Assembly: GCA_043827405.1 (NCBI GenBank)
Contig: JBDRPD010000066.1
Coordinates: 64,342-128,341, forward strand
DNA: 64,000 nucleotides
DNA from: Elusimicrobiota bacterium
Lineage (GTDB): Bacteria > Elusimicrobiota > Elusimicrobia > UBA1565
Reading direction: 5' to 3'
The notes below the pieces were generated by a model. The model was not told the DNA's origin and did no database searches. It saw only the letters and a list, made by a program, of their open reading frames with translations. Shown in pieces: positions 1-64,000 of the stretch; position 1 is the first letter of the stretch, and the number at the start of each line of letters is the position of its first letter. The position numbers were made by a program, and so were the translations under genes.

Positions 1-171
1 AAGTCGCGAGGCGGCAAGGTCGTATGGCTGCTTGATCGCGGTTTCGCTCTTCGTGTCTTCAGTGTTCGCGGCGATTGGATCGAGGTCAGCGATCTCTCGA
101 CCGCATCGGGGTGGATCCACAAGAGCGCCGTTTGGGGATATACCACGGACGCTTCCCTTAAAGATAACTGA
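1..171 (+). CDS. C-terminal part of a bacterial SH3-domain protein (5' end outside window)
   Basis: Frame +1 is open from base 1: KSRGGKVVWLLDRGFALRVFSVRGDWIEVSDLSTASGWIHKSAVWG..., an SH3b-like pattern. Its TGA overlaps the trmL ATG (TGATG). Not in the ORF track. Confidence 0.6.
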   Translation, partial: KSRGGKVVWLLDRGFALRVFSVRGDWIEVSDLSTASGWIHKSAVWGYTTDASLKDN

Positions 172-644
172 TGAATGTCGTCCTTATCGAGCCGGAGATC
201 CATTTCAATACCGGCAATATCGGCCGGACTTGTGTGGGGGCGGGAGCGGAACTGCATTTGGTGGGACGCCTGGGCTTTTCGCTCGACTGCGCGCAGATTA
301 GACGTTCGGGGCTCGATTACTGGCCCAAGCTGCGGCTGCGGCGGCATGAGGATTTCGCGTCTTTTCTCGCGAGTATGACGGAGGCCGATCCTCCTTTATA
401 TTTCTTTTCGGCCGAGGCGTCGAAGACTTACTGGGAGGCCGATTTTCATCCGGGGAGCTATCTCGTGTTCGGAAAGGAGTCGGTTGGTCTAGCGGCGGAG
501 ATTAGGGAAAAGTACCGCGACCGCACTTACCGCATTCCCCATTCCGGCAGGATACGTTCGCTCAATTTGGGGACCGCGGCGGCAGTCGTCCTGTATGAAG
601 CGCTGCGTCAGACCGGACGTGTCGGCGCGAGTGGAGGCGGTTAA
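171..644 (+). CDS. trmL: tRNA (cytidine/uridine-34-2'-O)-methyltransferase, SPOUT family
   Basis: PEIHFNTGNIGRTC, RRSGLDYW, FGKESVGL and RSLNL motifs; 157 aa. Confidence 0.9.
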   Translation: MNVVLIEPEIHFNTGNIGRTCVGAGAELHLVGRLGFSLDCAQIRRSGLDYWPKLRLRRHEDFASFLASMTEADPPLYFFSAEASKTYWEADFHPGSYLVFGKESVGLAAEIREKYRDRTYRIPHSGRIRSLNLGTAAAVVLYEALRQTGRVGASGGG

Positions 645-835
645 GGGGCGACCGCTCGGTTGCAGTTCTTGCACCAGCCGCCGATCCTGCCGTTGGCGGC
701 TTTGCGCGACAGCCTGACGGGTTTGCCGCATCCGGGGCAGCCTACGCTCAGCGGGCTCATGTCGATTTTCGGATAGTCCTTCTCGAATATATCCTTGCCC
801 GGATAGCGCGGAGCGAGCCATTTCCCTGGCTTCAT
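641..835 (-). CDS. Small zinc-ribbon-like protein (64 aa)
   Basis: ATG at 835 preceded by GGAGG RBS; CPGC...WCKNC motif. Confidence 0.55.
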   Translation of the reverse strand: MKPGKWLAPRYPGKDIFEKDYPKIDMSPLSVGCPGCGKPVRLSRKAANGRIGGWCKNCNRAVAP

Positions 836-879
836 TTTCCCTCCAATTTGAATGTTAGTATAATCATCTTTCCCGAAAA

Positions 880-1563
880 ATGCCAAGCAGAAAACTCCCA
901 GCCTTTGTGTTGGTCCGGCCCCGAAACCCCGGCAATATTGGAGCGGCCGCGCGCGTCATGGCGAACTTCGGCTTCGCTGATCTGCGCATTGTCGCGCCCT
1001 ATCCTCCTATTTGGGACGACGCGCTGAAACTGGCCGCGGATTCCAAGTCGCTGGTGCGCCGCGCCAAGGTATATAAGACGCTTCCGCTGGCGTTGGCGGA
1101 CCGCGCTCGCGTTTACGGCACCAGCAGCCTCAAGGGCCGAACCTCGGGCCTGACGGCGCGGAGCCTCCCCGCCTTGCGAATCATCGCGGGGTGCGCGCTG
1201 GTTTTTGGTCCTGAAAATAACGGATTGTCGGAAGATGATCTGCAGTACTGCGATGAACTGCTGCATATCCAGACCACGGAACGCCACTCTTCCCTCAATC
1301 TGGCGCAGGCCGTGGCCATTGTCTGCTACGGGATCAGCTGTGCTGAGCCCACGGTGGAAAGCGAACGCGCTCTCATCCCCTGGCGCGGAGTTGAAAGGCT
1401 GATCGACGAGGGGGAGCGGGCGTTTAGAAAACTCCGTTATCGTCCCGCCATGACCCCGGCCGGTCGCCGTACCCGTCTGAGGAAGATCCTAAGGAAGCGG
1501 GGTCTGAGCAGGGAAGAGGCGGGGATGCTGTCCGAACTGCTGCGCCGGGTTATCGAGTCCTGA
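880..1563 (+). CDS. TrmJ/LasT-family SPOUT RNA methyltransferase
   Basis: VLVRPRNPGNIGAAARVMANFG, LVFGPENNGL and SLNLAQAV motifs. Confidence 0.85.
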   Translation: MPSRKLPAFVLVRPRNPGNIGAAARVMANFGFADLRIVAPYPPIWDDALKLAADSKSLVRRAKVYKTLPLALADRARVYGTSSLKGRTSGLTARSLPALRIIAGCALVFGPENNGLSEDDLQYCDELLHIQTTERHSSLNLAQAVAIVCYGISCAEPTVESERALIPWRGVERLIDEGERAFRKLRYRPAMTPAGRRTRLRKILRKRGLSREEAGMLSELLRRVIES

Positions 1564-1576
1564 CCTGGCCGCCGAT

Positions 1577-2524
1577 TCAGCGGTCGCGGGAAATAATGTA
1601 GTCCGCCAGATCGTGCAGCGGCGCGGCTTTGGCGCCGAAAACCTTAAGGCTGCGGTGAGCCCGGGCCGTCCACTTTTCAGCGAGATCGCGGGAACCTTCG
1701 ATTCCGTAGAGTTTCGGATAAGTCAGCTTATTGTTATCGAGGTCTGAGCCGCGCTTCCCCATTTTCTCCTTGTCTCCCACGCGGTCGAGGATGTCGTCGG
1801 CGATCTGAAAAGCCAGGCCGATCGCGCGGCCATACTCCCGCAGCGCGCGCCTTTCCGCGGCATGCGCGCGGGCCAGGATCGCGCCGGCTTCGAGGCTGGC
1901 CGTGATCAGCGCGGCGGTCTTGTGCGTATGGATATATTCCAGAAGCCGGCGCGCGGCCTGTCGGCGGCCGTTCGTCATCGTCCGGGTCGAGAAGCCCTCG
2001 GCGTTTAGATCGGCCGCTTGTCCGCCGACCATCCCGCGAGAACCGGAGCCTGCGGCGATGACGCGGATGAGCTCGGAGGACGCTTTACCGGGGAGCCCGA
2101 GAGCCTGGGCGTTCTCCGCGGCCAGCTCGAATGCCCAGGTAAGGAGGCCGTCTCCGGAGAGCACCGCCAATGCTTCGCCGAAGACTTTATGGCTGGTCGG
2201 CTTCCCGCGGCGGAGGTCATCATCGTCCATCGCCGGCAGGTCGTCATGGATGAGCGAGTAGGTGTGGATCATCTCCAGCGCGCAGGCGGTGCGCAGGACC
2301 TTCGCCCCCGGCTGCCGGCAGCACTCGGAAGCGGACATGACCAGGATCGGCCGCAAACGTTTGCCGCCGGCCAGCAGTGAATAGCCCATTGACTTGCGGA
2401 TGCCGGCCGGCATCGGCTGCAGAAAGGGGATCGCCGCTTGGCCCTTGCGCGCCAACAGCCGCTTGAGTTCCCGTTCAACGCGGGCGCCCCGAGTTTTGAG
2501 ATACTGCTTAAGTTTTCTGTTCAT
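1577..2524 (-). CDS. ispA: Short-chain polyprenyl diphosphate synthase (FPP/GGPP synthase)
   Basis: GGKRLRP, HDDLPAMDDDDLRRGKPT, GQAADL, HKTAAL and FQIADDILD motifs. Confidence 0.9.
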   Translation of the reverse strand: MNRKLKQYLKTRGARVERELKRLLARKGQAAIPFLQPMPAGIRKSMGYSLLAGGKRLRPILVMSASECCRQPGAKVLRTACALEMIHTYSLIHDDLPAMDDDDLRRGKPTSHKVFGEALAVLSGDGLLTWAFELAAENAQALGLPGKASSELIRVIAAGSGSRGMVGGQAADLNAEGFSTRTMTNGRRQAARRLLEYIHTHKTAALITASLEAGAILARAHAAERRALREYGRAIGLAFQIADDILDRVGDKEKMGKRGSDLDNNKLTYPKLYGIEGSRDLAEKWTARAHRSLKVFGAKAAPLHDLADYIISRDR

Positions 2525-3221
2525 GCCTGTCCCCTGCCAGCCTGTTGATGAATTCTAACAAGTACGCACCAAGAATTCGACCGCCGCGCCGCTGAGCGAG
2601 CGCGAGGCGGAGCAGTAGGGGGAGGTCCCGGAAATGGGACGCGGCGTAGCGGAGGATGTCCGGCAGCGCCGCGCTGACGGGGATGTCCGTCGGTATGCGG
2701 TGCTCTATTTCGTCGAGTATGACGCGCACGCTGACGGCGGTCGTTCCGCATTCCTGTGCCCAACTGCGCAGCGCGTCGCTTTCCATATCAACGGCGGCGG
2801 CACGCTTTTCGTCTCCCAGGGCGCGCTTCCGGGCCGGCTCCGCCACCACCTGGCTGCTTGATATGATTCGACCGAGGTGCAGCTCGCTGCGCAGCCGGTC
2901 CGCGGCGGAGCGCGCACAATCCGTGTAGCTCTCGGGAGCGCCATGCAGGTCGGCGACGATATCTCCAGACGCGAGGCCGGCTTGTAGGGCGCCGGCGAAG
3001 CCCGTGCTGATCGCCGCGGTGAGCGGGTTGGACAGCCAGGGCGCAGCGTTCTTGAGGCTAGCCATTGTGGAAGCGGCGCCCATGCCGGTCTTAAGCAGTA
3101 CGATATCCTCATGCATCACGCGTCCATTATGGATGAATCCCGCTTCGGGGTTTCGGCGCAGTCCGAGACTGTGCGCGATCGGGCCGACCTCCCAAGGCGT
3201 CGCCGCCGTCAGCAGGATCAC
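2508..3221 (-). CDS. hpnG: Nucleoside phosphorylase family protein, HpnG-like
   Basis: TGMG, STGFAGAL and AVDMES PNP/MTAN motifs; lies in the operon with shc and hpnH. Confidence 0.7.
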   Translation of the reverse strand: MILLTAATPWEVGPIAHSLGLRRNPEAGFIHNGRVMHEDIVLLKTGMGAASTMASLKNAAPWLSNPLTAAISTGFAGALQAGLASGDIVADLHGAPESYTDCARSAADRLRSELHLGRIISSSQVVAEPARKRALGDEKRAAAVDMESDALRSWAQECGTTAVSVRVILDEIEHRIPTDIPVSAALPDILRYAASHFRDLPLLLRLALAQRRGGRILGAYLLEFINRLAGDRHEQKT

Positions 3222-4234
3222 GGCATGCTCCGCGTCAGAGTATCGGGCATGGGTGCGTAGCCGTTGCGGCAGAACCAGAGAGCGGCATCGCGCAGCGCCG
3301 TGCGTGCGGGAGTCTGCGGGAGGCCGAGCTCACGGACGGCTTTGGACGAGTCATAAAACATCTTGTAGCGCGCCATGCGGACCGCGTCTAGAGGCGCGAT
3401 AGGTTCGACGCCGAATAGTTTGGCGCGGGCGGAGTCGATTGCGCCGAAAATCAGCGCGGCGGCATAGGGCGTCCGGTAGCGGGGTGCCGGGAGCCCGGTC
3501 AGCTCAGCAAGGAGGTCAAGGATGTCCTTAAAAGGCAGATTCTCACCGCCGAGGATATAGCGCTCTCCGATGCGGCCCTTCACCGCCGCGAGGTAGTGTC
3601 CGACCGCGACGTCCCGGACATGGATCACGTTAAGCCCGGTGTCGAGATAAGACGGAAGCCGGCGGTTTAAGAAATCAACGACGACTTTCCCCGTCGGCGT
3701 CGGCTTGATGTCGTAAGGGCCGATCGGTGCGGCGGGGTTGACAATAACCACGGGCAGCCCGGCCGCAGCTTTCTCGAGGACCGCACGCTCCGCCAGCCAT
3801 TTGGATTGTTTATAGACGCCGATGATCCCCGCGGTCCCCGTATATTCGGATTTTTCATCAACCGGGATATCTCCGTCCGGCGGCTTGATGGCGGCGACGC
3901 TGGAGCAGTAGACGATGCGTTCCGCTCCGGCGGCGGCTTCGAGCACATTGAGGCTGCCCGTGATATTCGCAGCGTACATCTCCTCGGGATCGGGGACCCA
4001 GATGCGGTAATCGGCGGCGACATGAAAGACGTAGCGGGCGCCGCGGCAGCCCTCGTCGAGCGAGGTCCGGTCGCGCAGATCGCCGACAACCTTCTCGACA
4101 TCCAGTCCGGCGAGGTTGTCCAGGCGCGAGCCGCTGCGTACCAGAGCGCGGACGCGCATCCCTTTATCAATTAGGACGCGGACGACATTGGAGCCGACAA
4201 AGCCTGTCGCGCCCGTTACGAAGGCGGTGTCCAC
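3218..4234 (-). CDS. hpnA: Hopanoid-associated NAD-dependent epimerase/dehydratase
   Basis: TGATGFVG, HVAADYRIW, YKQSK and GPYDIKPTPTG motifs. Confidence 0.85.
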   Translation of the reverse strand: MDTAFVTGATGFVGSNVVRVLIDKGMRVRALVRSGSRLDNLAGLDVEKVVGDLRDRTSLDEGCRGARYVFHVAADYRIWVPDPEEMYAANITGSLNVLEAAAGAERIVYCSSVAAIKPPDGDIPVDEKSEYTGTAGIIGVYKQSKWLAERAVLEKAAAGLPVVIVNPAAPIGPYDIKPTPTGKVVVDFLNRRLPSYLDTGLNVIHVRDVAVGHYLAAVKGRIGERYILGGENLPFKDILDLLAELTGLPAPRYRTPYAAALIFGAIDSARAKLFGVEPIAPLDAVRMARYKMFYDSSKAVRELGLPQTPARTALRDAALWFCRNGYAPMPDTLTRSMP

Positions 4235-5355
4235 TAGTTGCAGCGGCCGCCGCAGCCGCAGGCGCTGCTGCTCTCATCTTTGCGGGAGTGCGTTTTCGTC
4301 CCGTGCGCATGCGCGCAGCCCGCCTCCTTGCGCCCGCCGGTGTGCAGGACGTAGTCGGCGGCGAGTTCAAAGAACTTTCCAACGCTCGAGAAGGCGTCCT
4401 TGACTGCGGTGGGTTCGTAGCCGGCGTGGCACATGCAGTTGGCGCATTTGGGATTACCGGATTTGTAGCCGTAATCCTGCCATTCCGTAACTTCCAGCAG
4501 TTCCTTGTACGATTCGGCGTAGCCCGCATCGTCCATCAGGTAGCAGGGGCTCTGCCAACCGAAGATATTGCGCAGCGGGATGCCCCAGGGGGTGCAGTCG
4601 TAATCGCGCTTGCCCTCCAGAAAATCCAGGTAGAAGGGGCTGTGGTTGAAATCCCAGCCTTTGTCGCGCCAGCCTTTGAGTGTCTCGGCGAACCACTTCT
4701 TGGTCTCGTCCCGCTTCAGGAACAGCTCCTGCTTTGGCGCTTTTTCGTAGCTGTAGCCGGGTGAGAGCATCATGCCGTCGACGCTCAGGGCCGTCATCTT
4801 GTCGAAGAAATCCCGGAAATCCGCGGAGGACTCTCCTTGGAAGATCGTGGTGTTGGTCATGACATGAAAGCCGAGCGACTTCGCCTTTTTGATCCCGGCG
4901 ATTGCGGTTTGGTAGACGCCGTCTTTGCCGACAACCCGGTCGTGGATCTTCTCATTGCCGTCGAGATGGATGCTGAATACTAGTTGGCTCGACGGTTTGA
5001 ATTTATGCAGGCTGCGCTCCAGCAGCAAGGCATTGGTGCAAAGGTAGATGTATTTGCCGTGGGCTATCAGTCCCTCGACGATCTGGTCGATTTGCTCGTG
5101 GGCGAGCGGTTCACCTCCGGCGATCGCGACGATCGGCGCGCCGCATTCCTCGGCCGCGTCGATGCATTCCTGCGGCGACAGCCGCTTTTTGAGAATTTCC
5201 GGAGGGTGTTGGATTTTGCCGCAGCCCGCGCAATTCAGGTTGCAGGCGAACAGCGGTTCGAGCTCAAGGACTAAGGCGTATTTTTCGCGCCTCCGGAGCC
5301 TTCGCTCAAGGATGTGGCGGAACACGGCCAGCTGCATGCGAAAAGGGATCGCCAT
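4234..5355 (-). CDS. hpnH: Adenosyl-hopene transferase, radical SAM
   Basis: LEPLFACNLNCAGCGKIQ, CTPWG, PCYL and CANCMCH motifs; follows shc. Confidence 0.9.
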   Translation of the reverse strand: MAIPFRMQLAVFRHILERRLRRREKYALVLELEPLFACNLNCAGCGKIQHPPEILKKRLSPQECIDAAEECGAPIVAIAGGEPLAHEQIDQIVEGLIAHGKYIYLCTNALLLERSLHKFKPSSQLVFSIHLDGNEKIHDRVVGKDGVYQTAIAGIKKAKSLGFHVMTNTTIFQGESSADFRDFFDKMTALSVDGMMLSPGYSYEKAPKQELFLKRDETKKWFAETLKGWRDKGWDFNHSPFYLDFLEGKRDYDCTPWGIPLRNIFGWQSPCYLMDDAGYAESYKELLEVTEWQDYGYKSGNPKCANCMCHAGYEPTAVKDAFSSVGKFFELAADYVLHTGGRKEAGCAHAHGTKTHSRKDESSSACGCGGRCN

Positions 5356-5368
5356 ATGGGAAATTCTC

Positions 5369-7411
5369 CTAACGGTGCGGCACCATCTGCTTGCGCCGGC
5401 GCAGCTCTCTGCGGTACGCGCCGAGGGCGGTCAGCGGAAAGGTGTCGCGATACATGGTGTATTCGAGGTAGTAGACTTTCGGGAAGCCGGTCCCGGTATA
5501 TTCGGTTTCGTCCCATGTCCCGTCTTCTCGCTGCGTGGTCAGTAGATGCTCCACCCCGCGTTTTACCGCGGGATGCTCGAAAAGACCGGCCGCGATCAGG
5601 CCCATAACGGCCCAAGCGGTTTGTGAAGGGGTGGCCGGCCCTTTTCCCTTCAGCGACGGATTATCGTAGGTCTCGCAGGTCTCGCCCCAGCCGCCATTCG
5701 GCAGTTGAACTGAGAGGAGCCAATCCGCGGCCTTTTGGACATAAGAACGGCTCATGTCCTCGCCCACCGCCTGCAGGCCGCGCAGAACCTGCCACGTGCC
5801 GTAGATGTAGTTGACGCACCAACGGCCGAACCAGGAACCGTCCTCTTCCTGCTCTTCCCGGAGAAAGCGGATGCCCGAGCGTACGCAGGGGTAGCTCTTG
5901 TCATAGCCGATAAAGCCGAGAAACTCCAGGATGCGCCCGGTGATGTCGGATGTCGGCGGATCGATCATCGCGTTATGATCCGCGAACGGAATCTTGGTCA
6001 GGATGGCCTTGGTATTGTCTTTGTCGAACGCCGCCCAGCCCCCGTCGGACGACTGCATCGACAGCAGCCAATGGATGCCGCGCAGGCATGCCTTTTCACG
6101 GGCGGCCGTGATCGTGTCGTCTAGGTCGACGTGGCGCAGGGCCAGCATGACCATCGCGGTGTCGTCGATGTCGGGGTAGAATTCGTTGTTGAACTCGAAG
6201 GCCCATCCGCCGATCGGGCCGGTCGTATTTTTAACCCGCCAGTCTCCGGGGCGGCGGATTTCCTGTGACAGCAGCCATTCGGCGGCGCGGACGAGAGCCG
6301 GATGGCCGCGCTCGAGGCCGGATTCCGCGAGCGCGATGGCCGCGATCGCGGTATCCCATACCGGCGAATGGCAAGGCTCCATTTCAAGCATGTCGCCGCG
6401 GTCGATCTCCAGGTCCTCCAGCAGTCGGATTTGCTCGCGCAGGCGGGGGTCGTTGTCGGAGTAGCCCAGGCACTTCATGGCCAGGATCGTGTTGACAATG
6501 CCGGGGAAGATCGCGCCCAGGCCGTCGGAGTGCTTGAGGTGCTCCAGAATCCAGTCCTCGGCTTTTCGCATGGCCCAGGTTCTGATCCAGTGGGGGCACG
6601 CTCCTTCCACTCCCTTGAGCATCTCATCCCACAGCAGGAAGAAATTAGTCCAGGATACGAGGTCGTGCGGCGGCATGACATCCGCGAGCGGCACATATCG
6701 TCGCGAATCCGGAAAGAGCTCATCGAGCCGCGCGTGGTCGGGGCAGATGATTTTCGGCCGTTCCGACCAAATGATCGCCAACGGCACGACGATCGCCCGG
6801 GTCCATGAGGACATCTCATAGATGTTGAAATAGAACCAGTTCGGAAAAACCATAATCTCCGGCGGGATGGAGGGGACTCCGCGCCAGTCGTACTGGCCGT
6901 ACATGGCCATATAGAACTTGGAGTAGGTATTTACTTTGTGGATGCCGCCGAGCGCCTCAATCCGTTCACGGGCTTTTGCCAGAGACGGTTCTTCGGGGGA
7001 GAACCCGGCGAATTTCAGCGCCCAATACGCCTTGACGGTCGCCGAGATTTCCGATGGCCCGTTCTTGTATATGGGCCAGCCGCCGTCGGTGTTCTGCTGG
7101 CTGAGGATGAACTTCGCCAGGCGCGGAATTTTAGGCGAGTCGCCGCGTCCGAGGAAGTAGAGGAGCATGATGGTGTCGGAGTCGATGGTCGTGTCCGCAC
7201 GCAGCTCCGCGCACCAGTAGCCGTCCTCAAAGTTCTGTTTGCGGAGGATGGCCTGCTGGGAGCGGCGCAGGCCTTCGCGCAAAGCTTCCGGCAGTCCCTG
7301 CTGGCTGCGCGGTCCCGAAGCCGGCTTCAGCGACTGCGCCCATCCGGAGGGCTTGCGAAAGCGGGCCCTGCCGAACGGAGTGAGCCACTCATTAACCATG
7401 CGCCTTACCAT
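5369..7411 (-). CDS. shc: Squalene-hopene cyclase
   Basis: SPVWDTA, YPDIDDTA (DxDD), QW repeats and TGTGFP. Start placed at ATG 7411 (GAGG RBS); a TATAAT at 7456-7461 argues against GTG 7453. Confidence 0.95.
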   Translation of the reverse strand: MVRRMVNEWLTPFGRARFRKPSGWAQSLKPASGPRSQQGLPEALREGLRRSQQAILRKQNFEDGYWCAELRADTTIDSDTIMLLYFLGRGDSPKIPRLAKFILSQQNTDGGWPIYKNGPSEISATVKAYWALKFAGFSPEEPSLAKARERIEALGGIHKVNTYSKFYMAMYGQYDWRGVPSIPPEIMVFPNWFYFNIYEMSSWTRAIVVPLAIIWSERPKIICPDHARLDELFPDSRRYVPLADVMPPHDLVSWTNFFLLWDEMLKGVEGACPHWIRTWAMRKAEDWILEHLKHSDGLGAIFPGIVNTILAMKCLGYSDNDPRLREQIRLLEDLEIDRGDMLEMEPCHSPVWDTAIAAIALAESGLERGHPALVRAAEWLLSQEIRRPGDWRVKNTTGPIGGWAFEFNNEFYPDIDDTAMVMLALRHVDLDDTITAAREKACLRGIHWLLSMQSSDGGWAAFDKDNTKAILTKIPFADHNAMIDPPTSDITGRILEFLGFIGYDKSYPCVRSGIRFLREEQEEDGSWFGRWCVNYIYGTWQVLRGLQAVGEDMSRSYVQKAADWLLSVQLPNGGWGETCETYDNPSLKGKGPATPSQTAWAVMGLIAAGLFEHPAVKRGVEHLLTTQREDGTWDETEYTGTGFPKVYYLEYTMYRDTFPLTALGAYRRELRRRKQMVPHR

Positions 7412-7569
7412 AGAATGCTTTCCTCTGCAGAATAAAGAAGTGAAAACGGACACGTATTATACTTTATTTCTTCCAGTTCTCCGTCGGGCGTTCCAGGTGC
7501 GGCGGCCCGCGTCTTTGATGGGAGACCCAAAGGGCCTAAAAATATCCGGGACTTTCGGGAAGTTTTCTC

Positions 7570-7598
7570 TTGACATAGCTATGTTATAGCTATACACT
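7570..7598 (+). promoter_or_regulatory. Sigma70-type promoter with a palindromic spacer (candidate operator)
   Basis: TTGACA-N17-TACACT; the spacer is TAGCTAT-GTT-ATAGCTA. Confidence 0.65.
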
Positions 7599-7719
7599 AC
7601 GAATGCAGTGAGCGCCGAACGCAGACTCGACAGCAGACGATGGGTCGGTTTGAGCACCCGGAAGGGGGGGGCGGGTCCGCGGTGTCTTTCTGTATTGACG
7701 GACGTGCGACGCGGCGGAA

Positions 7720-7962
7720 TTGCGAAAACCAGTGGCTTCAAATCCCGACGCAAAATCAACAATCGGAAGGCGGTCCCGGAAACGGGGTGTCCGTCCGGTT
7801 CGCGTTGGGGGGAGGACTAGGCCGAGGAGCCGTCAAACGCCCACATCGATCCTGCTCTCCGAGGAGCTCATTGAGATGCTCAGGGCCAAAGCGGCCAAGC
7901 GCGGGATCGGATATCAGACAATGCTGAAGATTATCGTCTACGAGAATGTGGACGAGTACTGA
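7720..7962 (+). CDS. BrnA/CopG-like ribbon-helix-helix antitoxin-type protein (start uncertain, possibly a remnant)
   Basis: C-terminal TSILLSEELIEMLRAKAAKRGIGYQTMLKIIV matches the BrnA/CopG pattern; the N-terminal half is not protein-like. Confidence 0.5.
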   Translation: MRKPVASNPDAKSTIGRRSRKRGVRPVRVGGRTRPRSRQTPTSILLSEELIEMLRAKAAKRGIGYQTMLKIIVYENVDEY

Positions 7963-8013
7963 GGGCGGGCGGCTCGGGGAATACTAGATAAAAACCGGAA
8001 CCACTCGTTCGGC

Positions 8014-8042
8014 CCGGCGGAGTCCCGCGAGGACTCCGCCGG
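8014..8042. terminator. Hairpin between convergent genes, probable terminator
   Basis: Perfect 12-bp stem CCGGCGGAGTCC-CGCGA-GGACTCCGCCGG. Confidence 0.6.
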
Positions 8043-8067
8043 CACCGTTTATGGGCTAAAGAATGCT

Positions 8068-8571
8068 TCAGTAGAATCGACGGGCGCCGAGGAAGCGTTT
8101 TTTCCAGTAAGGGGCGGTCAAACGATCGGTGCGCACGCCCTTGCCGGAGCTCGGCGCGTGGACGAACCGGCCGTCTCCCAGGTAGATGCCGACGTGCGAT
8201 GGGCCGCGCTTATCGGTCGTGAAAAACAAGAGATCTCCCGGCGCGAGGTCTCGGGGAGAAACCTTGCGTCCCCGCTTGAACTGCTGCCGCGATGTGCGGG
8301 GAATCCGTATGCCGTGACGCTGGTGCGTCCAGGAGGTCAGGCCCGAGCAGTCGAAGCCTTTTTCCGGGGCGCTGCCGCCGAGGCGGTACGCCGCGCCTGT
8401 TTGTTCTTCTGCTGTTTTCGCTATGGCTTTACCTAGATCACGGCGCTGGCGCGGAAGGCCGCTCGTTGCGCAGGCCGAAACCGTCAGCGACAGGAGGACG
8501 AGGCAAGCTGGACGGAGGAGCGCCCAGCGCTCAGGCGCCATGGCCTGGCGAGGAGGCCGGCGGACCGGCAT
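8068..8571 (-). CDS. NlpC/P60 (C40) peptidoglycan endopeptidase lipoprotein
   Basis: Lipobox VSAC; GFDCSGL, PGDLLFF, HVGIYLG and FVHAPS motifs; alternative start at 8541. Confidence 0.9.
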   Translation of the reverse strand: MPVRRPPRQAMAPERWALLRPACLVLLSLTVSACATSGLPRQRRDLGKAIAKTAEEQTGAAYRLGGSAPEKGFDCSGLTSWTHQRHGIRIPRTSRQQFKRGRKVSPRDLAPGDLLFFTTDKRGPSHVGIYLGDGRFVHAPSSGKGVRTDRLTAPYWKKRFLGARRFY

Positions 8572-10195
8572 TCGGCGGCACGGCCAAAGGCTCTATGGCA
8601 GCGTAGAAATCCATGGCTTTCGCGAAGCGCAGTTGCGGTTCAGGCTGCAGCGCCTTGTCGAACACCAGGTCGAGTCCTTGCGGGATGTCCGCGGCAAAGC
8701 GGGAGACCGGCCGGTAGCGTTTTTCGCGCTTCTGAGCGAGGAAGTTCGGGCCCTCGAACGGCAGTCGGCCGGTAATCATCTCGTACAGAATGATCGCCAA
8801 GGAGTAGATGTCGGAAGCGGGGAAAGCCGACCCCAGTTCCTGTTCCGGAGCCATATAGGCCGGGCTGCCGATCGATTCCGTCCAATTGAGCTTGGCCGCA
8901 GTCTTGCGTGCCTCCAGGCCGATGCCGAAATCCATCACTTTCGCGGCCCCCTGCTTGTTGATGAAGATATTGGACGGCATAAGATCGCCATGCAGAATTT
9001 TTTTCGAATGCGCGAAATCGATGAGCCCGCAAACCTGCTTCATCAGGCGCTTGGCGGAGGCCAGCGCGATGCGGTTCCCGGTGTCCAGGAACTTGCTCAG
9101 CGGCGAGCCTTCCGGGTCCTCAATGACCAGGTGAATCCGCTCTTCTTCGAGAAATACGGAATAAACCTCGGCCAGGTTCGGGTGCTTCATTGATGCGACG
9201 AAGCGTGCGCGCGCCAGGAAGCGTTCCATGTCTTTTTCCGTGCGGTGCAGCTCTTCGCGGATGCGCTTGATAAGGACTTTTTTGCCCGAGGTCCTGTCGT
9301 GCGCTTCGTAGACCGGTCCGAGCGCGCCCTTCTCCTTCTCGCGGACGACCTTGTAGCTGCCGCCGATCATGTCCGGGATCAGCGGCGCCGGCATTGGAGT
9401 GGACTGACCGAGCAGCGCGGGCATGGGCGTGCCTCCGGCGACAGTGATCGGTCGGCCCGGCGGCGTCGCCTGTGCGGGAAACTGCGGCAAGGCGCCTTGG
9501 GCCGCCGCGACCGGGACTCCCGTAACCGTTCGCATGCGGCGGGCTTTGCGGGCGCGTGCCAGAAAAATGATAAATGCCGCGAAGATGCCGGCGCCGAGAC
9601 CGCCGAGGATATAGAGCTGGCGGCGGCGGCGGACCGCCTGATGCTGATCCACGATCTTTTGGTAGCTTGTTTGGTCGATATCCAGCGCATTCGTCGCGTC
9701 GTGGATGACTCGTTTGACGCGATCGGGATAATCGCCGAGATCGAGTACCGCTTTTAGATCCTGGTCGACCTTATTGGGCTCATCTCCCGTCATGAACTGG
9801 GCAAGGATCATGACCCCGCGCTTGTACTGGAACTCTTTGCGCAGCGTCTTGAACTCTTCGAGCAAAGCTTTCAGATCCTCTTGGCTGTCCAGTACGCTGC
9901 TGCGGACCTGCTGCCGCTCGGCGGCGATGGTCTCGAGATCCTCGGTGTCCGGATATTTCTGGGTGAAAGCTTTCAGCGCCGCGATGCGGGGCTTGACGGT
10001 CTTCATCTGCGCTTCGATACGGCCTTTAAGATCGCTAATCGCCCGGTCGTCGCTGAGCTGCTGCTGCTGCTGCTGCGGAGGCGCCGCCGCCGCTCGCCGG
10101 CTCCTCTTCTTGGCCGCCGCCGCTGGAGCGAAGAATATCAAGACAAAAATTAACGCCGCCAAGCCCGCAGGCCCGCCGTACGGGGGAAATTTCAT
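8531..10195 (-). CDS. Membrane-anchored Hanks-type Ser/Thr kinase-like protein
   Basis: Signal peptide, helical ectodomain, TM segment, then kinase fold (HPNL, HGDLMPSN, DFG, YMAPE, SDIYSL). Confidence 0.85.
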   Translation of the reverse strand: MKFPPYGGPAGLAALIFVLIFFAPAAAAKKRSRRAAAAPPQQQQQQLSDDRAISDLKGRIEAQMKTVKPRIAALKAFTQKYPDTEDLETIAAERQQVRSSVLDSQEDLKALLEEFKTLRKEFQYKRGVMILAQFMTGDEPNKVDQDLKAVLDLGDYPDRVKRVIHDATNALDIDQTSYQKIVDQHQAVRRRRQLYILGGLGAGIFAAFIIFLARARKARRMRTVTGVPVAAAQGALPQFPAQATPPGRPITVAGGTPMPALLGQSTPMPAPLIPDMIGGSYKVVREKEKGALGPVYEAHDRTSGKKVLIKRIREELHRTEKDMERFLARARFVASMKHPNLAEVYSVFLEEERIHLVIEDPEGSPLSKFLDTGNRIALASAKRLMKQVCGLIDFAHSKKILHGDLMPSNIFINKQGAAKVMDFGIGLEARKTAAKLNWTESIGSPAYMAPEQELGSAFPASDIYSLAIILYEMITGRLPFEGPNFLAQKREKRYRPVSRFAADIPQGLDLVFDKALQPEPQLRFAKAMDFYAAIEPLAVPPNAGPPASSPGHGA

Positions 10196-10221
10196 CCTTT
10201 GAAGGATACCAGAGATGGAGG

Positions 10222-12141
10222 CTATGCGCCAGAGGAAGTCAGCGGCAGGGTGAAGTGGAACACCGAGCCCTTTCCGAGCGTGGAATCGACACCCATCTCG
10301 CCGCCGTGGGCCTTTACGATCTCCTGCGCGATTTTGAGACCCAGGCCGAAGCCGGCGTTGCGCATGACCTGAGCGTTCTTCGCCTGAAAGAAGCGTTGGA
10401 ATATGCGGGGGAGGTCCTCCTTTGAGATGCCGATACCCGTATCGCGTACGCTGATCTTCAGCAGCGGGGGCTGCAGTTCCAATGTGATATAGACAGCGCC
10501 GCCCTTCGGTGTGTATTGGATGGCGTTGGTACAGAGATTCTGTACGACCTGTCCGATGCGCAGGGGGTCGCCGCTCATCGGCGGCAGCTCTTTGGGCGTT
10601 GCTACGTGCAGCTTGATTTCACGTTTGTCCGCGGCAACTTTGACTCGGGATCCCACTTCACTGATGACCTCCAGCAGGTTCATGCGTCCGATGTTAACGC
10701 GCAGCTTGCCGGATTCGATTGCCGCGAAATCGACCAGATCCGATACTAGCCCATCCAAGGTATGTGAAGCCGCGCGGATATGATGGATCGGCTTCGCTAA
10801 ATCCGGGCTCTTTGCTTTCATCTCTAAAAGATCAGCATAGCCGATGACGGCGTTGAGCGGGTTTTTTATGTCATGGGCGACCATGGCGAAGAATTTGGAT
10901 TGAAAGTCCGTGAGCTGCTCCAGCTTCTCATGCGTGGCTTTGAACTCCTGCATAAGGCGCATGTTCTCGATCCGCAGCCGGCGCCGGTCGAGGGCGCGCG
11001 TGATGGAGAACTTGAGCCGTGATGGCTCCAGCGGTTTGAGCAGGCAGTCGTCGAGCCCGACTTCAACCATCTGGGTGACTCCGCGCAGCGCGTCTTTTAA
11101 GGGATATTGATCCACCGTTAGAATCAGTTTTAGGTCGGAATCCTGCTCGCGCAGTTTCTGCGCCAGCTCAAACCCGCCGTCCGCTCGGCCGTCGAGCGCG
11201 GCGCTGATCACGGCGACGAAGAAGGTGTCTCCCCTTGTGCGCTCCAGCGCGTCGGCGGCGCTGCCGCAGGCGGAGACATCGTAACCGTCCTCCATCAGGT
11301 TCTGCGTAAGCTTGACCAGTTCCTGCTGCGAGCCGTCGACCAGCAGGATGCGCCCGAAAGACATCGGATCCACCGCGGGGCGCCCCAGCAGCAGGTCGAC
11401 CGCTATTTCCATAAGCTTGCGGGGCAGAAACGCCGGCCGCTTGGCGCCGATGTCCACTTCCGCCGCGTGGATCGGGCCGCGGCTGTCCACCAAGCAGATT
11501 TGTCCGCTTTTGGGCAGCGCTTTAATCCAGCGGCACCACTCTTCGGCTTGGTAGAGATTCCCCGACCAACGGATTATGATCGCCGGCGGCGCGGTCCGCA
11601 TTGCCTCCATCAGCGGTTGAGGATTATCAACAGCTTTCGCCGCGATGCCGACTTCTCGCAGTCTCTCCTGCACGAGGCCCGTTAGGTACAGGGTCGGATT
11701 GACCAGGAAAAAGAGTGTAGAGTCTCCGCTCAGCTGCGCCAGGTCAAGAAACGACGGATCGATGGGCCATGGCAGCCGCATCAGCGGCTCCGCGTCTTTG
11801 AGCGGGTAGGCGGACTGGGGCGGATCGAGGAGTATCAAGCCGGGCGTGTCAGGCGGACGATGCAGGTCAATAAGGTAGCGGCGCTCTTTTTCGCGCAGAG
11901 AGATCGAGTCGGCGACGACGCCGGTCAGCGGGCCGTCATCGCTGCGCCAAAAAGCCGAAGACTCGGCTGCCGAGACTGCGTGCAGAGCCTCGACGCCGCG
12001 GTGGGCGCAGGCGCTCTCGTACGATTCGATGAGCGTCTTGTCGGAAGAAATCAAAAGCAGGCGGCCCTTCACGATAAAAATAATAGCCTTTCCCTGAGTA
12101 ATTCGCCATAGACGACCCATCCCGTCATGCTCGTGTCGCAT
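10222..12141 (-). CDS. Cytoplasmic histidine kinase with N-terminal receiver-like domains
   Basis: AHDIKNPL H-box, NLCTNAIQY, DTGIGI and GFGLGL boxes; true start may be GTG 12072. Confidence 0.85.
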   Translation of the reverse strand: MRHEHDGMGRLWRITQGKAIIFIVKGRLLLISSDKTLIESYESACAHRGVEALHAVSAAESSAFWRSDDGPLTGVVADSISLREKERRYLIDLHRPPDTPGLILLDPPQSAYPLKDAEPLMRLPWPIDPSFLDLAQLSGDSTLFFLVNPTLYLTGLVQERLREVGIAAKAVDNPQPLMEAMRTAPPAIIIRWSGNLYQAEEWCRWIKALPKSGQICLVDSRGPIHAAEVDIGAKRPAFLPRKLMEIAVDLLLGRPAVDPMSFGRILLVDGSQQELVKLTQNLMEDGYDVSACGSAADALERTRGDTFFVAVISAALDGRADGGFELAQKLREQDSDLKLILTVDQYPLKDALRGVTQMVEVGLDDCLLKPLEPSRLKFSITRALDRRRLRIENMRLMQEFKATHEKLEQLTDFQSKFFAMVAHDIKNPLNAVIGYADLLEMKAKSPDLAKPIHHIRAASHTLDGLVSDLVDFAAIESGKLRVNIGRMNLLEVISEVGSRVKVAADKREIKLHVATPKELPPMSGDPLRIGQVVQNLCTNAIQYTPKGGAVYITLELQPPLLKISVRDTGIGISKEDLPRIFQRFFQAKNAQVMRNAGFGLGLKIAQEIVKAHGGEMGVDSTLGKGSVFHFTLPLTSSGA

Positions 12142-12171
12142 CTGCGGCGCGCATAATGATACGCTAGCGTT

Positions 12172-13416
12172 ATGCTGCGGCTCTTGATTTCCGCGGCGGC
12201 GCTGCTGAGTCTGCGCGCCGGCGCACTGGATACTGTATTCGTCTCATCAATTCCTCTTTCGCCCGCTCCCCTGACCGCGCCGTCCGCTGAGCGTCCTGAA
12301 TTCTTCGATTTGGACGAAGATTTACAGGTCCCCACTTATCTGGGCGAGCATGAAACGGCGGGGCCCGGTGAAGACGGCGCGCCGCCGCCGGAGTATCCGA
12401 CGGTGCGCGGCGTGCATCTCACGTCCTGGGTCGGCGGCTCGACGCAATCGCGGACCCGGTTCCTGGATAAGTTGAAAGGGACGGTCGTTAATGCGGTCGT
12501 CATCCCGCTAAAGGAATCTGACGGCCGGGTGTATGTCCCCGGGATCGAGAAGGCGCATGAATACGGGAGCGAGCGCATCGCTATTCCGCAGCCGCGCCGT
12601 ATGCTGGCGGATCTGCGGGATCGCGGCTTGTATACCATCGCCCGCATCGTCGTTTTTAAGGACAATGTCCTTCCTGTGAAGAAGCCGGAATGGGCGATTC
12701 GCGATATGGACGGCGGCTTGTGGCGCAATGATAAGGGTCTCGCCTGGGTGGATCCCTACCGGCGCGAAGTGTGGGAATACAACCTGGATATCGCCGTGCA
12801 TGCAGCGGAGCTCGGTTTTGACGAGATTCAGTTCGACTATATCCGCTTCCCTTCGGACGGCAAGATCAAGCGCTGCCGCTACTCGCGGAAAGATCACAGC
12901 GGAAGCACGTCGGTTGAGGCGATGAATGAATTCCTGCGCTACGCCCGCAAGCGTCTCGAATCGCATGGAGTGGAGATGTCGGTCGCCGTCTTCGGCATGA
13001 CGGCGACCGCCTCGGACGGTCTCGGTATCGGGCAGCGCATCACCGATATGATCCGTCTGGCCGATCACTTGAGCCCGATGATGTACCCGTCCCACTACCG
13101 CAAAGGCGCGTACGGTCTGAAGAGCCCGAATCATGAGCCGTACAAGGTTATTAAGTACGGCCTGCGCGACGCCAAACGGCAAGTGGGCGAAAACTCTTAC
13201 AAGCTGCGGCCCTATCTCCAGGATTTTTCGCTAGGTGTACGCTACGGTCCACAGCAGGTGCTGGACCAAATTCGCGCGGCGCGTGAGCACGGCATTGAAA
13301 ACTGGATTTTGTGGAATCCCGTCAACCGTTACAACTGGGACGCACTGCGGTTCGATCCGCCACGCCCCGATGTGAGCCCTCCCGATGAGCGAAGTCCAGC
13401 GCCCGGTCGGCCTTAA
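12172..13416 (+). CDS. Secreted putative glycoside hydrolase (DUF4015-like)
   Basis: Signal peptide; IARIVVFKD, WVDPY, GFDEIQFDYIRFP, SPMMYPSHY and RPYLQDF motifs. Confidence 0.75.
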   Translation: MLRLLISAAALLSLRAGALDTVFVSSIPLSPAPLTAPSAERPEFFDLDEDLQVPTYLGEHETAGPGEDGAPPPEYPTVRGVHLTSWVGGSTQSRTRFLDKLKGTVVNAVVIPLKESDGRVYVPGIEKAHEYGSERIAIPQPRRMLADLRDRGLYTIARIVVFKDNVLPVKKPEWAIRDMDGGLWRNDKGLAWVDPYRREVWEYNLDIAVHAAELGFDEIQFDYIRFPSDGKIKRCRYSRKDHSGSTSVEAMNEFLRYARKRLESHGVEMSVAVFGMTATASDGLGIGQRITDMIRLADHLSPMMYPSHYRKGAYGLKSPNHEPYKVIKYGLRDAKRQVGENSYKLRPYLQDFSLGVRYGPQQVLDQIRAAREHGIENWILWNPVNRYNWDALRFDPPRPDVSPPDERSPAPGRP

Positions 13417-16400
13417 AGACCGAAGCTTCCAGGGTCTGCTCTGGACGCAGGCGCTCGGGGCGTTCAATGACAATGCCTTCAAGACGACGATCGCCCTGCT
13501 GGCTGTCGCATCGCTGCCTGCGGCACAAGCGAGCCGGCTCATCGCTCTGGCGGGGGCGTTGTTCGTCCTGCCGTTTATTCTGTTCTCCGGCGCGGCGGGC
13601 ACTCTCGCCGACCGCTGCCGCAAGAACAAGCTTATCGTGCTCTTTAAGGCGGTCGAGCTTGCGCTGATGGGACTGACCTTCATCGCGCTCTATACCTGGA
13701 ATATCCCTTTCCTGCTCGTCCTGCTGACTCTCATGGGGGCGCAAAGCGCGTTTTTCGGTCCGGTCAAGCTCGCGATCCTGCCGGAACTGCTCGACGATTG
13801 CGATCTCTCTCACGGCAACGGATTGATGCAGATGATGACGTTCGGCGGGATTCTGCTCGGTACGGTCGCGGCGGGCTTTCTTGTGCACGCGCTGCGGACG
13901 CGGATACATTGGGCGTCGCTGCTGTTCATCGTGGTCGCGGCCGCGGGTTTGGGCACGAGCCGCTGGGTCTCCGACGTCCCGGCGGCGGACGACGCGGCGC
14001 CGTTCCAGCTGAACTTTATCCGACAGGCCTGGCGTAATCTGCAGGATATTCACCAGCGCTACGGCGTCTATCTCGCATTGATGGGCACGGCATACTTTTG
14101 GTTTCTTGGCGCCATCTTCCAAATGAACATCCTCGTTTACGGAAAGGAATTGATGGGCGTCGGGGAGGCGACGCTGGGCGGCTTTCAGGTCCTGGTCGCC
14201 GTCGGGATCGGCGCCGGCAGCTGGCTGGCCGGACGCATGTCGCGCGGCCGCGTGGAGCTGGGATTGGTGCCGGCCGCCGCGCTGGGCCTCTGCCTCTTCT
14301 CGCTGGATCTCGCCTTCGCTTTTCGTTCGCAGATCCGGGCGTTGGCGGACTTGTTTATGCTGGGCGTCAGCGCCGGCGCCTTCGCCGTCCCCCTGCAGGC
14401 GTTTATTCAGCAGCGGAGCCCCAAGGGGGAGCGGGGGAAGTATATCGCCACCGGAAACGTGGTTTCTTTCACCGCCGTCCTGGCCGCGTCGGGCTGCCTG
14501 TGGGCCCTGACCGACATTTTCCGTTTGCATGCCGGACAGGTGTTTCTCGTGGTGGCGGCTATGACGCTGGCGGTGGCCGCCTACATTGTCTGGATGCTGC
14601 CCGACTTTTTTCTGCGTCTCATCCTCTATCCGATCGCGCATCTGCTCTATGCGCTCGATGTGCGGGGCGGCAATCACGTCCCGATGCGCGGCCCAGCGCT
14701 CATCGTGGCGAACCATGTGTCGCATGTGGACCCCCTCTTTATCTCGGCCGCCACTCCGCGACTGATCCGCTTTCTCATGTACCGGGTCTACTATGACCTT
14801 CCGGTTGTGGGACAAATATTCCGCATGATGCGGTGCATCCCGATCGCGGGCAGCGACAGCCCCAAAGAGATGATGCGTTCGTTCGGTGCGGCGCGCCAAG
14901 CGCTTGAGAAGGGTGAACTCGTCGCTATTTTTGCGGAAGGCTCTATCACCCGTCACGGCCAGATGCTCGGTTTTAAAAAAGGCTTTGAGCGCATCGTCAA
15001 AGGGCTCGATGTCCCGGTGATCCCCGTGCATCTCGATCGCGTTTGGGGCAGCATCTTCAGCTACGAGCGCGGGCGTTTCCTGTTCAAGCGTCCCCGGCGG
15101 ATCCCCTATCCGGTGACGGTCAGTTTCGGCGAGCCCATGCGCGGCATGGTCTCGGCGCATGCCGTGCGGCAGAAAATACTGGAACTGGGGGCGGCGGCTT
15201 TCGGCTCGCGGCTGGCCGAACAGGCGCCGCTGCCGGCGGCTTTTGTGCGCGGCGCGAAAAAATACCCGCGGCGATTCGCGATGGCCGATAGTTCGGGCCA
15301 GACGCTTACCTTCGGCCAGGCGATGGTTCGGGCGCGGGTTTTGGGCCGGGCTATAGTCGACGCTCTGCCGAATGGAAATGCCGTCGGCCTGCTGCTGCCG
15401 CCGTCGATCGGCGGGGCTTTGGCGAATCTCGGCGTAGCAATGGCGGGGAAGATCACGGTCAATTTGAACTATACGGCGTCGCCCGCGGTCGTCCGGCAAT
15501 GCGCGGCGAAGGCGAAAGTCTCGGGCATTGTCACGTCGCGGAGGTTCCTGGAAAAGCTGGGATGGGATAAGACGGAGGATATGTATTTTATCGAGGATAT
15601 CGCCGCCGGGATATCCAAGCTCGCCGCGGCGCTGACCGCCGCGGGCATGCGCCTGCTGCCGGCGTTCGCGGTCGAACGCCTGTATCTCGCCTCGCCGCGG
15701 CGGCCGCTTGAGTCGCCCGCCACCGTGATCTTCACCAGCGGCTCTACCGGTGAGCCGAAGGGCGTGCTGCTGTCGCATGCGAATATCCACGCCAATATCG
15801 AAGGCATGGCGCAGCTCTATCAAGTTACCGCTGAGGACCGGGTCATGGGCGCCCTTCCCTTCTTCCACTCGTTCGGCCACACCGTCACGCTTTGGTTTCC
15901 GCTCATTGCCGGCTTTGGCGCCGTCTATCACTTTAACCCGCTTGATTCCCAGCGCATCGGCGATATGATTCAGCGGTACCGGGCGACGTTCATGATGGGG
16001 ACTCCGACCTTCCTCCTCGCATACCTGCGGCGCATCGACGCGGCAAAGCTCGCCAGCGTTCGCTACGTGATCGCGGGAGCGGAAAAGCTGCGGGAAGAAG
16101 TGGCGCGGGCCTTTGCCGAGAAATACAAGCTGCTGCCGCTCGAGGGCTACGGCTGCACCGAGCTCTCTCCCGTGACGTCGGTGAATATCCCCGACTTCCA
16201 AGCGAAGGGGCATCGCCAGCGAGGCCAGAAGCTGGGCACCATCGGACAGCCCCTTCCCGGAGTGCTGATCAAGATCGTCGATCCCGAAAGCGGGGAGGAG
16301 CGGCCCGTCGGCGAGGCCGGGCTCATGCTCGTCAAGGGACCCAATGTTATGCTGGGCTACATCGATGACCCGGAGGCGACCGCGGAGGCGCTGCGCGACG

Positions 16401-16789
16401 GCTACTATGTCACCGGCGATATCGCCGCGATTGATGAGGACGGTTTTGTGCGCATCACCGACCGGCTCAGCCGTTTCAGCAAGATCGGCGGCGAGATGGT
16501 GCCGCATATCAGGATCGAAGAGGCGCTCCACGATCTGGCTGGGATCGTCGACCGGACCTTCGTGGTCACGGCGGTTCCGGATGAGAAGAGGGGCGAGCGC
16601 TTGGTGGTCTTGTGCAAAGACTTTCAGAAGACCGATGACCTGTGGCGCAAGCTCCGGGACAGCGACCTGCCCCGGCTGTGGCTGCCCGCGCAGGATGCGT
16701 TCCATGCGGTCGATGAGATTCCCGTGCTGGGCTCCGGCAAGCTCGACCTGCGGAAGCTCAAAGCCCTGGCTCAGGAGTTCGCGTCATGA
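13385..16789 (+). CDS. aas: Acyl-ACP:phospholipid acyltransferase fusion (MFS/LplT + PlsC + acyl-adenylate domain)
   Basis: TQALGAFNDN MFS start, NHVSHVD and FAEG PlsC motifs, FTSGSTGEPKG and EGYGCTE AMP-binding motifs. Confidence 0.9.
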   Translation: MSEVQRPVGLKDRSFQGLLWTQALGAFNDNAFKTTIALLAVASLPAAQASRLIALAGALFVLPFILFSGAAGTLADRCRKNKLIVLFKAVELALMGLTFIALYTWNIPFLLVLLTLMGAQSAFFGPVKLAILPELLDDCDLSHGNGLMQMMTFGGILLGTVAAGFLVHALRTRIHWASLLFIVVAAAGLGTSRWVSDVPAADDAAPFQLNFIRQAWRNLQDIHQRYGVYLALMGTAYFWFLGAIFQMNILVYGKELMGVGEATLGGFQVLVAVGIGAGSWLAGRMSRGRVELGLVPAAALGLCLFSLDLAFAFRSQIRALADLFMLGVSAGAFAVPLQAFIQQRSPKGERGKYIATGNVVSFTAVLAASGCLWALTDIFRLHAGQVFLVVAAMTLAVAAYIVWMLPDFFLRLILYPIAHLLYALDVRGGNHVPMRGPALIVANHVSHVDPLFISAATPRLIRFLMYRVYYDLPVVGQIFRMMRCIPIAGSDSPKEMMRSFGAARQALEKGELVAIFAEGSITRHGQMLGFKKGFERIVKGLDVPVIPVHLDRVWGSIFSYERGRFLFKRPRRIPYPVTVSFGEPMRGMVSAHAVRQKILELGAAAFGSRLAEQAPLPAAFVRGAKKYPRRFAMADSSGQTLTFGQAMVRARVLGRAIVDALPNGNAVGLLLPPSIGGALANLGVAMAGKITVNLNYTASPAVVRQCAAKAKVSGIVTSRRFLEKLGWDKTEDMYFIEDIAAGISKLAAALTAAGMRLLPAFAVERLYLASPRRPLESPATVIFTSGSTGEPKGVLLSHANIHANIEGMAQLYQVTAEDRVMGALPFFHSFGHTVTLWFPLIAGFGAVYHFNPLDSQRIGDMIQRYRATFMMGTPTFLLAYLRRIDAAKLASVRYVIAGAEKLREEVARAFAEKYKLLPLEGYGCTELSPVTSVNIPDFQAKGHRQRGQKLGTIGQPLPGVLIKIVDPESGEERPVGEAGLMLVKGPNVMLGYIDDPEATAEALRDGYYVTGDIAAIDEDGFVRITDRLSRFSKIGGEMVPHIRIEEALHDLAGIVDRTFVVTAVPDEKRGERLVVLCKDFQKTDDLWRKLRDSDLPRLWLPAQDAFHAVDEIPVLGSGKLDLRKLKALAQEFAS

Positions 16790-17736
16790 AAACCGTCGAT
16801 GTCCATGTCCATCTCGCCGCGTTTCCGACTCCGGACAACGGCTGCCGGCTGTCCAGAAGGATGCGCACCGGTCCGCTGGCGCGCTTGATCGCGTTTGTCC
16901 AGAACCTGCCGCTTGACGATCCGGAGAAGGCGAACCGGCGCTACCTGGACTGTCTCGAACAGGAGCTGCGGGCTTCGGAGGAGGTCGAACGCGCCGTGCT
17001 GCTGGCGATGGACGGGGTGTATGACGCCAAAGGAAAGCTGGATGAAAAGCGCACGAACTTTCTCATCTCCAACGATTATCTTTTCGCCGTGACCGCCGCC
17101 CGGCCCTGCTTCCTCCCCGGGGCTTCGGTGAATCCCATGCGCGCGGATGCGCTCGATGAGATCGACCGCTGTGCGGATAAGGGGGCGGTGCTGATTAAGA
17201 CGCTGGCGAACGCTCAAGTCTTTAACCCGGCGGACAGCCGCTTTACGCCTTATTTCCGCCGGCTCGCCAAGCGCGGACTGCCGTTTTTGAGCCATGTCGG
17301 CTTCGAGTTCAGCCTGATCGGGCACGACCAGAGCGTCGGCGACGTCGATCGCCTGATCCCCGCTTTGGAGGAGGGGGTGACCGTGATCGCGGCGCATGGC
17401 TGCAGCAGCGGCTTGGTCTTATTGGAAAAGCACTTCCGGACGATGTGCGCGCTGGTGCGCCGCTACCCGAACTTCTACGTTGATCTCTCGGCGCTCACTC
17501 TGCCCAATCGCGTGGGCGCACTGATGCGCATCCGGCGGCGCCCCGAGCTTTTCGACCGCCTGCTCTTCGGCACGGATTATCCGCTGCCGGTCTTTTCCTA
17601 TCCCGCGCTGGTGGGCGGGGGATATCTGCACGCGCGCGCGGCGGGGAATCGCTTTGACCGGCAGGCTCGCGTTCTAAGGTCTCTCGGACTTCCTGTCGAC
17701 AATATCCTGCCGTCCCTTCAGCAATACGTCCTTTAA
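16786..17736 (+). CDS. Amidohydrolase-2 family metal-dependent hydrolase
   Basis: DVHVH, IAAH and FGTDYP motifs; ATGA overlap with aas. Confidence 0.8.
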   Translation: MKTVDVHVHLAAFPTPDNGCRLSRRMRTGPLARLIAFVQNLPLDDPEKANRRYLDCLEQELRASEEVERAVLLAMDGVYDAKGKLDEKRTNFLISNDYLFAVTAARPCFLPGASVNPMRADALDEIDRCADKGAVLIKTLANAQVFNPADSRFTPYFRRLAKRGLPFLSHVGFEFSLIGHDQSVGDVDRLIPALEEGVTVIAAHGCSSGLVLLEKHFRTMCALVRRYPNFYVDLSALTLPNRVGALMRIRRRPELFDRLLFGTDYPLPVFSYPALVGGGYLHARAAGNRFDRQARVLRSLGLPVDNILPSLQQYVL

Positions 17737-17820
17737 CGATTGTCCTACTCGGGTTTGGGTCGAATAACGCCGTAAAAATAGGCCTTTAGACTCACCGGCA
17801 TCGCGGGCGCCATAAGTAGA

Positions 17821-19629
17821 ATGGTAGCTATGAGAAAACCGATTTCGCTTGTCCTATGCGCCGCAGTTTTTCATCTCTCCTTAGGGCCCGGGACGGCGCA
17901 AGCTGCCGTTGCGGTAGCGGCCTCGATCAAGGCCGCCTCCGTCAGCGGGAGCGCAGGTGCGGTCGGAGCTTCCTTGAACCTTCCCGTGCCGCATAACCTG
18001 CTTGGGACCGGGGCGGGGGGGATAAAACTGGATATCGGCTCCACGCTGTACCGTCCGGAAGCTGTCGCGGCGGTCAATGGCATAAAATCGTTGCGGATAA
18101 TGACCCCCGCCAAGGCGGTTTCGTCGGTGCGTGAGATGGCGGGACGAAGCGCCGCCGGCAAGATGCCTGAGGTTTCGGTGCGCGGCACGCTCGCAACAAT
18201 GGGATCTGCCGTTCAACAGCAGGATGGAGCGCGGCCGTCGGGCACCTCCGCCAAGATGCAGTTGGATAAGCTGTGGGACTTTTCCCGGCGCCGCGATAAT
18301 ACCTCGCCGGTCAGCGCCGGCAAGGGCTGGATGCAAAGAGGCTTCTCCTCTCTCGAGATGAAGAAAGGCGAGACGGATGCGGATTTGACTTTCAGCGCGG
18401 CCGCCAAGAAGAAAGCTCCCCAGGTTTACGAAAAGAAGCCGGGACAGCTGCGGCGCATGCTTGTGCTTCCGGCGGCTATGGCGGCAATTGCCGGCCTGCC
18501 CAAGCTGTTGAATTTGATACTTGATCATCCCGCGCTGCAGGCCCATATCGGCCGGTTTCTGACGGTCATGACGGCTATGCCGGGATGGCTGCAGACGGGA
18601 CTGACCCTCGGCACCGGCTTCGGCGCGGCCTGGGTTTTGCCCAAGCTGGTGCGCGCGGTCGGTAAATGGCTGTTTAACCAAGTGGATTGGGACGAGCTGC
18701 GTGAATCCTATCTCGTGAACCTCGCCTCGGCCGCCGCTTGGCTAGGCGCTATCAGCTTCGCTGTCTATACGCTTGGCGGCTTCGCCGCCCTCGGCGTCAA
18801 TGCCGGTTTATTCGCGGCCACCATGGCTCTCGCCAACCAGGATTTGGCGAAGAACCTCGCGTCGGGTCTTCAGCTCTACCGCAACCGCGAGTTCGAGTTC
18901 GACTTCGATGATGAGATCACGCTATGGGGCGAGAAGGGGCGGCTGGAGTCGATCAATATCCGCTTCCTGACTCTGGACACGAGCATGAATCCCGACGCGG
19001 CGTACAACAGCGTTATGATGGCTAATGAAAAGGTCCGCGGTCTTGGCCTTACCAATCACAGCAAGGTCGGCAGCAAGGTCGGGCTGCTCGCGGCGGCGGC
19101 GCTGCCATTGGCGGCGCTCGCTCCTTTCTTCCCGTATCTCGCCATCGCCGGGCTGTGGCTGGCCGGCGGTCTGTCCAAGGAGTGGGCACAGAGCATCCAG
19201 CTGAAAGCGGAAAAGGCCCTGCCCGATCGCGAGCGCTACAAGAAGCTGCGCGCTCGTTCGCGGCTGGTCGGCTGGGGCGCCAACGCTTCCTACGTTGCCG
19301 GCCTTGGCTATATCCTGAAGCTGCTCGGAGTGTCCGTCTCGGGTGTTACCTCCGTCGTCGGCATCCTGTCGGCAGCGGCCGGCTTCTGGACCAAGGAGAT
19401 TGCCGACGACCTCGTGGCCGGTCTGATGATCGCCGTTTGGAGACCCTTCGGCAAGGGAGAGGTCGTCCAGATCGGTAAACATCCGCGGGGCATGGTCGAG
19501 ACCATTACTCCGCGGACCATCCGCCTGCGTCTCGATGACGGCTCGGCGCACTTCGTCCCGTTGGCGGATTTGATGAAGGAAAAAATCCTGATTGGGCTTA
19601 AGCCTGTCTCAGTCGCGAACGCTGGCTAG
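17821..19629 (+). CDS. MscS-family mechanosensitive channel-like membrane protein
   Basis: Two MscS-like segments (QDLAKNLASGL...FDDEITL and KEIADDLVAGL...RPFGKGEVVQIG) after a long Ala/Gly/Ser-rich N-terminus. Confidence 0.6.
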   Translation: MVAMRKPISLVLCAAVFHLSLGPGTAQAAVAVAASIKAASVSGSAGAVGASLNLPVPHNLLGTGAGGIKLDIGSTLYRPEAVAAVNGIKSLRIMTPAKAVSSVREMAGRSAAGKMPEVSVRGTLATMGSAVQQQDGARPSGTSAKMQLDKLWDFSRRRDNTSPVSAGKGWMQRGFSSLEMKKGETDADLTFSAAAKKKAPQVYEKKPGQLRRMLVLPAAMAAIAGLPKLLNLILDHPALQAHIGRFLTVMTAMPGWLQTGLTLGTGFGAAWVLPKLVRAVGKWLFNQVDWDELRESYLVNLASAAAWLGAISFAVYTLGGFAALGVNAGLFAATMALANQDLAKNLASGLQLYRNREFEFDFDDEITLWGEKGRLESINIRFLTLDTSMNPDAAYNSVMMANEKVRGLGLTNHSKVGSKVGLLAAAALPLAALAPFFPYLAIAGLWLAGGLSKEWAQSIQLKAEKALPDRERYKKLRARSRLVGWGANASYVAGLGYILKLLGVSVSGVTSVVGILSAAAGFWTKEIADDLVAGLMIAVWRPFGKGEVVQIGKHPRGMVETITPRTIRLRLDDGSAHFVPLADLMKEKILIGLKPVSVANAG

Positions 19630-19736
19630 AGCGTTTTGCCTGGGGCGGTTCGGTAGAAATCCATATAATTGCTGTATAAAATGCGTATTGATCGACATCA
19701 ATAGCCGCTGGCAGGAATATTGCTATTATTTTCGTT

Positions 19737-22700
19737 ATGAAAACGAAAACTATGAATAAAACCAATATGCTTACTAAGCCGATGGACGCCAACGAGGCGG
19801 CGGCGAATGTCGCCTACTCTTTGAGTCAAGTCATAGCGATTTATCCGATTACGCCGGCCACCCCTATGGGCGAGTTGTCCGACGCCTGGGCCGCTGCCGG
19901 CCGCCCAAACATTTGGGATACCGTGCCTCAGGTTATAGAGATGCAGGCCGAAGGCGGCGCCGCCGGCGCCGTACACGGCTCGCTGACGGCGGGCGCTTCA
20001 ACAACGACCTTTACGGCGTCGCAGGGCCTTCTCCTCATGATGCCGAACATGTATAAGCTCGCCGGCGAGTTGACGCCCTGCGTCATTCACGTGGCCGCGC
20101 GCTCCGTCGCCACTCAGGCGTTGTCTATTTTCGGCGACCACAGCGACGTCATGGCGGCGCGGCAGACCGGCTTCGCCATGCTGTGCTCGAACTCGGTGCA
20201 GGAAGCGCACGACTGCGCCATGCTCTCACATGCGGCGACGCTCGAAACGCGGGTGCCCTTTCTGCACTTCTTCGACGGCTTTCGCACCTCGCATGAGATT
20301 CAGAAGGTCGCGGTGCTCGGCACGGAAGAGATGAAGGCGATGATCGACCAGAAGGCGCTGCTCGCGTTCCGCAAGCTGGGCCTTGATCCGGAGCGGCCGT
20401 CGATGCGGGGTACGGCGCAGAACCCGGACGTCTTCTTCCAGTCGCGCGAGGCGATCAACCCTTTCTATCTCGCTTGCGCCGATACCGTGCAGAAGGTTAT
20501 GGATCGTTTCGCGGCGCAGACGGGACGCGCCTATAAGCTGTTTGACTACGTCGGAGCGCCCGACGCCGAGCGCGTCATCGTCATGATGGGCTCCGGCTGC
20601 GGCGCCGCCGAGGAAGCCGTCGAGCACCTCGTGAAGAAAGGAGAGAAGGTCGGCCTGGTGAAGGTCCGGCTGTACCGGCCCTTCTCCTCCAAGCATTTGG
20701 TCGAGGCGCTTCCCGCTGGTGTAAAGCGGGTCGCCGTTCTTGACCGCACCAAGGAGCCGGGCGGCGTCGGCGAGCCGCTCTTCCTCGACGTGGTCGGCGC
20801 TTTGGACGATCAGGCGAACGCGGTGTTTAAGAAGTTTAAGGACGGCGCGCCCAAGATCAGCGGCGGGCGCTACGGCCTGTCGTCGAAGGAGTTCTCGCCG
20901 GCGATGGTCAAGGGGATCTTCGACGAGCTGTCGAAGGACGCGCCGAAGAAGCACTTCACCGTCGGCATCAACGACGACGTGACCAAGCTGTCGCTTAAGT
21001 GGGATCCCGCGTTCAATACTGAGCATAAGGATACCTATCGCGCGCTGTTCTACGGCTTGGGCTCGGACGGGACCGTCGGTGCCAACAAGAACAGCATCAA
21101 AATGATCGCCGAAGGGACCAACCTGAACACGCAGGGCTACTTCGTCTACGACTCCAAGAAGTCCGGCTCGAAGACGACCTCGCACCTGCGCTTCGGCCCC
21201 CATCCCATAAGCTCGACCTACCTGATTACTCAGGCGAACTTCATCGCCTGCCACCAGGAGCTGTTTCTGAACTCCGTGCCGATGATCGAGCGCGCCGCCC
21301 AGGGCGCGACCTTCCTGCTCAACTCCACGGTTCCAGCCGACAAGGTTTGGGACAGCCTGCCGAAGAATGTCCAGCAGGGGCTCATCGAGAAGAAGATGAA
21401 GTTCTATGTTGTCGATGCCTATAAAGTCGCGCGCGAAGCCGGTCTAGGCGGTCTCACCAATACCGTCATGCAGACCTGCTTCTTTGAGCTCGTCGATCTC
21501 CTCCCGGATGCGATCAAGGCGATCAAGGATGCGATCGAGAAGACCTACGGCAAGAAGAGCAGCGAGGTCGTTAAGAAGAACTTCGCCGCCGTTGATCAGG
21601 CGATCGCCAATATGACCGAAGTGAAGGTGCCGGAGAAGGTGACCTCGGAGCTCGTGCCCGAGCCGCCGATCCCCGAGGAGGCCCCGGACTTCGTCAAAAA
21701 GGTGACGGGCGAGATCGTCGCCGGCCGCGGCGATCTGCTGCCGGTCAGCGCCTTCCCCGTGGACGGCACCTATCCGACCGGGACGACCAAGTGGGAGAAG
21801 CGGAACCTCGCCATGGAGATCCCGATCTGGGATAAGGCGCTCTGCATTCAGTGCAATAAGTGCTCCATGGTATGTCCGCATGCCGCGATCCGGGTCAAGG
21901 CGTATCCGAAAGACGCCCTCAAGGGGGCGCCGGAAGGCTATAAGAGCGTCGACTGGCGCGGCAAGGAGTTTCCGCAGGGGACGCAGTATACCGTCCAGGT
22001 CGCGCCCGAGGACTGCACGGGCTGCGGCGTCTGCGTCGAAGTATGCCCGGCCAAGAACAAGAAGGAAGAGGGCCGCAAGGCGATCAATATGGAAGAGCAG
22101 AAGCCGCATCGGGATCAGGAGGCCGGCTGGTTCAAGTTCTTCCTGGATCGGCCTGAAGCCGACCGCTCGCTGGTCCCGGTCGGAACCGTGAAGGGTTCGC
22201 AGCTGCTGCAGCCCTTGTTCGAGTTCTCGGGCGCTTGCGCCGGCTGCGGCGAGACCCCTTACCTCAAGCTGCTGACTCAGCTCTACGGCGACCGACTCGC
22301 CGTCGCCAACGCGACGGGCTGCTCCTCGATCTACGGCGGCAACCTGCCGACGACACCATGGGCGGACGGCAAGGACGGACGCGGGCCGGCCTGGTCGAAC
22401 TCGCTGTTCGAGGATAACGCCGAGTTCGGGTTGGGCTTTCGTCTGGCCTACTCCAACAAAAAGCGTTACGCTGAGGGCTTGATCGAACGCCATAAGGGAG
22501 AGCTTCCCGGCGACCTCGCGAAGGGGCTGCTTGAAGCAACGCAGCGCTCCGAGGCCGACATCGTGGCCCAGCGCAAGCGCGTCAAGGAACTCAAGGACAA
22601 GCTGAAGAGCAGCAAGGAAGTTTGGGCCCAGGAGCTGGTCTCAGTCTCCGACAGCCTGATCCGCAAGAGCGTCTGGGCCGTGGGCGGCGACGGTTGGGCC

Positions 22701-23306
22701 TACGATATCGGCTACGGCGGGCTCGATCATGTCATCGCTTCGGGCGAGGACATCAACATCCTCGTCCTAGATACCGAGTGCTACGCCAATACCGGCGGGC
22801 AGGCCTCGAAGGCCACGCCGCGCGCGGCGGTCGCCAAGTTCGCCTCGGCCGGTAAGAAGCTGGCGCGCAAGGACCTGACCTGGGCCGCCATGGGATACGG
22901 CACCGTTTACGTCGCCCGCGTCGCGATGGGAGCGAACGATACCCAGACCGTTAAAGCCTTTGTCGAGGCCGAGTCCTATCCGGGGCCGTCCTTGATTGTG
23001 GCCTACAGCCACTGCATCGAGCACGGCTTCCCGATGTCGCAGGGAATGCAGCAGCAGAAGCTCGCGGTCGACAGCGGCTACTGGCCGCTGTTCCGCTATG
23101 ACCCCAGGCTCGCGGACGAGGGCAAGAACCCGCTGCAGCTGGATTCGAAGAAGGCGAAGATCCCGCTCATAGACTACGTCTACACCGAGTCGCGCTATAA
23201 GCGGCTGACGAAGGACCATCCCGACGAGGCCAAGCGTCTGCTCGAGCTGGCGCAGCAGGATGTCGACAAGCGCTGGAAAATGATCGAGGAACTCGCCCAG
23301 AAATAA
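19737..23306 (+). CDS. nifJ: Pyruvate:ferredoxin (flavodoxin) oxidoreductase, single-chain type
   Basis: YPITP, two ferredoxin motifs (CIQCNKC, CTGCGVC), GACAGCGE and GGDGWAYDIG; 1189 aa. Confidence 0.95.
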   Translation: MKTKTMNKTNMLTKPMDANEAAANVAYSLSQVIAIYPITPATPMGELSDAWAAAGRPNIWDTVPQVIEMQAEGGAAGAVHGSLTAGASTTTFTASQGLLLMMPNMYKLAGELTPCVIHVAARSVATQALSIFGDHSDVMAARQTGFAMLCSNSVQEAHDCAMLSHAATLETRVPFLHFFDGFRTSHEIQKVAVLGTEEMKAMIDQKALLAFRKLGLDPERPSMRGTAQNPDVFFQSREAINPFYLACADTVQKVMDRFAAQTGRAYKLFDYVGAPDAERVIVMMGSGCGAAEEAVEHLVKKGEKVGLVKVRLYRPFSSKHLVEALPAGVKRVAVLDRTKEPGGVGEPLFLDVVGALDDQANAVFKKFKDGAPKISGGRYGLSSKEFSPAMVKGIFDELSKDAPKKHFTVGINDDVTKLSLKWDPAFNTEHKDTYRALFYGLGSDGTVGANKNSIKMIAEGTNLNTQGYFVYDSKKSGSKTTSHLRFGPHPISSTYLITQANFIACHQELFLNSVPMIERAAQGATFLLNSTVPADKVWDSLPKNVQQGLIEKKMKFYVVDAYKVAREAGLGGLTNTVMQTCFFELVDLLPDAIKAIKDAIEKTYGKKSSEVVKKNFAAVDQAIANMTEVKVPEKVTSELVPEPPIPEEAPDFVKKVTGEIVAGRGDLLPVSAFPVDGTYPTGTTKWEKRNLAMEIPIWDKALCIQCNKCSMVCPHAAIRVKAYPKDALKGAPEGYKSVDWRGKEFPQGTQYTVQVAPEDCTGCGVCVEVCPAKNKKEEGRKAINMEEQKPHRDQEAGWFKFFLDRPEADRSLVPVGTVKGSQLLQPLFEFSGACAGCGETPYLKLLTQLYGDRLAVANATGCSSIYGGNLPTTPWADGKDGRGPAWSNSLFEDNAEFGLGFRLAYSNKKRYAEGLIERHKGELPGDLAKGLLEATQRSEADIVAQRKRVKELKDKLKSSKEVWAQELVSVSDSLIRKSVWAVGGDGWAYDIGYGGLDHVIASGEDINILVLDTECYANTGGQASKATPRAAVAKFASAGKKLARKDLTWAAMGYGTVYVARVAMGANDTQTVKAFVEAESYPGPSLIVAYSHCIEHGFPMSQGMQQQKLAVDSGYWPLFRYDPRLADEGKNPLQLDSKKAKIPLIDYVYTESRYKRLTKDHPDEAKRLLELAQQDVDKRWKMIEELAQK

Positions 23307-23309
23307 CGA

Positions 23310-24707
23310 ATGGATAAGGTGAAGGTTCTGGTCGTCGGCGGCGGCCCGGGAGGGTACGCCGCCGCCTTTTTGGCGGCGGATCTCGGGCTGGAGACGGTTC
23401 TCGTCGATTGCGAGGCGAATCCGGGCGGGGTCTGTCTGTATCGGGGGTGTATCCCATCCAAGGCGCTGCTGCATGCCGCACGCATTATCACCGAAGCCAA
23501 AGATGCCGCGGCCATCGGGCTGGCTTTCTCCGCTCCCGCGGTGGATGTCGACAAGCTGCGGTCCTGGAAGGACGGGATCGTGCGCCGGTTGACCGGCGGC
23601 CTCGGCATGCTCGCCAAGCAGCGCAAAATCCGGTTGATTCAAGGGCGGGCGAAGTTCATCGACCCTCATACGGTCGAGATCGACGGCCATGGTAAGCTCG
23701 GCTTCGAACATGCGATCGTCGCCACCGGCTCGCGGCCGGCTCCGCTCCCGGGCATCCAGCTCGAATCGGAACGCCTGTGGGACTCCAGCGATGCTCTGGC
23801 ATTGAAGAATATCCCGCAAAGCCTGCTCGTCATTGGCGGCGGTTATATCGGCCTCGAGATGGGAACGCTCTACGCCGCCTTGGGAACCCGGGTCACAACG
23901 GTGGAGATGCTTCCTGCGCTGCTGCCGGGGGCGGACAAGGATTTAGTGGATATCCTTTCCCGCCGCGTCAGGAAAAACTTCGAAGCGGTTTTTTTGGCGT
24001 CCAAGGTGGCCGCTATTGAGGAGGCACCGGACGGGCTCAAGGTCCTCTTCGAAGGCCGGCCCGAGCAGCTATTCGAAAACGTTCTCGTTGCCGTAGGGCG
24101 CAAACCCAACTCCGCAGGCTTGGGGCTCGAGAATACGAAAGTCGGAATCGACGAGCGCGGCTTCATTGTCGCCGACGACCAGGCTCGGACCGCCGAGCCG
24201 TCCATTTTCGCGATCGGCGATGTCGCGGGGGAGCCGATGCTGGCGCATAAAGCGTCCCATGAGGGACGCGCCGCCGTGCGCGTGATCGCGGGGGAAGACG
24301 TTCGTTTCGCTCCCAAAGCTATCCCGGGCGTGGTCTTTACTGATCCGGAAGCGGCCTGGTGCGGCCTGACTGAAGCGCAGGCGGCGAAGGATGAGCGCAG
24401 GATTGAAGTGCTGCGCTTCCCCTGGGCGGCCTCGGGGCGGGCGCTGACCCTCAACCGCACCGACGGGATGACCAAGCTTATTGTTGAGCCCGGCAGCGGA
24501 ACGGTGCTCGGTGCCGGCATTGTCGGGGCCGGCGCGGGCGATCTTATCGCCGAGGCGGCGCTGGCGGTGGAGGCCGGAATCACGGCCAAAGAATTGGCGC
24601 ATGTGATTCATGCCCATCCGACAACCTCCGAAACGCTCATGGAAGCGGCCGAAATCCTGAGCGGCACCTGCACCCATATCTATCGTCCTAAACACGCCCA
24701 GAGGTAG
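23310..24707 (+). CDS. lpdA: Dihydrolipoamide dehydrogenase
   Basis: GGGPGGY, GGVCLYRGCIPSK and HAHPTTSE motifs. Confidence 0.9.
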   Translation: MDKVKVLVVGGGPGGYAAAFLAADLGLETVLVDCEANPGGVCLYRGCIPSKALLHAARIITEAKDAAAIGLAFSAPAVDVDKLRSWKDGIVRRLTGGLGMLAKQRKIRLIQGRAKFIDPHTVEIDGHGKLGFEHAIVATGSRPAPLPGIQLESERLWDSSDALALKNIPQSLLVIGGGYIGLEMGTLYAALGTRVTTVEMLPALLPGADKDLVDILSRRVRKNFEAVFLASKVAAIEEAPDGLKVLFEGRPEQLFENVLVAVGRKPNSAGLGLENTKVGIDERGFIVADDQARTAEPSIFAIGDVAGEPMLAHKASHEGRAAVRVIAGEDVRFAPKAIPGVVFTDPEAAWCGLTEAQAAKDERRIEVLRFPWAASGRALTLNRTDGMTKLIVEPGSGTVLGAGIVGAGAGDLIAEAALAVEAGITAKELAHVIHAHPTTSETLMEAAEILSGTCTHIYRPKHAQR

Positions 24708-24711
24708 TTCC

Positions 24712-26715
24712 ATGCGTATCGGTATTGGCCTGAGCCGCGACAAGGACTGCGCGCGCGCGGCGGCGGCGGCGATAGACGAGGCGCTCAAGGCCGTCCCCGA
24801 GCCGGACCTGGCCCTGGTCTACGCATCGTACCATCGCGATCATGAGAAGGTCATGGAAGCGATCCGGGCCAAGGTCGATCCGGACGTGCTTCTCGGGGGC
24901 TCGTCCTACGCCGAGATAACAACGGCCGGCGTCACCAAGGGCAGCATCGCGGCGCTCCTCCTCTCGTTCGACGGCGCCGCCGTCCGCGTGGCCGACGTTG
25001 CAGCGGAACCGGTCCCGTACGAAACGGGAAAGGCCCTGGCCGCGAAGTTCCTGGACTGGCGGCCGCGGGCCGGCAGCTTCCCGCTCGGCCTCATGTCCAC
25101 GAACTTCGCGACCGGCCGCGAGAACGACCTTCTCAAGGCGCTGCGGGAGCGTCTGGAGAAAGCCCCGGTCTTCGGCGGCATGTCCTGCGGCGACTACGAG
25201 GCGGGGAGCATGCATCCCGACTTCTGGAAGAGCTATCAGTACTGCCGGGACGGGCTCAGGGAGAAGTCGGCGCGCCTGGCGCTTCTCGAGCTGCCGGCGG
25301 AGGACTACCGCGCCGGCTTCGGCTTCGCGCACGGCTGGCAGCCGGTCGGCCCCGTGGTCGAGCTTACCCGCTGCGAGCACAACAAAGTCTACGCGGTCGG
25401 GGGCGTGCCGGTCATCGACTACTACCGGCAGTTCATCAGCCGCGAGGAGAGCGAGGAGTTCTTCGAGCGGGACTTCCAGCGTTACGCCTTCTCGATGCTT
25501 CTCGACCAGAATAGCGCGGTCCGCTCGGTGATGAAGGTTCCGGTCGCCGTCGACTTCGAAAAAGGCTGCATCACCTATTTCCCGGCCGAGGACATGCAGG
25601 GCCGCAAGGTGCAGATGATCCTCTCCAGCCGCCGCAGCGCGATCAAGGGCGCGCGCGCCGCCGCCGTCCACGCCAAGGAGTCTTTGGACGGCATGGCGCC
25701 GGCCCTCGTCCTCATCGTCAGCTGCTGCACGCGCAACGCCATCCTCCACAGTCGCATGGCCAAGGAAGTCGACGCCGTGCGCGAGGTGTTCGGCCGGGAC
25801 GTCCCCGTATTCGGCTTCTACTCCGCCGGTGAGATCGTGCCGTTCTTGAGCCGCTACGAGGACGTCGTCGATCCAAAGCAGGAGTTTTCCGGCTCGCATT
25901 CACACGCCACGACGATCGGAGTTCTGGCTCTCGGGGCGAAGAATCCGGCGCTCGCGGGCGTGCCGGACGCCGGCGAGAACGCCGAGAAGGATGCCGCCTA
26001 TCTGCGGGGCCTGCTGGAGAAGAGCGAAGAGATCCTCGACAACACCGAGAGCTTCATGGCCAACCTCAGCCGCAAGTCCTACCAGGACAGCGAGCAGATT
26101 CAGAAGCAGAACGAGATCATCCACCGCTACACGCCGCACGACGTCTGGAAGCAGATCGGCGATAACGTATCGCGCGGCGACTACGAGCTCCACGACGACG
26201 AATTCAACGGCTGCTTTCTGTTTATGGACGTAAAGGGATTTACGTCGTACAGTGAGGAGCATGGTTCAAACGAAGTCGTCTGCGCGCTAAACGAGATTTT
26301 CAAGCCCGCTACCGAGGCGATCTATGAGTGCGGCGGCGACGTCGATAAATATATCGGGGACTGCATCTTCGCCGCCTTTCGTGACCTGGACGCGGGAGTG
26401 GAGGCGGGGCTCAGGATTCAGCGGCTGTTCGCGGTTCTTAAGGAACAAGGGAACCCCTTTACCGTGCGGGTCGGCATCAACGCGGGGCGAGCGGTGCGGG
26501 CCAACGTGGGGGGAACCGAACGGCGGGAGTATACCTTCATCGGCGACGCGGTCAATACGGCGCAGCGGCTGGAGTCGAACTGTACGCCGGGGAAGCTTTT
26601 GATCGCCGAAGAGCTCTACCTCAGAGGAAAGGAGAGATTTTCCGCAGCCGAGCGGCGGGAGATCATGGTTAAGGGAAAAAAGAAGCCGGTGGCGGCGTAT
26701 GAGGTGTCGGCCTAA
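24712..26715 (+). CDS. FIST-domain class III adenylate cyclase
   Basis: FIST_N/FIST_C (HGWQPVG, SCCTR, GFYSAGEI) plus cyclase motifs (FMDVKGFT, DKYIGD, YTFIGDAVNTAQRLE). Confidence 0.85.
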   Translation: MRIGIGLSRDKDCARAAAAAIDEALKAVPEPDLALVYASYHRDHEKVMEAIRAKVDPDVLLGGSSYAEITTAGVTKGSIAALLLSFDGAAVRVADVAAEPVPYETGKALAAKFLDWRPRAGSFPLGLMSTNFATGRENDLLKALRERLEKAPVFGGMSCGDYEAGSMHPDFWKSYQYCRDGLREKSARLALLELPAEDYRAGFGFAHGWQPVGPVVELTRCEHNKVYAVGGVPVIDYYRQFISREESEEFFERDFQRYAFSMLLDQNSAVRSVMKVPVAVDFEKGCITYFPAEDMQGRKVQMILSSRRSAIKGARAAAVHAKESLDGMAPALVLIVSCCTRNAILHSRMAKEVDAVREVFGRDVPVFGFYSAGEIVPFLSRYEDVVDPKQEFSGSHSHATTIGVLALGAKNPALAGVPDAGENAEKDAAYLRGLLEKSEEILDNTESFMANLSRKSYQDSEQIQKQNEIIHRYTPHDVWKQIGDNVSRGDYELHDDEFNGCFLFMDVKGFTSYSEEHGSNEVVCALNEIFKPATEAIYECGGDVDKYIGDCIFAAFRDLDAGVEAGLRIQRLFAVLKEQGNPFTVRVGINAGRAVRANVGGTERREYTFIGDAVNTAQRLESNCTPGKLLIAEELYLRGKERFSAAERREIMVKGKKKPVAAYEVSA

Positions 26716-26743
26716 AGCCCTAAATATTGTAAAATCAAGCATT

Positions 26744-26780
26744 GCCGAGATAGCTCAACGGTAGAGCAATCGCTTCGTAA
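26744..26780 (+). repeat. 5' half of tRNA-Thr(CGT), left attachment site of the island
   Basis: GCCGAGATAGCTCAACGGTAGAGCAATCGCTTCGTAA is identical to 42163-42199; identity ends at the end of the anticodon loop. Confidence 0.9.
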
Positions 26781-26910
26781 TCCTTCCTCTAGATCTATCC
26801 TCTCTCTCACCGCCCGACGTAGGATCGTTTACTCGACGGAGAGATAGAAAAACGTTGAGTTGGCTCTTGTTACTGCTCTATGGGGGAGTGAGGTCGTTTT
26901 GAGCTTAGGA

Positions 26911-26930
26911 GTGGACACTTTTTGGGCACT
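26911..26930 (+). repeat. Subterminal repeat, candidate integrase arm-type site (left)
   Basis: GTGGACACTTTTTGGGCACT matches 42068-42087 at 19 of 20 positions. Confidence 0.6.
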
Positions 26931-26934
26931 TGGG

Positions 26935-28932
26935 TTAGAATCTTTTCTCGATCAGTTTCTTCTGCCAGTTGGTTATCGCATCTTTGCTGAAGTCTTCTGC
27001 TCCAAATAGCGGCAGTATGCGCATAATGAACCTATTAGAGATGCCTTCCCAGGACTCTCGTAGGTCGGTAATGTCGATATCTTCTTTGAGGACTATTTGT
27101 GGTTCCTGAGCGATATAGTCTCCTCTGAAGTCGATCCCAGGGTCGAGGCAGACAAGATTTCGGTTTCCGGTTCCGTTGAGTGTTAGGCTCACGTGCACTC
27201 CGTCGATAAGAGGCTGTTCTCCGTAATATTGTTTTAAGAAGAGGAAAATTTCCGTAGTCTCCCAAATCAAATAGATGTAGGAGAGAATCCGTCGCCCCTG
27301 CTCATCTCTTTTATTTTCTAGATCTTCCCAGAAGATTCTTTTCCATACGAACAGTCCGCTTTGATAAGCGCGATAGCCTTCTATGTAGCGCTCCCAGGTC
27401 GTTTTGGACTGGTAGCCCTTTAAAAAATAACTTGAGGTTTCTTTATCGGTGTGGGGGAAGTTCCAGCCCCGGAGACTGACTTCTGACGCGCTTACCAACC
27501 GTTTCACGTCTCTCGGGTCCGGCAGTCGCTCAGCTTTGTACCTCGTCGGGTGGGAGAGAACTTCCCAGCCGCCAAAGTGCATAAATTTACTAGCGACCTC
27601 TGCATAAAGAAAATCGTCCGCAGCTTTGGTTTCTGCCACATACTTCGCCGCCGATTCTTCTATGGAATCGACAGTTTTGGGCTGTGCGGCCTCGCTCAAG
27701 CGTTCGGTAAGATGCTTGGTTGTAATCTCGATTCCTTTTGCTATTTCCCGGATGCTCTTTTTCGCACCGAACTCAGGAACAAAGGTCTTCTCTCGTTTTT
27801 TGACAGCCATGAGGAGAGCCTCTCCCAGATCGTTGCAGATACCTAAGACGGCCTTGACCCCGACATCGGCTTCTTCTGCGAGCCTTTCCCAGTGCCGCTT
27901 CATGATCCAGTTCGGACGGTTCTCTCCGCCGATTTTCATCGCCAACTTCTTGGAAAGTTCGGGATAAACCACGGTAGACATCAGATCGTAGAATGGCGCG
28001 AGACGTATGCCGTCGCGCGTGATTAGTATGGATGCATTTTTTGCATGGGCATCGCAGTTCCCGATAAGGTAATTGAAGACGACCCAGCGGAGAAGATTCC
28101 GCTTATCTATGATCGGCTCGGAGCTGCGCTCCTCTAGTAAGGTAAAACATTCTTTTAGTCCAGGGCCTCCGGCAGATTCATATTTTTGATCGTGGTTGTA
28201 TCCGAGAGCTTGGCAGAAATCCTCCTGATGTAGGCGAATGGGGGATCCAGCGGCCAGCGTGCGATCATAGCGTTCGACTTGAAGCGCTCGAATCTTGCCT
28301 CCTCGAATATCAACCTTCGGTACGGGCAAGGCACATTCTCTCGCGAGCATCATGCAGAAGGCCTCATTTTCGACTGTGTCAGTATAATCTGGAATCGTTG
28401 GTTTTAAGATATGTGAACTTGAAAATGCGCCCTTTGGCAGGAAGATGGAACCATCCTTTACGTAGACGGGTAATTTGTGTTGCGCTCCGGCCAAAGATAG
28501 ACGTAGGCCATCTTTGCCTGCAATCAATGCTCTCCGAGGCATTGCCTCGATCATATGGTCGAGAACTTCTTCGGAGAGTTCCTCGTAACTGCCATCTTCC
28601 TCGGGGGGGAGTCCGTCGGGCAGGAGGGACAACGCGCCGGCGCACTCTCCTCCCAATTCTTCCAGGAGCTTAAAGTCGTTTGTTGTTGAAACGCCGATAT
28701 TCTTTGCGATCATGTCCCGAATGTCAGCTTCAGGCAGGAGGTTGGTAAAGAAAGGTTTAGAGACGTCGGTTTCGAATGGTTCCGCTTGAAGTGGCAGCCT
28801 GAGTGAAATCGGAAGCGCTTCCGGTGATGAAACCCAATCGGAATCGTACTGAAAGATGAAAGCCCTTTTATCCGTGAGCCACAGGCGACCGACTTTTTGC
28901 TGAGCCCAATAAACGTTGAGTAGGTTATTCAT
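26935..28932 (-). CDS. hipA: HipA-family kinase toxin with an extra C-terminal domain
   Basis: HipA N-terminal coupling domain; SLAGAQHK, HQEDFCQ, NCDAHAKN and LAPFYD motifs; ~245 extra residues after the kinase. Confidence 0.9.
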   Translation of the reverse strand: MNNLLNVYWAQQKVGRLWLTDKRAFIFQYDSDWVSSPEALPISLRLPLQAEPFETDVSKPFFTNLLPEADIRDMIAKNIGVSTTNDFKLLEELGGECAGALSLLPDGLPPEEDGSYEELSEEVLDHMIEAMPRRALIAGKDGLRLSLAGAQHKLPVYVKDGSIFLPKGAFSSSHILKPTIPDYTDTVENEAFCMMLARECALPVPKVDIRGGKIRALQVERYDRTLAAGSPIRLHQEDFCQALGYNHDQKYESAGGPGLKECFTLLEERSSEPIIDKRNLLRWVVFNYLIGNCDAHAKNASILITRDGIRLAPFYDLMSTVVYPELSKKLAMKIGGENRPNWIMKRHWERLAEEADVGVKAVLGICNDLGEALLMAVKKREKTFVPEFGAKKSIREIAKGIEITTKHLTERLSEAAQPKTVDSIEESAAKYVAETKAADDFLYAEVASKFMHFGGWEVLSHPTRYKAERLPDPRDVKRLVSASEVSLRGWNFPHTDKETSSYFLKGYQSKTTWERYIEGYRAYQSGLFVWKRIFWEDLENKRDEQGRRILSYIYLIWETTEIFLFLKQYYGEQPLIDGVHVSLTLNGTGNRNLVCLDPGIDFRGDYIAQEPQIVLKEDIDITDLRESWEGISNRFIMRILPLFGAEDFSKDAITNWQKKLIEKRF

Positions 28933-29194
28933 TCGTTAGAGTCTTTTTCTTTAGCTGTACAACTAGGCCGAAGGCACGGAGAACCTGCATTGTTTTTCCA
29001 AGGTGGATGCTGGACTTTCCGTTCTCTAAATCGGAAAGAAACCGAGTGCCCACCTTGCACATCGAGGCGGCTTCGATTTGAGACAAGCCAGCCGATTTTC
29101 TCGTTTGCCGGACTATTGCTCCAATTTCAGCAGGTAGCTTGACAATGATTGCGGATATAGTTTTTTTGGGCCCTGTTTGGTTTCTGTCAGCCAT
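28925..29194 (-). CDS. hipB: HipB-like XRE helix-turn-helix antitoxin
   Basis: RKSAGLSQIEAASMCKVGTRFLSDLENGK; overlaps the hipA start. Confidence 0.85.
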   Translation of the reverse strand: MADRNQTGPKKTISAIIVKLPAEIGAIVRQTRKSAGLSQIEAASMCKVGTRFLSDLENGKSSIHLGKTMQVLRAFGLVVQLKKKTLTNE

Positions 29195-29197
29195 TTC

Positions 29198-29313
29198 ATT
29201 CCCGTACGGTATTATTTAACTGTTTTATAAATAAAATGAACTATTTATTCCCGTTCGGTAATATTATATCCAGGAATGGAGAAAAGTCAATGGATATTCC
29301 CGAACGGTAATAT
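29198..29313 (-). promoter_or_regulatory. hipBA promoter with three operator repeats
   Basis: ATTCCCGnnCGGTAwTAT at 29198, 29247 and 29296; minus-strand TTGACT (29290-29285) N16 TATAAT (29268-29263). Confidence 0.75.
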
Positions 29314-29401
29314 CTGTTGAGATAGGTGATACTAGTTCAGTCTTGACAAGAAGAATGCAGTACTGCGGTTTAACCTAAATTTCCACGAACTTATCTGACG
29401 C

Positions 29402-29545
29402 TCAACATTCGTAGCCCTGGCAGAAGCCGAGGTCATCATTACGGCATTCGGGAGGGAGTTCAACGACGAACGGCCGCACAGCTCACTCGGCACAACGCCG
29501 TCTCTGTTTGCGGCCCGGCATCAATCTGGATTTTGGGGCAGGGTC
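29402..29545 (+). pseudogene. IS3-family transposase C-terminal remnant
   Basis: Translates as STFVALAEAEVIITAFGREFNDERPHSSLGTTPSLFAA, matching the YN..RPHSSLG..TP integrase-core tail; no upstream ORF. Confidence 0.7.
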
Positions 29546-29705
29546 GGGGGGCTTCGTGATCGCCTGTCGCCATTGGCCCAATTGCCAGGGGAGACGTTGA
29601 TCGCAGCCGCGTAGCTAGAAGAACTGCCATATTGTACTTAAGAATTATACATGTTATACTAGCTTAAGTAACCACGCCGCCGGACGCCTCACCCAGGAGC
29701 AAACC

Positions 29706-31634
29706 ATGACCTTCGGCATCGGTAAGCGCGCGGACGCAGAGATCCGTAAGCTCGACTGCGCCATCGAGCAGGCCCCTTACGGCATACTTATAACCGACCG
29801 CAAGGGCGACATCGAGTACGCCAACGCCATGTTCACTAAAATATCCGGCTATACCCTCAAGGAGATCGTCGGCAAGAACCCGCGCATTCTCAAGTCCGGC
29901 AGACAGGACGGCGATTTTTATATCGGGCTGTGGGAGACGATTTGCGCCGGCAAGAGCTGGCAAGGGGAACTCCAGAATAAGAGGGAAAACGGTGAACTAT
30001 ATTGGGAACGCATGACCATCTCGCCGGTCAAAGATGTCGCCGGCGCGGTCACGCATTTCGTGGCCATGAAGGAGGATGTCACCAAACTAAAACAAGCCGA
30101 GCGCGAACTCGTGCAGGCGGGCGTCTACCTCGACGTCATGGGCGACGCCTTGGTCGCATTAACTCTGGACGCCAAGATAACGAAGGTCAATAGGGCGTTC
30201 CGCGACCTCTGGGGCTATACGTCCAAGGAGGTGCGCGGCGTGTCCGCCTGGTCCCTCTTCCCCGAGGCGGAGCGGACCAAGCTCGAAGCGATGATGGCGG
30301 AAAACCTGAAGGAACCGGCCGTGAAGAAGCGGCTCGAGAGCGCGGCGCTGAGAAAGGACGGCACTACGATCCCGGTCCTGCTCACCGGCTCGGTGATATC
30401 GGATCCGCGCAACGGCCCGACAGGCTATCTCGGGGTGTTTCGCGACATAACCCAGCTCAAGGAGGCTGAGGAGGCGCTGCGGCGCTCGGAGCAGCAGTTC
30501 CGTCAAGCGCAAAAGATGGATGCCATCGGCCGGCTGGCCGGCGGCGTCGCCCACGACTTCAACAACATCCTGACGGCGATCCTCGGCAACTGCGCCTTCC
30601 TGCTGCAGACGCACGTAAAAGACGTCCAAATGATAGAGGATGTCAATGCGATCAAAGCGGACGCGGAGCGCGCGGCTCAGCTGACGAGGCAGCTCTTAGC
30701 TTTCAGCCGCAAGCAGCCGCATCAACCCAAGGTTTTGGACCTCAACGCCGTCATCGGAAATATGGACAAGCTGCTGCGGCGGCTGGTGCGAGAGGATATC
30801 GAGCTGATCACATTGCCTCGGATCGGGCTGGGCAGCGTTCTGGCCGATCTCGCCCAGGTCGAGCAGGTGATCATGAATCTTGTGGTCAACGCCCGCGACG
30901 CTATGCCGGATGGTGGGAAGTTGAGCGTCGAAACCGCCAACTGCGAGCTCGACGAGGACTATAGCTGCAAACATTTTGAAAGTCGCCCGGGCCCTCACGT
31001 CGTGCTCTCGGTCAGCGACAACGGCTGCGGCATGAACGAGGAGACGCTGAGCCAGATATTCGAGCCGTTCTTCACCACCAAGGAGCAAGGCAAGGGCACG
31101 GGGCTTGGACTGGCCGCGGTCTACGGCATCGTCAAGCAGAGCGGCGGCAGCATAGAGGTCTATAGCGAGCTGGGGCACGGGACCACGTTTAAGATCTACC
31201 TGCCGCGCGTGGACGAAAGCGCGGAAGCGCTCCGGCGGCCGTCGGTGCCGGCGCGTCTGGATCGAGGTACGGAGACGGTCCTGCTCGCAGAGGACAACGA
31301 CCAGGTGCGGAGAATGGCCGCGCGGGCGCTGCGGGAGCAGGGCTACGATGTCCTGGAGGCGCGCGACGGCATGGAGGTGCTGCAGATCAGCGAGACGCAT
31401 ACGGGATGCATCCATCTTCTGCTGACGGACATCATCATGCCTAAGCTGAAGGGGCCCGAATTAGCCAAGCGTTTGCGTTCATATCGTCCGGGTTTGAAGG
31501 TGTTGTTTCTGTCCGGCTACGCCGAAGGTTCCGCGACGCATAACGGCCTGCTCAGCGGCGATATCGAGTTTCTTGCCAAACCATACACCCCGGAAGTCCT
31601 GCTGCAGACCGTGCGCCGGATACTAGACAGCTAG
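29706..31634 (+). CDS. Soluble PAS-PAS hybrid histidine kinase/receiver
   Basis: Two PAS/PAC domains, AHDFNN, FFTTK, GTGLGL and a C-terminal REC (LLTDIIMP). Confidence 0.9.
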
Positions 31635-31658
31635 AAGATACGAGCGCTTTTCGGCCGC

Positions 31659-34600
31659 TTAGGCAGCCTTGCCTCGCAGCAGGACTTCGTCCACCGCCGC
31701 CCGGAAGCGCTCCAGCGTGAAGGGCTTGGCCAGCACCGGCAGCCTCTCCAGCGGATGTCCAGGAGGGAACTCATGTTTTGTCACGTCCCCTGTAACGAGT
31801 AGAACCGCCGGAGCCGGCTTACTTCGCATGGCTGCCGTCGCGACGTGCCGGCCTTCCATGCCGCCCAGATGCAGGTCCGTTACCACTAGATCGTAGCGCG
31901 CTTCTTGGAGCCGGCGCAGCGCCTCTCTTCCCGAGCGGGCGATGTCCACCCGGTGCCCCGCGGCCGACAGCATTCGCTCCATAAGCGTCAGCACCGCCTG
32001 CTCATCGTCGACTACCAGCACCCGCTGATCTCGGATCGGCGCTGCTTTGCGCCGCGGCTTCTCCCGGGCGGCCAGCTTGTCGGCGACCGGCAGCCGCATG
32101 CGAAAGCACGCGCCGCCCAGCGGCGAAGACTCGCACTCCAGCTCGCTGCCGTGCTCACGGATGATCCGCGCGCATATCGCCAGACCTAGGCCCGTGCCCT
32201 CATCCCGCGTGGTAAAAAATGGCTCCAGTATCCGTTTTCGGTCGGCCAAAGAAACGCCCGGTCCGGAATCGCAGATCTCCAGCAGCACCTTCCCGCCCTC
32301 GTGCCGGGCGCTGATCTTTATCTTCTTCTCCGCCTCTTGGCCGCGCATCGCCTGGCAGGCGTTCTGGACGATATTGAGCAGAACCTGCTCGAGCTGCTGC
32401 AGATTGCCGAGCACGCGCGGCAGCCCCTTTTCCAGGTCGGTCTCGACCTGGATGTGCTCCTGTTTTTCCAAACCGTATTTCAGCAGGTGCAGCGTCTCGC
32501 GAACCGTTGTGCGCAGCGACAACGCGCTTTTGCGGGCGCGGGATTTGCGCACAAAAAGCAGTAGGTTGTCGACGATCGCCGCGCAGCGCTTGGCGTTGAG
32601 GGCGATCTCCTCGAGATCCTGCCGCATGTTGGTCGGGAGGTCCGCGGCGTCCGGCGCCTGCTGGAGCATCTCCGAATAGCCGATGACGTTGGTCAGCGGG
32701 TTGTTGAGCTCGTGCGCCACTCCGGAAAGAAGTTGTCCGGTCAAGGACAGCTTTTCGGTCTGGACCAGGTGGGCATGAATGGCCTTTTCCGTCGTCACGT
32801 CACGGACGACCAACGACCATTCCTGGGGTTCCGCACCGTCCCCCGAGCCGGACCAGGTAAGACTTAGATCCAGAGCCCGCCCTTCGCTTGTCCGGCCGCG
32901 CATCTCATAGTTCATCAGCGGCCCCTTCTCCAAAGCGTGGCGCAGCAGCCGACGGTAGTCGCCCGGAGCGAATAAGCGCTCGATTGTCGCTCCCCGCATC
33001 TCTTCTCCCGCATAGCCGAAGATGCGGCGCGCGCCGATGCTCCACACAGCGACCCGTAGGTCCGCGTCAAGCCCGATGATCGCGTCGGCCGAGCTGTCGA
33101 CGACGCTGCGATAGCGGGCTTCCGACAACCGCAGACCCTCGAACAACTCGAGGTTCTTGAAGGCCAGGCCCGCCGCGCCGCAGAATAATGACAGCGCGCC
33201 GACATCCTCCTCCGTGATTTCCTGTCTCGACTCGTACCTGTCGACCATGATCACGCCATAAACCCGATCATCGACCAGAATCGGTACGGCGCAGAAAGCC
33301 TCGGCCCGGACTTTCTTGATTATCGGATCGGTACAGCGGGGATCCGCGTCCGCATCCGGAATATTGACGCTCTTGCGCTCGCGCGCTACCCAGGCGAGAA
33401 TCCGGTTGCTGCCAAGTGGTACGCGCTCATCCCTGATCATTGTATCGCTCAGGCCCATGCTCTGCGTATTCAGCACGCAGCAGCCGCGCAGTTGTCCGCC
33501 GCCGTCGGCATCCGTGAGATACAAGGCGCCGCGGTCGAAGCTCAGGCCCTGTGCCGCCGCCTGGAGACAGACGCGGGCGATTTCCTCCCGGCTCAGCCGA
33601 TGCGCGACCGTGTCGCTCAGGGACTTTAGGGCGCTGAGCTGCCGCAGCCGGGACTCGAGCTCGCCGGTGCGCTCCTCGAGACTCGCGGCCATGGCGTTGA
33701 AGCGCTGGGCCAACTCGGCGATCTCGTCGCTGCCGCGGATTGCGACCCGGTGCGCGAGGTCGCCCTCCCCGAAGCGGCGAGACGCCTCGGTGAGATCCTT
33801 GATCGGGGCGGTCAACGATCTTACCTGGATGAAGATCAGCAGCATGACGACCAGAGCGCAGGTCAGTGTCACCGATACTGTGAGGTTGCGGATGCGCTTG
33901 AGCGGTCCGATGAAATCCTCGAGCAGCGCCGAGGTGCGGACCCGCCATGGGGTGCCGAGGATCGCCTGCGAGCCCGACAGCGTTTCCGGTCCCTGCGAAC
34001 CAGCGCTTCCGGCCAGCACATTACCGGCGCTGTCGACGAGCGCCGCGGCTCCGTGTTCGCCCGCCTGATGGCTCGCGAGCAGCGCCTCGACCTCTTGCAG
34101 GTTGCAGGACATCAAGATCGCGCCGCGGAAGCGTTCACCATCGTCGTAGAGCGGCTTCCCGATATCCCAATGCGGGTAAGCGCCGGCGGCGGCGGGCTGA
34201 ATTGTCGAGCGGAACTGCCCGCCCATAGGCTGTTCCTTTATCCGCTGGAACAGGTCCGCAGCAGGGGGGGCGAGGACGGAGCCGGCCGTCGAGTCGACCA
34301 CGATGCGTCCGGAGGCGTCGAAAAACCGCACCGATTCGTACGCGCGGGTACGTCCGCGGAAGGCTAGAAGATAGGCCGCGATGTCCTTGCGGTAGGCCTC
34401 GGCCTCTTCGCTCAGGCCGTATTCCTTGTTTTTATAGTAATCCCTGAACAGGGACGATTCAGCCACGGCATCAAGGTCGTTGAGCCGCTGTTTAAAGAAA
34501 CCCTGCAGTGAGAGTGCGGTGATGGCGGCGAAGCCGTCGACCTGCTTGCGGACGTCGCTCAGGATCTGGGTCCTGGCCGCACGGTAGAGGGGGATAGCGG

Positions 34601-34760
34601 CGGCGAATATGCCGAAAAGAGCCAACGGGATGACCCAGATAAGCACCCGCTGAGCCAACGATAAAGATGAACGATTGCGCCGCCGGGATTCTTTGACCAT
34701 CGGCCGACGGACCGACGAAGGCCCGCATCTTAGTGTATCGGGATTAGGCGGCTCCCGCAA
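31659..34760 (-). CDS. Membrane hybrid histidine kinase (TM-Cache-like-TM-HAMP-GAF-PAS-HisKA-HATPase-REC)
   Basis: Two TM segments flanking a ~250-aa extracytoplasmic region, HAMP (DEIAELAQRFNAM), GAF, PAS, AHELNNPL, REC (VVTDL); start may be 34700. Confidence 0.9.
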   Translation of the reverse strand: MREPPNPDTLRCGPSSVRRPMVKESRRRNRSSLSLAQRVLIWVIPLALFGIFAAAIPLYRAARTQILSDVRKQVDGFAAITALSLQGFFKQRLNDLDAVAESSLFRDYYKNKEYGLSEEAEAYRKDIAAYLLAFRGRTRAYESVRFFDASGRIVVDSTAGSVLAPPAADLFQRIKEQPMGGQFRSTIQPAAAGAYPHWDIGKPLYDDGERFRGAILMSCNLQEVEALLASHQAGEHGAAALVDSAGNVLAGSAGSQGPETLSGSQAILGTPWRVRTSALLEDFIGPLKRIRNLTVSVTLTCALVVMLLIFIQVRSLTAPIKDLTEASRRFGEGDLAHRVAIRGSDEIAELAQRFNAMAASLEERTGELESRLRQLSALKSLSDTVAHRLSREEIARVCLQAAAQGLSFDRGALYLTDADGGGQLRGCCVLNTQSMGLSDTMIRDERVPLGSNRILAWVARERKSVNIPDADADPRCTDPIIKKVRAEAFCAVPILVDDRVYGVIMVDRYESRQEITEEDVGALSLFCGAAGLAFKNLELFEGLRLSEARYRSVVDSSADAIIGLDADLRVAVWSIGARRIFGYAGEEMRGATIERLFAPGDYRRLLRHALEKGPLMNYEMRGRTSEGRALDLSLTWSGSGDGAEPQEWSLVVRDVTTEKAIHAHLVQTEKLSLTGQLLSGVAHELNNPLTNVIGYSEMLQQAPDAADLPTNMRQDLEEIALNAKRCAAIVDNLLLFVRKSRARKSALSLRTTVRETLHLLKYGLEKQEHIQVETDLEKGLPRVLGNLQQLEQVLLNIVQNACQAMRGQEAEKKIKISARHEGGKVLLEICDSGPGVSLADRKRILEPFFTTRDEGTGLGLAICARIIREHGSELECESSPLGGACFRMRLPVADKLAAREKPRRKAAPIRDQRVLVVDDEQAVLTLMERMLSAAGHRVDIARSGREALRRLQEARYDLVVTDLHLGGMEGRHVATAAMRSKPAPAVLLVTGDVTKHEFPPGHPLERLPVLAKPFTLERFRAAVDEVLLRGKAA

Positions 34761-36177
34761 GGACTTCCCGGCGGGCGCGGCGCTTCATCTCGGCGAGGAT
34801 CTTCCATAGCGGGCCGCGAAACCCCTCGCGGTAGAGGTCGACGATGGTGCGGTTGAGCTGCGGCGAGCCGCCGCCGGCGGTACAGTAGACAAAGTCCCGC
34901 GCTTGGGCGAAATCCAGGATGCGCCGCGTCGCGTCCGGCGGCAGCTCCTCTGAATAGTAGAAATACGGCTTCAGGAGCGGGGTAGTCGGCGACAGTAGAC
35001 CGCGTGCGATGAGCTGTTTCTGCACCGGAGTGCCGCGATAAATGCGGATGCCCTCGGCGATGAAGACGGCGGTGGGTCTGATATCGTCGACTACCGCCAG
35101 CGTCTCGGCCAGAGTTTCCGCATTTTCGCCGGGCGGGCCGATGAGGAGGTGAAAGCTGAACTCCAGGCCGTGGCGCCGGCACGCTTCCGCGGCGGAATAG
35201 ATGTCCCGCTGCCGGTAGTTCTTGCCGTAGGACTGCAGAATCTTGTCGGAGCAGGAATCGACGCCGAAATAGACGCCGTCGCTGCCGGCGCGAACCATGC
35301 GCGCGGCGAGCTCATCGTCGAAGCGGTACGGCGACGTATAGGCATGCCAGTGGGCGCCCAAATCCCTTTTGCTCAGCTCGTCGCAGACGTCAAGGGCGTG
35401 TTTTCTGGGCACGTTGAACACGCTGTCGGAGAAGTGAAAATAGTCGTAGCCCTTGCCTGCCAGGTACTCCATCTCGTCGACCACCCGGACGGGAGCGATG
35501 AGGCGGTAGCTGCGGCCCTCGATCAGCGGATAGGTGCAGTAGCTGCAGTGCTGGGCGCAGCCGCGCTTGGTCTGAACGCTCGCGCTGCCGCCGTGCAGGA
35601 AATATCGCTCGTAATCCACGAGGTCGAGCGCCTGCAGCGGCAGGTGCCTGAGAAATTCCGCGTCCGCGTTCACCGGTGGATTTTCCTGCAGGCTGCCGTC
35701 GTCCCAGCGGAAGACGAGCCCCGGCACGTCGTCGACGGCGCGCCGCGCGGCGAGCCGCTCGACCAGCGCCGCCAGGGCGAGCTCGCCCTCGCCCACGATG
35801 CCGTAGTCCGCCCCGGTCAGTTCCAGAATGGAGGCGGGCTCCAGCGAGAATCCGGCGCCGCCGAGAACCATGGGAACATCCGGATAGGCGGCGCGCACGG
35901 CGTGGATGAGCGCATCCGCTTCGGGCAGGAAAAAGCGGCTCTGCTGCATCTGCGCGCTGTCGATGTTGCGTATCGAGAAACCAATTAGGTCGGGTCGCGG
36001 TCCGCGCCTGAGCCGGCCGACTAGCGCATCTTGCGGAGAGCGCGCATCATCGTCAAGATAGGGGTCATGCAGCTCGACTATATGCCCATGGTCTCGCAGA
36101 TAGGCCGCCAGGTAGAGCAATCCGATCGGGCTCAGCGGGGGCTTGACAGCATTGGCGTTGATTAAGGCGATGTGCAT
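34744..36177 (-). CDS. Cobalamin-binding radical SAM protein (class B methyltransferase-like)
   Basis: N-terminal B12 domain (IGFSIRNID, LGGAGFS, GEGE) and QTKRGCAQHCSYC. Confidence 0.85.
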   Translation of the reverse strand: MHIALINANAVKPPLSPIGLLYLAAYLRDHGHIVELHDPYLDDDARSPQDALVGRLRRGPRPDLIGFSIRNIDSAQMQQSRFFLPEADALIHAVRAAYPDVPMVLGGAGFSLEPASILELTGADYGIVGEGELALAALVERLAARRAVDDVPGLVFRWDDGSLQENPPVNADAEFLRHLPLQALDLVDYERYFLHGGSASVQTKRGCAQHCSYCTYPLIEGRSYRLIAPVRVVDEMEYLAGKGYDYFHFSDSVFNVPRKHALDVCDELSKRDLGAHWHAYTSPYRFDDELAARMVRAGSDGVYFGVDSCSDKILQSYGKNYRQRDIYSAAEACRRHGLEFSFHLLIGPPGENAETLAETLAVVDDIRPTAVFIAEGIRIYRGTPVQKQLIARGLLSPTTPLLKPYFYYSEELPPDATRRILDFAQARDFVYCTAGGGSPQLNRTIVDLYREGFRGPLWKILAEMKRRARREVLAGAA

Positions 36178-36572
36178 TATGGGCGCTCCTGGGCGGCGCG
36201 CGTTCGACGGCGCCGTATAAGTTTCGCGTCGGGACGCTCGGCGTCCAACGCGGGGGAAAAGACGGACAGCGCCTCGACGCCGCTGGCTTCCGTCCTGAAA
36301 GCATGTGCCGTTCCGGCCGGAATCTGCAGGCTGTCGCCGCGTCGCAGGCGGAGCTTGCGGCCGTCAAGTTCAGCCTCGGCTTCGCCCTGGATTACGAAGA
36401 CGAACTCGGAGGTGCGCTCGTGGACGACGGGGCCTTCCATGCTGTAAGGGGCCAAGGCGCTGTGCAGCACCGAAACAGGAAAACCTGTCTTATCAACGGG
36501 CAACGAACGGATCGCGAGGTCGCCGATCATCCGTACTGGCAGCGCAATCCAGTCAACGCGGTGCGGCTTCAT
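36177..36572 (-). CDS. Cupin-domain protein
   Basis: HERTSEFVFVIQG and GDSLQIPAGTAH motifs. Confidence 0.8.
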   Translation of the reverse strand: MKPHRVDWIALPVRMIGDLAIRSLPVDKTGFPVSVLHSALAPYSMEGPVVHERTSEFVFVIQGEAEAELDGRKLRLRRGDSLQIPAGTAHAFRTEASGVEALSVFSPALDAERPDAKLIRRRRTRAAQERP

Positions 36573-38068
36573 TGCGGCACGTCGGCGGCGAAGAGATACG
36601 GCATGCCGGTCACATAATGGGGCAGCGTGACGCCGTTGCGCAGCGCATAGGTCTGCCGCCGCTGGTAGGTGAAGACGCTGAGAGCCTGCGCATAGATATA
36701 GCGGTCCAACTCCATCGCCTGACGCTGCCGCTCCGCGTTGTCGATGGTGGACGCCATCCGTTCGAGCATGACGTCGAACTTTTCGTCGCGCGCCAGACTG
36801 CGCGGCGACTTGGAAAATATGGCGAGCGCCTGAATGAAGTACGAGTGCGCCATGGGGTCAGGGCACTCCCCGATAGCAAGATCGTACTTCGGATCCTTGA
36901 AGAACGCGAGGATCTCATGCTCCTTCATAGTCTCAAACTTAAGATCGATACCAACGCGTTGCCAGTCGGCGGCTAGGATTCTAGCTGTCCGCTCGGCGCC
37001 TTCTAGCACCATCGCCGTCAGTTTAATGCCGTCCGCATGTCCGGCTTCAGCGAGCAGAGCCGCGGCTTTTCTCGGGTCATAAGGATACGGCTCTAAATCA
37101 GGGTTGTGCCCTTCCTCTCCCGGCATGCTCAGCGTCGCGATCGGCGTGCCGTTTCCAAGTAGGTCGTAGCGGATCAGCGCTTTCCGGTCGGTGGCATAAT
37201 TGAGCGCCTGCCTGATCCTGCGATCAGCGAGCACCCCCTTATCGAACCGCAAACTGATTCCCATGGTCGAATATGCTCGCCCCTTGAGGATGCGGGTTTC
37301 CGGATGCCGCTGAACGGCCAGCGTCATGGTGCCGGGAACATCGAATAGGGCGTCGACATTTCCGGCAAACAGCTCCGCGATCTGTTCCTTCGCGGGGATG
37401 AAGCGGAACACCAGCTTGTCGACCTTCGGTTCGTTCTCACTCCAATAATCCCTATTCGCTTCCAGCACGATGCGGTCGCCCCGCCGCCATTCCTCAAAGC
37501 GAAAAGCGCCGGTGCCCACCGGCGCGATCTCGATTGCCGCTAGCTGCCGGTGCGGGATAATTAGGACGAAACCCGCCAGCCGGTGCAGGAGCAGCCCGTC
37601 CGGCTGATGGGTGACGATGTCGACGGTGTGGCCGTCGACCACCTCGGCGCGGGCGATCGTCGCGATCATGCCGAGCGCGGGAAAGCCGGTCCGGGGATCG
37701 AGGTAGCGGGCGATGGTCGCCCGGACGCAGTCCGCGTCGAACGGCTCGCCATTATGAAAGCGGACATCGCGGCGCAGGGAAAAGCGCATGCGCAGCGGGT
37801 CGATACGCCGCCAAGAAACGGCGAGGGCAGGCTCGATCTTCCCCTGCGGATCGAAGCGCACCAAGCCCTCGTATATCTGCTGCAGGATGGTGTGGTTCTT
37901 CTCCGCGAACTGCTTATGCGGATCGAGCGTGGCCGGATCGCTGATGTCGTCGCAAACGACGAGCCGCTTGACCCGGCGCGCGGCAGCGACCGGCTCCTTA
38001 GCCGAAACTCCGACCGCGACCAGCAAAGAGCACGCCGCCGCCGTCATTTTCTTGCGATAAGCGCCCAT
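36569..38068 (-). CDS. ABC-type solute-binding protein, family 5
   Basis: Signal peptide; TLDPH, IYEGLV, PALAVSW, FHNGEPF, PVGTGAF and RQALNYA motifs. Confidence 0.9.
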   Translation of the reverse strand: MGAYRKKMTAAACSLLVAVGVSAKEPVAAARRVKRLVVCDDISDPATLDPHKQFAEKNHTILQQIYEGLVRFDPQGKIEPALAVSWRRIDPLRMRFSLRRDVRFHNGEPFDADCVRATIARYLDPRTGFPALGMIATIARAEVVDGHTVDIVTHQPDGLLLHRLAGFVLIIPHRQLAAIEIAPVGTGAFRFEEWRRGDRIVLEANRDYWSENEPKVDKLVFRFIPAKEQIAELFAGNVDALFDVPGTMTLAVQRHPETRILKGRAYSTMGISLRFDKGVLADRRIRQALNYATDRKALIRYDLLGNGTPIATLSMPGEEGHNPDLEPYPYDPRKAAALLAEAGHADGIKLTAMVLEGAERTARILAADWQRVGIDLKFETMKEHEILAFFKDPKYDLAIGECPDPMAHSYFIQALAIFSKSPRSLARDEKFDVMLERMASTIDNAERQRQAMELDRYIYAQALSVFTYQRRQTYALRNGVTLPHYVTGMPYLFAADVPQ

Positions 38069-39063
38069 GTGGGGTTTGGCGAGTCAGCGCAGATCTGCTG
38101 ACGCTTGTTTCTAGCAAATCCGCATTCCTCGATCCATCGCCGGTAATCGGCCAACCGATAGGTACGCCCGGCGCGTGTGCAGACCAGCATGTGGACCGAA
38201 AACAAGGCCGAGAAGGCGGGCGCGGTCCCTGTCTCATCGGTCATGAAGTCATGGATGACAAGCCGCCCGCCCGGCTTCAAGGCGTCCCGGCAGCGACTGA
38301 TCAGCCGTCGATTGGCCTCCTCTCCTTCGTTATGCGTGACATGGGATAATAAGATCAGATCGTAGGCGCCGGGTTCGAGTTCCGCCTCATGATAACTGCC
38401 TTCGATTAAACGAAGGCGTTCGCGATACGGAGAATCCACAATCAGCTTCCGGGTTACGCGCAGCGTCTCCGGGAGGTCAAGGATATCGGCCTCAAGTCTG
38501 GGATTGCGCTCTAACAGCGCCAGGGAGTACGCCCCGGGACCGCCTCCCAGGTCCAGCATGCGGCCCGGGTTCAGCGGTCCGAGGCAGGCGGCCAACTCGG
38601 CGGCCGGAAGCCGCGAGATATCGCGCATCCCCCCGATGTAGTCGCGAATAAAGGCTTTCTCTCCCCGCAGGCGAAAGTCCAGCGTCGTCACCGGCTCGCC
38701 GCGCCGCAGCGTCGTCTCCAGGTCCGACCAGGAATCCCACAGGAACTCCTGATACCTGAGGTTGTCGCCGATATAGCCGGGCCGTCCCTTCACCAGCAGG
38801 CGTTCGGCAGTCTCGGTATTCTCATACTGCCGTTGCGTCTTTGCCAGCAGGTCCAGGGCCGTGAGCGCGTCCAGAAAGATCTCCGCGGCGCGGGGATGCA
38901 GACCGAAGGCTCGGGCGATCTCCTCGCCGCCGGCGCGCTTTCCGGCCAGCCAAGTGAACAGCTCCAGCTTGGCGGCCACCAACAGGAGCTTGGCGCTGCG
39001 ATATCCAGTCGCCAAGGTCCCTAAGGCGGCAGGACTCGCCGCCGCACTCTCCAGCGCCATCAT
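38044..39063 (-). CDS. SAM-dependent O-methyltransferase with dimerisation domain
   Basis: N-terminal winged-helix dimerisation domain; LDLGGGPG, LSHVTHN and LKPGG motifs. Confidence 0.85.
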   Translation of the reverse strand: MMALESAAASPAALGTLATGYRSAKLLLVAAKLELFTWLAGKRAGGEEIARAFGLHPRAAEIFLDALTALDLLAKTQRQYENTETAERLLVKGRPGYIGDNLRYQEFLWDSWSDLETTLRRGEPVTTLDFRLRGEKAFIRDYIGGMRDISRLPAAELAACLGPLNPGRMLDLGGGPGAYSLALLERNPRLEADILDLPETLRVTRKLIVDSPYRERLRLIEGSYHEAELEPGAYDLILLSHVTHNEGEEANRRLISRCRDALKPGGRLVIHDFMTDETGTAPAFSALFSVHMLVCTRAGRTYRLADYRRWIEECGFARNKRQQICADSPNPTWALIARK

Positions 39064-40832
39064 ACCGCAGCCTCCTGCGTCGCGGCGCTCGACTTGCCCA
39101 TGAACTTGTCCAGCGTCCGGAAGCGGTCGGCCGTCGGCGGGCAGGCCTCGATGTCGACTCGGGCGTCGATGACCGTGGGCCGGCCCGATTTCAGCGCCGA
39201 GCGCAGAACGCCCTGCAGCTCGTCGGGCTTCTCCACTACATGCGCCTGCGCGCCCATGGCCCGCGCCATGGCCGCAACGTCCATGGGTTTGGCGAAGCGC
39301 GAGGTCACGAACTTGCCGCCGAATTGGATGCGCTCGCCGTGATAGACCATCCCGAGCCCGCCGTTGTTGAGCACCAGCCAGACGACGGGGACGTCGTTTT
39401 CCACTGCGGTATGCACCTCGAAGCCGTTCATGGCGAAGGAGGCGTCGCCGACGATGGCGATCACTGGACGTTCGGGAGCGGCGAGCTTGCCGCCGATCGC
39501 CGCCGCCACGGCATGGCCCATTGAGGCGAAGCCCATGTTGACGATGAACGAGCCGGGACGCGTCAGCTTCAGATAGTGGATGGCCCAGGCCATGCAGTTG
39601 CCGATATCCACGAATAGGATGGCGTCACTCGGCAGCGCCTCCTGCAGGTCGCGCATGAGGCGGGGGGGCTTGAGCGGGAGTGTCGCATCGTCGAGTTTCG
39701 CCGGCTCGGTCAGGCGCGGCAGCTGCGACTTGAAACCTCGAATCAATGCCTCCTTGGCGGGGGCCGGCGTACCGGCTTCCGTCCACCGCGCTTCGCGCTC
39801 CAGCTGATAGCGGAGCTCCGTCAGCACGGAGCGGGCGTCGCCGACGATGCCGTGCGTGACCGGGTAGTTGCGTCCGATCTGCTCGGGATCGACGTCGATC
39901 TGGATGAAGGTGTCGGTAGGAGCCAGCCGCGGGTCCCAAGCGTTGGTCACCTGTTCCCCGAGACCGCTGCCGACAACGAGCAGGACATCTACCTCGTCAG
40001 AGTTGAAGTAGCGCTCGGCCTGAGGCGAGCCGGCGAATCCCAGTACGCCCAAGGACAGCAGGTGGTCTTCTGGAAAGCAGGCCTTGCCCTTGGGTGAGGT
40101 CGCCACCGGCGCGCACAGCTGCTCCGCGATCCGGCGCAGCTCGGTAAAGGCGCCGGAGAGCGCGACCCCGTGGCCGGCGATGATCGCCGGCCTCTTGGCC
40201 CGCAGCAGTGCCTGCGCCGTCTGCCGGACCGCCTGGCGGTCGAAGTTTTGCGCCGTGGAGCGGTAAGAGTCGACCGGACGGATATCGGGAGAGCCCGGAC
40301 GCTTGGCGAGGTCGGCCGGGATGTTGAGGTGCACCGGACCCGGGCGGCCGCTGAGCGCGCAACGGAGCAGCCCACGGATATTGTCGCCGCAGGCGGTGTT
40401 GTTTACCAGCATGACGCTCTTCTTGACCACATCCTTATATAGGCTGACGATATCGATGGCATAGGCGCTGCTCTCCTGGGCCGCGCCCTTGCCGAAGGAC
40501 CAGGTCGGGACCTGGGCCGTCAGCAGAATGACCGGCACCGAGTCCATCGCCGAGCAGGCGAGCCCTGTCAGGGCGTTGGTCGCGCCTGGGCCGGTGGTGG
40601 CGCAGCAGACGCCGAGGCCGCGCCGCACTCGGGCGTAGCCGTCGGCCATGAAGGCGGCGCCTTCTTCGTGCTTGGCGAGGATCGGTCGGATCTTGGACGT
40701 GGCGAATATCGCTTCATAAAGCGGCATCAGCGGGCCGCCCGGGATGCCGAAGATGTGGTCGACGCCTTCGTTCTCTAGATAACGCAGCAGAGTCTCGACG
40801 ACGGTGGGCTGATTGTTTTTCTGGCGATGCAT
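39060..40832 (-). CDS. Thiamine-diphosphate-dependent enzyme (acetolactate synthase/ScyA-like carboligase)
   Basis: FGIPGG, HEEGAAFMADGY, TTGPGATN and GDASFAMN...NNG motifs; no ilvN/ilvC neighbours. Confidence 0.85.
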   Translation of the reverse strand: MHRQKNNQPTVVETLLRYLENEGVDHIFGIPGGPLMPLYEAIFATSKIRPILAKHEEGAAFMADGYARVRRGLGVCCATTGPGATNALTGLACSAMDSVPVILLTAQVPTWSFGKGAAQESSAYAIDIVSLYKDVVKKSVMLVNNTACGDNIRGLLRCALSGRPGPVHLNIPADLAKRPGSPDIRPVDSYRSTAQNFDRQAVRQTAQALLRAKRPAIIAGHGVALSGAFTELRRIAEQLCAPVATSPKGKACFPEDHLLSLGVLGFAGSPQAERYFNSDEVDVLLVVGSGLGEQVTNAWDPRLAPTDTFIQIDVDPEQIGRNYPVTHGIVGDARSVLTELRYQLEREARWTEAGTPAPAKEALIRGFKSQLPRLTEPAKLDDATLPLKPPRLMRDLQEALPSDAILFVDIGNCMAWAIHYLKLTRPGSFIVNMGFASMGHAVAAAIGGKLAAPERPVIAIVGDASFAMNGFEVHTAVENDVPVVWLVLNNGGLGMVYHGERIQFGGKFVTSRFAKPMDVAAMARAMGAQAHVVEKPDELQGVLRSALKSGRPTVIDARVDIEACPPTADRFRTLDKFMGKSSAATQEAAV

Positions 40833-40951
40833 GATAGCCTCGGTTTCGAAATCGTATGTATACTAGGAATACTAGTCTACGTGTTATGTTGGCGCCGTGT
40901 CAAACGGCTGGCCTTTAATTGCAATAATTGGTATTCTTACATTGCGCGGAT

Positions 40952-41533
40952 ATGGAGAAACGCTTCTATACGACGTTTGAGATTGGGAAGATCTGCGGGG
41001 TGTTCCCCAGCACGGTGATCAACTGGATCAAGGAAGGACGCCTCAAGGCCAGCCAGACGCCGGGCGGTCATCGGCGGGTCACGCATGCGGACTTGTCGAG
41101 CTTTATGCACGAGTGCGGCTACCCGCCGCTGGATGCGACAATCCTGCGCAAGCGGATCATGATTGTGGACGATGACCCTTCCGTATGCCGTATGCTCAAG
41201 AGAGCGTTTGAGGTCAGTAAAGAGACGGTTGATGTCGAAACCGTCTCATCGGGCATCGACGCCTTGGTGACGATCGGCAAGAATCCACCCGACCTCGTGA
41301 TCCTCGACGTCGTCATGCCGATAATGGACGGGGCCAGCCTCTGCGCCTCTCTTAAGGAAAATCCCGCGACCCGCGGCGTCAAGCTGATCGCCATCACAGG
41401 CAAGCGTCTCCTCGCGAAGAAGCAGCGCTTCATCCAGGACAACACCGATGCCTTTATGCGCAAGCCGCTGGATATTCGCAAATTGCTCGCCGTGAGCGCG
41501 AGCTTGTTGCGCGTCCCCCTGTCGCGGCGCTGA
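40952..41533 (+). CDS. Response regulator with N-terminal excisionase/MerR-like HTH and C-terminal receiver
   Basis: YTTFEIGKICGV...WIKEGRL...TPGGHRR, then IVDDD, ILDVVMP and KP. Confidence 0.85.
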   Translation: MEKRFYTTFEIGKICGVFPSTVINWIKEGRLKASQTPGGHRRVTHADLSSFMHECGYPPLDATILRKRIMIVDDDPSVCRMLKRAFEVSKETVDVETVSSGIDALVTIGKNPPDLVILDVVMPIMDGASLCASLKENPATRGVKLIAITGKRLLAKKQRFIQDNTDAFMRKPLDIRKLLAVSASLLRVPLSRR

Positions 41534-41619
41534 CGTCACATTTCTGAATTAGCCGGCTTGGCGGCCTATTTTTCATGTCGGAAGCTGGCTGTCGCATGCT
41601 AGAATCATGTTAGTACGCG

Positions 41620-41961
41620 ATGAAGAAGATATTAATCGTCGATGATTCTGAGCCGACACGGCGCATTATTGAGCGGATCCTTGAAGGCGAGGGCCATGCC
41701 ACTCAATCCGTCGCCGATGCCGACGCTACTGTAGAGTCGCTTGATCGCCAGAGCTTTCATCTTGTGATGATGGATGTCGATCTCGGCGGTGACGACGGCG
41801 TCGCTCTGGCGAAGCGGGTGCTACAGGACTATCCGCAGCAAAGGCTTATCCTGATGTCCGGAGATCCTTCCAACCGATCAAGGGCTGCGGAGGCAAGCCT
41901 GCCCTTTATTGACAAGCCCTTTGAGATTCCCGACCTGCTCGCGATAATCAATCAGCAGTAA
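41620..41961 (+). CDS. Single-domain response regulator
   Basis: ILIVDD, MMDV, MSG and KPF motifs; 113 aa. Confidence 0.85.
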   Translation: MKKILIVDDSEPTRRIIERILEGEGHATQSVADADATVESLDRQSFHLVMMDVDLGGDDGVALAKRVLQDYPQQRLILMSGDPSNRSRAAEASLPFIDKPFEIPDLLAIINQQ

Positions 41962-42067
41962 ACTCTTCGCTCCTTAGCATCGTCTGAGTCGGTGGCGTCA
42001 CCCATTAAACTGGAAGGTTAAGAGATTTCGATAGTATCTATGGCACCGATGTTTGATGGAATCGCAT

Positions 42068-42087
42068 GTGGACACTTTTTGGACACT
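42068..42087 (+). repeat. Subterminal repeat, candidate integrase arm-type site (right)
   Basis: GTGGACACTTTTTGGACACT, i.e. tandem TGGACACT units. Confidence 0.6.
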
Positions 42088-42162
42088 CGGCTGTTTTTGT
42101 GTTGTTTGGCAAATATCGGTGTATCGATTTCTCCTTATGAAATATGCTAAATTGTCCGCGTC

Positions 42163-42234
42163 GCCGAGATAGCTCAACGGTAGAGCAATCGCTTCGTAAG
42201 CGATAGGTTGTGGGTTCGAATCCCATTCTCGGCT
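42163..42234 (+). tRNA. tRNA-Thr (anticodon CGT), CCA not encoded
   Basis: Acceptor stem GCCGAGA/TCTCGGC, D arm GCTC/GAGC, anticodon arm ATCGC-TTCGTAA-GCGAT, T loop GTTCGAATC. Confidence 0.95.
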
Positions 42235-42256
42235 TCCTCATTTTTGTGCGCAAGCT

Positions 42257-42289
42257 GCCGAGGATCAAAGTTCGAATCCCATCCTCGGC
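42257..42289 (+). repeat. Degenerate copy of the tRNA-Thr 3' end forming a hairpin
   Basis: GCCGAGGAT-CAAAGTTCGAATCCC-ATCCTCGGC; the last 20 nt match the tRNA 3' end at 19 positions. Confidence 0.6.
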
Positions 42290-42305
42290 CTTCTTCTTTC
42301 GCACC

Positions 42306-42337
42306 GCCGGACTTCACGGAAGTCCGGCTTTCCTTTT
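42306..42337 (+). terminator. Intrinsic terminator after tRNA-Thr
   Basis: GCCGGACTTC-ACG-GAAGTCCGGC followed by TTTCCTTTT. Confidence 0.75.
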
Positions 42338-42419
42338 CAAGCGTAAAATTCAGCGTTTTTGCTGTTGTTTCGCTTGCAGGCGACCTGCAATCGCGTTATA
42401 ATGCCAACGGCGCCACGGT

Positions 42420-45110
42420 ATGGGTAAAAAGAAGCGTAAGCGGGAAAAGGAAAAGCAGGAAGCCGTCGTCGAGCAGGAGGAGACCGCCGACGCGGGTTCC
42501 TTCAGCAATAAAGCGATTATTTGGTGGCTGCCTTTCCTCTACCTTCTGATCTCCGATTCCTTTTATCTTCGCACTTACGACTCCGCCCAGGTGAAGATCA
42601 CTCTCGTGCAGATGGGCGGCATCTGTCTTTTGTCGCTGTGGTTCTGCCGACTGCTGGCTGAGGGTAAACGCGCTTTTACCAAGACGGATTTGGTTACGCT
42701 GGCGCCGTTTCTAGCCTATTTCGCGTACGGCATATTCTCCTATCTTCACGCGCCCTATCAGTTCTCCTCGCTCGACGCTTTCCTGCGCCGCATATTCTAT
42801 ATGACGGTGCCGCTGATCCTGATCCGCGAGTTCAACCTCAAGGCGTCCGAACGGTTCACCCGTATTCTGATCTGGACTACCTGGATCACGGTCGGCTACG
42901 GCTTCCTGCAGTGGTTCGATATCACGTTCTTCCCTCCCGGCGTGGGTATGGGCCCGGACCCCTTCATCTGGCGGCAGGCTTTCGGCAAACGCGTGTTCTC
43001 GACCTTCGGCAATCCGAACTTCTTCGCCGACTTCCTGGTGATCATGTTCCCGATCCTGGTTTGCCAGTACGCCAAGACCAAGGATTTGAAGCTGGTGCCG
43101 CTTATCGGCCTGCTGTTATGGGATCTTATCGCGACTGAGACCAAGGGCGCATGGGTCGGCATGGTGATATCTGCGTCCCTGCTGAGCGGGACCTATATCT
43201 ATTTCTTCAACCGGGATATCCTGCGCCGCTACGCGCTGCACCTCGCGGGAGCGTTTCTGATCGCGGTCGCGGTCGTCGGCGGCGGTATCGTTCACAAGCT
43301 TAATAATTCCAGCTGGACCTCGGTAAACTTTCGCTTGTTCACCTGGGAAGCGACTTGGGAGATGGTTATGACCCAGCCCCTTATCGGTACGGGGATCGGG
43401 TCGTTTTGGGTCATCTATCCGGCGTTCCGGCGTCCGCCGATCTTCCATATCGAAGGCAAGCACAATACCGAGACCGACCACTCCGAGAACGAATGGCTGG
43501 AAGTCCTCTACGATGAAGGGATTCTCGGCTTCGGGATCTTCGTGTGGCTGATCTTTACCGCCTGTTTTATCGCCTACCGCTGTCTCGGCCAACTGACGGG
43601 GAGCCTGAAAAAAGGGCAGCGGGCGCCCCCGCGGGCATGGGACATCCTGGGCTATCTGATCGCTTTCCAGGGCATGCTCGCGCATAATCTCTTCGACGTG
43701 AGTATGCGCTTTGTTTCTTCCGGCATCTACCTGGGCCTGCTTTCGGGCATGGTGGTGAACCTCTGCCGCGGCCAATCGCTGGCCGAACTGCACCAGCAGC
43801 AGCCGGATGAGGCGGAGCCGGAAGGAAGCGTCTGGGATTCGATATCATCCTTCCTCATCTGGCCGGCGCGGCTGGCCGCCTGGGCGGGGATTGCGTATCT
43901 CCTCTTTGTTTTCATCGCATATACCGGAACTGGAGATACAATCGAGTTCGCCTCAAGCAAGGGCTTCCAGTGGTTCGAGCCGCGCATGAGCTTCCATGCG
44001 CTGCAGGGCGAGTTTCACCGCATGCGCTTGGGCGGCGAGAAGCTGCAGTGGGCGATCGCCTGGGCGGCATTTCTGTTCTGCGTCCTTTCGCAGGGCTATA
44101 TCTTCGCGCGGGTGACGTATTTGGCGAAGAATGCCCTCATCCCGATAGTGATCGTCCTCATGATCTTTCCGCTGCGTCTGACTTGGGGCTTCTTCCGCGC
44201 CGACGTGCATCACAATATCGCTATCTTCTTCTCCAAGCAGAAGGACTGGGAGAAGGCCCTGGAAAACTATCTCATCGTCGGCAAGCTGAACCCGGCCTTC
44301 GTCATGTCTTTTTACTTCAAAGGCAACGTCTTCAATGACCGCTTTGACATGACGAAAAAATACGTCGAACGGTGGGGCGACACGGATAATCGTGCGCGCG
44401 ACGATTATGACCGCGCGCTCGACGCGTATGACGAGGTGCGCTCCAAGGCACCCAACTACGTACAGATGCACCATCAGGTCGGCGTCCTGCACCTCAAGCG
44501 TGGGCAGTGGGAGCGCAGCCAGGCGCAGCAGTCGCGTGATCAGGCCAAAGCGCTGCAGGGGCAGGGAAAGACGGCGGACGCGCAAGCCCTTCTCGCCAAG
44601 GCCGCCGGCCACGCGAAGGACGCCGAAGTCTATCTGGACAAGGCGCTGGAACGCATGCAGCTCTACCGGGCGCACGATCCCGTATTCGCCCCGAACTATT
44701 TCCGCATGGGACAGATATATATGATGCGCCAGCAGTACGACAAGGCGGTCGAGACGTACCAGGCGCTCATCGAGGCCGATCAGTGCCGCGTGGTAAAGCC
44801 GCTCTCCGACAAAAAGCTGCTGCGCGACAGCATTTTGAAGTACCAGTGGTACTTCGAGGTCGACGAGGGCGGCGGCAAGAGGTGGAAGCATGAACACCGC
44901 GATACGGATGCCTACACGCATTTGGGCAACGCTTTGTATCTGCAGGATCGTCTGCGCGAATCGGTGGCGGTTTATCAGAAGGCGCTGAATATGCAGCCCG
45001 ACAACGAGCATGCGCGAAACAACCTGAGAGTCGTGCTGCAAAAAGCCCGGAAGCTGGGCCGTCTCAAGATCAACGGACCTAATCAGTTCGAGATAACGCC
45101 CGCCAAGTGA
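42420..45110 (+). CDS. O-antigen ligase (Wzy_C)-family membrane protein with C-terminal TPRs
   Basis: Many TM segments; STFGNPNF and R...W...P..GTGIGSF motifs; TPR-like helices. Confidence 0.75.
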   Translation: MGKKKRKREKEKQEAVVEQEETADAGSFSNKAIIWWLPFLYLLISDSFYLRTYDSAQVKITLVQMGGICLLSLWFCRLLAEGKRAFTKTDLVTLAPFLAYFAYGIFSYLHAPYQFSSLDAFLRRIFYMTVPLILIREFNLKASERFTRILIWTTWITVGYGFLQWFDITFFPPGVGMGPDPFIWRQAFGKRVFSTFGNPNFFADFLVIMFPILVCQYAKTKDLKLVPLIGLLLWDLIATETKGAWVGMVISASLLSGTYIYFFNRDILRRYALHLAGAFLIAVAVVGGGIVHKLNNSSWTSVNFRLFTWEATWEMVMTQPLIGTGIGSFWVIYPAFRRPPIFHIEGKHNTETDHSENEWLEVLYDEGILGFGIFVWLIFTACFIAYRCLGQLTGSLKKGQRAPPRAWDILGYLIAFQGMLAHNLFDVSMRFVSSGIYLGLLSGMVVNLCRGQSLAELHQQQPDEAEPEGSVWDSISSFLIWPARLAAWAGIAYLLFVFIAYTGTGDTIEFASSKGFQWFEPRMSFHALQGEFHRMRLGGEKLQWAIAWAAFLFCVLSQGYIFARVTYLAKNALIPIVIVLMIFPLRLTWGFFRADVHHNIAIFFSKQKDWEKALENYLIVGKLNPAFVMSFYFKGNVFNDRFDMTKKYVERWGDTDNRARDDYDRALDAYDEVRSKAPNYVQMHHQVGVLHLKRGQWERSQAQQSRDQAKALQGQGKTADAQALLAKAAGHAKDAEVYLDKALERMQLYRAHDPVFAPNYFRMGQIYMMRQQYDKAVETYQALIEADQCRVVKPLSDKKLLRDSILKYQWYFEVDEGGGKRWKHEHRDTDAYTHLGNALYLQDRLRESVAVYQKALNMQPDNEHARNNLRVVLQKARKLGRLKINGPNQFEITPAK

Positions 45111-47743
45111 TCGGTTCCGCGCACCATCTCCTCGCAGCTCTCCACTTTATCTGCCCGCTGATCTTCTTTACGAATCTGACCCGTAACCCTTATATTTCGC
45201 AGATCGCCATTCTTAATATCGGCCTGCTGGCTGCCGCGGCGTGGGCGCTGTGGCAGCAGTCGGATCGGGGGCAATGGCGCTTTCCGCGGACCCGCCTCGA
45301 TCTGCCCATCGCGGCCTGGGTGGCGGTCTGTGCGCTCAGCTGGCTCTATGCCTACTTCGGGCACCGGCCTTTTTACCGGGATGCCATGCGTGCCGAGGGC
45401 CTGCGCGTTTTCCTCTTCATGCTCACCAACGCGGTATTGGTTTTTTATTTGGCAGCGGCGGCGGCTGAGGACTGCGTCGAGCGTCCGAGCATCCCGGTCG
45501 GCCGGTGGGCGATCTTCGTCGTCGTTTGGGGCGGGCTGTGGACGTTTATGCCGCAGCTGCGTTCGGCGCCCGGACCGATGAATGCGATATGGGCCAACGC
45601 TTTTGATCCCTACGGCGTGCTGCTGTGGGTCGGCGGACTCGCGGGCATCATCTGGCTCGCACGTTCCGGCACCGTGCATGCCGTATGGCATGTCGCGCTG
45701 GCGGTCGGTTTTCTCGCCGCGGTCTATGGGATCGCGCAGTATTTTGGGATGGAGTTCTTATGGCCGAAGGTGCTTAATCCTTACGGCGGCCGCTCGGTGT
45801 CCACGTTTGGTAATCCGAACTTCATGTCGTCCTACCTGGTGATGCTGCTGCCGCTTTCCGTCGTGTACTATCTGCAGGCGGACCGCCGCTCGCATCGCGT
45901 CATGTATGCGGCCGTGCTCGTCGCCCTGGAGGCGGGCCTGCTCTGCAGCCTAACCCGCTCCTCGTGGGCCGGCGCTCTGGCGGCGCTCGCGCCCCTGCTG
46001 CTTTCTCAACGCCTGCGTCGTCTCGCCCGAAAAAACCTGGAGTTCCACGGCCTGGTGGCGACGGCGATGTTCCTCATCGCCGTGTTTTGGCCGTCGAGCA
46101 CTATCGGCGGCTATACCTCCAGCATGGTCGGCCGTATCGGCGAAATGAAGCAGATATTCCAGGAGGGCTACCAGTACAGCCCCTGGTTCCAGCGCTGGCT
46201 GATCTGGATGTGCGGCTGGACGATGGGCGCGGAGAATCCCATTCTGGGGAAAGGCTGGGGGCTCTTCGAACTGTTCTATCCGTTTTATCAAGGCCACTTT
46301 CTGGATCATTTCGATTTCTACCGCATCATGCGCACGCATGCCAATAACGCCCATAATGAAGTCGTCGAAGTTTGGGCGCAAACGGGCATCGCCGGTGTCG
46401 GGATTCTGTTTTGGCTCTGGACGGTATTTTTTCGTGGTCTATGGGCGGATGCCCGTCCCCGCTGTTCCGCCGCCGCAAGTGCGGAGCCGGAGCCGATAAA
46501 GACGGTCAAGAAAAAGAAGCAAAATAAGACGGTGAAGGAGCCGCCGGATAATGAGCGCATCTGGCTGCTGGCCGGCGGGGCGGGCGTATGCGGCATGCTC
46601 GTTGATAACCTGCTCAATGTCTCGCTGCATTTTGCGGTGCCCGCCTTTCTCTTCTGGTGGCAGGCGGGTACGGTGTGCGGCCACCTTTCCGCGCGTCAGG
46701 GCAGCTGGCGTTCGCTGCGCTTCCCCAATCGCGCGGCGGCGCTCGCCGCCGCCGCCGTCATCGTCTTCGGCGCGGTGGTCGGCGGGTGGTACTGGGTCGG
46801 GTTTTGGAAGCGTGAAGTCCACTACTTTATGGGCTTTAAGCATATGCGGCGCCAGAACTACGCCGACGCGATCCGTGACCTGAGCACGGCGTACCGCTGG
46901 AACCGCTTCGACGTCAACAATAACTATGAGCTGGGCAACGCCTACGCCCGCTCCGAGCAGCCCGATAAGGCCTTATGGGCGTACGACGAAGCGCTGAAGG
47001 CTAATGCCGGGTACGATGAAATATATTTCAACCGGGCGACGGTCATCGCCGGTCTCGGACGCCCGCAAGAGGCGCTGGGCAACTACCTGATTTCGTGGGC
47101 GATTAATCCTCTATCGGAGCAGTTGTACATGAGCCTCAGCCGCTTCTATTTCAGTGATCCAAGCAAGTATCGTCGCGAAGCGGTCGCTTTGCTGGAGCGG
47201 GGGACGCACTTTTTCCCGGACGATGTGAACTTCCTCAATAATTTGGGATACCTGTACAACCTGGGCAAGGAGTACGAGAAGGCGGACAAGATTTATCAGG
47301 ACTTGCTGCGTAAGCAGCCGACCATGGCCGTGGCGGAGAAGAACCTGCGCGTATCATTGCGGCATTCGGGCAAGCCGCCGCCGGAGATACTCAAGCAGGT
47401 CGATGAGTACCGGGAACTGGAGACGGACCTCCGCGCCAAACGCTTCGGGCCGGATGTCCTCGCCCGCGCGCGCCGGGTTTCCGAATGGTTCCCTGATTTT
47501 ATGCCGGCGCAGCTCTATCGCGGCAATCTCGAACTGATGAACGGCCGCTTCGGCGAAGCGGAAACGGTGCTCCGGGAGCTGGTGCAGAAGGACCCGCGCA
47601 ATATCGCCGCGCAGATGAATTTGGGTTTCGCGCTGAAGCAGCAGAACAAGCGGCGTGAAGCGACCGATGTTTTCCGCGCGATACTGGCGCAGGACCCGGG
47701 CAATAGCAGGGCCCGTGCCGAGCTCGATGCGCTGTCGCGATAG
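45107..47743 (+). CDS. O-antigen ligase (Wzy_C)-family membrane protein with C-terminal TPRs
   Basis: STFGNPNF, TRSSW, GKGWGLF and NAHNE motifs; multiple TPRs; GTGA overlap with the previous gene. Confidence 0.8.
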   Translation: MIGSAHHLLAALHFICPLIFFTNLTRNPYISQIAILNIGLLAAAAWALWQQSDRGQWRFPRTRLDLPIAAWVAVCALSWLYAYFGHRPFYRDAMRAEGLRVFLFMLTNAVLVFYLAAAAAEDCVERPSIPVGRWAIFVVVWGGLWTFMPQLRSAPGPMNAIWANAFDPYGVLLWVGGLAGIIWLARSGTVHAVWHVALAVGFLAAVYGIAQYFGMEFLWPKVLNPYGGRSVSTFGNPNFMSSYLVMLLPLSVVYYLQADRRSHRVMYAAVLVALEAGLLCSLTRSSWAGALAALAPLLLSQRLRRLARKNLEFHGLVATAMFLIAVFWPSSTIGGYTSSMVGRIGEMKQIFQEGYQYSPWFQRWLIWMCGWTMGAENPILGKGWGLFELFYPFYQGHFLDHFDFYRIMRTHANNAHNEVVEVWAQTGIAGVGILFWLWTVFFRGLWADARPRCSAAASAEPEPIKTVKKKKQNKTVKEPPDNERIWLLAGGAGVCGMLVDNLLNVSLHFAVPAFLFWWQAGTVCGHLSARQGSWRSLRFPNRAAALAAAAVIVFGAVVGGWYWVGFWKREVHYFMGFKHMRRQNYADAIRDLSTAYRWNRFDVNNNYELGNAYARSEQPDKALWAYDEALKANAGYDEIYFNRATVIAGLGRPQEALGNYLISWAINPLSEQLYMSLSRFYFSDPSKYRREAVALLERGTHFFPDDVNFLNNLGYLYNLGKEYEKADKIYQDLLRKQPTMAVAEKNLRVSLRHSGKPPPEILKQVDEYRELETDLRAKRFGPDVLARARRVSEWFPDFMPAQLYRGNLELMNGRFGEAETVLRELVQKDPRNIAAQMNLGFALKQQNKRREATDVFRAILAQDPGNSRARAELDALSR

Positions 47744-47772
47744 CGCGGGGGTCGGCGTAAATGACGCCGGAC

Positions 47773-47800
47773 TTGACAATGTATTTGACGCCGTTATACT
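47773..47800 (+). promoter_or_regulatory. Sigma70-type promoter of the pilB operon
   Basis: TTGACA-N16-TATACT upstream of pilB. Confidence 0.55.
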
Positions 47801-47864
47801 CACGGAGTAGGTATTTTTCTGTAGATTTATGGCAGTAGAACTCTGTACGCTCTAAGGTACACAT

Positions 47865-49595
47865 ATGGCAGTTAAAATGGAGCTGGGCGAGATCCTGATT
47901 AAAAGCGGGGTCCTGAGTGCCGAGCAGCTGCAGCAGTCGCATACTGCGGCGACACAGCGCAATATGCCGTTGGATATCGCGATTCAGAAGCTCGGCTTCG
48001 CGACGGAAGAGGCCATCGCGATGGCCGTCTCCAAGCTGTCGGGCGTGCCCTATGCCTCCAAGGAGAACAAGATCCTGCTGCCGGAGAAGGATCAGGGACT
48101 CGAGAATGTGATCAAGGAGGATTTCGCGCGGGAGCACCTCGTTATCCCGCTGTTCCTCGAAGACGGCACCATGGCGGTGTCGATGGCGGATCCCAACAAC
48201 ATGATGATCCTCGAGAACCTTCGCCTGATGACGGGGCAGGAGGTCCAGCCGTTCATCTCGACCAAGACCCAGATCATCAAGGCGATCGACGCGTTTTACG
48301 GCGGCTCGCAGAGCGCGATCGACAAGGCGATGGCTCAAGGGGGGGATGAGGAGGATATGGAGGTCCTCCAGGACGATAAGGTCGACCTCGACGCGATGGT
48401 CCTGGCCGGCAAGGGCGAGCAGGTCGTTCAGGTCGTCAACGCCATCCTCAAGCAGGCGATCAACGAGAAATGTTCGGACATCCATCTCGAAGCCTATGAC
48501 GAGAAAATAAGCCTGCGCTTTCGCATCAACGGAACGCTCTACCCGCGGCAAGCTCCGTCGAAGTCCGCTTTCAACGCGGTCGTCAGCCGCATCAAGATCA
48601 TCGCCAAGCTCGATATCGCCGAGCGGAGGCTCCCGCAAGACGGCGCGTTCTCGATGAAGATCCAGAACCGCGCCGTCGACATGCGCGTTTCAATCTGCCC
48701 GACGGTCTTCGGCGAGAAGGTCGTCATGCGTATCCTCGATAAAGGTTCCACGAGCCTGGATCTCGATATGTTGGGGTTCCAGCCGCGCCAGAAGGAGGAT
48801 GTCCTGCGGGCGGCTGAATCGCCCCACGGGCTCATATTCATGACGGGACCCACCGGGTCCGGTAAGACGACGACGCTGTATACCATCCTCAATACCGTCA
48901 ACACTCCGGAAATGAATTTCATGACGATCGAGGATCCCGTCGAATTCAAACTCGAAGGCATCAATCAGGTGATGGTCAAGAAGGATATCGGGCTGACCTT
49001 CGCTTCGGCCCTGCGGTCCTTCCTGCGGCAGGACCCCGACGTCATCCTGGTCGGCGAGGTGCGCGACAACGAGACGGCGGAGATATGCCTGAAGGCGGCA
49101 CTGACCGGCCACCTCGTCATCTCGACGCTGCATACCAACAGCGCGCTGGAAGCCGTCGTCCGGCTCGCGGACATGGGGGTCGAGCCTTTCATGCTGGCCT
49201 CGGCGCTGCGCATGCTGGCCGCTCAGCGCCTGGTCCGCTTCCTGTGCAAGGACTGCAAAAAGGCGGTCAAGCCCAGCCCCGAGGATCTTAAAGCCTGCAT
49301 GGAAGAAACCAACATGAACCCTAAGCCGGACCCCAATACCCTGGTCTTCTATGAAGCGGTGGGCTGCGACAAGTGCCACGACACCGGCTATACCGGGCGG
49401 CGGGCGATCTATGAGGTCTACTACATCACCAAGAACCTCCGTCGCGCCATCGCGTCGAAGCACGACGACTTGGAGCATCTATACAAAGTCGCGCAAGAGG
49501 ACGGGATGTTCCGGATGCGCCGCAGCGGTTGGTCCAAAGTGATCGAGGGAACCACGACGGTACAGGAACTCTATGATGCTACCGTCGGAGATTGA
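47865..49595 (+). CDS. pilB: Type IV pilus/T2SS assembly ATPase (PilB/GspE)
   Basis: LGEILI start, GPTGSGKT, RQDPD, TGH/TLHTN and a tetracysteine motif. Confidence 0.9.
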   Translation: MAVKMELGEILIKSGVLSAEQLQQSHTAATQRNMPLDIAIQKLGFATEEAIAMAVSKLSGVPYASKENKILLPEKDQGLENVIKEDFAREHLVIPLFLEDGTMAVSMADPNNMMILENLRLMTGQEVQPFISTKTQIIKAIDAFYGGSQSAIDKAMAQGGDEEDMEVLQDDKVDLDAMVLAGKGEQVVQVVNAILKQAINEKCSDIHLEAYDEKISLRFRINGTLYPRQAPSKSAFNAVVSRIKIIAKLDIAERRLPQDGAFSMKIQNRAVDMRVSICPTVFGEKVVMRILDKGSTSLDLDMLGFQPRQKEDVLRAAESPHGLIFMTGPTGSGKTTTLYTILNTVNTPEMNFMTIEDPVEFKLEGINQVMVKKDIGLTFASALRSFLRQDPDVILVGEVRDNETAEICLKAALTGHLVISTLHTNSALEAVVRLADMGVEPFMLASALRMLAAQRLVRFLCKDCKKAVKPSPEDLKACMEETNMNPKPDPNTLVFYEAVGCDKCHDTGYTGRRAIYEVYYITKNLRRAIASKHDDLEHLYKVAQEDGMFRMRRSGWSKVIEGTTTVQELYDATVGD

Positions 49596-49610
49596 GCCGC
49601 GGGGTAATTG

Positions 49611-50828
49611 ATGGGCAAGTTCATCTACACGGTCCAGGACAGCAAGGGAGAGACGTCGTCCGGCAGCGTCGACGCCGCCGATGAGAATGAGGCGATTAAT
49701 TCTCTGCAGGGGAAGGGATTCTTCATTCTTTCCATCCAGGCTGAAAAAGCCGGCTCCGGCGGCTCGGGAAAGCTGCTGTCGGGCGGCGGCGGCGTTCCCG
49801 GCACGGACTTGGTGTTCTTCGGCGAGCAGCTCTCAACGCTGCTCAACGGCGGCGTGCCGCTCGTGCGGGCGCTGTCGCTGCTCGGCGAGCACGCGCAAAA
49901 TCCCAATATGGGCGCGGCCCTTAATCAGATCACCAAGGACGTCGCGGCGGGAACGTCCTTGCATAAGTCGCTCGAGCGGCATCCGAAGGTCTTCGACAAC
50001 CTATGGATTTCTCTGGTCCAGGCCGGCGAGATGGGCGGTCAGCTTCCCAAGGCCCTCAAGCAGGTCGGCACGTACATCGCTTCGCAGGAGGCGCTCAAGG
50101 CCAAGGTCATAACCGCGCTGGCGTATCCAGGAGTTCTGTTTTGCATCTCGATGGGCGTGCTGGCCTTCTTCATCATTAAGATCGTCCCGACTTTCGCCGA
50201 AATTTTCAAGAGTTTCGACCTCGAACTGCCTTTGATCACCCAGATCGTGATCACTTTCTCGAACCTTCTTGTAAACCATCTCCTGGCCTTGATCGTGACC
50301 TTGGCCGGCTTATTTTTCATGCTCAAGGGATACCTCGCCACGGAGGCCGGACAGTACGGGAAAGCCCGGTTTTTGTTCGGCATTCCGTTTTTCGGGCCCT
50401 TCATGAAAAATATCCAGGTCGAGCGTCTGTTGACGACGATGACTACGCTTATTGAGAGCGGCGTCAGCATCCTCAATGCGATCACGGTGCTGGAAGGTGT
50501 TTTTCAGACCAATAGGATATTTCTGGACGCACTCAAGAAGGTTAAGCAGGATGTTTCCGGCGGTAAATCGATCTCCAACTCCTTCAAGCGTACGGCAGTC
50601 TTTCCTCCCCTGGTTACCGAGATGATGTTTATGGGTGAGGAGTCCGGTAAACTCCCGGATATCCTGGTGACTCTTTCGGCGTTTTATCGTGAGCAAGTTG
50701 ACCAGTTTATTCGGCGCTTCACCTCGATTATCGACCCGATTATGATCGTGTTCATCGGCGCGGTGACCGGCTTGATCGTGCTCTCAATCTTTATGCCGAT
50801 TTTCCAGCTGTCGCAGATTGGCGGATAA
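49611..50828 (+). CDS. pilC: Type IV pilus/T2SS platform protein (PilC/GspF)
   Basis: Two T2SSF repeats (AGEMGG, GEESG), ALAYP and IFMPIF. Confidence 0.9.
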   Translation: MGKFIYTVQDSKGETSSGSVDAADENEAINSLQGKGFFILSIQAEKAGSGGSGKLLSGGGGVPGTDLVFFGEQLSTLLNGGVPLVRALSLLGEHAQNPNMGAALNQITKDVAAGTSLHKSLERHPKVFDNLWISLVQAGEMGGQLPKALKQVGTYIASQEALKAKVITALAYPGVLFCISMGVLAFFIIKIVPTFAEIFKSFDLELPLITQIVITFSNLLVNHLLALIVTLAGLFFMLKGYLATEAGQYGKARFLFGIPFFGPFMKNIQVERLLTTMTTLIESGVSILNAITVLEGVFQTNRIFLDALKKVKQDVSGGKSISNSFKRTAVFPPLVTEMMFMGEESGKLPDILVTLSAFYREQVDQFIRRFTSIIDPIMIVFIGAVTGLIVLSIFMPIFQLSQIGG

Positions 50829-50923
50829 TTCTGTATATTTTGTCTGGAGAATTTTAAGAGAATTGAGTATACTAGGATCGACTAGGGCGCCAGGAGTGTC
50901 GCGCTGACTTATTCGGGGGGACT

Positions 50924-51418
50924 ATGAACGTATCGCAGAATGGGCAGTTGCCGCGAGGGGAAAAAGGTTTTACCCTGATCGAGCTTCTCGTCGTCGTGCT
51001 GATCATCGGTATTTTGGCGTCCATCGCCATTCCGCAATACTTTAAGGTCGTCGAAAAGGGCAAACTCGTCGACGGACAAAGTTGGATCGGCCACTTCAAG
51101 GAATCCAACGAGCGGTACAGCAACCAGTTCGGCGGTTATGTTACCGATGAGAACGATTTCAAAAGTCTGGATATCGAGTTCGCCGGCGGCAAGGCCCAGA
51201 ACTACGGCATGCAGTATTTCTCAGTGGACAGCATCGGCGCGGGTACGGCTGCATGCTCAGACGGTTCTGTAGGCTTTAAAATCGTGCTGAAGCGCTATGA
51301 GGGGAAATCGAAGGCCCCGAAGCGTTATGGGCAGTACAACGTGAGCTATGACAGCTGCGAAGCCGCGTTCAAGTTTACCAACTGCGCGGTCGCATCGGCC
51401 TGCTCGGACTTCCAGTAA
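50924..51418 (+). CDS. Type IV pilin
   Basis: KG|FTLIELLVVVLIIGILASIAIPQY prepilin motif. Confidence 0.9.
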   Translation: MNVSQNGQLPRGEKGFTLIELLVVVLIIGILASIAIPQYFKVVEKGKLVDGQSWIGHFKESNERYSNQFGGYVTDENDFKSLDIEFAGGKAQNYGMQYFSVDSIGAGTAACSDGSVGFKIVLKRYEGKSKAPKRYGQYNVSYDSCEAAFKFTNCAVASACSDFQ

Positions 51419-51442
51419 GCTTCCGACGTTCGCATTTGCACA

Positions 51443-51480
51443 ACGCCCGCACCCCGCCTACGCCGGCGCGGTGCGGGCGT
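51443..51480 (+). terminator. Hairpin downstream of the pilin gene
   Basis: ACGCCCGCACC...GGTGCGGGCGT 11-bp stem, no T tract. Confidence 0.45.
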
Positions 51481-51588
51481 CGCGCTTGCGGCGGCAGCGG
51501 ACCTTCCTATTATAAGCCGCATGGTGTAACAATTTGTTAACAATCACGAAATGATTCAACAATTCCCGTGAGTTAAACATAGCGTAGG

Positions 51589-53529
51589 GTGAATCGAATT
51601 GGCTCACCGCGGGCAGCGGTACCTAATATATTCGATAGCCGGACGCGTCAATGCCGTTATCGGCAGTCGGCGCTTTTCGGTCTCCTGCTGTTTGCCGTGC
51701 CGTTGGGTGTACATGCCCAGCGCGCCAGGCATGAGGTCGGCCTGAGCAAAAACATGAGCGTTGCGATCCAATATTACGAAAAGGGCGAAGATCTGGAGGC
51801 GATGGATCATTTCATGCAGATACTGGTACGCGGTAATCCCCAAGAGCGGCCGATGGCCAACCAGTATTTAAACCTGATCTCCGAGCGGATGGCGCTGGGG
51901 GGGAAGTTCGACAAGAAGCCGCCGCCAGCGGTGACCGTGGTCGAGGAGCGGGAGGCCGGGCCGGCCGAGATCGAGGAAGTCGGTGGGGGCGAGCGGGAGA
52001 CTCCGCCGTCGAGCGTGTCCAAGGATACTGTGGTTATCGAGTCCATTGAGCCGAGGAAGACGCCCCCATCGCGGGAGTCCCAACAGCGGCGCAAGACGCA
52101 GCTGACGAAGAAGGATCGCGCGTTGATGAAGCAGGAGATCGAATCGAAGCTGAAAAACAGAGTGCGCGTCCTGCTCAGCAAGCTCCGGCGCTTTGAGGAT
52201 ATTCGGGTACTTATGGCTAATTCCAGCCGGCCGCGCGCCGTGGGCATTCCCACCGAGCTGCTGTTCTCCCAAGGGACGCAATTTAAGAAGGATTCCATAA
52301 TGATTTTGGATGCGCTTACCCATCTCGTGTTCAGTCTCGGCGCGACCCAGGTCGTTATTCTGCCTGAAAACTCGATTTTGGATGACTCCAAGATTATCGA
52401 CCTGCGGCGGACTATGGGCGTCAGTTCGCATCTGATCAAAGAAGGGATAGCCCCGGCGCGCATACGTGTGAACCTGCTCAGCTCACAGGTGAATATCCCT
52501 CGCGGGATTAATGATTTTCGCGGTATCCTGCTGCTGTTTGTGTATAACCAGCCGCTGACGCTGACCGCGGACGGCGCCGTTGGGACTGAGTCGGGACCGC
52601 CGATTTCCATCGGCGTTTCACCGGGAGAGCTGGACCCCGATAAGGAGGAGGGCTCCATCATCGAGTTCTCGGTCATGGAGCCGCCCGTAGGGCTGCGTTC
52701 CTGGCGGTTTCAACTCTTGGGCTCAGACGGATCCTCCGACAAGATGATCCCGCTGCAGGAGGTCAAGGGCGCCGGACCGGTCTTCCATCAGATCTTCTGG
52801 AACGGTCGTGCTAAGTACTTCGGCGAGAAGCTGGCCGGCGGCCGTTACGAGTGTCTGCTGACGGCGACGGATCAGCAGGGACGTACGCGCAAGCGCTACG
52901 CGTGGATCAAGGTCCAGGGGCCGGAAGCTCCCAGGCCGGAGGTCAAAACGGCCAAAGCGGAAAAACAAGCCGATGAGACGGAGGAAAACCGCGAGGCGCC
53001 GCCCGCCGAACTGCCGCCCGATGAGGACGCCGCTGCCGGCAGGCCGAAAGCCGTTACCGTCGATCCGCGCCAGGAGGGTAAAGCTAAGGAGCGCCGGCTA
53101 AAGCGTCGGAGCGACCGCCGGGCACGGCGGCGTGCGGCGCAGGATAAGAAGGGCTTGAAAGCCAAGACCATCGAGACGGCTAAGAAGCCCGCAGAAAAAG
53201 AGACAAGCAGCCCGCCGCGGGCAGGAGCGGTCAACTACCAGGTGCTTTTCGTTAAAAACACGGCGAGCCTCACTCCGGACGGCGAGAATATCCTGAGCCG
53301 CGTGTCGGATACGATGCACTATTATCCTCTCGACAATATCAACCTAGTTGGCTACGCTTATACCGGAGAGCGGAATTCGCAAAGTCTGGCCTCGCAGCGC
53401 GCGGACGCCGTGTCGCGGCTGCTCATCGAGCGCTACGGAATGAAGCGGGATCGTATCCAGGTGCAGACCAAGATTCTGGAAAGCGAGTCGCATAAAGTTG
53501 AGATATATATCGTCTCCGGGGGGAGCTAG
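51589..53529 (+). CDS. Exported protein with degenerate OmpA-like domains and an FlgD-Ig-like domain
   Basis: Signal-like segment; IFWNG...GRYECLLTATD; C-terminal LVGY...LASQRADAV...GMKRDRI; start uncertain. Confidence 0.55.
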   Translation: MNRIGSPRAAVPNIFDSRTRQCRYRQSALFGLLLFAVPLGVHAQRARHEVGLSKNMSVAIQYYEKGEDLEAMDHFMQILVRGNPQERPMANQYLNLISERMALGGKFDKKPPPAVTVVEEREAGPAEIEEVGGGERETPPSSVSKDTVVIESIEPRKTPPSRESQQRRKTQLTKKDRALMKQEIESKLKNRVRVLLSKLRRFEDIRVLMANSSRPRAVGIPTELLFSQGTQFKKDSIMILDALTHLVFSLGATQVVILPENSILDDSKIIDLRRTMGVSSHLIKEGIAPARIRVNLLSSQVNIPRGINDFRGILLLFVYNQPLTLTADGAVGTESGPPISIGVSPGELDPDKEEGSIIEFSVMEPPVGLRSWRFQLLGSDGSSDKMIPLQEVKGAGPVFHQIFWNGRAKYFGEKLAGGRYECLLTATDQQGRTRKRYAWIKVQGPEAPRPEVKTAKAEKQADETEENREAPPAELPPDEDAAAGRPKAVTVDPRQEGKAKERRLKRRSDRRARRRAAQDKKGLKAKTIETAKKPAEKETSSPPRAGAVNYQVLFVKNTASLTPDGENILSRVSDTMHYYPLDNINLVGYAYTGERNSQSLASQRADAVSRLLIERYGMKRDRIQVQTKILESESHKVEIYIVSGGS

Positions 53530-53535
53530 CGCAGC

Positions 53536-55194
53536 ATGAATATCGACGAGCAGATTGAACAGCTATCGTTCGGGCGATCGCTCCCCCGCATGAGTTCCTG
53601 CCTGGGGATGTTTCTCAGCCCGACGGCTATTTTTTTGGCGGAAGTCTCGCTGACGGGTGCCAAGCCCAAGGTCCTCCATTTGGTGCGGCTTCCGATCCCC
53701 GGAGCGGACGACTCGCAGATGACCAAGGGTATCGGCTCGCTGAATACGGAGTTCCTGGCTGATCAGGAAAAACTGCAGGCCCTGCTCAAGAAGGCTATAA
53801 CCGATGTGAAGTGGGGCTCGAAGTTCTTGATGGTGTCGCTCTCGCACCATTTCGGCATACTCCGCTACTTCGCGATGCCCGCCATTGACCGGCGGTTCTG
53901 GAAAACAGCGGTGCCGGCAGAGGCGAAAAAATACGTGCCGATTCCGTTCGCCACCCTGTCGCATGATTTTCTCGTGCATGATCTGGAACCGGGTGCTGAC
54001 CGTCGGCCGCGTATGGGCGCGCTGTTCAGCGTGACACAGAAGCAAAATCTGGAGAACCTTAAGGTGCTGACCGAGGCGGTCGGTCTGCAGCTCGTAGGTG
54101 TCGAGCTGGCGCCGTGTTCGGTAGAGAGATTATGGGACCGCCTCGACATCGCTGCGGCAGGCTCCCCGTACGCTCAGGTGCATTTCGACGGCGGTCATAT
54201 CCGCATCCTGATATCCGACCAGGGGCTGCCGATCTTCTTCCGGGAGATTTTCCTGCCGCAGGACGCTACGGTTATGGACCGGCGCAAGGTGGACCTGGCG
54301 GGCTGCATCAATTTTACCAAGAAGCAGATCGGTTCTCAGCCGCCCGAAAAGGTCAGGCTTAGCGGCAGAATCGGAGATATGGGCGCCTGGCTGCAGGCAT
54401 TCTCCCAGGATCTGAGCCGGAAGGTGGAGTATCAGGATACGGACAAGGAGCTGGGGCTTAAAGGCGGACAATGGGGCGCCTATGCCGCCGTCGGGACTGC
54501 CGTGAGGCACCTTGGGACGACGCCCCTGACGCTGGATCTAAGCGCGTCCGGCAAGATCAGCGATGAGGATCGCCAAGCCGCCAAGACGATCCTCCTGCTC
54601 TCCGCTATGGTCGCGGCTGTTTTCCTTGTTATTGGTTCGTTTCGCTTTATGATGTACGCGGTTAAGGCCCGCGAATTCAACGCGATGAAAAGTCAGGGGG
54701 CCATATTGCAGGAGTTCGAAGGCAAAACCGCCAACGACATCCAGTATCTGATGAGCAATATGAAGAAGGGGGCGCAGGAGTTCGGCTCCCTGACCGCGAC
54801 CCGGCTGCCTTTGACCAATATCGCGGAGAAAATAGCGGAGCTGATACCCGAGGCGGCCTGGATTTCAGATTTTAACTACACCAATCCCGTATCCATGGGA
54901 GGCGCGGGCGGAAAAAATACGGTTCAGCCCCGCACTCTGAACCTGACGGGTAACGTTATCGAGCACAGCGTGTCCATGGAGCAGGATATCGCCTACAGTT
55001 TCGCCAAAAGGCTGCAGGAAGACAAGGATTTTTCCAAGGCCTTCCAATCAATCTCCATCGAAGTGTCGCGGCCGCAGCTCAGTGAGGCTCCCAATAAATC
55101 CAAAGCCGTACGCAACGAGGAGCAAAATATCAAGAACCAGCTTAAACGGGCATCGAGATTCACCATTGAATGCTTGAGCATGAAAAGGAAATAA
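53536..55194 (+). CDS. PilM-like cytoplasmic domain fused to TM and PilN-like domain
   Basis: PilM-like motifs (EAKKYVPIP, AVGLQLVGVE), one TM near aa 350-372, then IAELIPEAAWIS...LNLTG; precedes pilO. Confidence 0.65.
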   Translation: MNIDEQIEQLSFGRSLPRMSSCLGMFLSPTAIFLAEVSLTGAKPKVLHLVRLPIPGADDSQMTKGIGSLNTEFLADQEKLQALLKKAITDVKWGSKFLMVSLSHHFGILRYFAMPAIDRRFWKTAVPAEAKKYVPIPFATLSHDFLVHDLEPGADRRPRMGALFSVTQKQNLENLKVLTEAVGLQLVGVELAPCSVERLWDRLDIAAAGSPYAQVHFDGGHIRILISDQGLPIFFREIFLPQDATVMDRRKVDLAGCINFTKKQIGSQPPEKVRLSGRIGDMGAWLQAFSQDLSRKVEYQDTDKELGLKGGQWGAYAAVGTAVRHLGTTPLTLDLSASGKISDEDRQAAKTILLLSAMVAAVFLVIGSFRFMMYAVKAREFNAMKSQGAILQEFEGKTANDIQYLMSNMKKGAQEFGSLTATRLPLTNIAEKIAELIPEAAWISDFNYTNPVSMGGAGGKNTVQPRTLNLTGNVIEHSVSMEQDIAYSFAKRLQEDKDFSKAFQSISIEVSRPQLSEAPNKSKAVRNEEQNIKNQLKRASRFTIECLSMKRK

Positions 55195-55203
55195 CGGGCG
55201 GGT

Positions 55204-55803
55204 ATGGGTATCAAGAACTTGCAGTTTAATAAAGACGCGGTGCTGCGCAACCTCAGCCGGGTTAAGTCGGAGCTGCAGTCTTTGCAGATGGTCCTGAAGC
55301 TCAAGGGCGCCAAATATCTGCAGCGGCCGTTGGCGATTGGCGCCGTATTGGTGTTCGCAAGCTATTTCTACTTTTTTCAAAAATCGGCGACCATGCTTAA
55401 CGCTATGACGCTGCAGGTGGATGCCGCGGCTGCGACCGCCACGTTCGCCGATGAATATAAAGGGCTGAAGGCCCAGATCGAGGGCATCAATGCCAAGCTG
55501 CCGCGTTCGAAGAACCCTCAGGAGTGGCTTCTGAACTCCATCCGCAAGACTCTGCGTGAGGAGGGGATCGTCGCTTTGTCGACCTCCAAGTCCAAGGAGG
55601 AGGATAAGAAGGGTTATCGCTTCATCACGATCACGGTGGAGCTGCAGGCGAGCTTCCCGCAGCTCGCCTCATGGGTTTCGCGCCTGGAGCGGAACCCGAA
55701 GCTGCTGTACATCAAGGCGTTATCTATGCGCAAGGATACGGATAATATCGGGCAGAACGCGGTGACCGTTGAGGTTATGACGGTGATCAAAGGTAAGGGG
55801 TAA
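55204..55803 (+). CDS. pilO: PilO/GspM-like protein
   Basis: TM, coiled coil, KLP and ASFPQLASWVSRLE...LLYI; gene order. Confidence 0.7.
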   Translation: MGIKNLQFNKDAVLRNLSRVKSELQSLQMVLKLKGAKYLQRPLAIGAVLVFASYFYFFQKSATMLNAMTLQVDAAAATATFADEYKGLKAQIEGINAKLPRSKNPQEWLLNSIRKTLREEGIVALSTSKSKEEDKKGYRFITITVELQASFPQLASWVSRLERNPKLLYIKALSMRKDTDNIGQNAVTVEVMTVIKGKG

Positions 55804-56549
55804 TGAAATCTTCGATGGGTTGGCTGCTGTTGCTCGTCGCGCTGGCCGTTCCGGCGGTCTTCTTTTACAACTGGTGGACCAAGATGCAAAAGCCGTCGGC
55901 TATGGAGGCCAACGGCGGCAAGGCGGAAGGGATGTTTGGAAGCGCGCGCAGCGGCGCCCCGGCCAACCCCATTCGCCGCAAAACGGCGCAGCCGCCTCCC
56001 GGGCAGGCTGCGAAGTCCGGCGGGGTAGCGTCCAGCAGCCCGACAACGAGCGGGGCCGGGATGGCGCCCGGCGTCAACGCGGAGGCTGGGAGCGGGCAGC
56101 CCGCTCCTGTCGCGCCCGCGGTGCCGGCATCCGAGACCGGTGCGCCGATGCAGCGCAAAAAAGCGACGCCGCCGAGCGGGGGTGTTCGGGGGAAGGTGTT
56201 GGAGTATAATCCGAATACCAATCGGGATCCGACCTTGTCGATCCTGGACATCAAGATGATAAAGATTTTGGAGGAGCAGCGTATGGAGGCGCTGAGGCCG
56301 CCGCCGCCGCCGCCCGAAAAAAAAGTGGCGCGTCAGCCGCCGCCGCCGCCGCGGCCGACAGCCCCGCCCGTATGGAAGCAGATCAACGTCCAGGGCATTA
56401 TATCGACGCCCAATGGGCGCGCGGCGATCGTCAACGATGAGGTCCGCTATTTGGGGGATTCGGTCCTGAATGCGGAGATCAAGAAGATTACGGGGAGCAC
56501 GGTGATTTTTAGGTATAAAGGCCAAACTTTTTACAAGAGAGTTCAGTAG
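55803..56549 (+). CDS. PilP/GspC-like protein
   Basis: TM, Pro/Ala-rich linker, RDP motif and VQGII...AIVND...GD; sits between pilO and the secretin. Confidence 0.6.
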   Translation: MKSSMGWLLLLVALAVPAVFFYNWWTKMQKPSAMEANGGKAEGMFGSARSGAPANPIRRKTAQPPPGQAAKSGGVASSSPTTSGAGMAPGVNAEAGSGQPAPVAPAVPASETGAPMQRKKATPPSGGVRGKVLEYNPNTNRDPTLSILDIKMIKILEEQRMEALRPPPPPPEKKVARQPPPPPRPTAPPVWKQINVQGIISTPNGRAAIVNDEVRYLGDSVLNAEIKKITGSTVIFRYKGQTFYKRVQ

Positions 56550-56588
56550 CGGACACAGGGGTGCGCAGGCACCCATGGAGGGCGTACC

Positions 56589-58337
56589 ATGATGACAACA
56601 AAGAGCTGCCTGGAACAGAAACCTAAGACTTTAATCGCGCTTTGGGCCTTGATTTGGGGCCTGCAGTTGACGGTCGGGGTAATCCCGGCATGGGCGCAGC
56701 GACGGCGGTCCGAGCCCGAGGCCACGCCGTCGTTCTCAGGCGAGTCCGCCGGTGGGCCCGGTTCCGGCGGCGGGCCGGTCGAAGCGGGAGGTCCTCCCGG
56801 CGGCGGCGGTCCCTTCGGCGTCCCCAACGAGGAAGAGAGTGAGTCCGGCGAAGGCATGCCGCCTCAACAGGAGCAGCAGGAGCAGCGCGTACAGATCGGC
56901 GCCGAGCAAGCTCCTCCTCCGCGTCCTGCGGCGCCCACTAATCCACTGGATACCCGGATCGTCGTGCGGGTAAAGAACGCTCCGCTGTCGACCTTTTTGG
57001 ATACTATCTCGGCGCAGGCGAAGGTCAACTTCATCATTACCGAGGGGTTGGAGGAGAAGCGGGTCACCGCCTTCCTGCAGAATGTCAGCGTCCGCGAAGC
57101 GCTGCAGATATTGCTGGAAATCAAAGGGCTGACCTATCAGCGGATCGGTCGGAGCAACACCTATGTCGTGTCTCCGCGCGCCAAAGGCGTGCCCAATCGG
57201 ATCACGCGCATCTATACTCTCAACCATATCCCGTTTATCAGCGTGGATGCAGGGACCAAATCATTTGCCGCGAATAAGAGCAGCGGCGGCGGCGGGGGGG
57301 GAGGAGGAGGCGCGCACGCTGGAGGCGGCGGCGGCGGCGCCAAAAAGGAGGGGGAGGGCTCGAGCGGCATCGCGGTTGTTAATGTCATCGCCAGTGTGCT
57401 GTCCAAGAAGTACGGCAAGATTTCGGTCGATGCACGGACCAATGCCATTATCGTGACCGATATCCCCGAGGTGTTTCCCCAGGTCGAGCAGATACTGGCC
57501 GAGCTTGACCGCAAGGCGCCGCAGGTCATGATCGAGGCGCAGATCGTTGAAATCAATTCCGACCGGGCGCAGCAGTTGGGCCTTGAGTGGGGTGGATCAA
57601 CGGGCGAGCTGGCGACCTTCGCCGCCGGTGCGCGCGATACTACGTTTCCGATGATGTTGCCGCAGAATATAACCAAGACGCGGTTCTTTAACCCTGTCGG
57701 GACCTACATCTCTCGTACCAACAACGCGTCGGCAACGATTTATGACGCGCCCGGGGCGGGAGTCGTCCCCGACAACGTCATAGGCAGCATACTCGACCTG
57801 ACTTCGCTAAGCGTTGTTCTGCGGGCCTTGGTCTCACGGGCGGAGGCGCGGTTCCTCGGTAAGCCGAAGATCCTGACCCTCAATAATAAGCCCGCGCTCA
57901 TCGAGGTCTCGCAGCAGCAGGCGGTTTCAGTCGAAGAATCGGCATCGCAGACTGCCGGAGGCTCTTCTTCCGGCAGTTCAGCGGAGCGCTTTCAGACGGG
58001 CCTGACGCTGCGCGTAACGCCGCAGGTCAACAGCGAAGGTTACATTACGATGTTCGTTGAGCCCTCATTTACCAACGTCATCGAATCCAAGATCTCATCG
58101 CTGGACTCACCGGTCTTCGACCCGGTGACGCGCGGCGCTTCGACTCTGGTGCGGGTAAAGAACGGCCAGACTCTCGTGTTGGGCGGCCTGCTGGAGTCGC
58201 GGGAGACCAAGACGGTGCGCAAGGTGCCGTTTCTTGGCTACATCCCGCTGATCGGCTGGTTCTTTACCAGCAATAGAAATCAGCGCACAAATACCGACTT
58301 GGTGATCTTCATTACGCCGACCATCGTTACGGACTAA
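56589..58337 (+). CDS. pilQ: Secretin (PilQ/GspD)
   Basis: STN-like domain; DARTNAIIV, QVMIEAQIVE, GLTLRVTP, KVPFLGYIPLIGWFF and IFITP motifs. Confidence 0.9.
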   Translation: MMTTKSCLEQKPKTLIALWALIWGLQLTVGVIPAWAQRRRSEPEATPSFSGESAGGPGSGGGPVEAGGPPGGGGPFGVPNEEESESGEGMPPQQEQQEQRVQIGAEQAPPPRPAAPTNPLDTRIVVRVKNAPLSTFLDTISAQAKVNFIITEGLEEKRVTAFLQNVSVREALQILLEIKGLTYQRIGRSNTYVVSPRAKGVPNRITRIYTLNHIPFISVDAGTKSFAANKSSGGGGGGGGGAHAGGGGGGAKKEGEGSSGIAVVNVIASVLSKKYGKISVDARTNAIIVTDIPEVFPQVEQILAELDRKAPQVMIEAQIVEINSDRAQQLGLEWGGSTGELATFAAGARDTTFPMMLPQNITKTRFFNPVGTYISRTNNASATIYDAPGAGVVPDNVIGSILDLTSLSVVLRALVSRAEARFLGKPKILTLNNKPALIEVSQQQAVSVEESASQTAGGSSSGSSAERFQTGLTLRVTPQVNSEGYITMFVEPSFTNVIESKISSLDSPVFDPVTRGASTLVRVKNGQTLVLGGLLESRETKTVRKVPFLGYIPLIGWFFTSNRNQRTNTDLVIFITPTIVTD

Positions 58338-58346
58338 ATGCGGTTC

Positions 58347-58375
58347 TTGACAGTGGGGTGAACCCCTGTTAAGAT
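58347..58375 (+). promoter_or_regulatory. Sigma70-type promoter of the second pilin
   Basis: TTGACA-N17-TAAGAT with extended TG; spacer contains GGGG-TGAA-CCCC. Confidence 0.6.
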
Positions 58376-58401
58376 GTGTTAGGGTATGCGTACGTCATAA
58401 A

Positions 58402-58911
58402 ATGAAAAATCGGCAGGCGGGATTTACCTTGATTGAGCTGCTGGTGGTCGTGACGATCATCGGCGTGCTGGCCGCCGTAGCTATTCCGCGTTATGCAAAA
58501 ACGGTCGAAACGGCCAAGGCGAACGACGCGGCGGCGGCGGTAAAAATGATCGGCTATACCAACCGCATGTTCCGTCTGGATAACGGCGTATACGCCGCCG
58601 GCGTATTGGCCGACAGCTGCGGCAGCGCCTGCCCGACGATAGATCCCTCCAGCCCCCCGAATGCCTGCGCTTTGGTGCAGTGCAAGTATCTGGGCAACCA
58701 GAAATGGAGTCAAAAAGGCTACACCTTCGAGGCGGTGGACGGCGATACCAGTTCATCGGCCTGCGGCGGATGCGGTTCCGGCAATATCGTGGCCTGCGCG
58801 AAACGCGACGCAACCGCTGATACTCGCTTCCAGAACTGGGGCTACACGGTGGATGTCGACGGTGCAATCAGCCCCTGCTCCGGGAGCGATGCGCCGCAGC
58901 CTGCCGGTTAG
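58402..58911 (+). CDS. Type IV pilin, cysteine-rich
   Basis: AG|FTLIELLVVVTIIGVLAAVAIPRY; 8 Cys in the head domain. Confidence 0.9.
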   Translation: MKNRQAGFTLIELLVVVTIIGVLAAVAIPRYAKTVETAKANDAAAAVKMIGYTNRMFRLDNGVYAAGVLADSCGSACPTIDPSSPPNACALVQCKYLGNQKWSQKGYTFEAVDGDTSSSACGGCGSGNIVACAKRDATADTRFQNWGYTVDVDGAISPCSGSDAPQPAG

Positions 58912-59918
58912 CCGGAAACCGGCCGTGCCGCTTTCCCCACGATTTCCAACGCTTCTGTTTCGCTGCGCTTTTTACTGCCGGCGGATTTCTTAAGCAGCGT
59001 GGAATAGAGCAGCAGGCCCAGGGACGCCCAGGAGAGTTCGCGGATGTGGCGCACGATACCGAAGGCCAGTCCCGACTGAGCCGGGAGCCCCAGCAGTACG
59101 AAGATCGCGGTCTTGCCGGCTTCCTGCGTTCCTACCTTGGCGGGAACCATGAAGAGCATGCCGTCGATCAAGCTCGAAAGGACCTCGATGAGCATCGCGG
59201 TTTCGCTGGAGACGGGCAGCCCGATAAAACGGCATATCCAGTAGACCTCGAACGCCCCCCAAACATAGCCGAGCATGAACGCGAGGATGGAGAGCGAGAA
59301 CCTGCCGGGATGTCCGCGCAGGTAGAGCTTCAGGCGTCGGGGGATGGACCATAATCCGGTGCCGGCATCCTGCTCTGCGGGCGCGGGCGCGGGCGCGGCG
59401 AACTTCTCATATAAGATAAACAGCACAAGCATGGCCGCCGCCGCCGTCGCGGCAATCCTGATACCGCCTTCATATGGCCGGAGCGCGGGAATACGGCCAT
59501 GCAGGTACAGCGCTATGCCGAACAAGACGAAGAGAAACTGTGAGAAACCCTGGGCGAATTTGGCGATCACGACGCTCGAGGTTCTCGCTTCGACGGAAAG
59601 CCCGGCTCCGAGCAGCGCGGCGCGCGTGAATTCTCCCGCCAGCTGAGCGCTCGGCGTCAAATAGTTCACGCCGTCGCCGATCACGCGCAAGAGCATCAGA
59701 TTTTTGAACGGGACCGCGGCGGCCTGGTCGGCACGGAAGGCGAGGCGCCAGCCGTAGGCGTTAAACACATGCGCGATGGTCTCCTGAACGATGATCAGGC
59801 TGAAGCCCCAGCCTACCATGAGCACTAATCGCCAGACCTCCGGGGCGTCCATTTTCCACAAGAGCGCGCCGAGGGTTATCAGGCCGGCAAGAAAGATCAG
59901 CTTTTGCAGCAGCTTCAT
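58908..59918 (-). CDS. Lysylphosphatidylglycerol synthase TM/flippase-like membrane protein (HpnL-like)
   Basis: Multi-TM; NYLTPSAQLAGE, VPAKVGTQEAG and RHIREL motifs; coupled to the hpnJ-like gene. Confidence 0.7.
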   Translation of the reverse strand: MKLLQKLIFLAGLITLGALLWKMDAPEVWRLVLMVGWGFSLIIVQETIAHVFNAYGWRLAFRADQAAAVPFKNLMLLRVIGDGVNYLTPSAQLAGEFTRAALLGAGLSVEARTSSVVIAKFAQGFSQFLFVLFGIALYLHGRIPALRPYEGGIRIAATAAAAMLVLFILYEKFAAPAPAPAEQDAGTGLWSIPRRLKLYLRGHPGRFSLSILAFMLGYVWGAFEVYWICRFIGLPVSSETAMLIEVLSSLIDGMLFMVPAKVGTQEAGKTAIFVLLGLPAQSGLAFGIVRHIRELSWASLGLLLYSTLLKKSAGSKKRSETEALEIVGKAARPVSG

Positions 59919-61141
59919 CCCGCAACCTCAAGACCGTTCCAAAGAAAGCGGAGGAACTGCCTGCCGATATGCAGCCGTCGCGCGCGCTGGCGGGGATGGC
60001 GCCAGATCGCCTGAACGGCCCGCCAGAAAGCTCGCGGACGGAGATAGAAGCGGGCGTACAAGCGGAACAGCCCGCGCCGGACATCTTCGTCGTCGATGTC
60101 GGCGTGCTCCGTCGGCCGCTGCGCGTCGACATGGATGGAGTCCAGGTCGAGAGCGCAGGCATGGCGTATCGTTTGCCGCAGGGTCTGCCGGGTCGCACCG
60201 GGGCCGCCGAGCAGGAATCGCCCATGGACGCGGATGCCGAGAGCGCGGCAATGATGGGCGAACGCGGACATGAGAGAGGGTTCGATGGTTCGCGACGCGC
60301 AGTCGAGTACCAGCAGGCGCAGTCCCCGCTCCTTGAGCTTCTTTAGAAGCTGCGGCGGAGTGTTCGCCGCGGCGCGGCAGGACCAGGAGATGCCTGTCGT
60401 GCTCAGTCCTCTGGCGATGCTCTCTGCGCGATCGGCGCTCGCCGTTATGCTGTCGTCGTCGAGGAATATCTCCTGCAGCTGCGGATAGACGCTTAACGCT
60501 CGCTGCACGTCGGCGACGACGGCCTCCGGCCTGAGCCGGCGTGCGCCGGCGGCGGTGGGCAGGGTTAGATGGGGAAAGCGCAGATAGGGCAGCTGGTAGT
60601 GGTCAAGGGTCAAGTCGCGGCGGTAGACTTCCAGAACGGACGCAATCTCGCGGTCGCTGTCCGCTCCATTCCGGCAAGGAGTACGCGTTATCTCACCGTC
60701 CGATTTGTACGCGATGCCGCGAATCTCCGGGAAAGGCCGGCTGTTTGCCGTTTCGCGCAGAATCTGATCAAAGTCGTGTCCGCAGGCGAAATCAAAAGGC
60801 GCGGCGGGCGCAAGCGCGCGTTCCTGCAGCGCGCTGTCGCTCACTCCCACTAATCCCAGCATCATCCGGGGATAGGCGCCCTTTAGACCCGCGGCGACGG
60901 CGAGCGCGGCCTGCAAATTCGGAAGATCGGCGGATACGGCGCACAATTCGAAGCCCCTGGCCAGCAGAATAACTTGTGAGGATTTAAGCTCATCAGCGGG
61001 CGCGTCGATGAGCTTGCTGTTGCCGACAACTGCCGCCGCCTGCGCCAACGCGGCCGGGAAATCCAGCGCGCCTAAACCGCCGGGTCCGCCGTATCTGCTG
61101 GCCGCATCAATCAGCGGCGGCACCAGAAGGAGCGTGCGCAT
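59915..61141 (-). CDS. HpnJ-like radical SAM homologue lacking the CxxxCxxC motif
   Basis: ATG 61141 with GAGGAG RBS; HpnJ-like blocks (SKLIDAP, VYRRDL, EIFLDDD, SWSCRAAAN, GLRLLVL, HGRFLLG). Confidence 0.7.
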   Translation of the reverse strand: MRTLLLVPPLIDAASRYGGPGGLGALDFPAALAQAAAVVGNSKLIDAPADELKSSQVILLARGFELCAVSADLPNLQAALAVAAGLKGAYPRMMLGLVGVSDSALQERALAPAAPFDFACGHDFDQILRETANSRPFPEIRGIAYKSDGEITRTPCRNGADSDREIASVLEVYRRDLTLDHYQLPYLRFPHLTLPTAAGARRLRPEAVVADVQRALSVYPQLQEIFLDDDSITASADRAESIARGLSTTGISWSCRAAANTPPQLLKKLKERGLRLLVLDCASRTIEPSLMSAFAHHCRALGIRVHGRFLLGGPGATRQTLRQTIRHACALDLDSIHVDAQRPTEHADIDDEDVRRGLFRLYARFYLRPRAFWRAVQAIWRHPRQRARRLHIGRQFLRFLWNGLEVAG

Positions 61142-61244
61142 TGCACAGGCTCCTCGTTGATTGGGCTCCATAAGTAAATATGGTAGCAAATTACAGGATA
61201 AACGCGATATGACGGTAGGCGAGCGCAACTGCTACACTATTACC

Positions 61245-62186
61245 GTGGCTGGTGGAATAACGTTCCTATTCTCGTCGCTGCTGCTTGCTTTTAACGCCCC
61301 GGGGTTTGCCGCAACGGGGCGCTGGCATGAGAGCGTTTCCCCGAATTTCATCGTGCGCCATGAGTCGTCTTTTATGCCTCCGGGATTGCTGTTGGAGTTG
61401 GGGAAGATGCATGGCCGCCTGCGTCTCGACCTATCGATGTTCAGCCCTTGGATGGCGAAGGAGCGCATCCATGTTTACCTGTACAGCACCGCGAAAAGCT
61501 ATGTGGCCGGCGAGTTTAAGCCGCCGGCATGGTCCAACGGCGTGGCGTACTCCGAACGCAAGCTGATCGCCACGCACGAGCAGGCCGAAAAGCGGAAACT
61601 CATCGCCATCATGTCCCACGAGATGACTCATCTGTTGTTTGAAAGCTATTGGGCGGAGGAGAAGAAATCACCTCCGGTCTGGATCAATGAAGGGCTGGCT
61701 ATGATGGAGGAAGCTGTCGACCCCAAGCTGCCCGAGGACTCCGACTGGCATCGCTCAATGTGGGTGCTGAGCCAAGCGCGCCCTCTGCGGCTTAAAAACT
61801 TTTTCGCGATGAACCCGACGCGCGATATGATGCACGCCCAAAAGGAGCAGGTTAGTCATTGGTACGTTCAGGCCTATTCGCTTGTCTATTTCCTGTATCG
61901 CAAGCATACGCGGATGCAGTTCCGCAGCTTCTGCGGGATGCTGCGTGACGGAAAATCGTTGGAGCAGTCCTTATGGAAGGCCTATCGCTACGCGTCCGTC
62001 GACAAGCTGGAGGCCGCCTGGCGCAAGTGGCTCGCGCTGCCCGAGCTGCAGGAGAAAATTCGCCCGCATGAACAGCCGCGCGCCGCCGCGAGCGTAAAAG
62101 CGCCCGCCTCTGACGGCGAGAGCAAGCGGTTCAAGAATGTGGGCTTCAAGCACTTCTACTACCATAGTCTCGTTCCCGAGCGCTAG
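61245..62186 (+). CDS. Secreted zincin metallopeptidase (peptidase MA-like)
   Basis: Signal peptide; HEMTH and WINEGLA motifs; start uncertain (61161-61245). Confidence 0.7.
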   Translation: MAGGITFLFSSLLLAFNAPGFAATGRWHESVSPNFIVRHESSFMPPGLLLELGKMHGRLRLDLSMFSPWMAKERIHVYLYSTAKSYVAGEFKPPAWSNGVAYSERKLIATHEQAEKRKLIAIMSHEMTHLLFESYWAEEKKSPPVWINEGLAMMEEAVDPKLPEDSDWHRSMWVLSQARPLRLKNFFAMNPTRDMMHAQKEQVSHWYVQAYSLVYFLYRKHTRMQFRSFCGMLRDGKSLEQSLWKAYRYASVDKLEAAWRKWLALPELQEKIRPHEQPRAAASVKAPASDGESKRFKNVGFKHFYYHSLVPER

Positions 62187-62189
62187 GCG

Positions 62190-63155
62190 CTAATTTCGGT
62201 TGTTGAGGTAAAGGTTCCGGGCGCGAAAGAGCAGGCGGATAAGCGGCCTGGGGGCGAAGGTGAGAATATACGCGGCGAGAGCCGTCGATGTGAGCCGTGC
62301 GGACATGAACGTTCCGATTTTTCGCCTTGCTTCAATCGGCCGGGCGCTCTGCAGCAGAACAAAACCGACCAGCAGGTCGTACTCTTCCGGCGCGATATGA
62401 GCGCGGTGTTTCTTTTTTTCAGCGGCGGCATAGCCGTCGTAGCCGTCCTTGCCGCCGCCTCGCCGCTGGCGGGCGAATTCCTTAATGGTTCGCACTTCCT
62501 TCTTTTGCTCCGCCATTCGCGATAGGGTGTAGCCGCCGGCGTTGAGCCGCCACTGGCCAAGAACGGTATGCAGCTTCTCGACCTCGGCCACTTCGCTGAT
62601 TCTCAGCCAGAGATCGTAATCCTGGGCGTTTTGGAACTTCTCGCGGTAGCCGCCGACCTTGAGGGCCGTATCGCGGCGAAACATGACATCGCTCTGCTGG
62701 AAAATGCAGCGGTGCCGCAGCGTCTTCCCGGCGGACTGCGCCGCGATATTCCTGACTCCGATGACTGCTCCGGCATCGTCGATGATTTCAGACCCGCCCC
62801 CTACCAGGGCGACATCCGGATGCCGATCGAGATAATCGACTTCCGTCTGCAGCCGGAAGGGGAATGAAATATCATCGGAGTCAAGACGAGCGATATAGCG
62901 GCCCCGCGCCGCCGCCAATCCCCTGTTCGCCGCGGCGGTTGTCCCCTGGTTCTCCTGCTTGATAACGCGGATACGCTCGTCTTTGCCGGCATAAGCGCGC
63001 AGGATTTTGCCGCAGCGGTCGGTGGAGCCGTCATCGATAATGAGCAGCTCGAAGTCCTTGAAGGTTTGCCGGAGAACGCTTTCGATCGCGGACCCGAGAA
63101 ACTTCTCGTCGTTGTAGACCGTCATAAGCACGGTCACGCGGGGAGCGCCCCGCAT
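62190..63155 (-). CDS. Glycosyltransferase family 2
   Basis: VTVLMTVYN, DDGSTD, RLDSDD and QDYDLWLR motifs; real start ATG 63155, just after the uvrA stop. Confidence 0.9.
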   Translation of the reverse strand: MRGAPRVTVLMTVYNDEKFLGSAIESVLRQTFKDFELLIIDDGSTDRCGKILRAYAGKDERIRVIKQENQGTTAAANRGLAAARGRYIARLDSDDISFPFRLQTEVDYLDRHPDVALVGGGSEIIDDAGAVIGVRNIAAQSAGKTLRHRCIFQQSDVMFRRDTALKVGGYREKFQNAQDYDLWLRISEVAEVEKLHTVLGQWRLNAGGYTLSRMAEQKKEVRTIKEFARQRRGGGKDGYDGYAAAEKKKHRAHIAPEEYDLLVGFVLLQSARPIEARRKIGTFMSARLTSTALAAYILTFAPRPLIRLLFRARNLYLNNRN

Positions 63156-63156
63156 C

Positions 63157-64000
63157 TTAAAGCACCTTCTTGAGATAGCGTCCGGTGTGCGAATGCGGGT
63201 CCGCCGCCACCTTGTGCGGCGGTCCGGCGGCCACGATGCGCCCGCCGTTGTCGCCGCCTTCCGGTCCCAGGTCGATGATCCAGTCCGCCGTTTTGATCTC
63301 GTCGAGGTTGTGCTCGATGACGAGTACGGAGTTCCCCGAGCGCACCAGGCGGTGCAGAACCTGCAGCAGTTTCTCCACATCGGCGAAGTGCAGCCCCGTC
63401 GTCGGCTCATCCAGGATATAGATGGTCTTGCCGGTCGCCCGGCGGGACAGCTCGGTGGCCAGCTTGACGCGCTGCGCCTCGCCGCCCGAAAGCGTGGTCG
63501 CGGATTGACCTATCCGGATATAGCCCAGGCCCACGTCGGCGAGCGTACCCAGCAGGCGGGCGATCGCCGGTATCGCGGAGAAAAAAGCGAGCCCCTCTTC
63601 GACCGTCATTTCCAGCACGTCCGCGATGCTCTTCCCCTTGTAGCGGATCTGCAGGGTCTCTTCATTGAAGCGCGCGCCCTGGCATTCGTCGCATTTAACG
63701 TAGACGTCCGAGAGGAACTGCATTTGAATGCGCAGCGTCCCGTCGCCCCGGCAGCCCTCGCAGCGGCCGCCTTTGACGTTGAACGAGAAGCGTCCGGGCT
63801 TGTAGCCGCGCTTGCGGGATTCCGGTACCCGAGCGAAGAGTTCACGGATATTGGAGAAAAAACCGGTATAGGTCGCGGGATTGGAGCGCGGGGTGCGGCC
63901 GATCGGACTTTGATCGATTACGATCGCCTTGTCGATTCGCTCGATGTTCTCGATGCCGGCATGCGCGCCCGGTGTCTCCTTCGCGCGGTAAAGGCGCTTG
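63157..64000 (-). CDS. uvrA: Excinuclease ABC subunit A, 3' part (5' end outside window)
   Basis: [50 protein letters not shown] and IEHNL motifs. Confidence 0.95.

Follow-up and report, generated by a model that had tools for sequence, protein, structure and literature searches.

A predicted small-molecule signal system built around a ThDP-dependent carboligase linked to a binding protein, a hybrid kinase and a BldC-like regulator

Introduction

In the CqsA/CqsS and LqsA/LqsS systems, the synthases CqsA and LqsA are PLP-dependent, and CqsS and LqsS bind the signal in membrane helices without a solute-binding protein (SBP). In ScrABC of Vibrio parahaemolyticus, the enzyme that makes the signal is encoded in one operon with a periplasmic binding protein and a membrane sensor, as we propose for the locus described here, and the S-signal derives from amino-acid metabolism, like the product that we propose (excerpts of PMC11315295 and PMC8050422). 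Excerpts of PMC8050422 also describe LuxS/LuxP/LuxQ (AI-2) and ChiS-CBP, in which an SBP presents its ligand to the dCache-like sensor domain of a kinase, the arrangement proposed here; ChiS-CBP is a precedent for a family-5 SBP with a dCache-like kinase. The regulator BldC binds 9-bp direct repeats head-to-tail (part of PMC5859096).

In the literature that we searched, at the level of titles and listings, neither signalling based on a ThDP carboligase nor this cassette is described. Here we analysed a window of DNA (the whole stretch of 64,000 nucleotides) in which a ThDP enzyme is encoded together with an SBP, a membrane hybrid kinase and a response regulator. From these genes, we predict that the cassette is a self-made small-molecule (autoinducer-like) signal system, a reading that we consider rather probable.

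Results

Gene layout of the cassette

An ORF map and Pfam searches confirmed the positions and domains of the six minus-strand genes and the plus-strand regulator gene that the initial annotation had described (Table 1). Taking the longest ORFs, we recover the reported overlaps of 4, 25, 4, 1 and 17 nt; two of them probably stem from miscalled starts. In the database call, the SBP is 492 aa long, so that the 25-nt overlap with the methyltransferase gene becomes a 4-nt ATGA overlap. As judged from homologue consensus, ATG 34700 is the most probable start of the kinase, with a gap of 43 nt before it (computed from that position) instead of an overlap; the most likely regulator start is ATG 40952. 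The PAS-PAS hybrid kinase gene is convergent with the operon and lies outside the conserved core.

Table 1. Features of the cassette and its surroundings, in window coordinates
Feature	Position	Strand	Domains and remarks
ThDP enzyme, similar to the alpha-hydroxy-beta-keto-acid (HKA) synthases BbmA/CsmA/CybE	39060..40832	-	TPP_enzyme N/M/C (Pfam)
Class II SAM methyltransferase (O- or N-), optional tailoring	38044..39063	-	PF00891+PF08100 (Methyltransf_2 + dimerisation domain)
Family-5 SBP, proposed signal receptor	36569..38068	-	SBP_bac_5, PF00496; start probably 38047
Monocupin, 'slot' gene	36177..36572	-	Cupin_2, PF07883
B12-dependent radical SAM enzyme, probable C-methylase, rare accessory	34744..36177	-	PF02310+PF04055
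Membrane hybrid histidine kinase	31659..34760	-	dCache_1-HAMP-GAF-PAS-HisKA-HATPase-REC; start probably 34700
Response regulator, N-terminal BldC-like winged HTH + C-terminal receiver	40928..41533	+	HTH_17 PF12728 + REC PF00072; start probably 40952
Sigma-70-type operon promoter TTGACA-18-TAGACT	40874..40903	-	predicted
9-bp imperfect direct repeats, predicted operator	about 40848-40883	-	overlap promoter, continue past it
Stand-alone receiver protein, within island	41620..41961	+	PF00072
Cytoplasmic PAS-PAS hybrid kinase, within island	29706..31634	+	Pfam; CckA-like, under NCBIfam cut-off
HipA-type kinase toxin gene with C-terminal extension + HipB-like gene, island cargo	26935..29194	-	PF07804+PF13657
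Left island end, perfect 37-bp copy of 5' half of tRNA-Thr(CGT)	26744..26780	+	
tRNA-Thr(CGT), first 37 nt = right island end	42163..42234	+	

The ThDP enzyme resembles HKA synthases

In a PDB search, the closest solved relative of the ThDP enzyme is BbmA (8x3x; E 1e-180, compared with 4e-71 for E. coli acetohydroxyacid synthase, AHAS), and the BbmA structure record is titled 'ThDP-dependent HKA synthase'. The two folds align with Z 49.9 and rmsd 1.6 over 535 residues at 52% identity; benzaldehyde lyase is a far lower fold match (Z 40.8). The catalytic Glu and the ThDP-Mg motif are kept. Among the cassette homologues, E56 and G499 (which aligns to BbmA G484) are invariant in 53/54, and D463 and E293 in 54/54. 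We therefore place the enzyme, by homology, in the HKA synthase class, with predicted activity and putative substrates.

It is highly improbable, and already largely refuted, that the enzyme is a housekeeping acetolactate synthase or that the operon is a chance grouping of unrelated island genes. The top NCBIfam matches and the JGI names do read acetolactate synthase, and this is the sole TPP_enzyme_N match above cut-off in the genome; however, the enzyme scores below every cut-off among the models listed, under half or well under in each case, both for acetolactate synthase (TIGR00118, 407 against a cut-off of 538; PRK06276, 411 against 866) and for the ScyA-related TPP enzyme model NF035927 (296 bits against 1000). 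The GMHG and RFDDR motifs are functional marks of AHAS, and in the alignment GVLGFAG stands here opposite the E. coli AHAS segment 'GMLGMHG', and GLGEQ opposite 'RFDDR'. Searches for ilvH, ilvC and ilvD (PF10369, PF01450, PF00920) gave no match in this genome, which is 97.97% complete, whereas controls matched in 13-14 of 14. Together with the BbmA match and the linkage kept in 52 genomes, these results bear out the proposal of a carboligase-type synthase other than AHAS.

Beyond the cassette, more distant relatives of the ThDP enzyme have different types of sensor beside them in 13 of the 18 metagenome loci with scanned neighbours. Searches of viral contigs turned up relatives of neither the ThDP enzyme nor the SBP, and plasmids gave no match at E 1e-90. 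A KAS III gene neighbours the ThDP gene only in the unrelated locus L101.

Linkage of synthase, binding protein, kinase and regulator is conserved

We surveyed 401 genomes from the same phylum, which is probably Elusimicrobiota, and found the ThDP enzyme in 54, the SBP in 57 and kinase sensor-domain homologues in 55; all three occur together in 52 genomes and none in 343, counts that overstate independence because the surveyed genomes are related to each other. Where flanks are long, ThDP enzyme, SBP, kinase and regulator are complete in 29 of 34 loci, and the SBP and ThDP genes lie on the same strand in 51/53. Thus, the linkage claimed for these four genes is conserved in a neighbourhood search, far beyond chance. 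Three loci (G102, G062 and G349) lack the kinase but encode it elsewhere in their genomes, the regulator is missing nearby in 10/53, and G122 (99% complete) gives matches for the ThDP enzyme and the kinase but none for the SBP. The regulator is divergent in this genome, as first described; in all 43 other loci that have it, regulator and operon share a strand. The core cassette carries no exporter or Hpt protein.

In G384, an SBP-kinase pair sits amid housekeeping genes without a close ThDP enzyme, which ties the SBP to the kinase.

The slot gene follows the binding protein, and methylation is optional

The gene that follows the SBP gene differs among the 54 loci: it encodes a cupin in 34, a membrane protein in 10, a class I methyltransferase in 6 and is missing in 4, and there are never two. 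H51, E56 and H90 of the cupin (His/Glu/His) are invariant in the 22 aligned sequences. Its structure gives generic cupin matches only (best Z 17.5, rmsd 1.6, 111 aligned, 16% identity) and its profiles match quercetinase and oxalate decarboxylase, so that no function is assignable. The four-helix membrane protein found in this slot matches no Pfam or NCBIfam family and falls only in unnamed Atlas clusters. When we mapped the slot label onto trees, it changes 4 times on the SBP tree (shuffles: mean 11.3, minimum 8) as compared to 10 times on the ThDP tree. That the slot gene follows the SBP tree suggests swappable chemical dialects. The two genes are adjacent, so co-transfer may reflect adjacency alone; the O-methyltransferase gene, equally adjacent to the SBP gene, needs 12 changes on the SBP tree.

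The methyltransferase best matches RedM (8tji, E 4e-33) in the PDB. The radical SAM enzyme best matches the tryptophan C2-methyltransferase 6wte (E 1e-40) in the PDB and TIGR04072 in NCBIfam (308 bits, under the cut-off of 360); an assignment to BzaC/BzaD (B12 lower ligand) was dropped, the BzaD model scoring 206 against a cut-off of 450. Since the O-methyltransferase is present in 32/53 other loci and the radical SAM enzyme in 2/53, methylation, a trait of the product that the initial annotation proposed, is better described as an optional decoration than as the core, and the radical SAM enzyme as a rare accessory.

Other accessory genes in the cassettes also encode enzymes of the kind that tailor biosynthetic products (halogenase, aminotransferase, SDR, methyltransferases). 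Accessories such as halogenase, methylase and reductase typify specialised-metabolite clusters, in which the product would be an effector (an antimicrobial, anti-predator or host-directed acyloin-type molecule) and SBP, kinase and regulator would answer an outside cue instead of the product. BbmA and CsmA are, moreover, homologues of CybE, which makes an acyloin-type precursor of bioactive furanolides (part of PMC12395478), and the distances of the ThDP and SBP trees correlate weakly (rho 0.24, 51 loci), as such a cluster would allow. We nevertheless regard this explanation as unlikely. A different slot gene goes with a different SBP clade, as expected if the pathway product is the SBP ligand, and G384 keeps the SBP-kinase pair free of a synthase. 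Neither a CybF-type synthase nor a CoA ligase was found in the window operon or among annotated cassette genes, nor a KAS III among the latter, which makes a furanolide product unlikely.

The binding protein is linked to a dCache-type kinase

The SBP gene is linked to a dCache-type kinase gene, as in SBP-gated sensor kinases. A complex prediction for the SBP and the kinase sensor domain weakly suggests that the two dock: it scored 0.57 (best of three controls, 0.01), in a range (0.60 or lower) where 18 of 157 solved complexes lie, as do both of the passing mismatches. The runs agree in 100% of contacts, with partner pLDDT of at least 84. SBP and kinase sensor-domain tree distances barely correlate (rho 0.08, 39 loci); with the weak ThDP-SBP correlation, this means that tight synthase-receptor co-evolution is not seen.

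The same gene set would also fit the sensing and modifying of an external compound: an aromatic or acyloin would be sensed by the SBP and kinase, admitted by an outer-membrane channel, cleaved by the ThDP enzyme and detoxified by the methyltransferases. ThDP carboligation is reversible, and a PF13557 outer-membrane channel is encoded in 10/53 loci and a TonB receptor in one. However, no inner-membrane permease was found in the loci: seven permease probes from this genome gave no ABC permease match in loci L031-L090 (a search for permeases within the loci, so that one encoded elsewhere may serve in trans), and none of the 13 PF00528 permease matches in this genome is on this contig. Ring-cleavage or CoA-pathway genes do not recur in the cassette, aminotransferases in L075 and L118 would supply 2-oxo acids, and the fold match to benzaldehyde lyase falls below that to BbmA. 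Uptake and conversion is thus quite improbable, and we continue to favour a self-made signal.

The regulator and promoter repeats resemble the BldC family

The N-terminal domain of the regulator best matches BldC in the PDB (6AMK, E 6e-6; 6AMA is also among the best), and D127 and K179 are invariant in 22/22 sequences. A MerR-like winged HTH together with 9-bp direct repeats at the promoter is as in the BldC family, with binding predicted. In this window, the period-9 autocorrelation at the promoter is marginal (0.41, p 0.031). Across related loci, period-9 repeats are present at 19/30 cassette promoters as compared to 3/88 control promoters, the other 11 not reaching p<0.05. We found no single operator motif common to the loci; the period is conserved and the repeat sequence is not. 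The repeat unit tracks the regulator recognition helix (rho 0.32, 0/1000 permutations, 32 loci). Feedback through the regulator, as originally proposed, thus gains a predicted candidate site at the operon promoter. Repeats over the -10 would also fit an inducible repressor, as uptake and conversion of an external compound would have it.

This copy lies in a tRNA island

The cassette sits inside a 15.4-kb tRNA-Thr island whose 37-bp end repeats are spaced 15419, and the island is missing at the same site in five same-family genomes with both flanks recovered. Its cargo includes a HipA-type gene (GC3 0.55, genome median 0.81) and, upstream of it, an ORF of 89 aa (28925-29194) that we label HipB-like from position and sequence. 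The idea of a mobile cassette therefore holds for this copy, as an integrated tRNA island; however, none of the 12 PF00589 integrase matches in the genome is in the window, and the trees of kinase and regulator for the most part track the family of the host. A tRNA was called within the fetched stretch in 9/53 other loci, and tRNA-linked islands are not the rule.

Discussion

In the mechanism that we propose, the ThDP enzyme would decarboxylate an amino-acid-derived 2-oxo acid and couple it with another to yield an alpha-hydroxy-beta-keto acid, or an acyloin after CO2 loss; the slot gene (the cupin here) and the optional methylases would finish the molecule. The molecule would then exit the cell and re-enter the periplasm, for which some relatives encode the outer-membrane channel or TonB receptor, and would bind the family-5 SBP, which may dock on the dCache domain of the kinase. 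The kinase would set the phosphorylation of the BldC-like regulator, and the regulator may oligomerise head-to-tail on the 9-bp repeats over the operon -10/start region, closing a feedback loop of putative sign. SBP and slot gene would pass between lineages as one module that sets specificity, whereas kinase and regulator mostly descend with their host, giving strain dialects.

A broader reading, plausible and held only tentatively, is that the cassette is the founding member of an autoinducer class with ThDP-dependent HKA synthases. In this phylum, strain-specific dialects would arise when SBP and finishing enzyme are swapped while the kinase and the BldC-type regulator stay constant, and some strains, such as G384, would only listen; in other bacteria, the enzyme clade would be wired to partner-switching phosphatases or other kinases. 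If true, this would give bacterial signals a new synthase class and this phylum, most of which is uncultured, a first candidate system of communication; it would also offer a naturally occurring library in which variants of synthase, tailoring enzyme and receptor are matched. The cassette parts are all soluble or standard and tractable in E. coli, and BbmA offers a structural template.

Compared with known systems, the cassette enzyme has its nearest sequence and fold relatives in BbmA, CsmA and CybE; rather than CybF-type synthase or CoA ligase genes, those linked to it encode a proposed receptor, a kinase and a regulator. The cassette shares with CqsA/CqsS and LqsA/LqsS a linked synthase and kinase and likely the product class (alpha-hydroxyketone). 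The repeat period at cassette promoters is that of BldC; BldC is a stand-alone domain of 68 residues, whereas the cassette regulator fuses a BldC-like domain to a C-terminal phospho-receiver. LuxPQ and ChiS-CBP have no ThDP synthase, unlike the cassette. LuxP belongs to Peripla_BP_4 and the cassette SBP to family 5, and among the NCBIfam matches listed the cassette kinase is far under the LuxQ model or LuxQ is absent. The ligands of CBP are external chitin oligomers, and CBP has a second role with a transporter, whereas no permease was found beside the cassette SBP. ScrABC combines an aminotransferase (ScrA), a family-3 SBP (ScrB) and a GGDEF-EAL protein (ScrC) where the cassette has a ThDP carboligase, a family-5 SBP and a hybrid kinase; unlike ScrABC, the cassette adds a DNA-binding regulator and swappable tailoring genes.

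The cassette probably makes its own signal, derived from an acyloin or a hydroxy-keto acid, which the SBP and kinase sense, with feedback through the BldC-type regulator. All six minus-strand genes proposed in the initial annotation were confirmed, as was the plus-strand regulator, each with the domains assigned to it; the source genome has 4.33 Mb (completeness 97.97%). Almost every named homologue carries an Elusimicrobia label, with one Proteobacteria, so Elusimicrobiota is the probable phylum. Measured on the longest open reading frames, the junctions overlap by 4, 25, 4, 1 and 17 nt; those of 25 and 17 nt are probably start-call effects. The first is probably 4 nt because the SBP has 492 aa in the database gene call, and the kinase, because its homologues start near ATG 34700, probably starts there, leaving a 43-nt gap before its gene.

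Identity of the ThDP enzyme

The ThDP protein scores below every NCBIfam cut-off shown. Its nearest solved relative is BbmA (E 1e-180; CsmA 2e-89; E. coli acetolactate synthase, AHAS, 4e-71), whose structure entry is titled 'ThDP-dependent HKA synthase' (HKA, alpha-hydroxy-beta-keto acid), and the ThDP model matches BbmA at Z 49.9 and rmsd 1.6 (535 aligned, 52% identity) vs Z 43 for the next family. In the available part of PMC12395478, CsmA and 'BpmA' (spelling as printed) are homologues of CybE, which carries out acyloin condensation of two 2-oxo acids. At the aligned positions of the AHAS motifs GMHG and RFDDR, we found GFAG and GLGEQ, and ilvC, ilvD and ilvH had no match in the source genome (controls positive in 14, 14 and 13 of 14). 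The motifs, the BbmA match and the lack of ilv matches contradict a plain acetolactate synthase, and it is very improbable that the cassette is an AHAS locus or a chance grouping. Across 54 cassette enzymes, E56, G499 (BbmA G484) and R570 are each kept in 53 and D463 in all; positions 118, 266, 294, 297, 410-413 and 433 vary and, we infer, line the substrate pocket.

A metagenome scan kept 75 loci, five of which are the cassette. When we scanned 18 of about 30 others (41-51% identity), picking neighbours by hand and skipping short contigs, 13 had kinase or SpoIIE/STAS/anti-sigma genes adjoining the enzyme, one of them (L118) with ilvE-SBP5-dCache kinase beside it; because of the hand selection, this association with sensors is a lead. 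A KAS III gene is a neighbour in one of the 18. BbmA-like ThDP genes lie inside SpoIIE phosphatase/anti-sigma/STAS partner-switching operons at L096, L098, L102, L104, L105, L109 and L114, one of which carries an NMT1-type binding protein. At L103, L113, L122 and L128, one or two small citrate-synthase-like genes flank such ThDP genes, in many cases alongside a kinase or TonB receptor.

Conservation of the linkage across the phylum

Across a single 401-genome sample of the phylum, we found the ThDP enzyme in 54 (E<=1e-100), the SBP in 57 (E<=1e-40) and the kinase sensor region in 55 (E<=1e-15); all three occur in 52, at least one in 58 and none in 343, counts that are not independent trials because the sampled genomes are related. 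Entire families are without the system (0/118 and 0/89 genomes). Among the six exceptions, the ThDP gene is truncated by a contig end (G274), the contig is 2.9 kb (G396), the SBP match is weak and generic (G306), or the locus stops at a contig end (G272). G122 (99% complete) has the ThDP enzyme and kinase with no SBP match; its kinase gene directly follows the ThDP gene (L049). In G384, an SBP-kinase pair lies amid housekeeping genes, and the best ThDP match (26%) is elsewhere in the genome. No synthase, tailoring gene or regulator is near this pair (L167:9568-13251), and G384 is a possible listener-only strain.

The proposed linkage of ThDP enzyme, SBP and kinase is thus conserved. Of the 53 other loci, 51 carry the SBP, 40 the kinase and 43 the regulator on the ThDP strand, and all four genes occur in 29 of the 34 loci with long flanks. 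The regulator is directly upstream in 36 of the 53 and on the opposite strand in none, so the divergence seen in the window is special to the source genome. Two genomes, G168 (L048:10772-15412) and G376 (L169), carry two SBP copies of the cassette subfamily, the second possibly a receptor for a second dialect.

Accessory and slot genes

The 53 other loci include an O-methyltransferase in 32, a radical SAM enzyme in 2 and an outer-membrane channel (PF13557) in 10, with extras in single loci (flavin halogenase with TonB receptor; aminotransferase; SDR). Seven permease probes had no match in cassette loci; that the cassette serves to convert an external compound is quite unlikely. The slot gene beside the SBP is a cupin in 34 of 54 loci (window included), an unnamed 4-helix membrane protein in 10 and a class I methyltransferase in 6. 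The slot is empty in 4 loci, of which 3 end with their contig and 1 lacks the SBP; no locus has two slot genes. The membrane protein (L039:5900-6349 and nine other loci) has a conserved His-Phe motif, and the channel accompanies it in 8/10 loci vs 2/34 cupin loci. In three related loci (L078:13621-16212, L079, L084), the cupin gene is followed by one for a protein of 840-1000 aa that contains a trypsin-like domain.

On trees built from the 36 loci in which the four core proteins are complete, slot labels change 4 times for the SBP (300 label shuffles: mean 11.3, minimum 8), 10 for ThDP, 9 for the kinase sensor and 8 for the regulator, so SBP and slot gene travel together, a link that could partly be due to adjacency. 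Host-family changes (16, 14, 11 and 12 for SBP, ThDP, kinase sensor and regulator vs about 19) indicate that the kinase and the regulator for the most part track the host. Tree distances correlate weakly, at 0.24 (ThDP-SBP), 0.08 (SBP-kinase sensor) and 0.48 (kinase sensor-regulator), which speaks against a simple lock-and-key history.

Genomic island

Features of the island and operon (window coordinates)
Feature	Position	Strand	Detail
FIST-FIST_C-adenylate/guanylate cyclase gene	24712-26715		just beyond left island end; no match in 13 same-family stretches
Island	26744-42199		duplicates 5' half of tRNA-Thr; placed upstream of tRNA
Left island end	26744-26780		perfect 37-bp copy of 5' half of tRNA-Thr(CGT), 15,419 bp from tRNA at 42163
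HipA kinase region	26935-29313		HipA has C-terminal extension of 230 aa that matches no Pfam family; 89-aa HipB-like gene upstream
Three 19-bp repeats	29197-29313		49 bp spacing; resemble operators of HipA gene
Second hybrid kinase promoter	29640-29706		TTGTAC-17-TATACT
Operon promoter	40903-40874	minus	sigma-70-type
Copy of tRNA 3' end	42270-42289		separate, 20 bp, 56 bp downstream

Integration upstream of a tRNA is the less common geometry. An 18-20-bp motif lies near both island ends and also adjoins an integrase on contig C8. Both flanks occur in 5 of 13 same-family stretches, spaced 0.8-3.1 kb vs 17.5 kb in the window, and ThDP, SBP, methyltransferase, radical SAM and regulator probes had no match in the 13 (several short). 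Cassette GC3 is host-like (0.73-0.84; HipA gene 0.55). Given the empty site and host-like GC3, the window copy is carried as cargo of the island and probably came from a related donor. For this copy, the claimed mobility is supported by the island and its tRNA-Thr repeat; no tyrosine integrase lies within the window.

Promoter repeats and feedback

We took the best-scoring promoter upstream of each cassette; dropping loci with short flanks or weak promoters left 30 of 36 regulator-first loci. Period-9 repeats (p<0.05) occur in 19 of these 30 vs 3/88 control promoters of the source genome, with mean autocorrelation 0.47 at period 9 vs 0.26-0.34 at other periods within 3-15; at the window operon promoter the value is 0.41 (p 0.031). 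The sequence of the repeats follows that of the regulator recognition helix (rho 0.32, a value inflated by relatedness; 0/1000 permutations, 32 loci). The overlap of these repeats with the -10 and start region suggests that the regulator would repress when bound at this predicted 9-bp-repeat operator. Repeats are faintly suggested at the second hybrid kinase promoter, where the period-9 test is not significant (p 0.20); this kinase gene may belong to the regulon. That the product is an effector metabolite whose production is under outside control is unlikely; we favor a self-made signal with feedback.

SBP-kinase contact and known systems

ESMFold2 modeling of SBP 30-499 with kinase 58-296 scored 0.57 (best control 0.01; contact agreement between runs 100%; partner pLDDT at least 84). 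This score weakly supports a predicted complex of the SBP and kinase sensor domain: among 157 solved complexes, 18 scored 0.60 or lower, as did both mismatched pairs that passed. The available part of PMC8050422 describes ChiS-CBP, in which a family-5 SBP acts on a dCache-like kinase, and kinase-stimulating SBPs whose genes are found together with signaling genes. At listing level, an open-access literature search found no description of the cassette. It would work like ScrABC (PMC11315295, available in part) and LuxPQ, yet is a member of neither.
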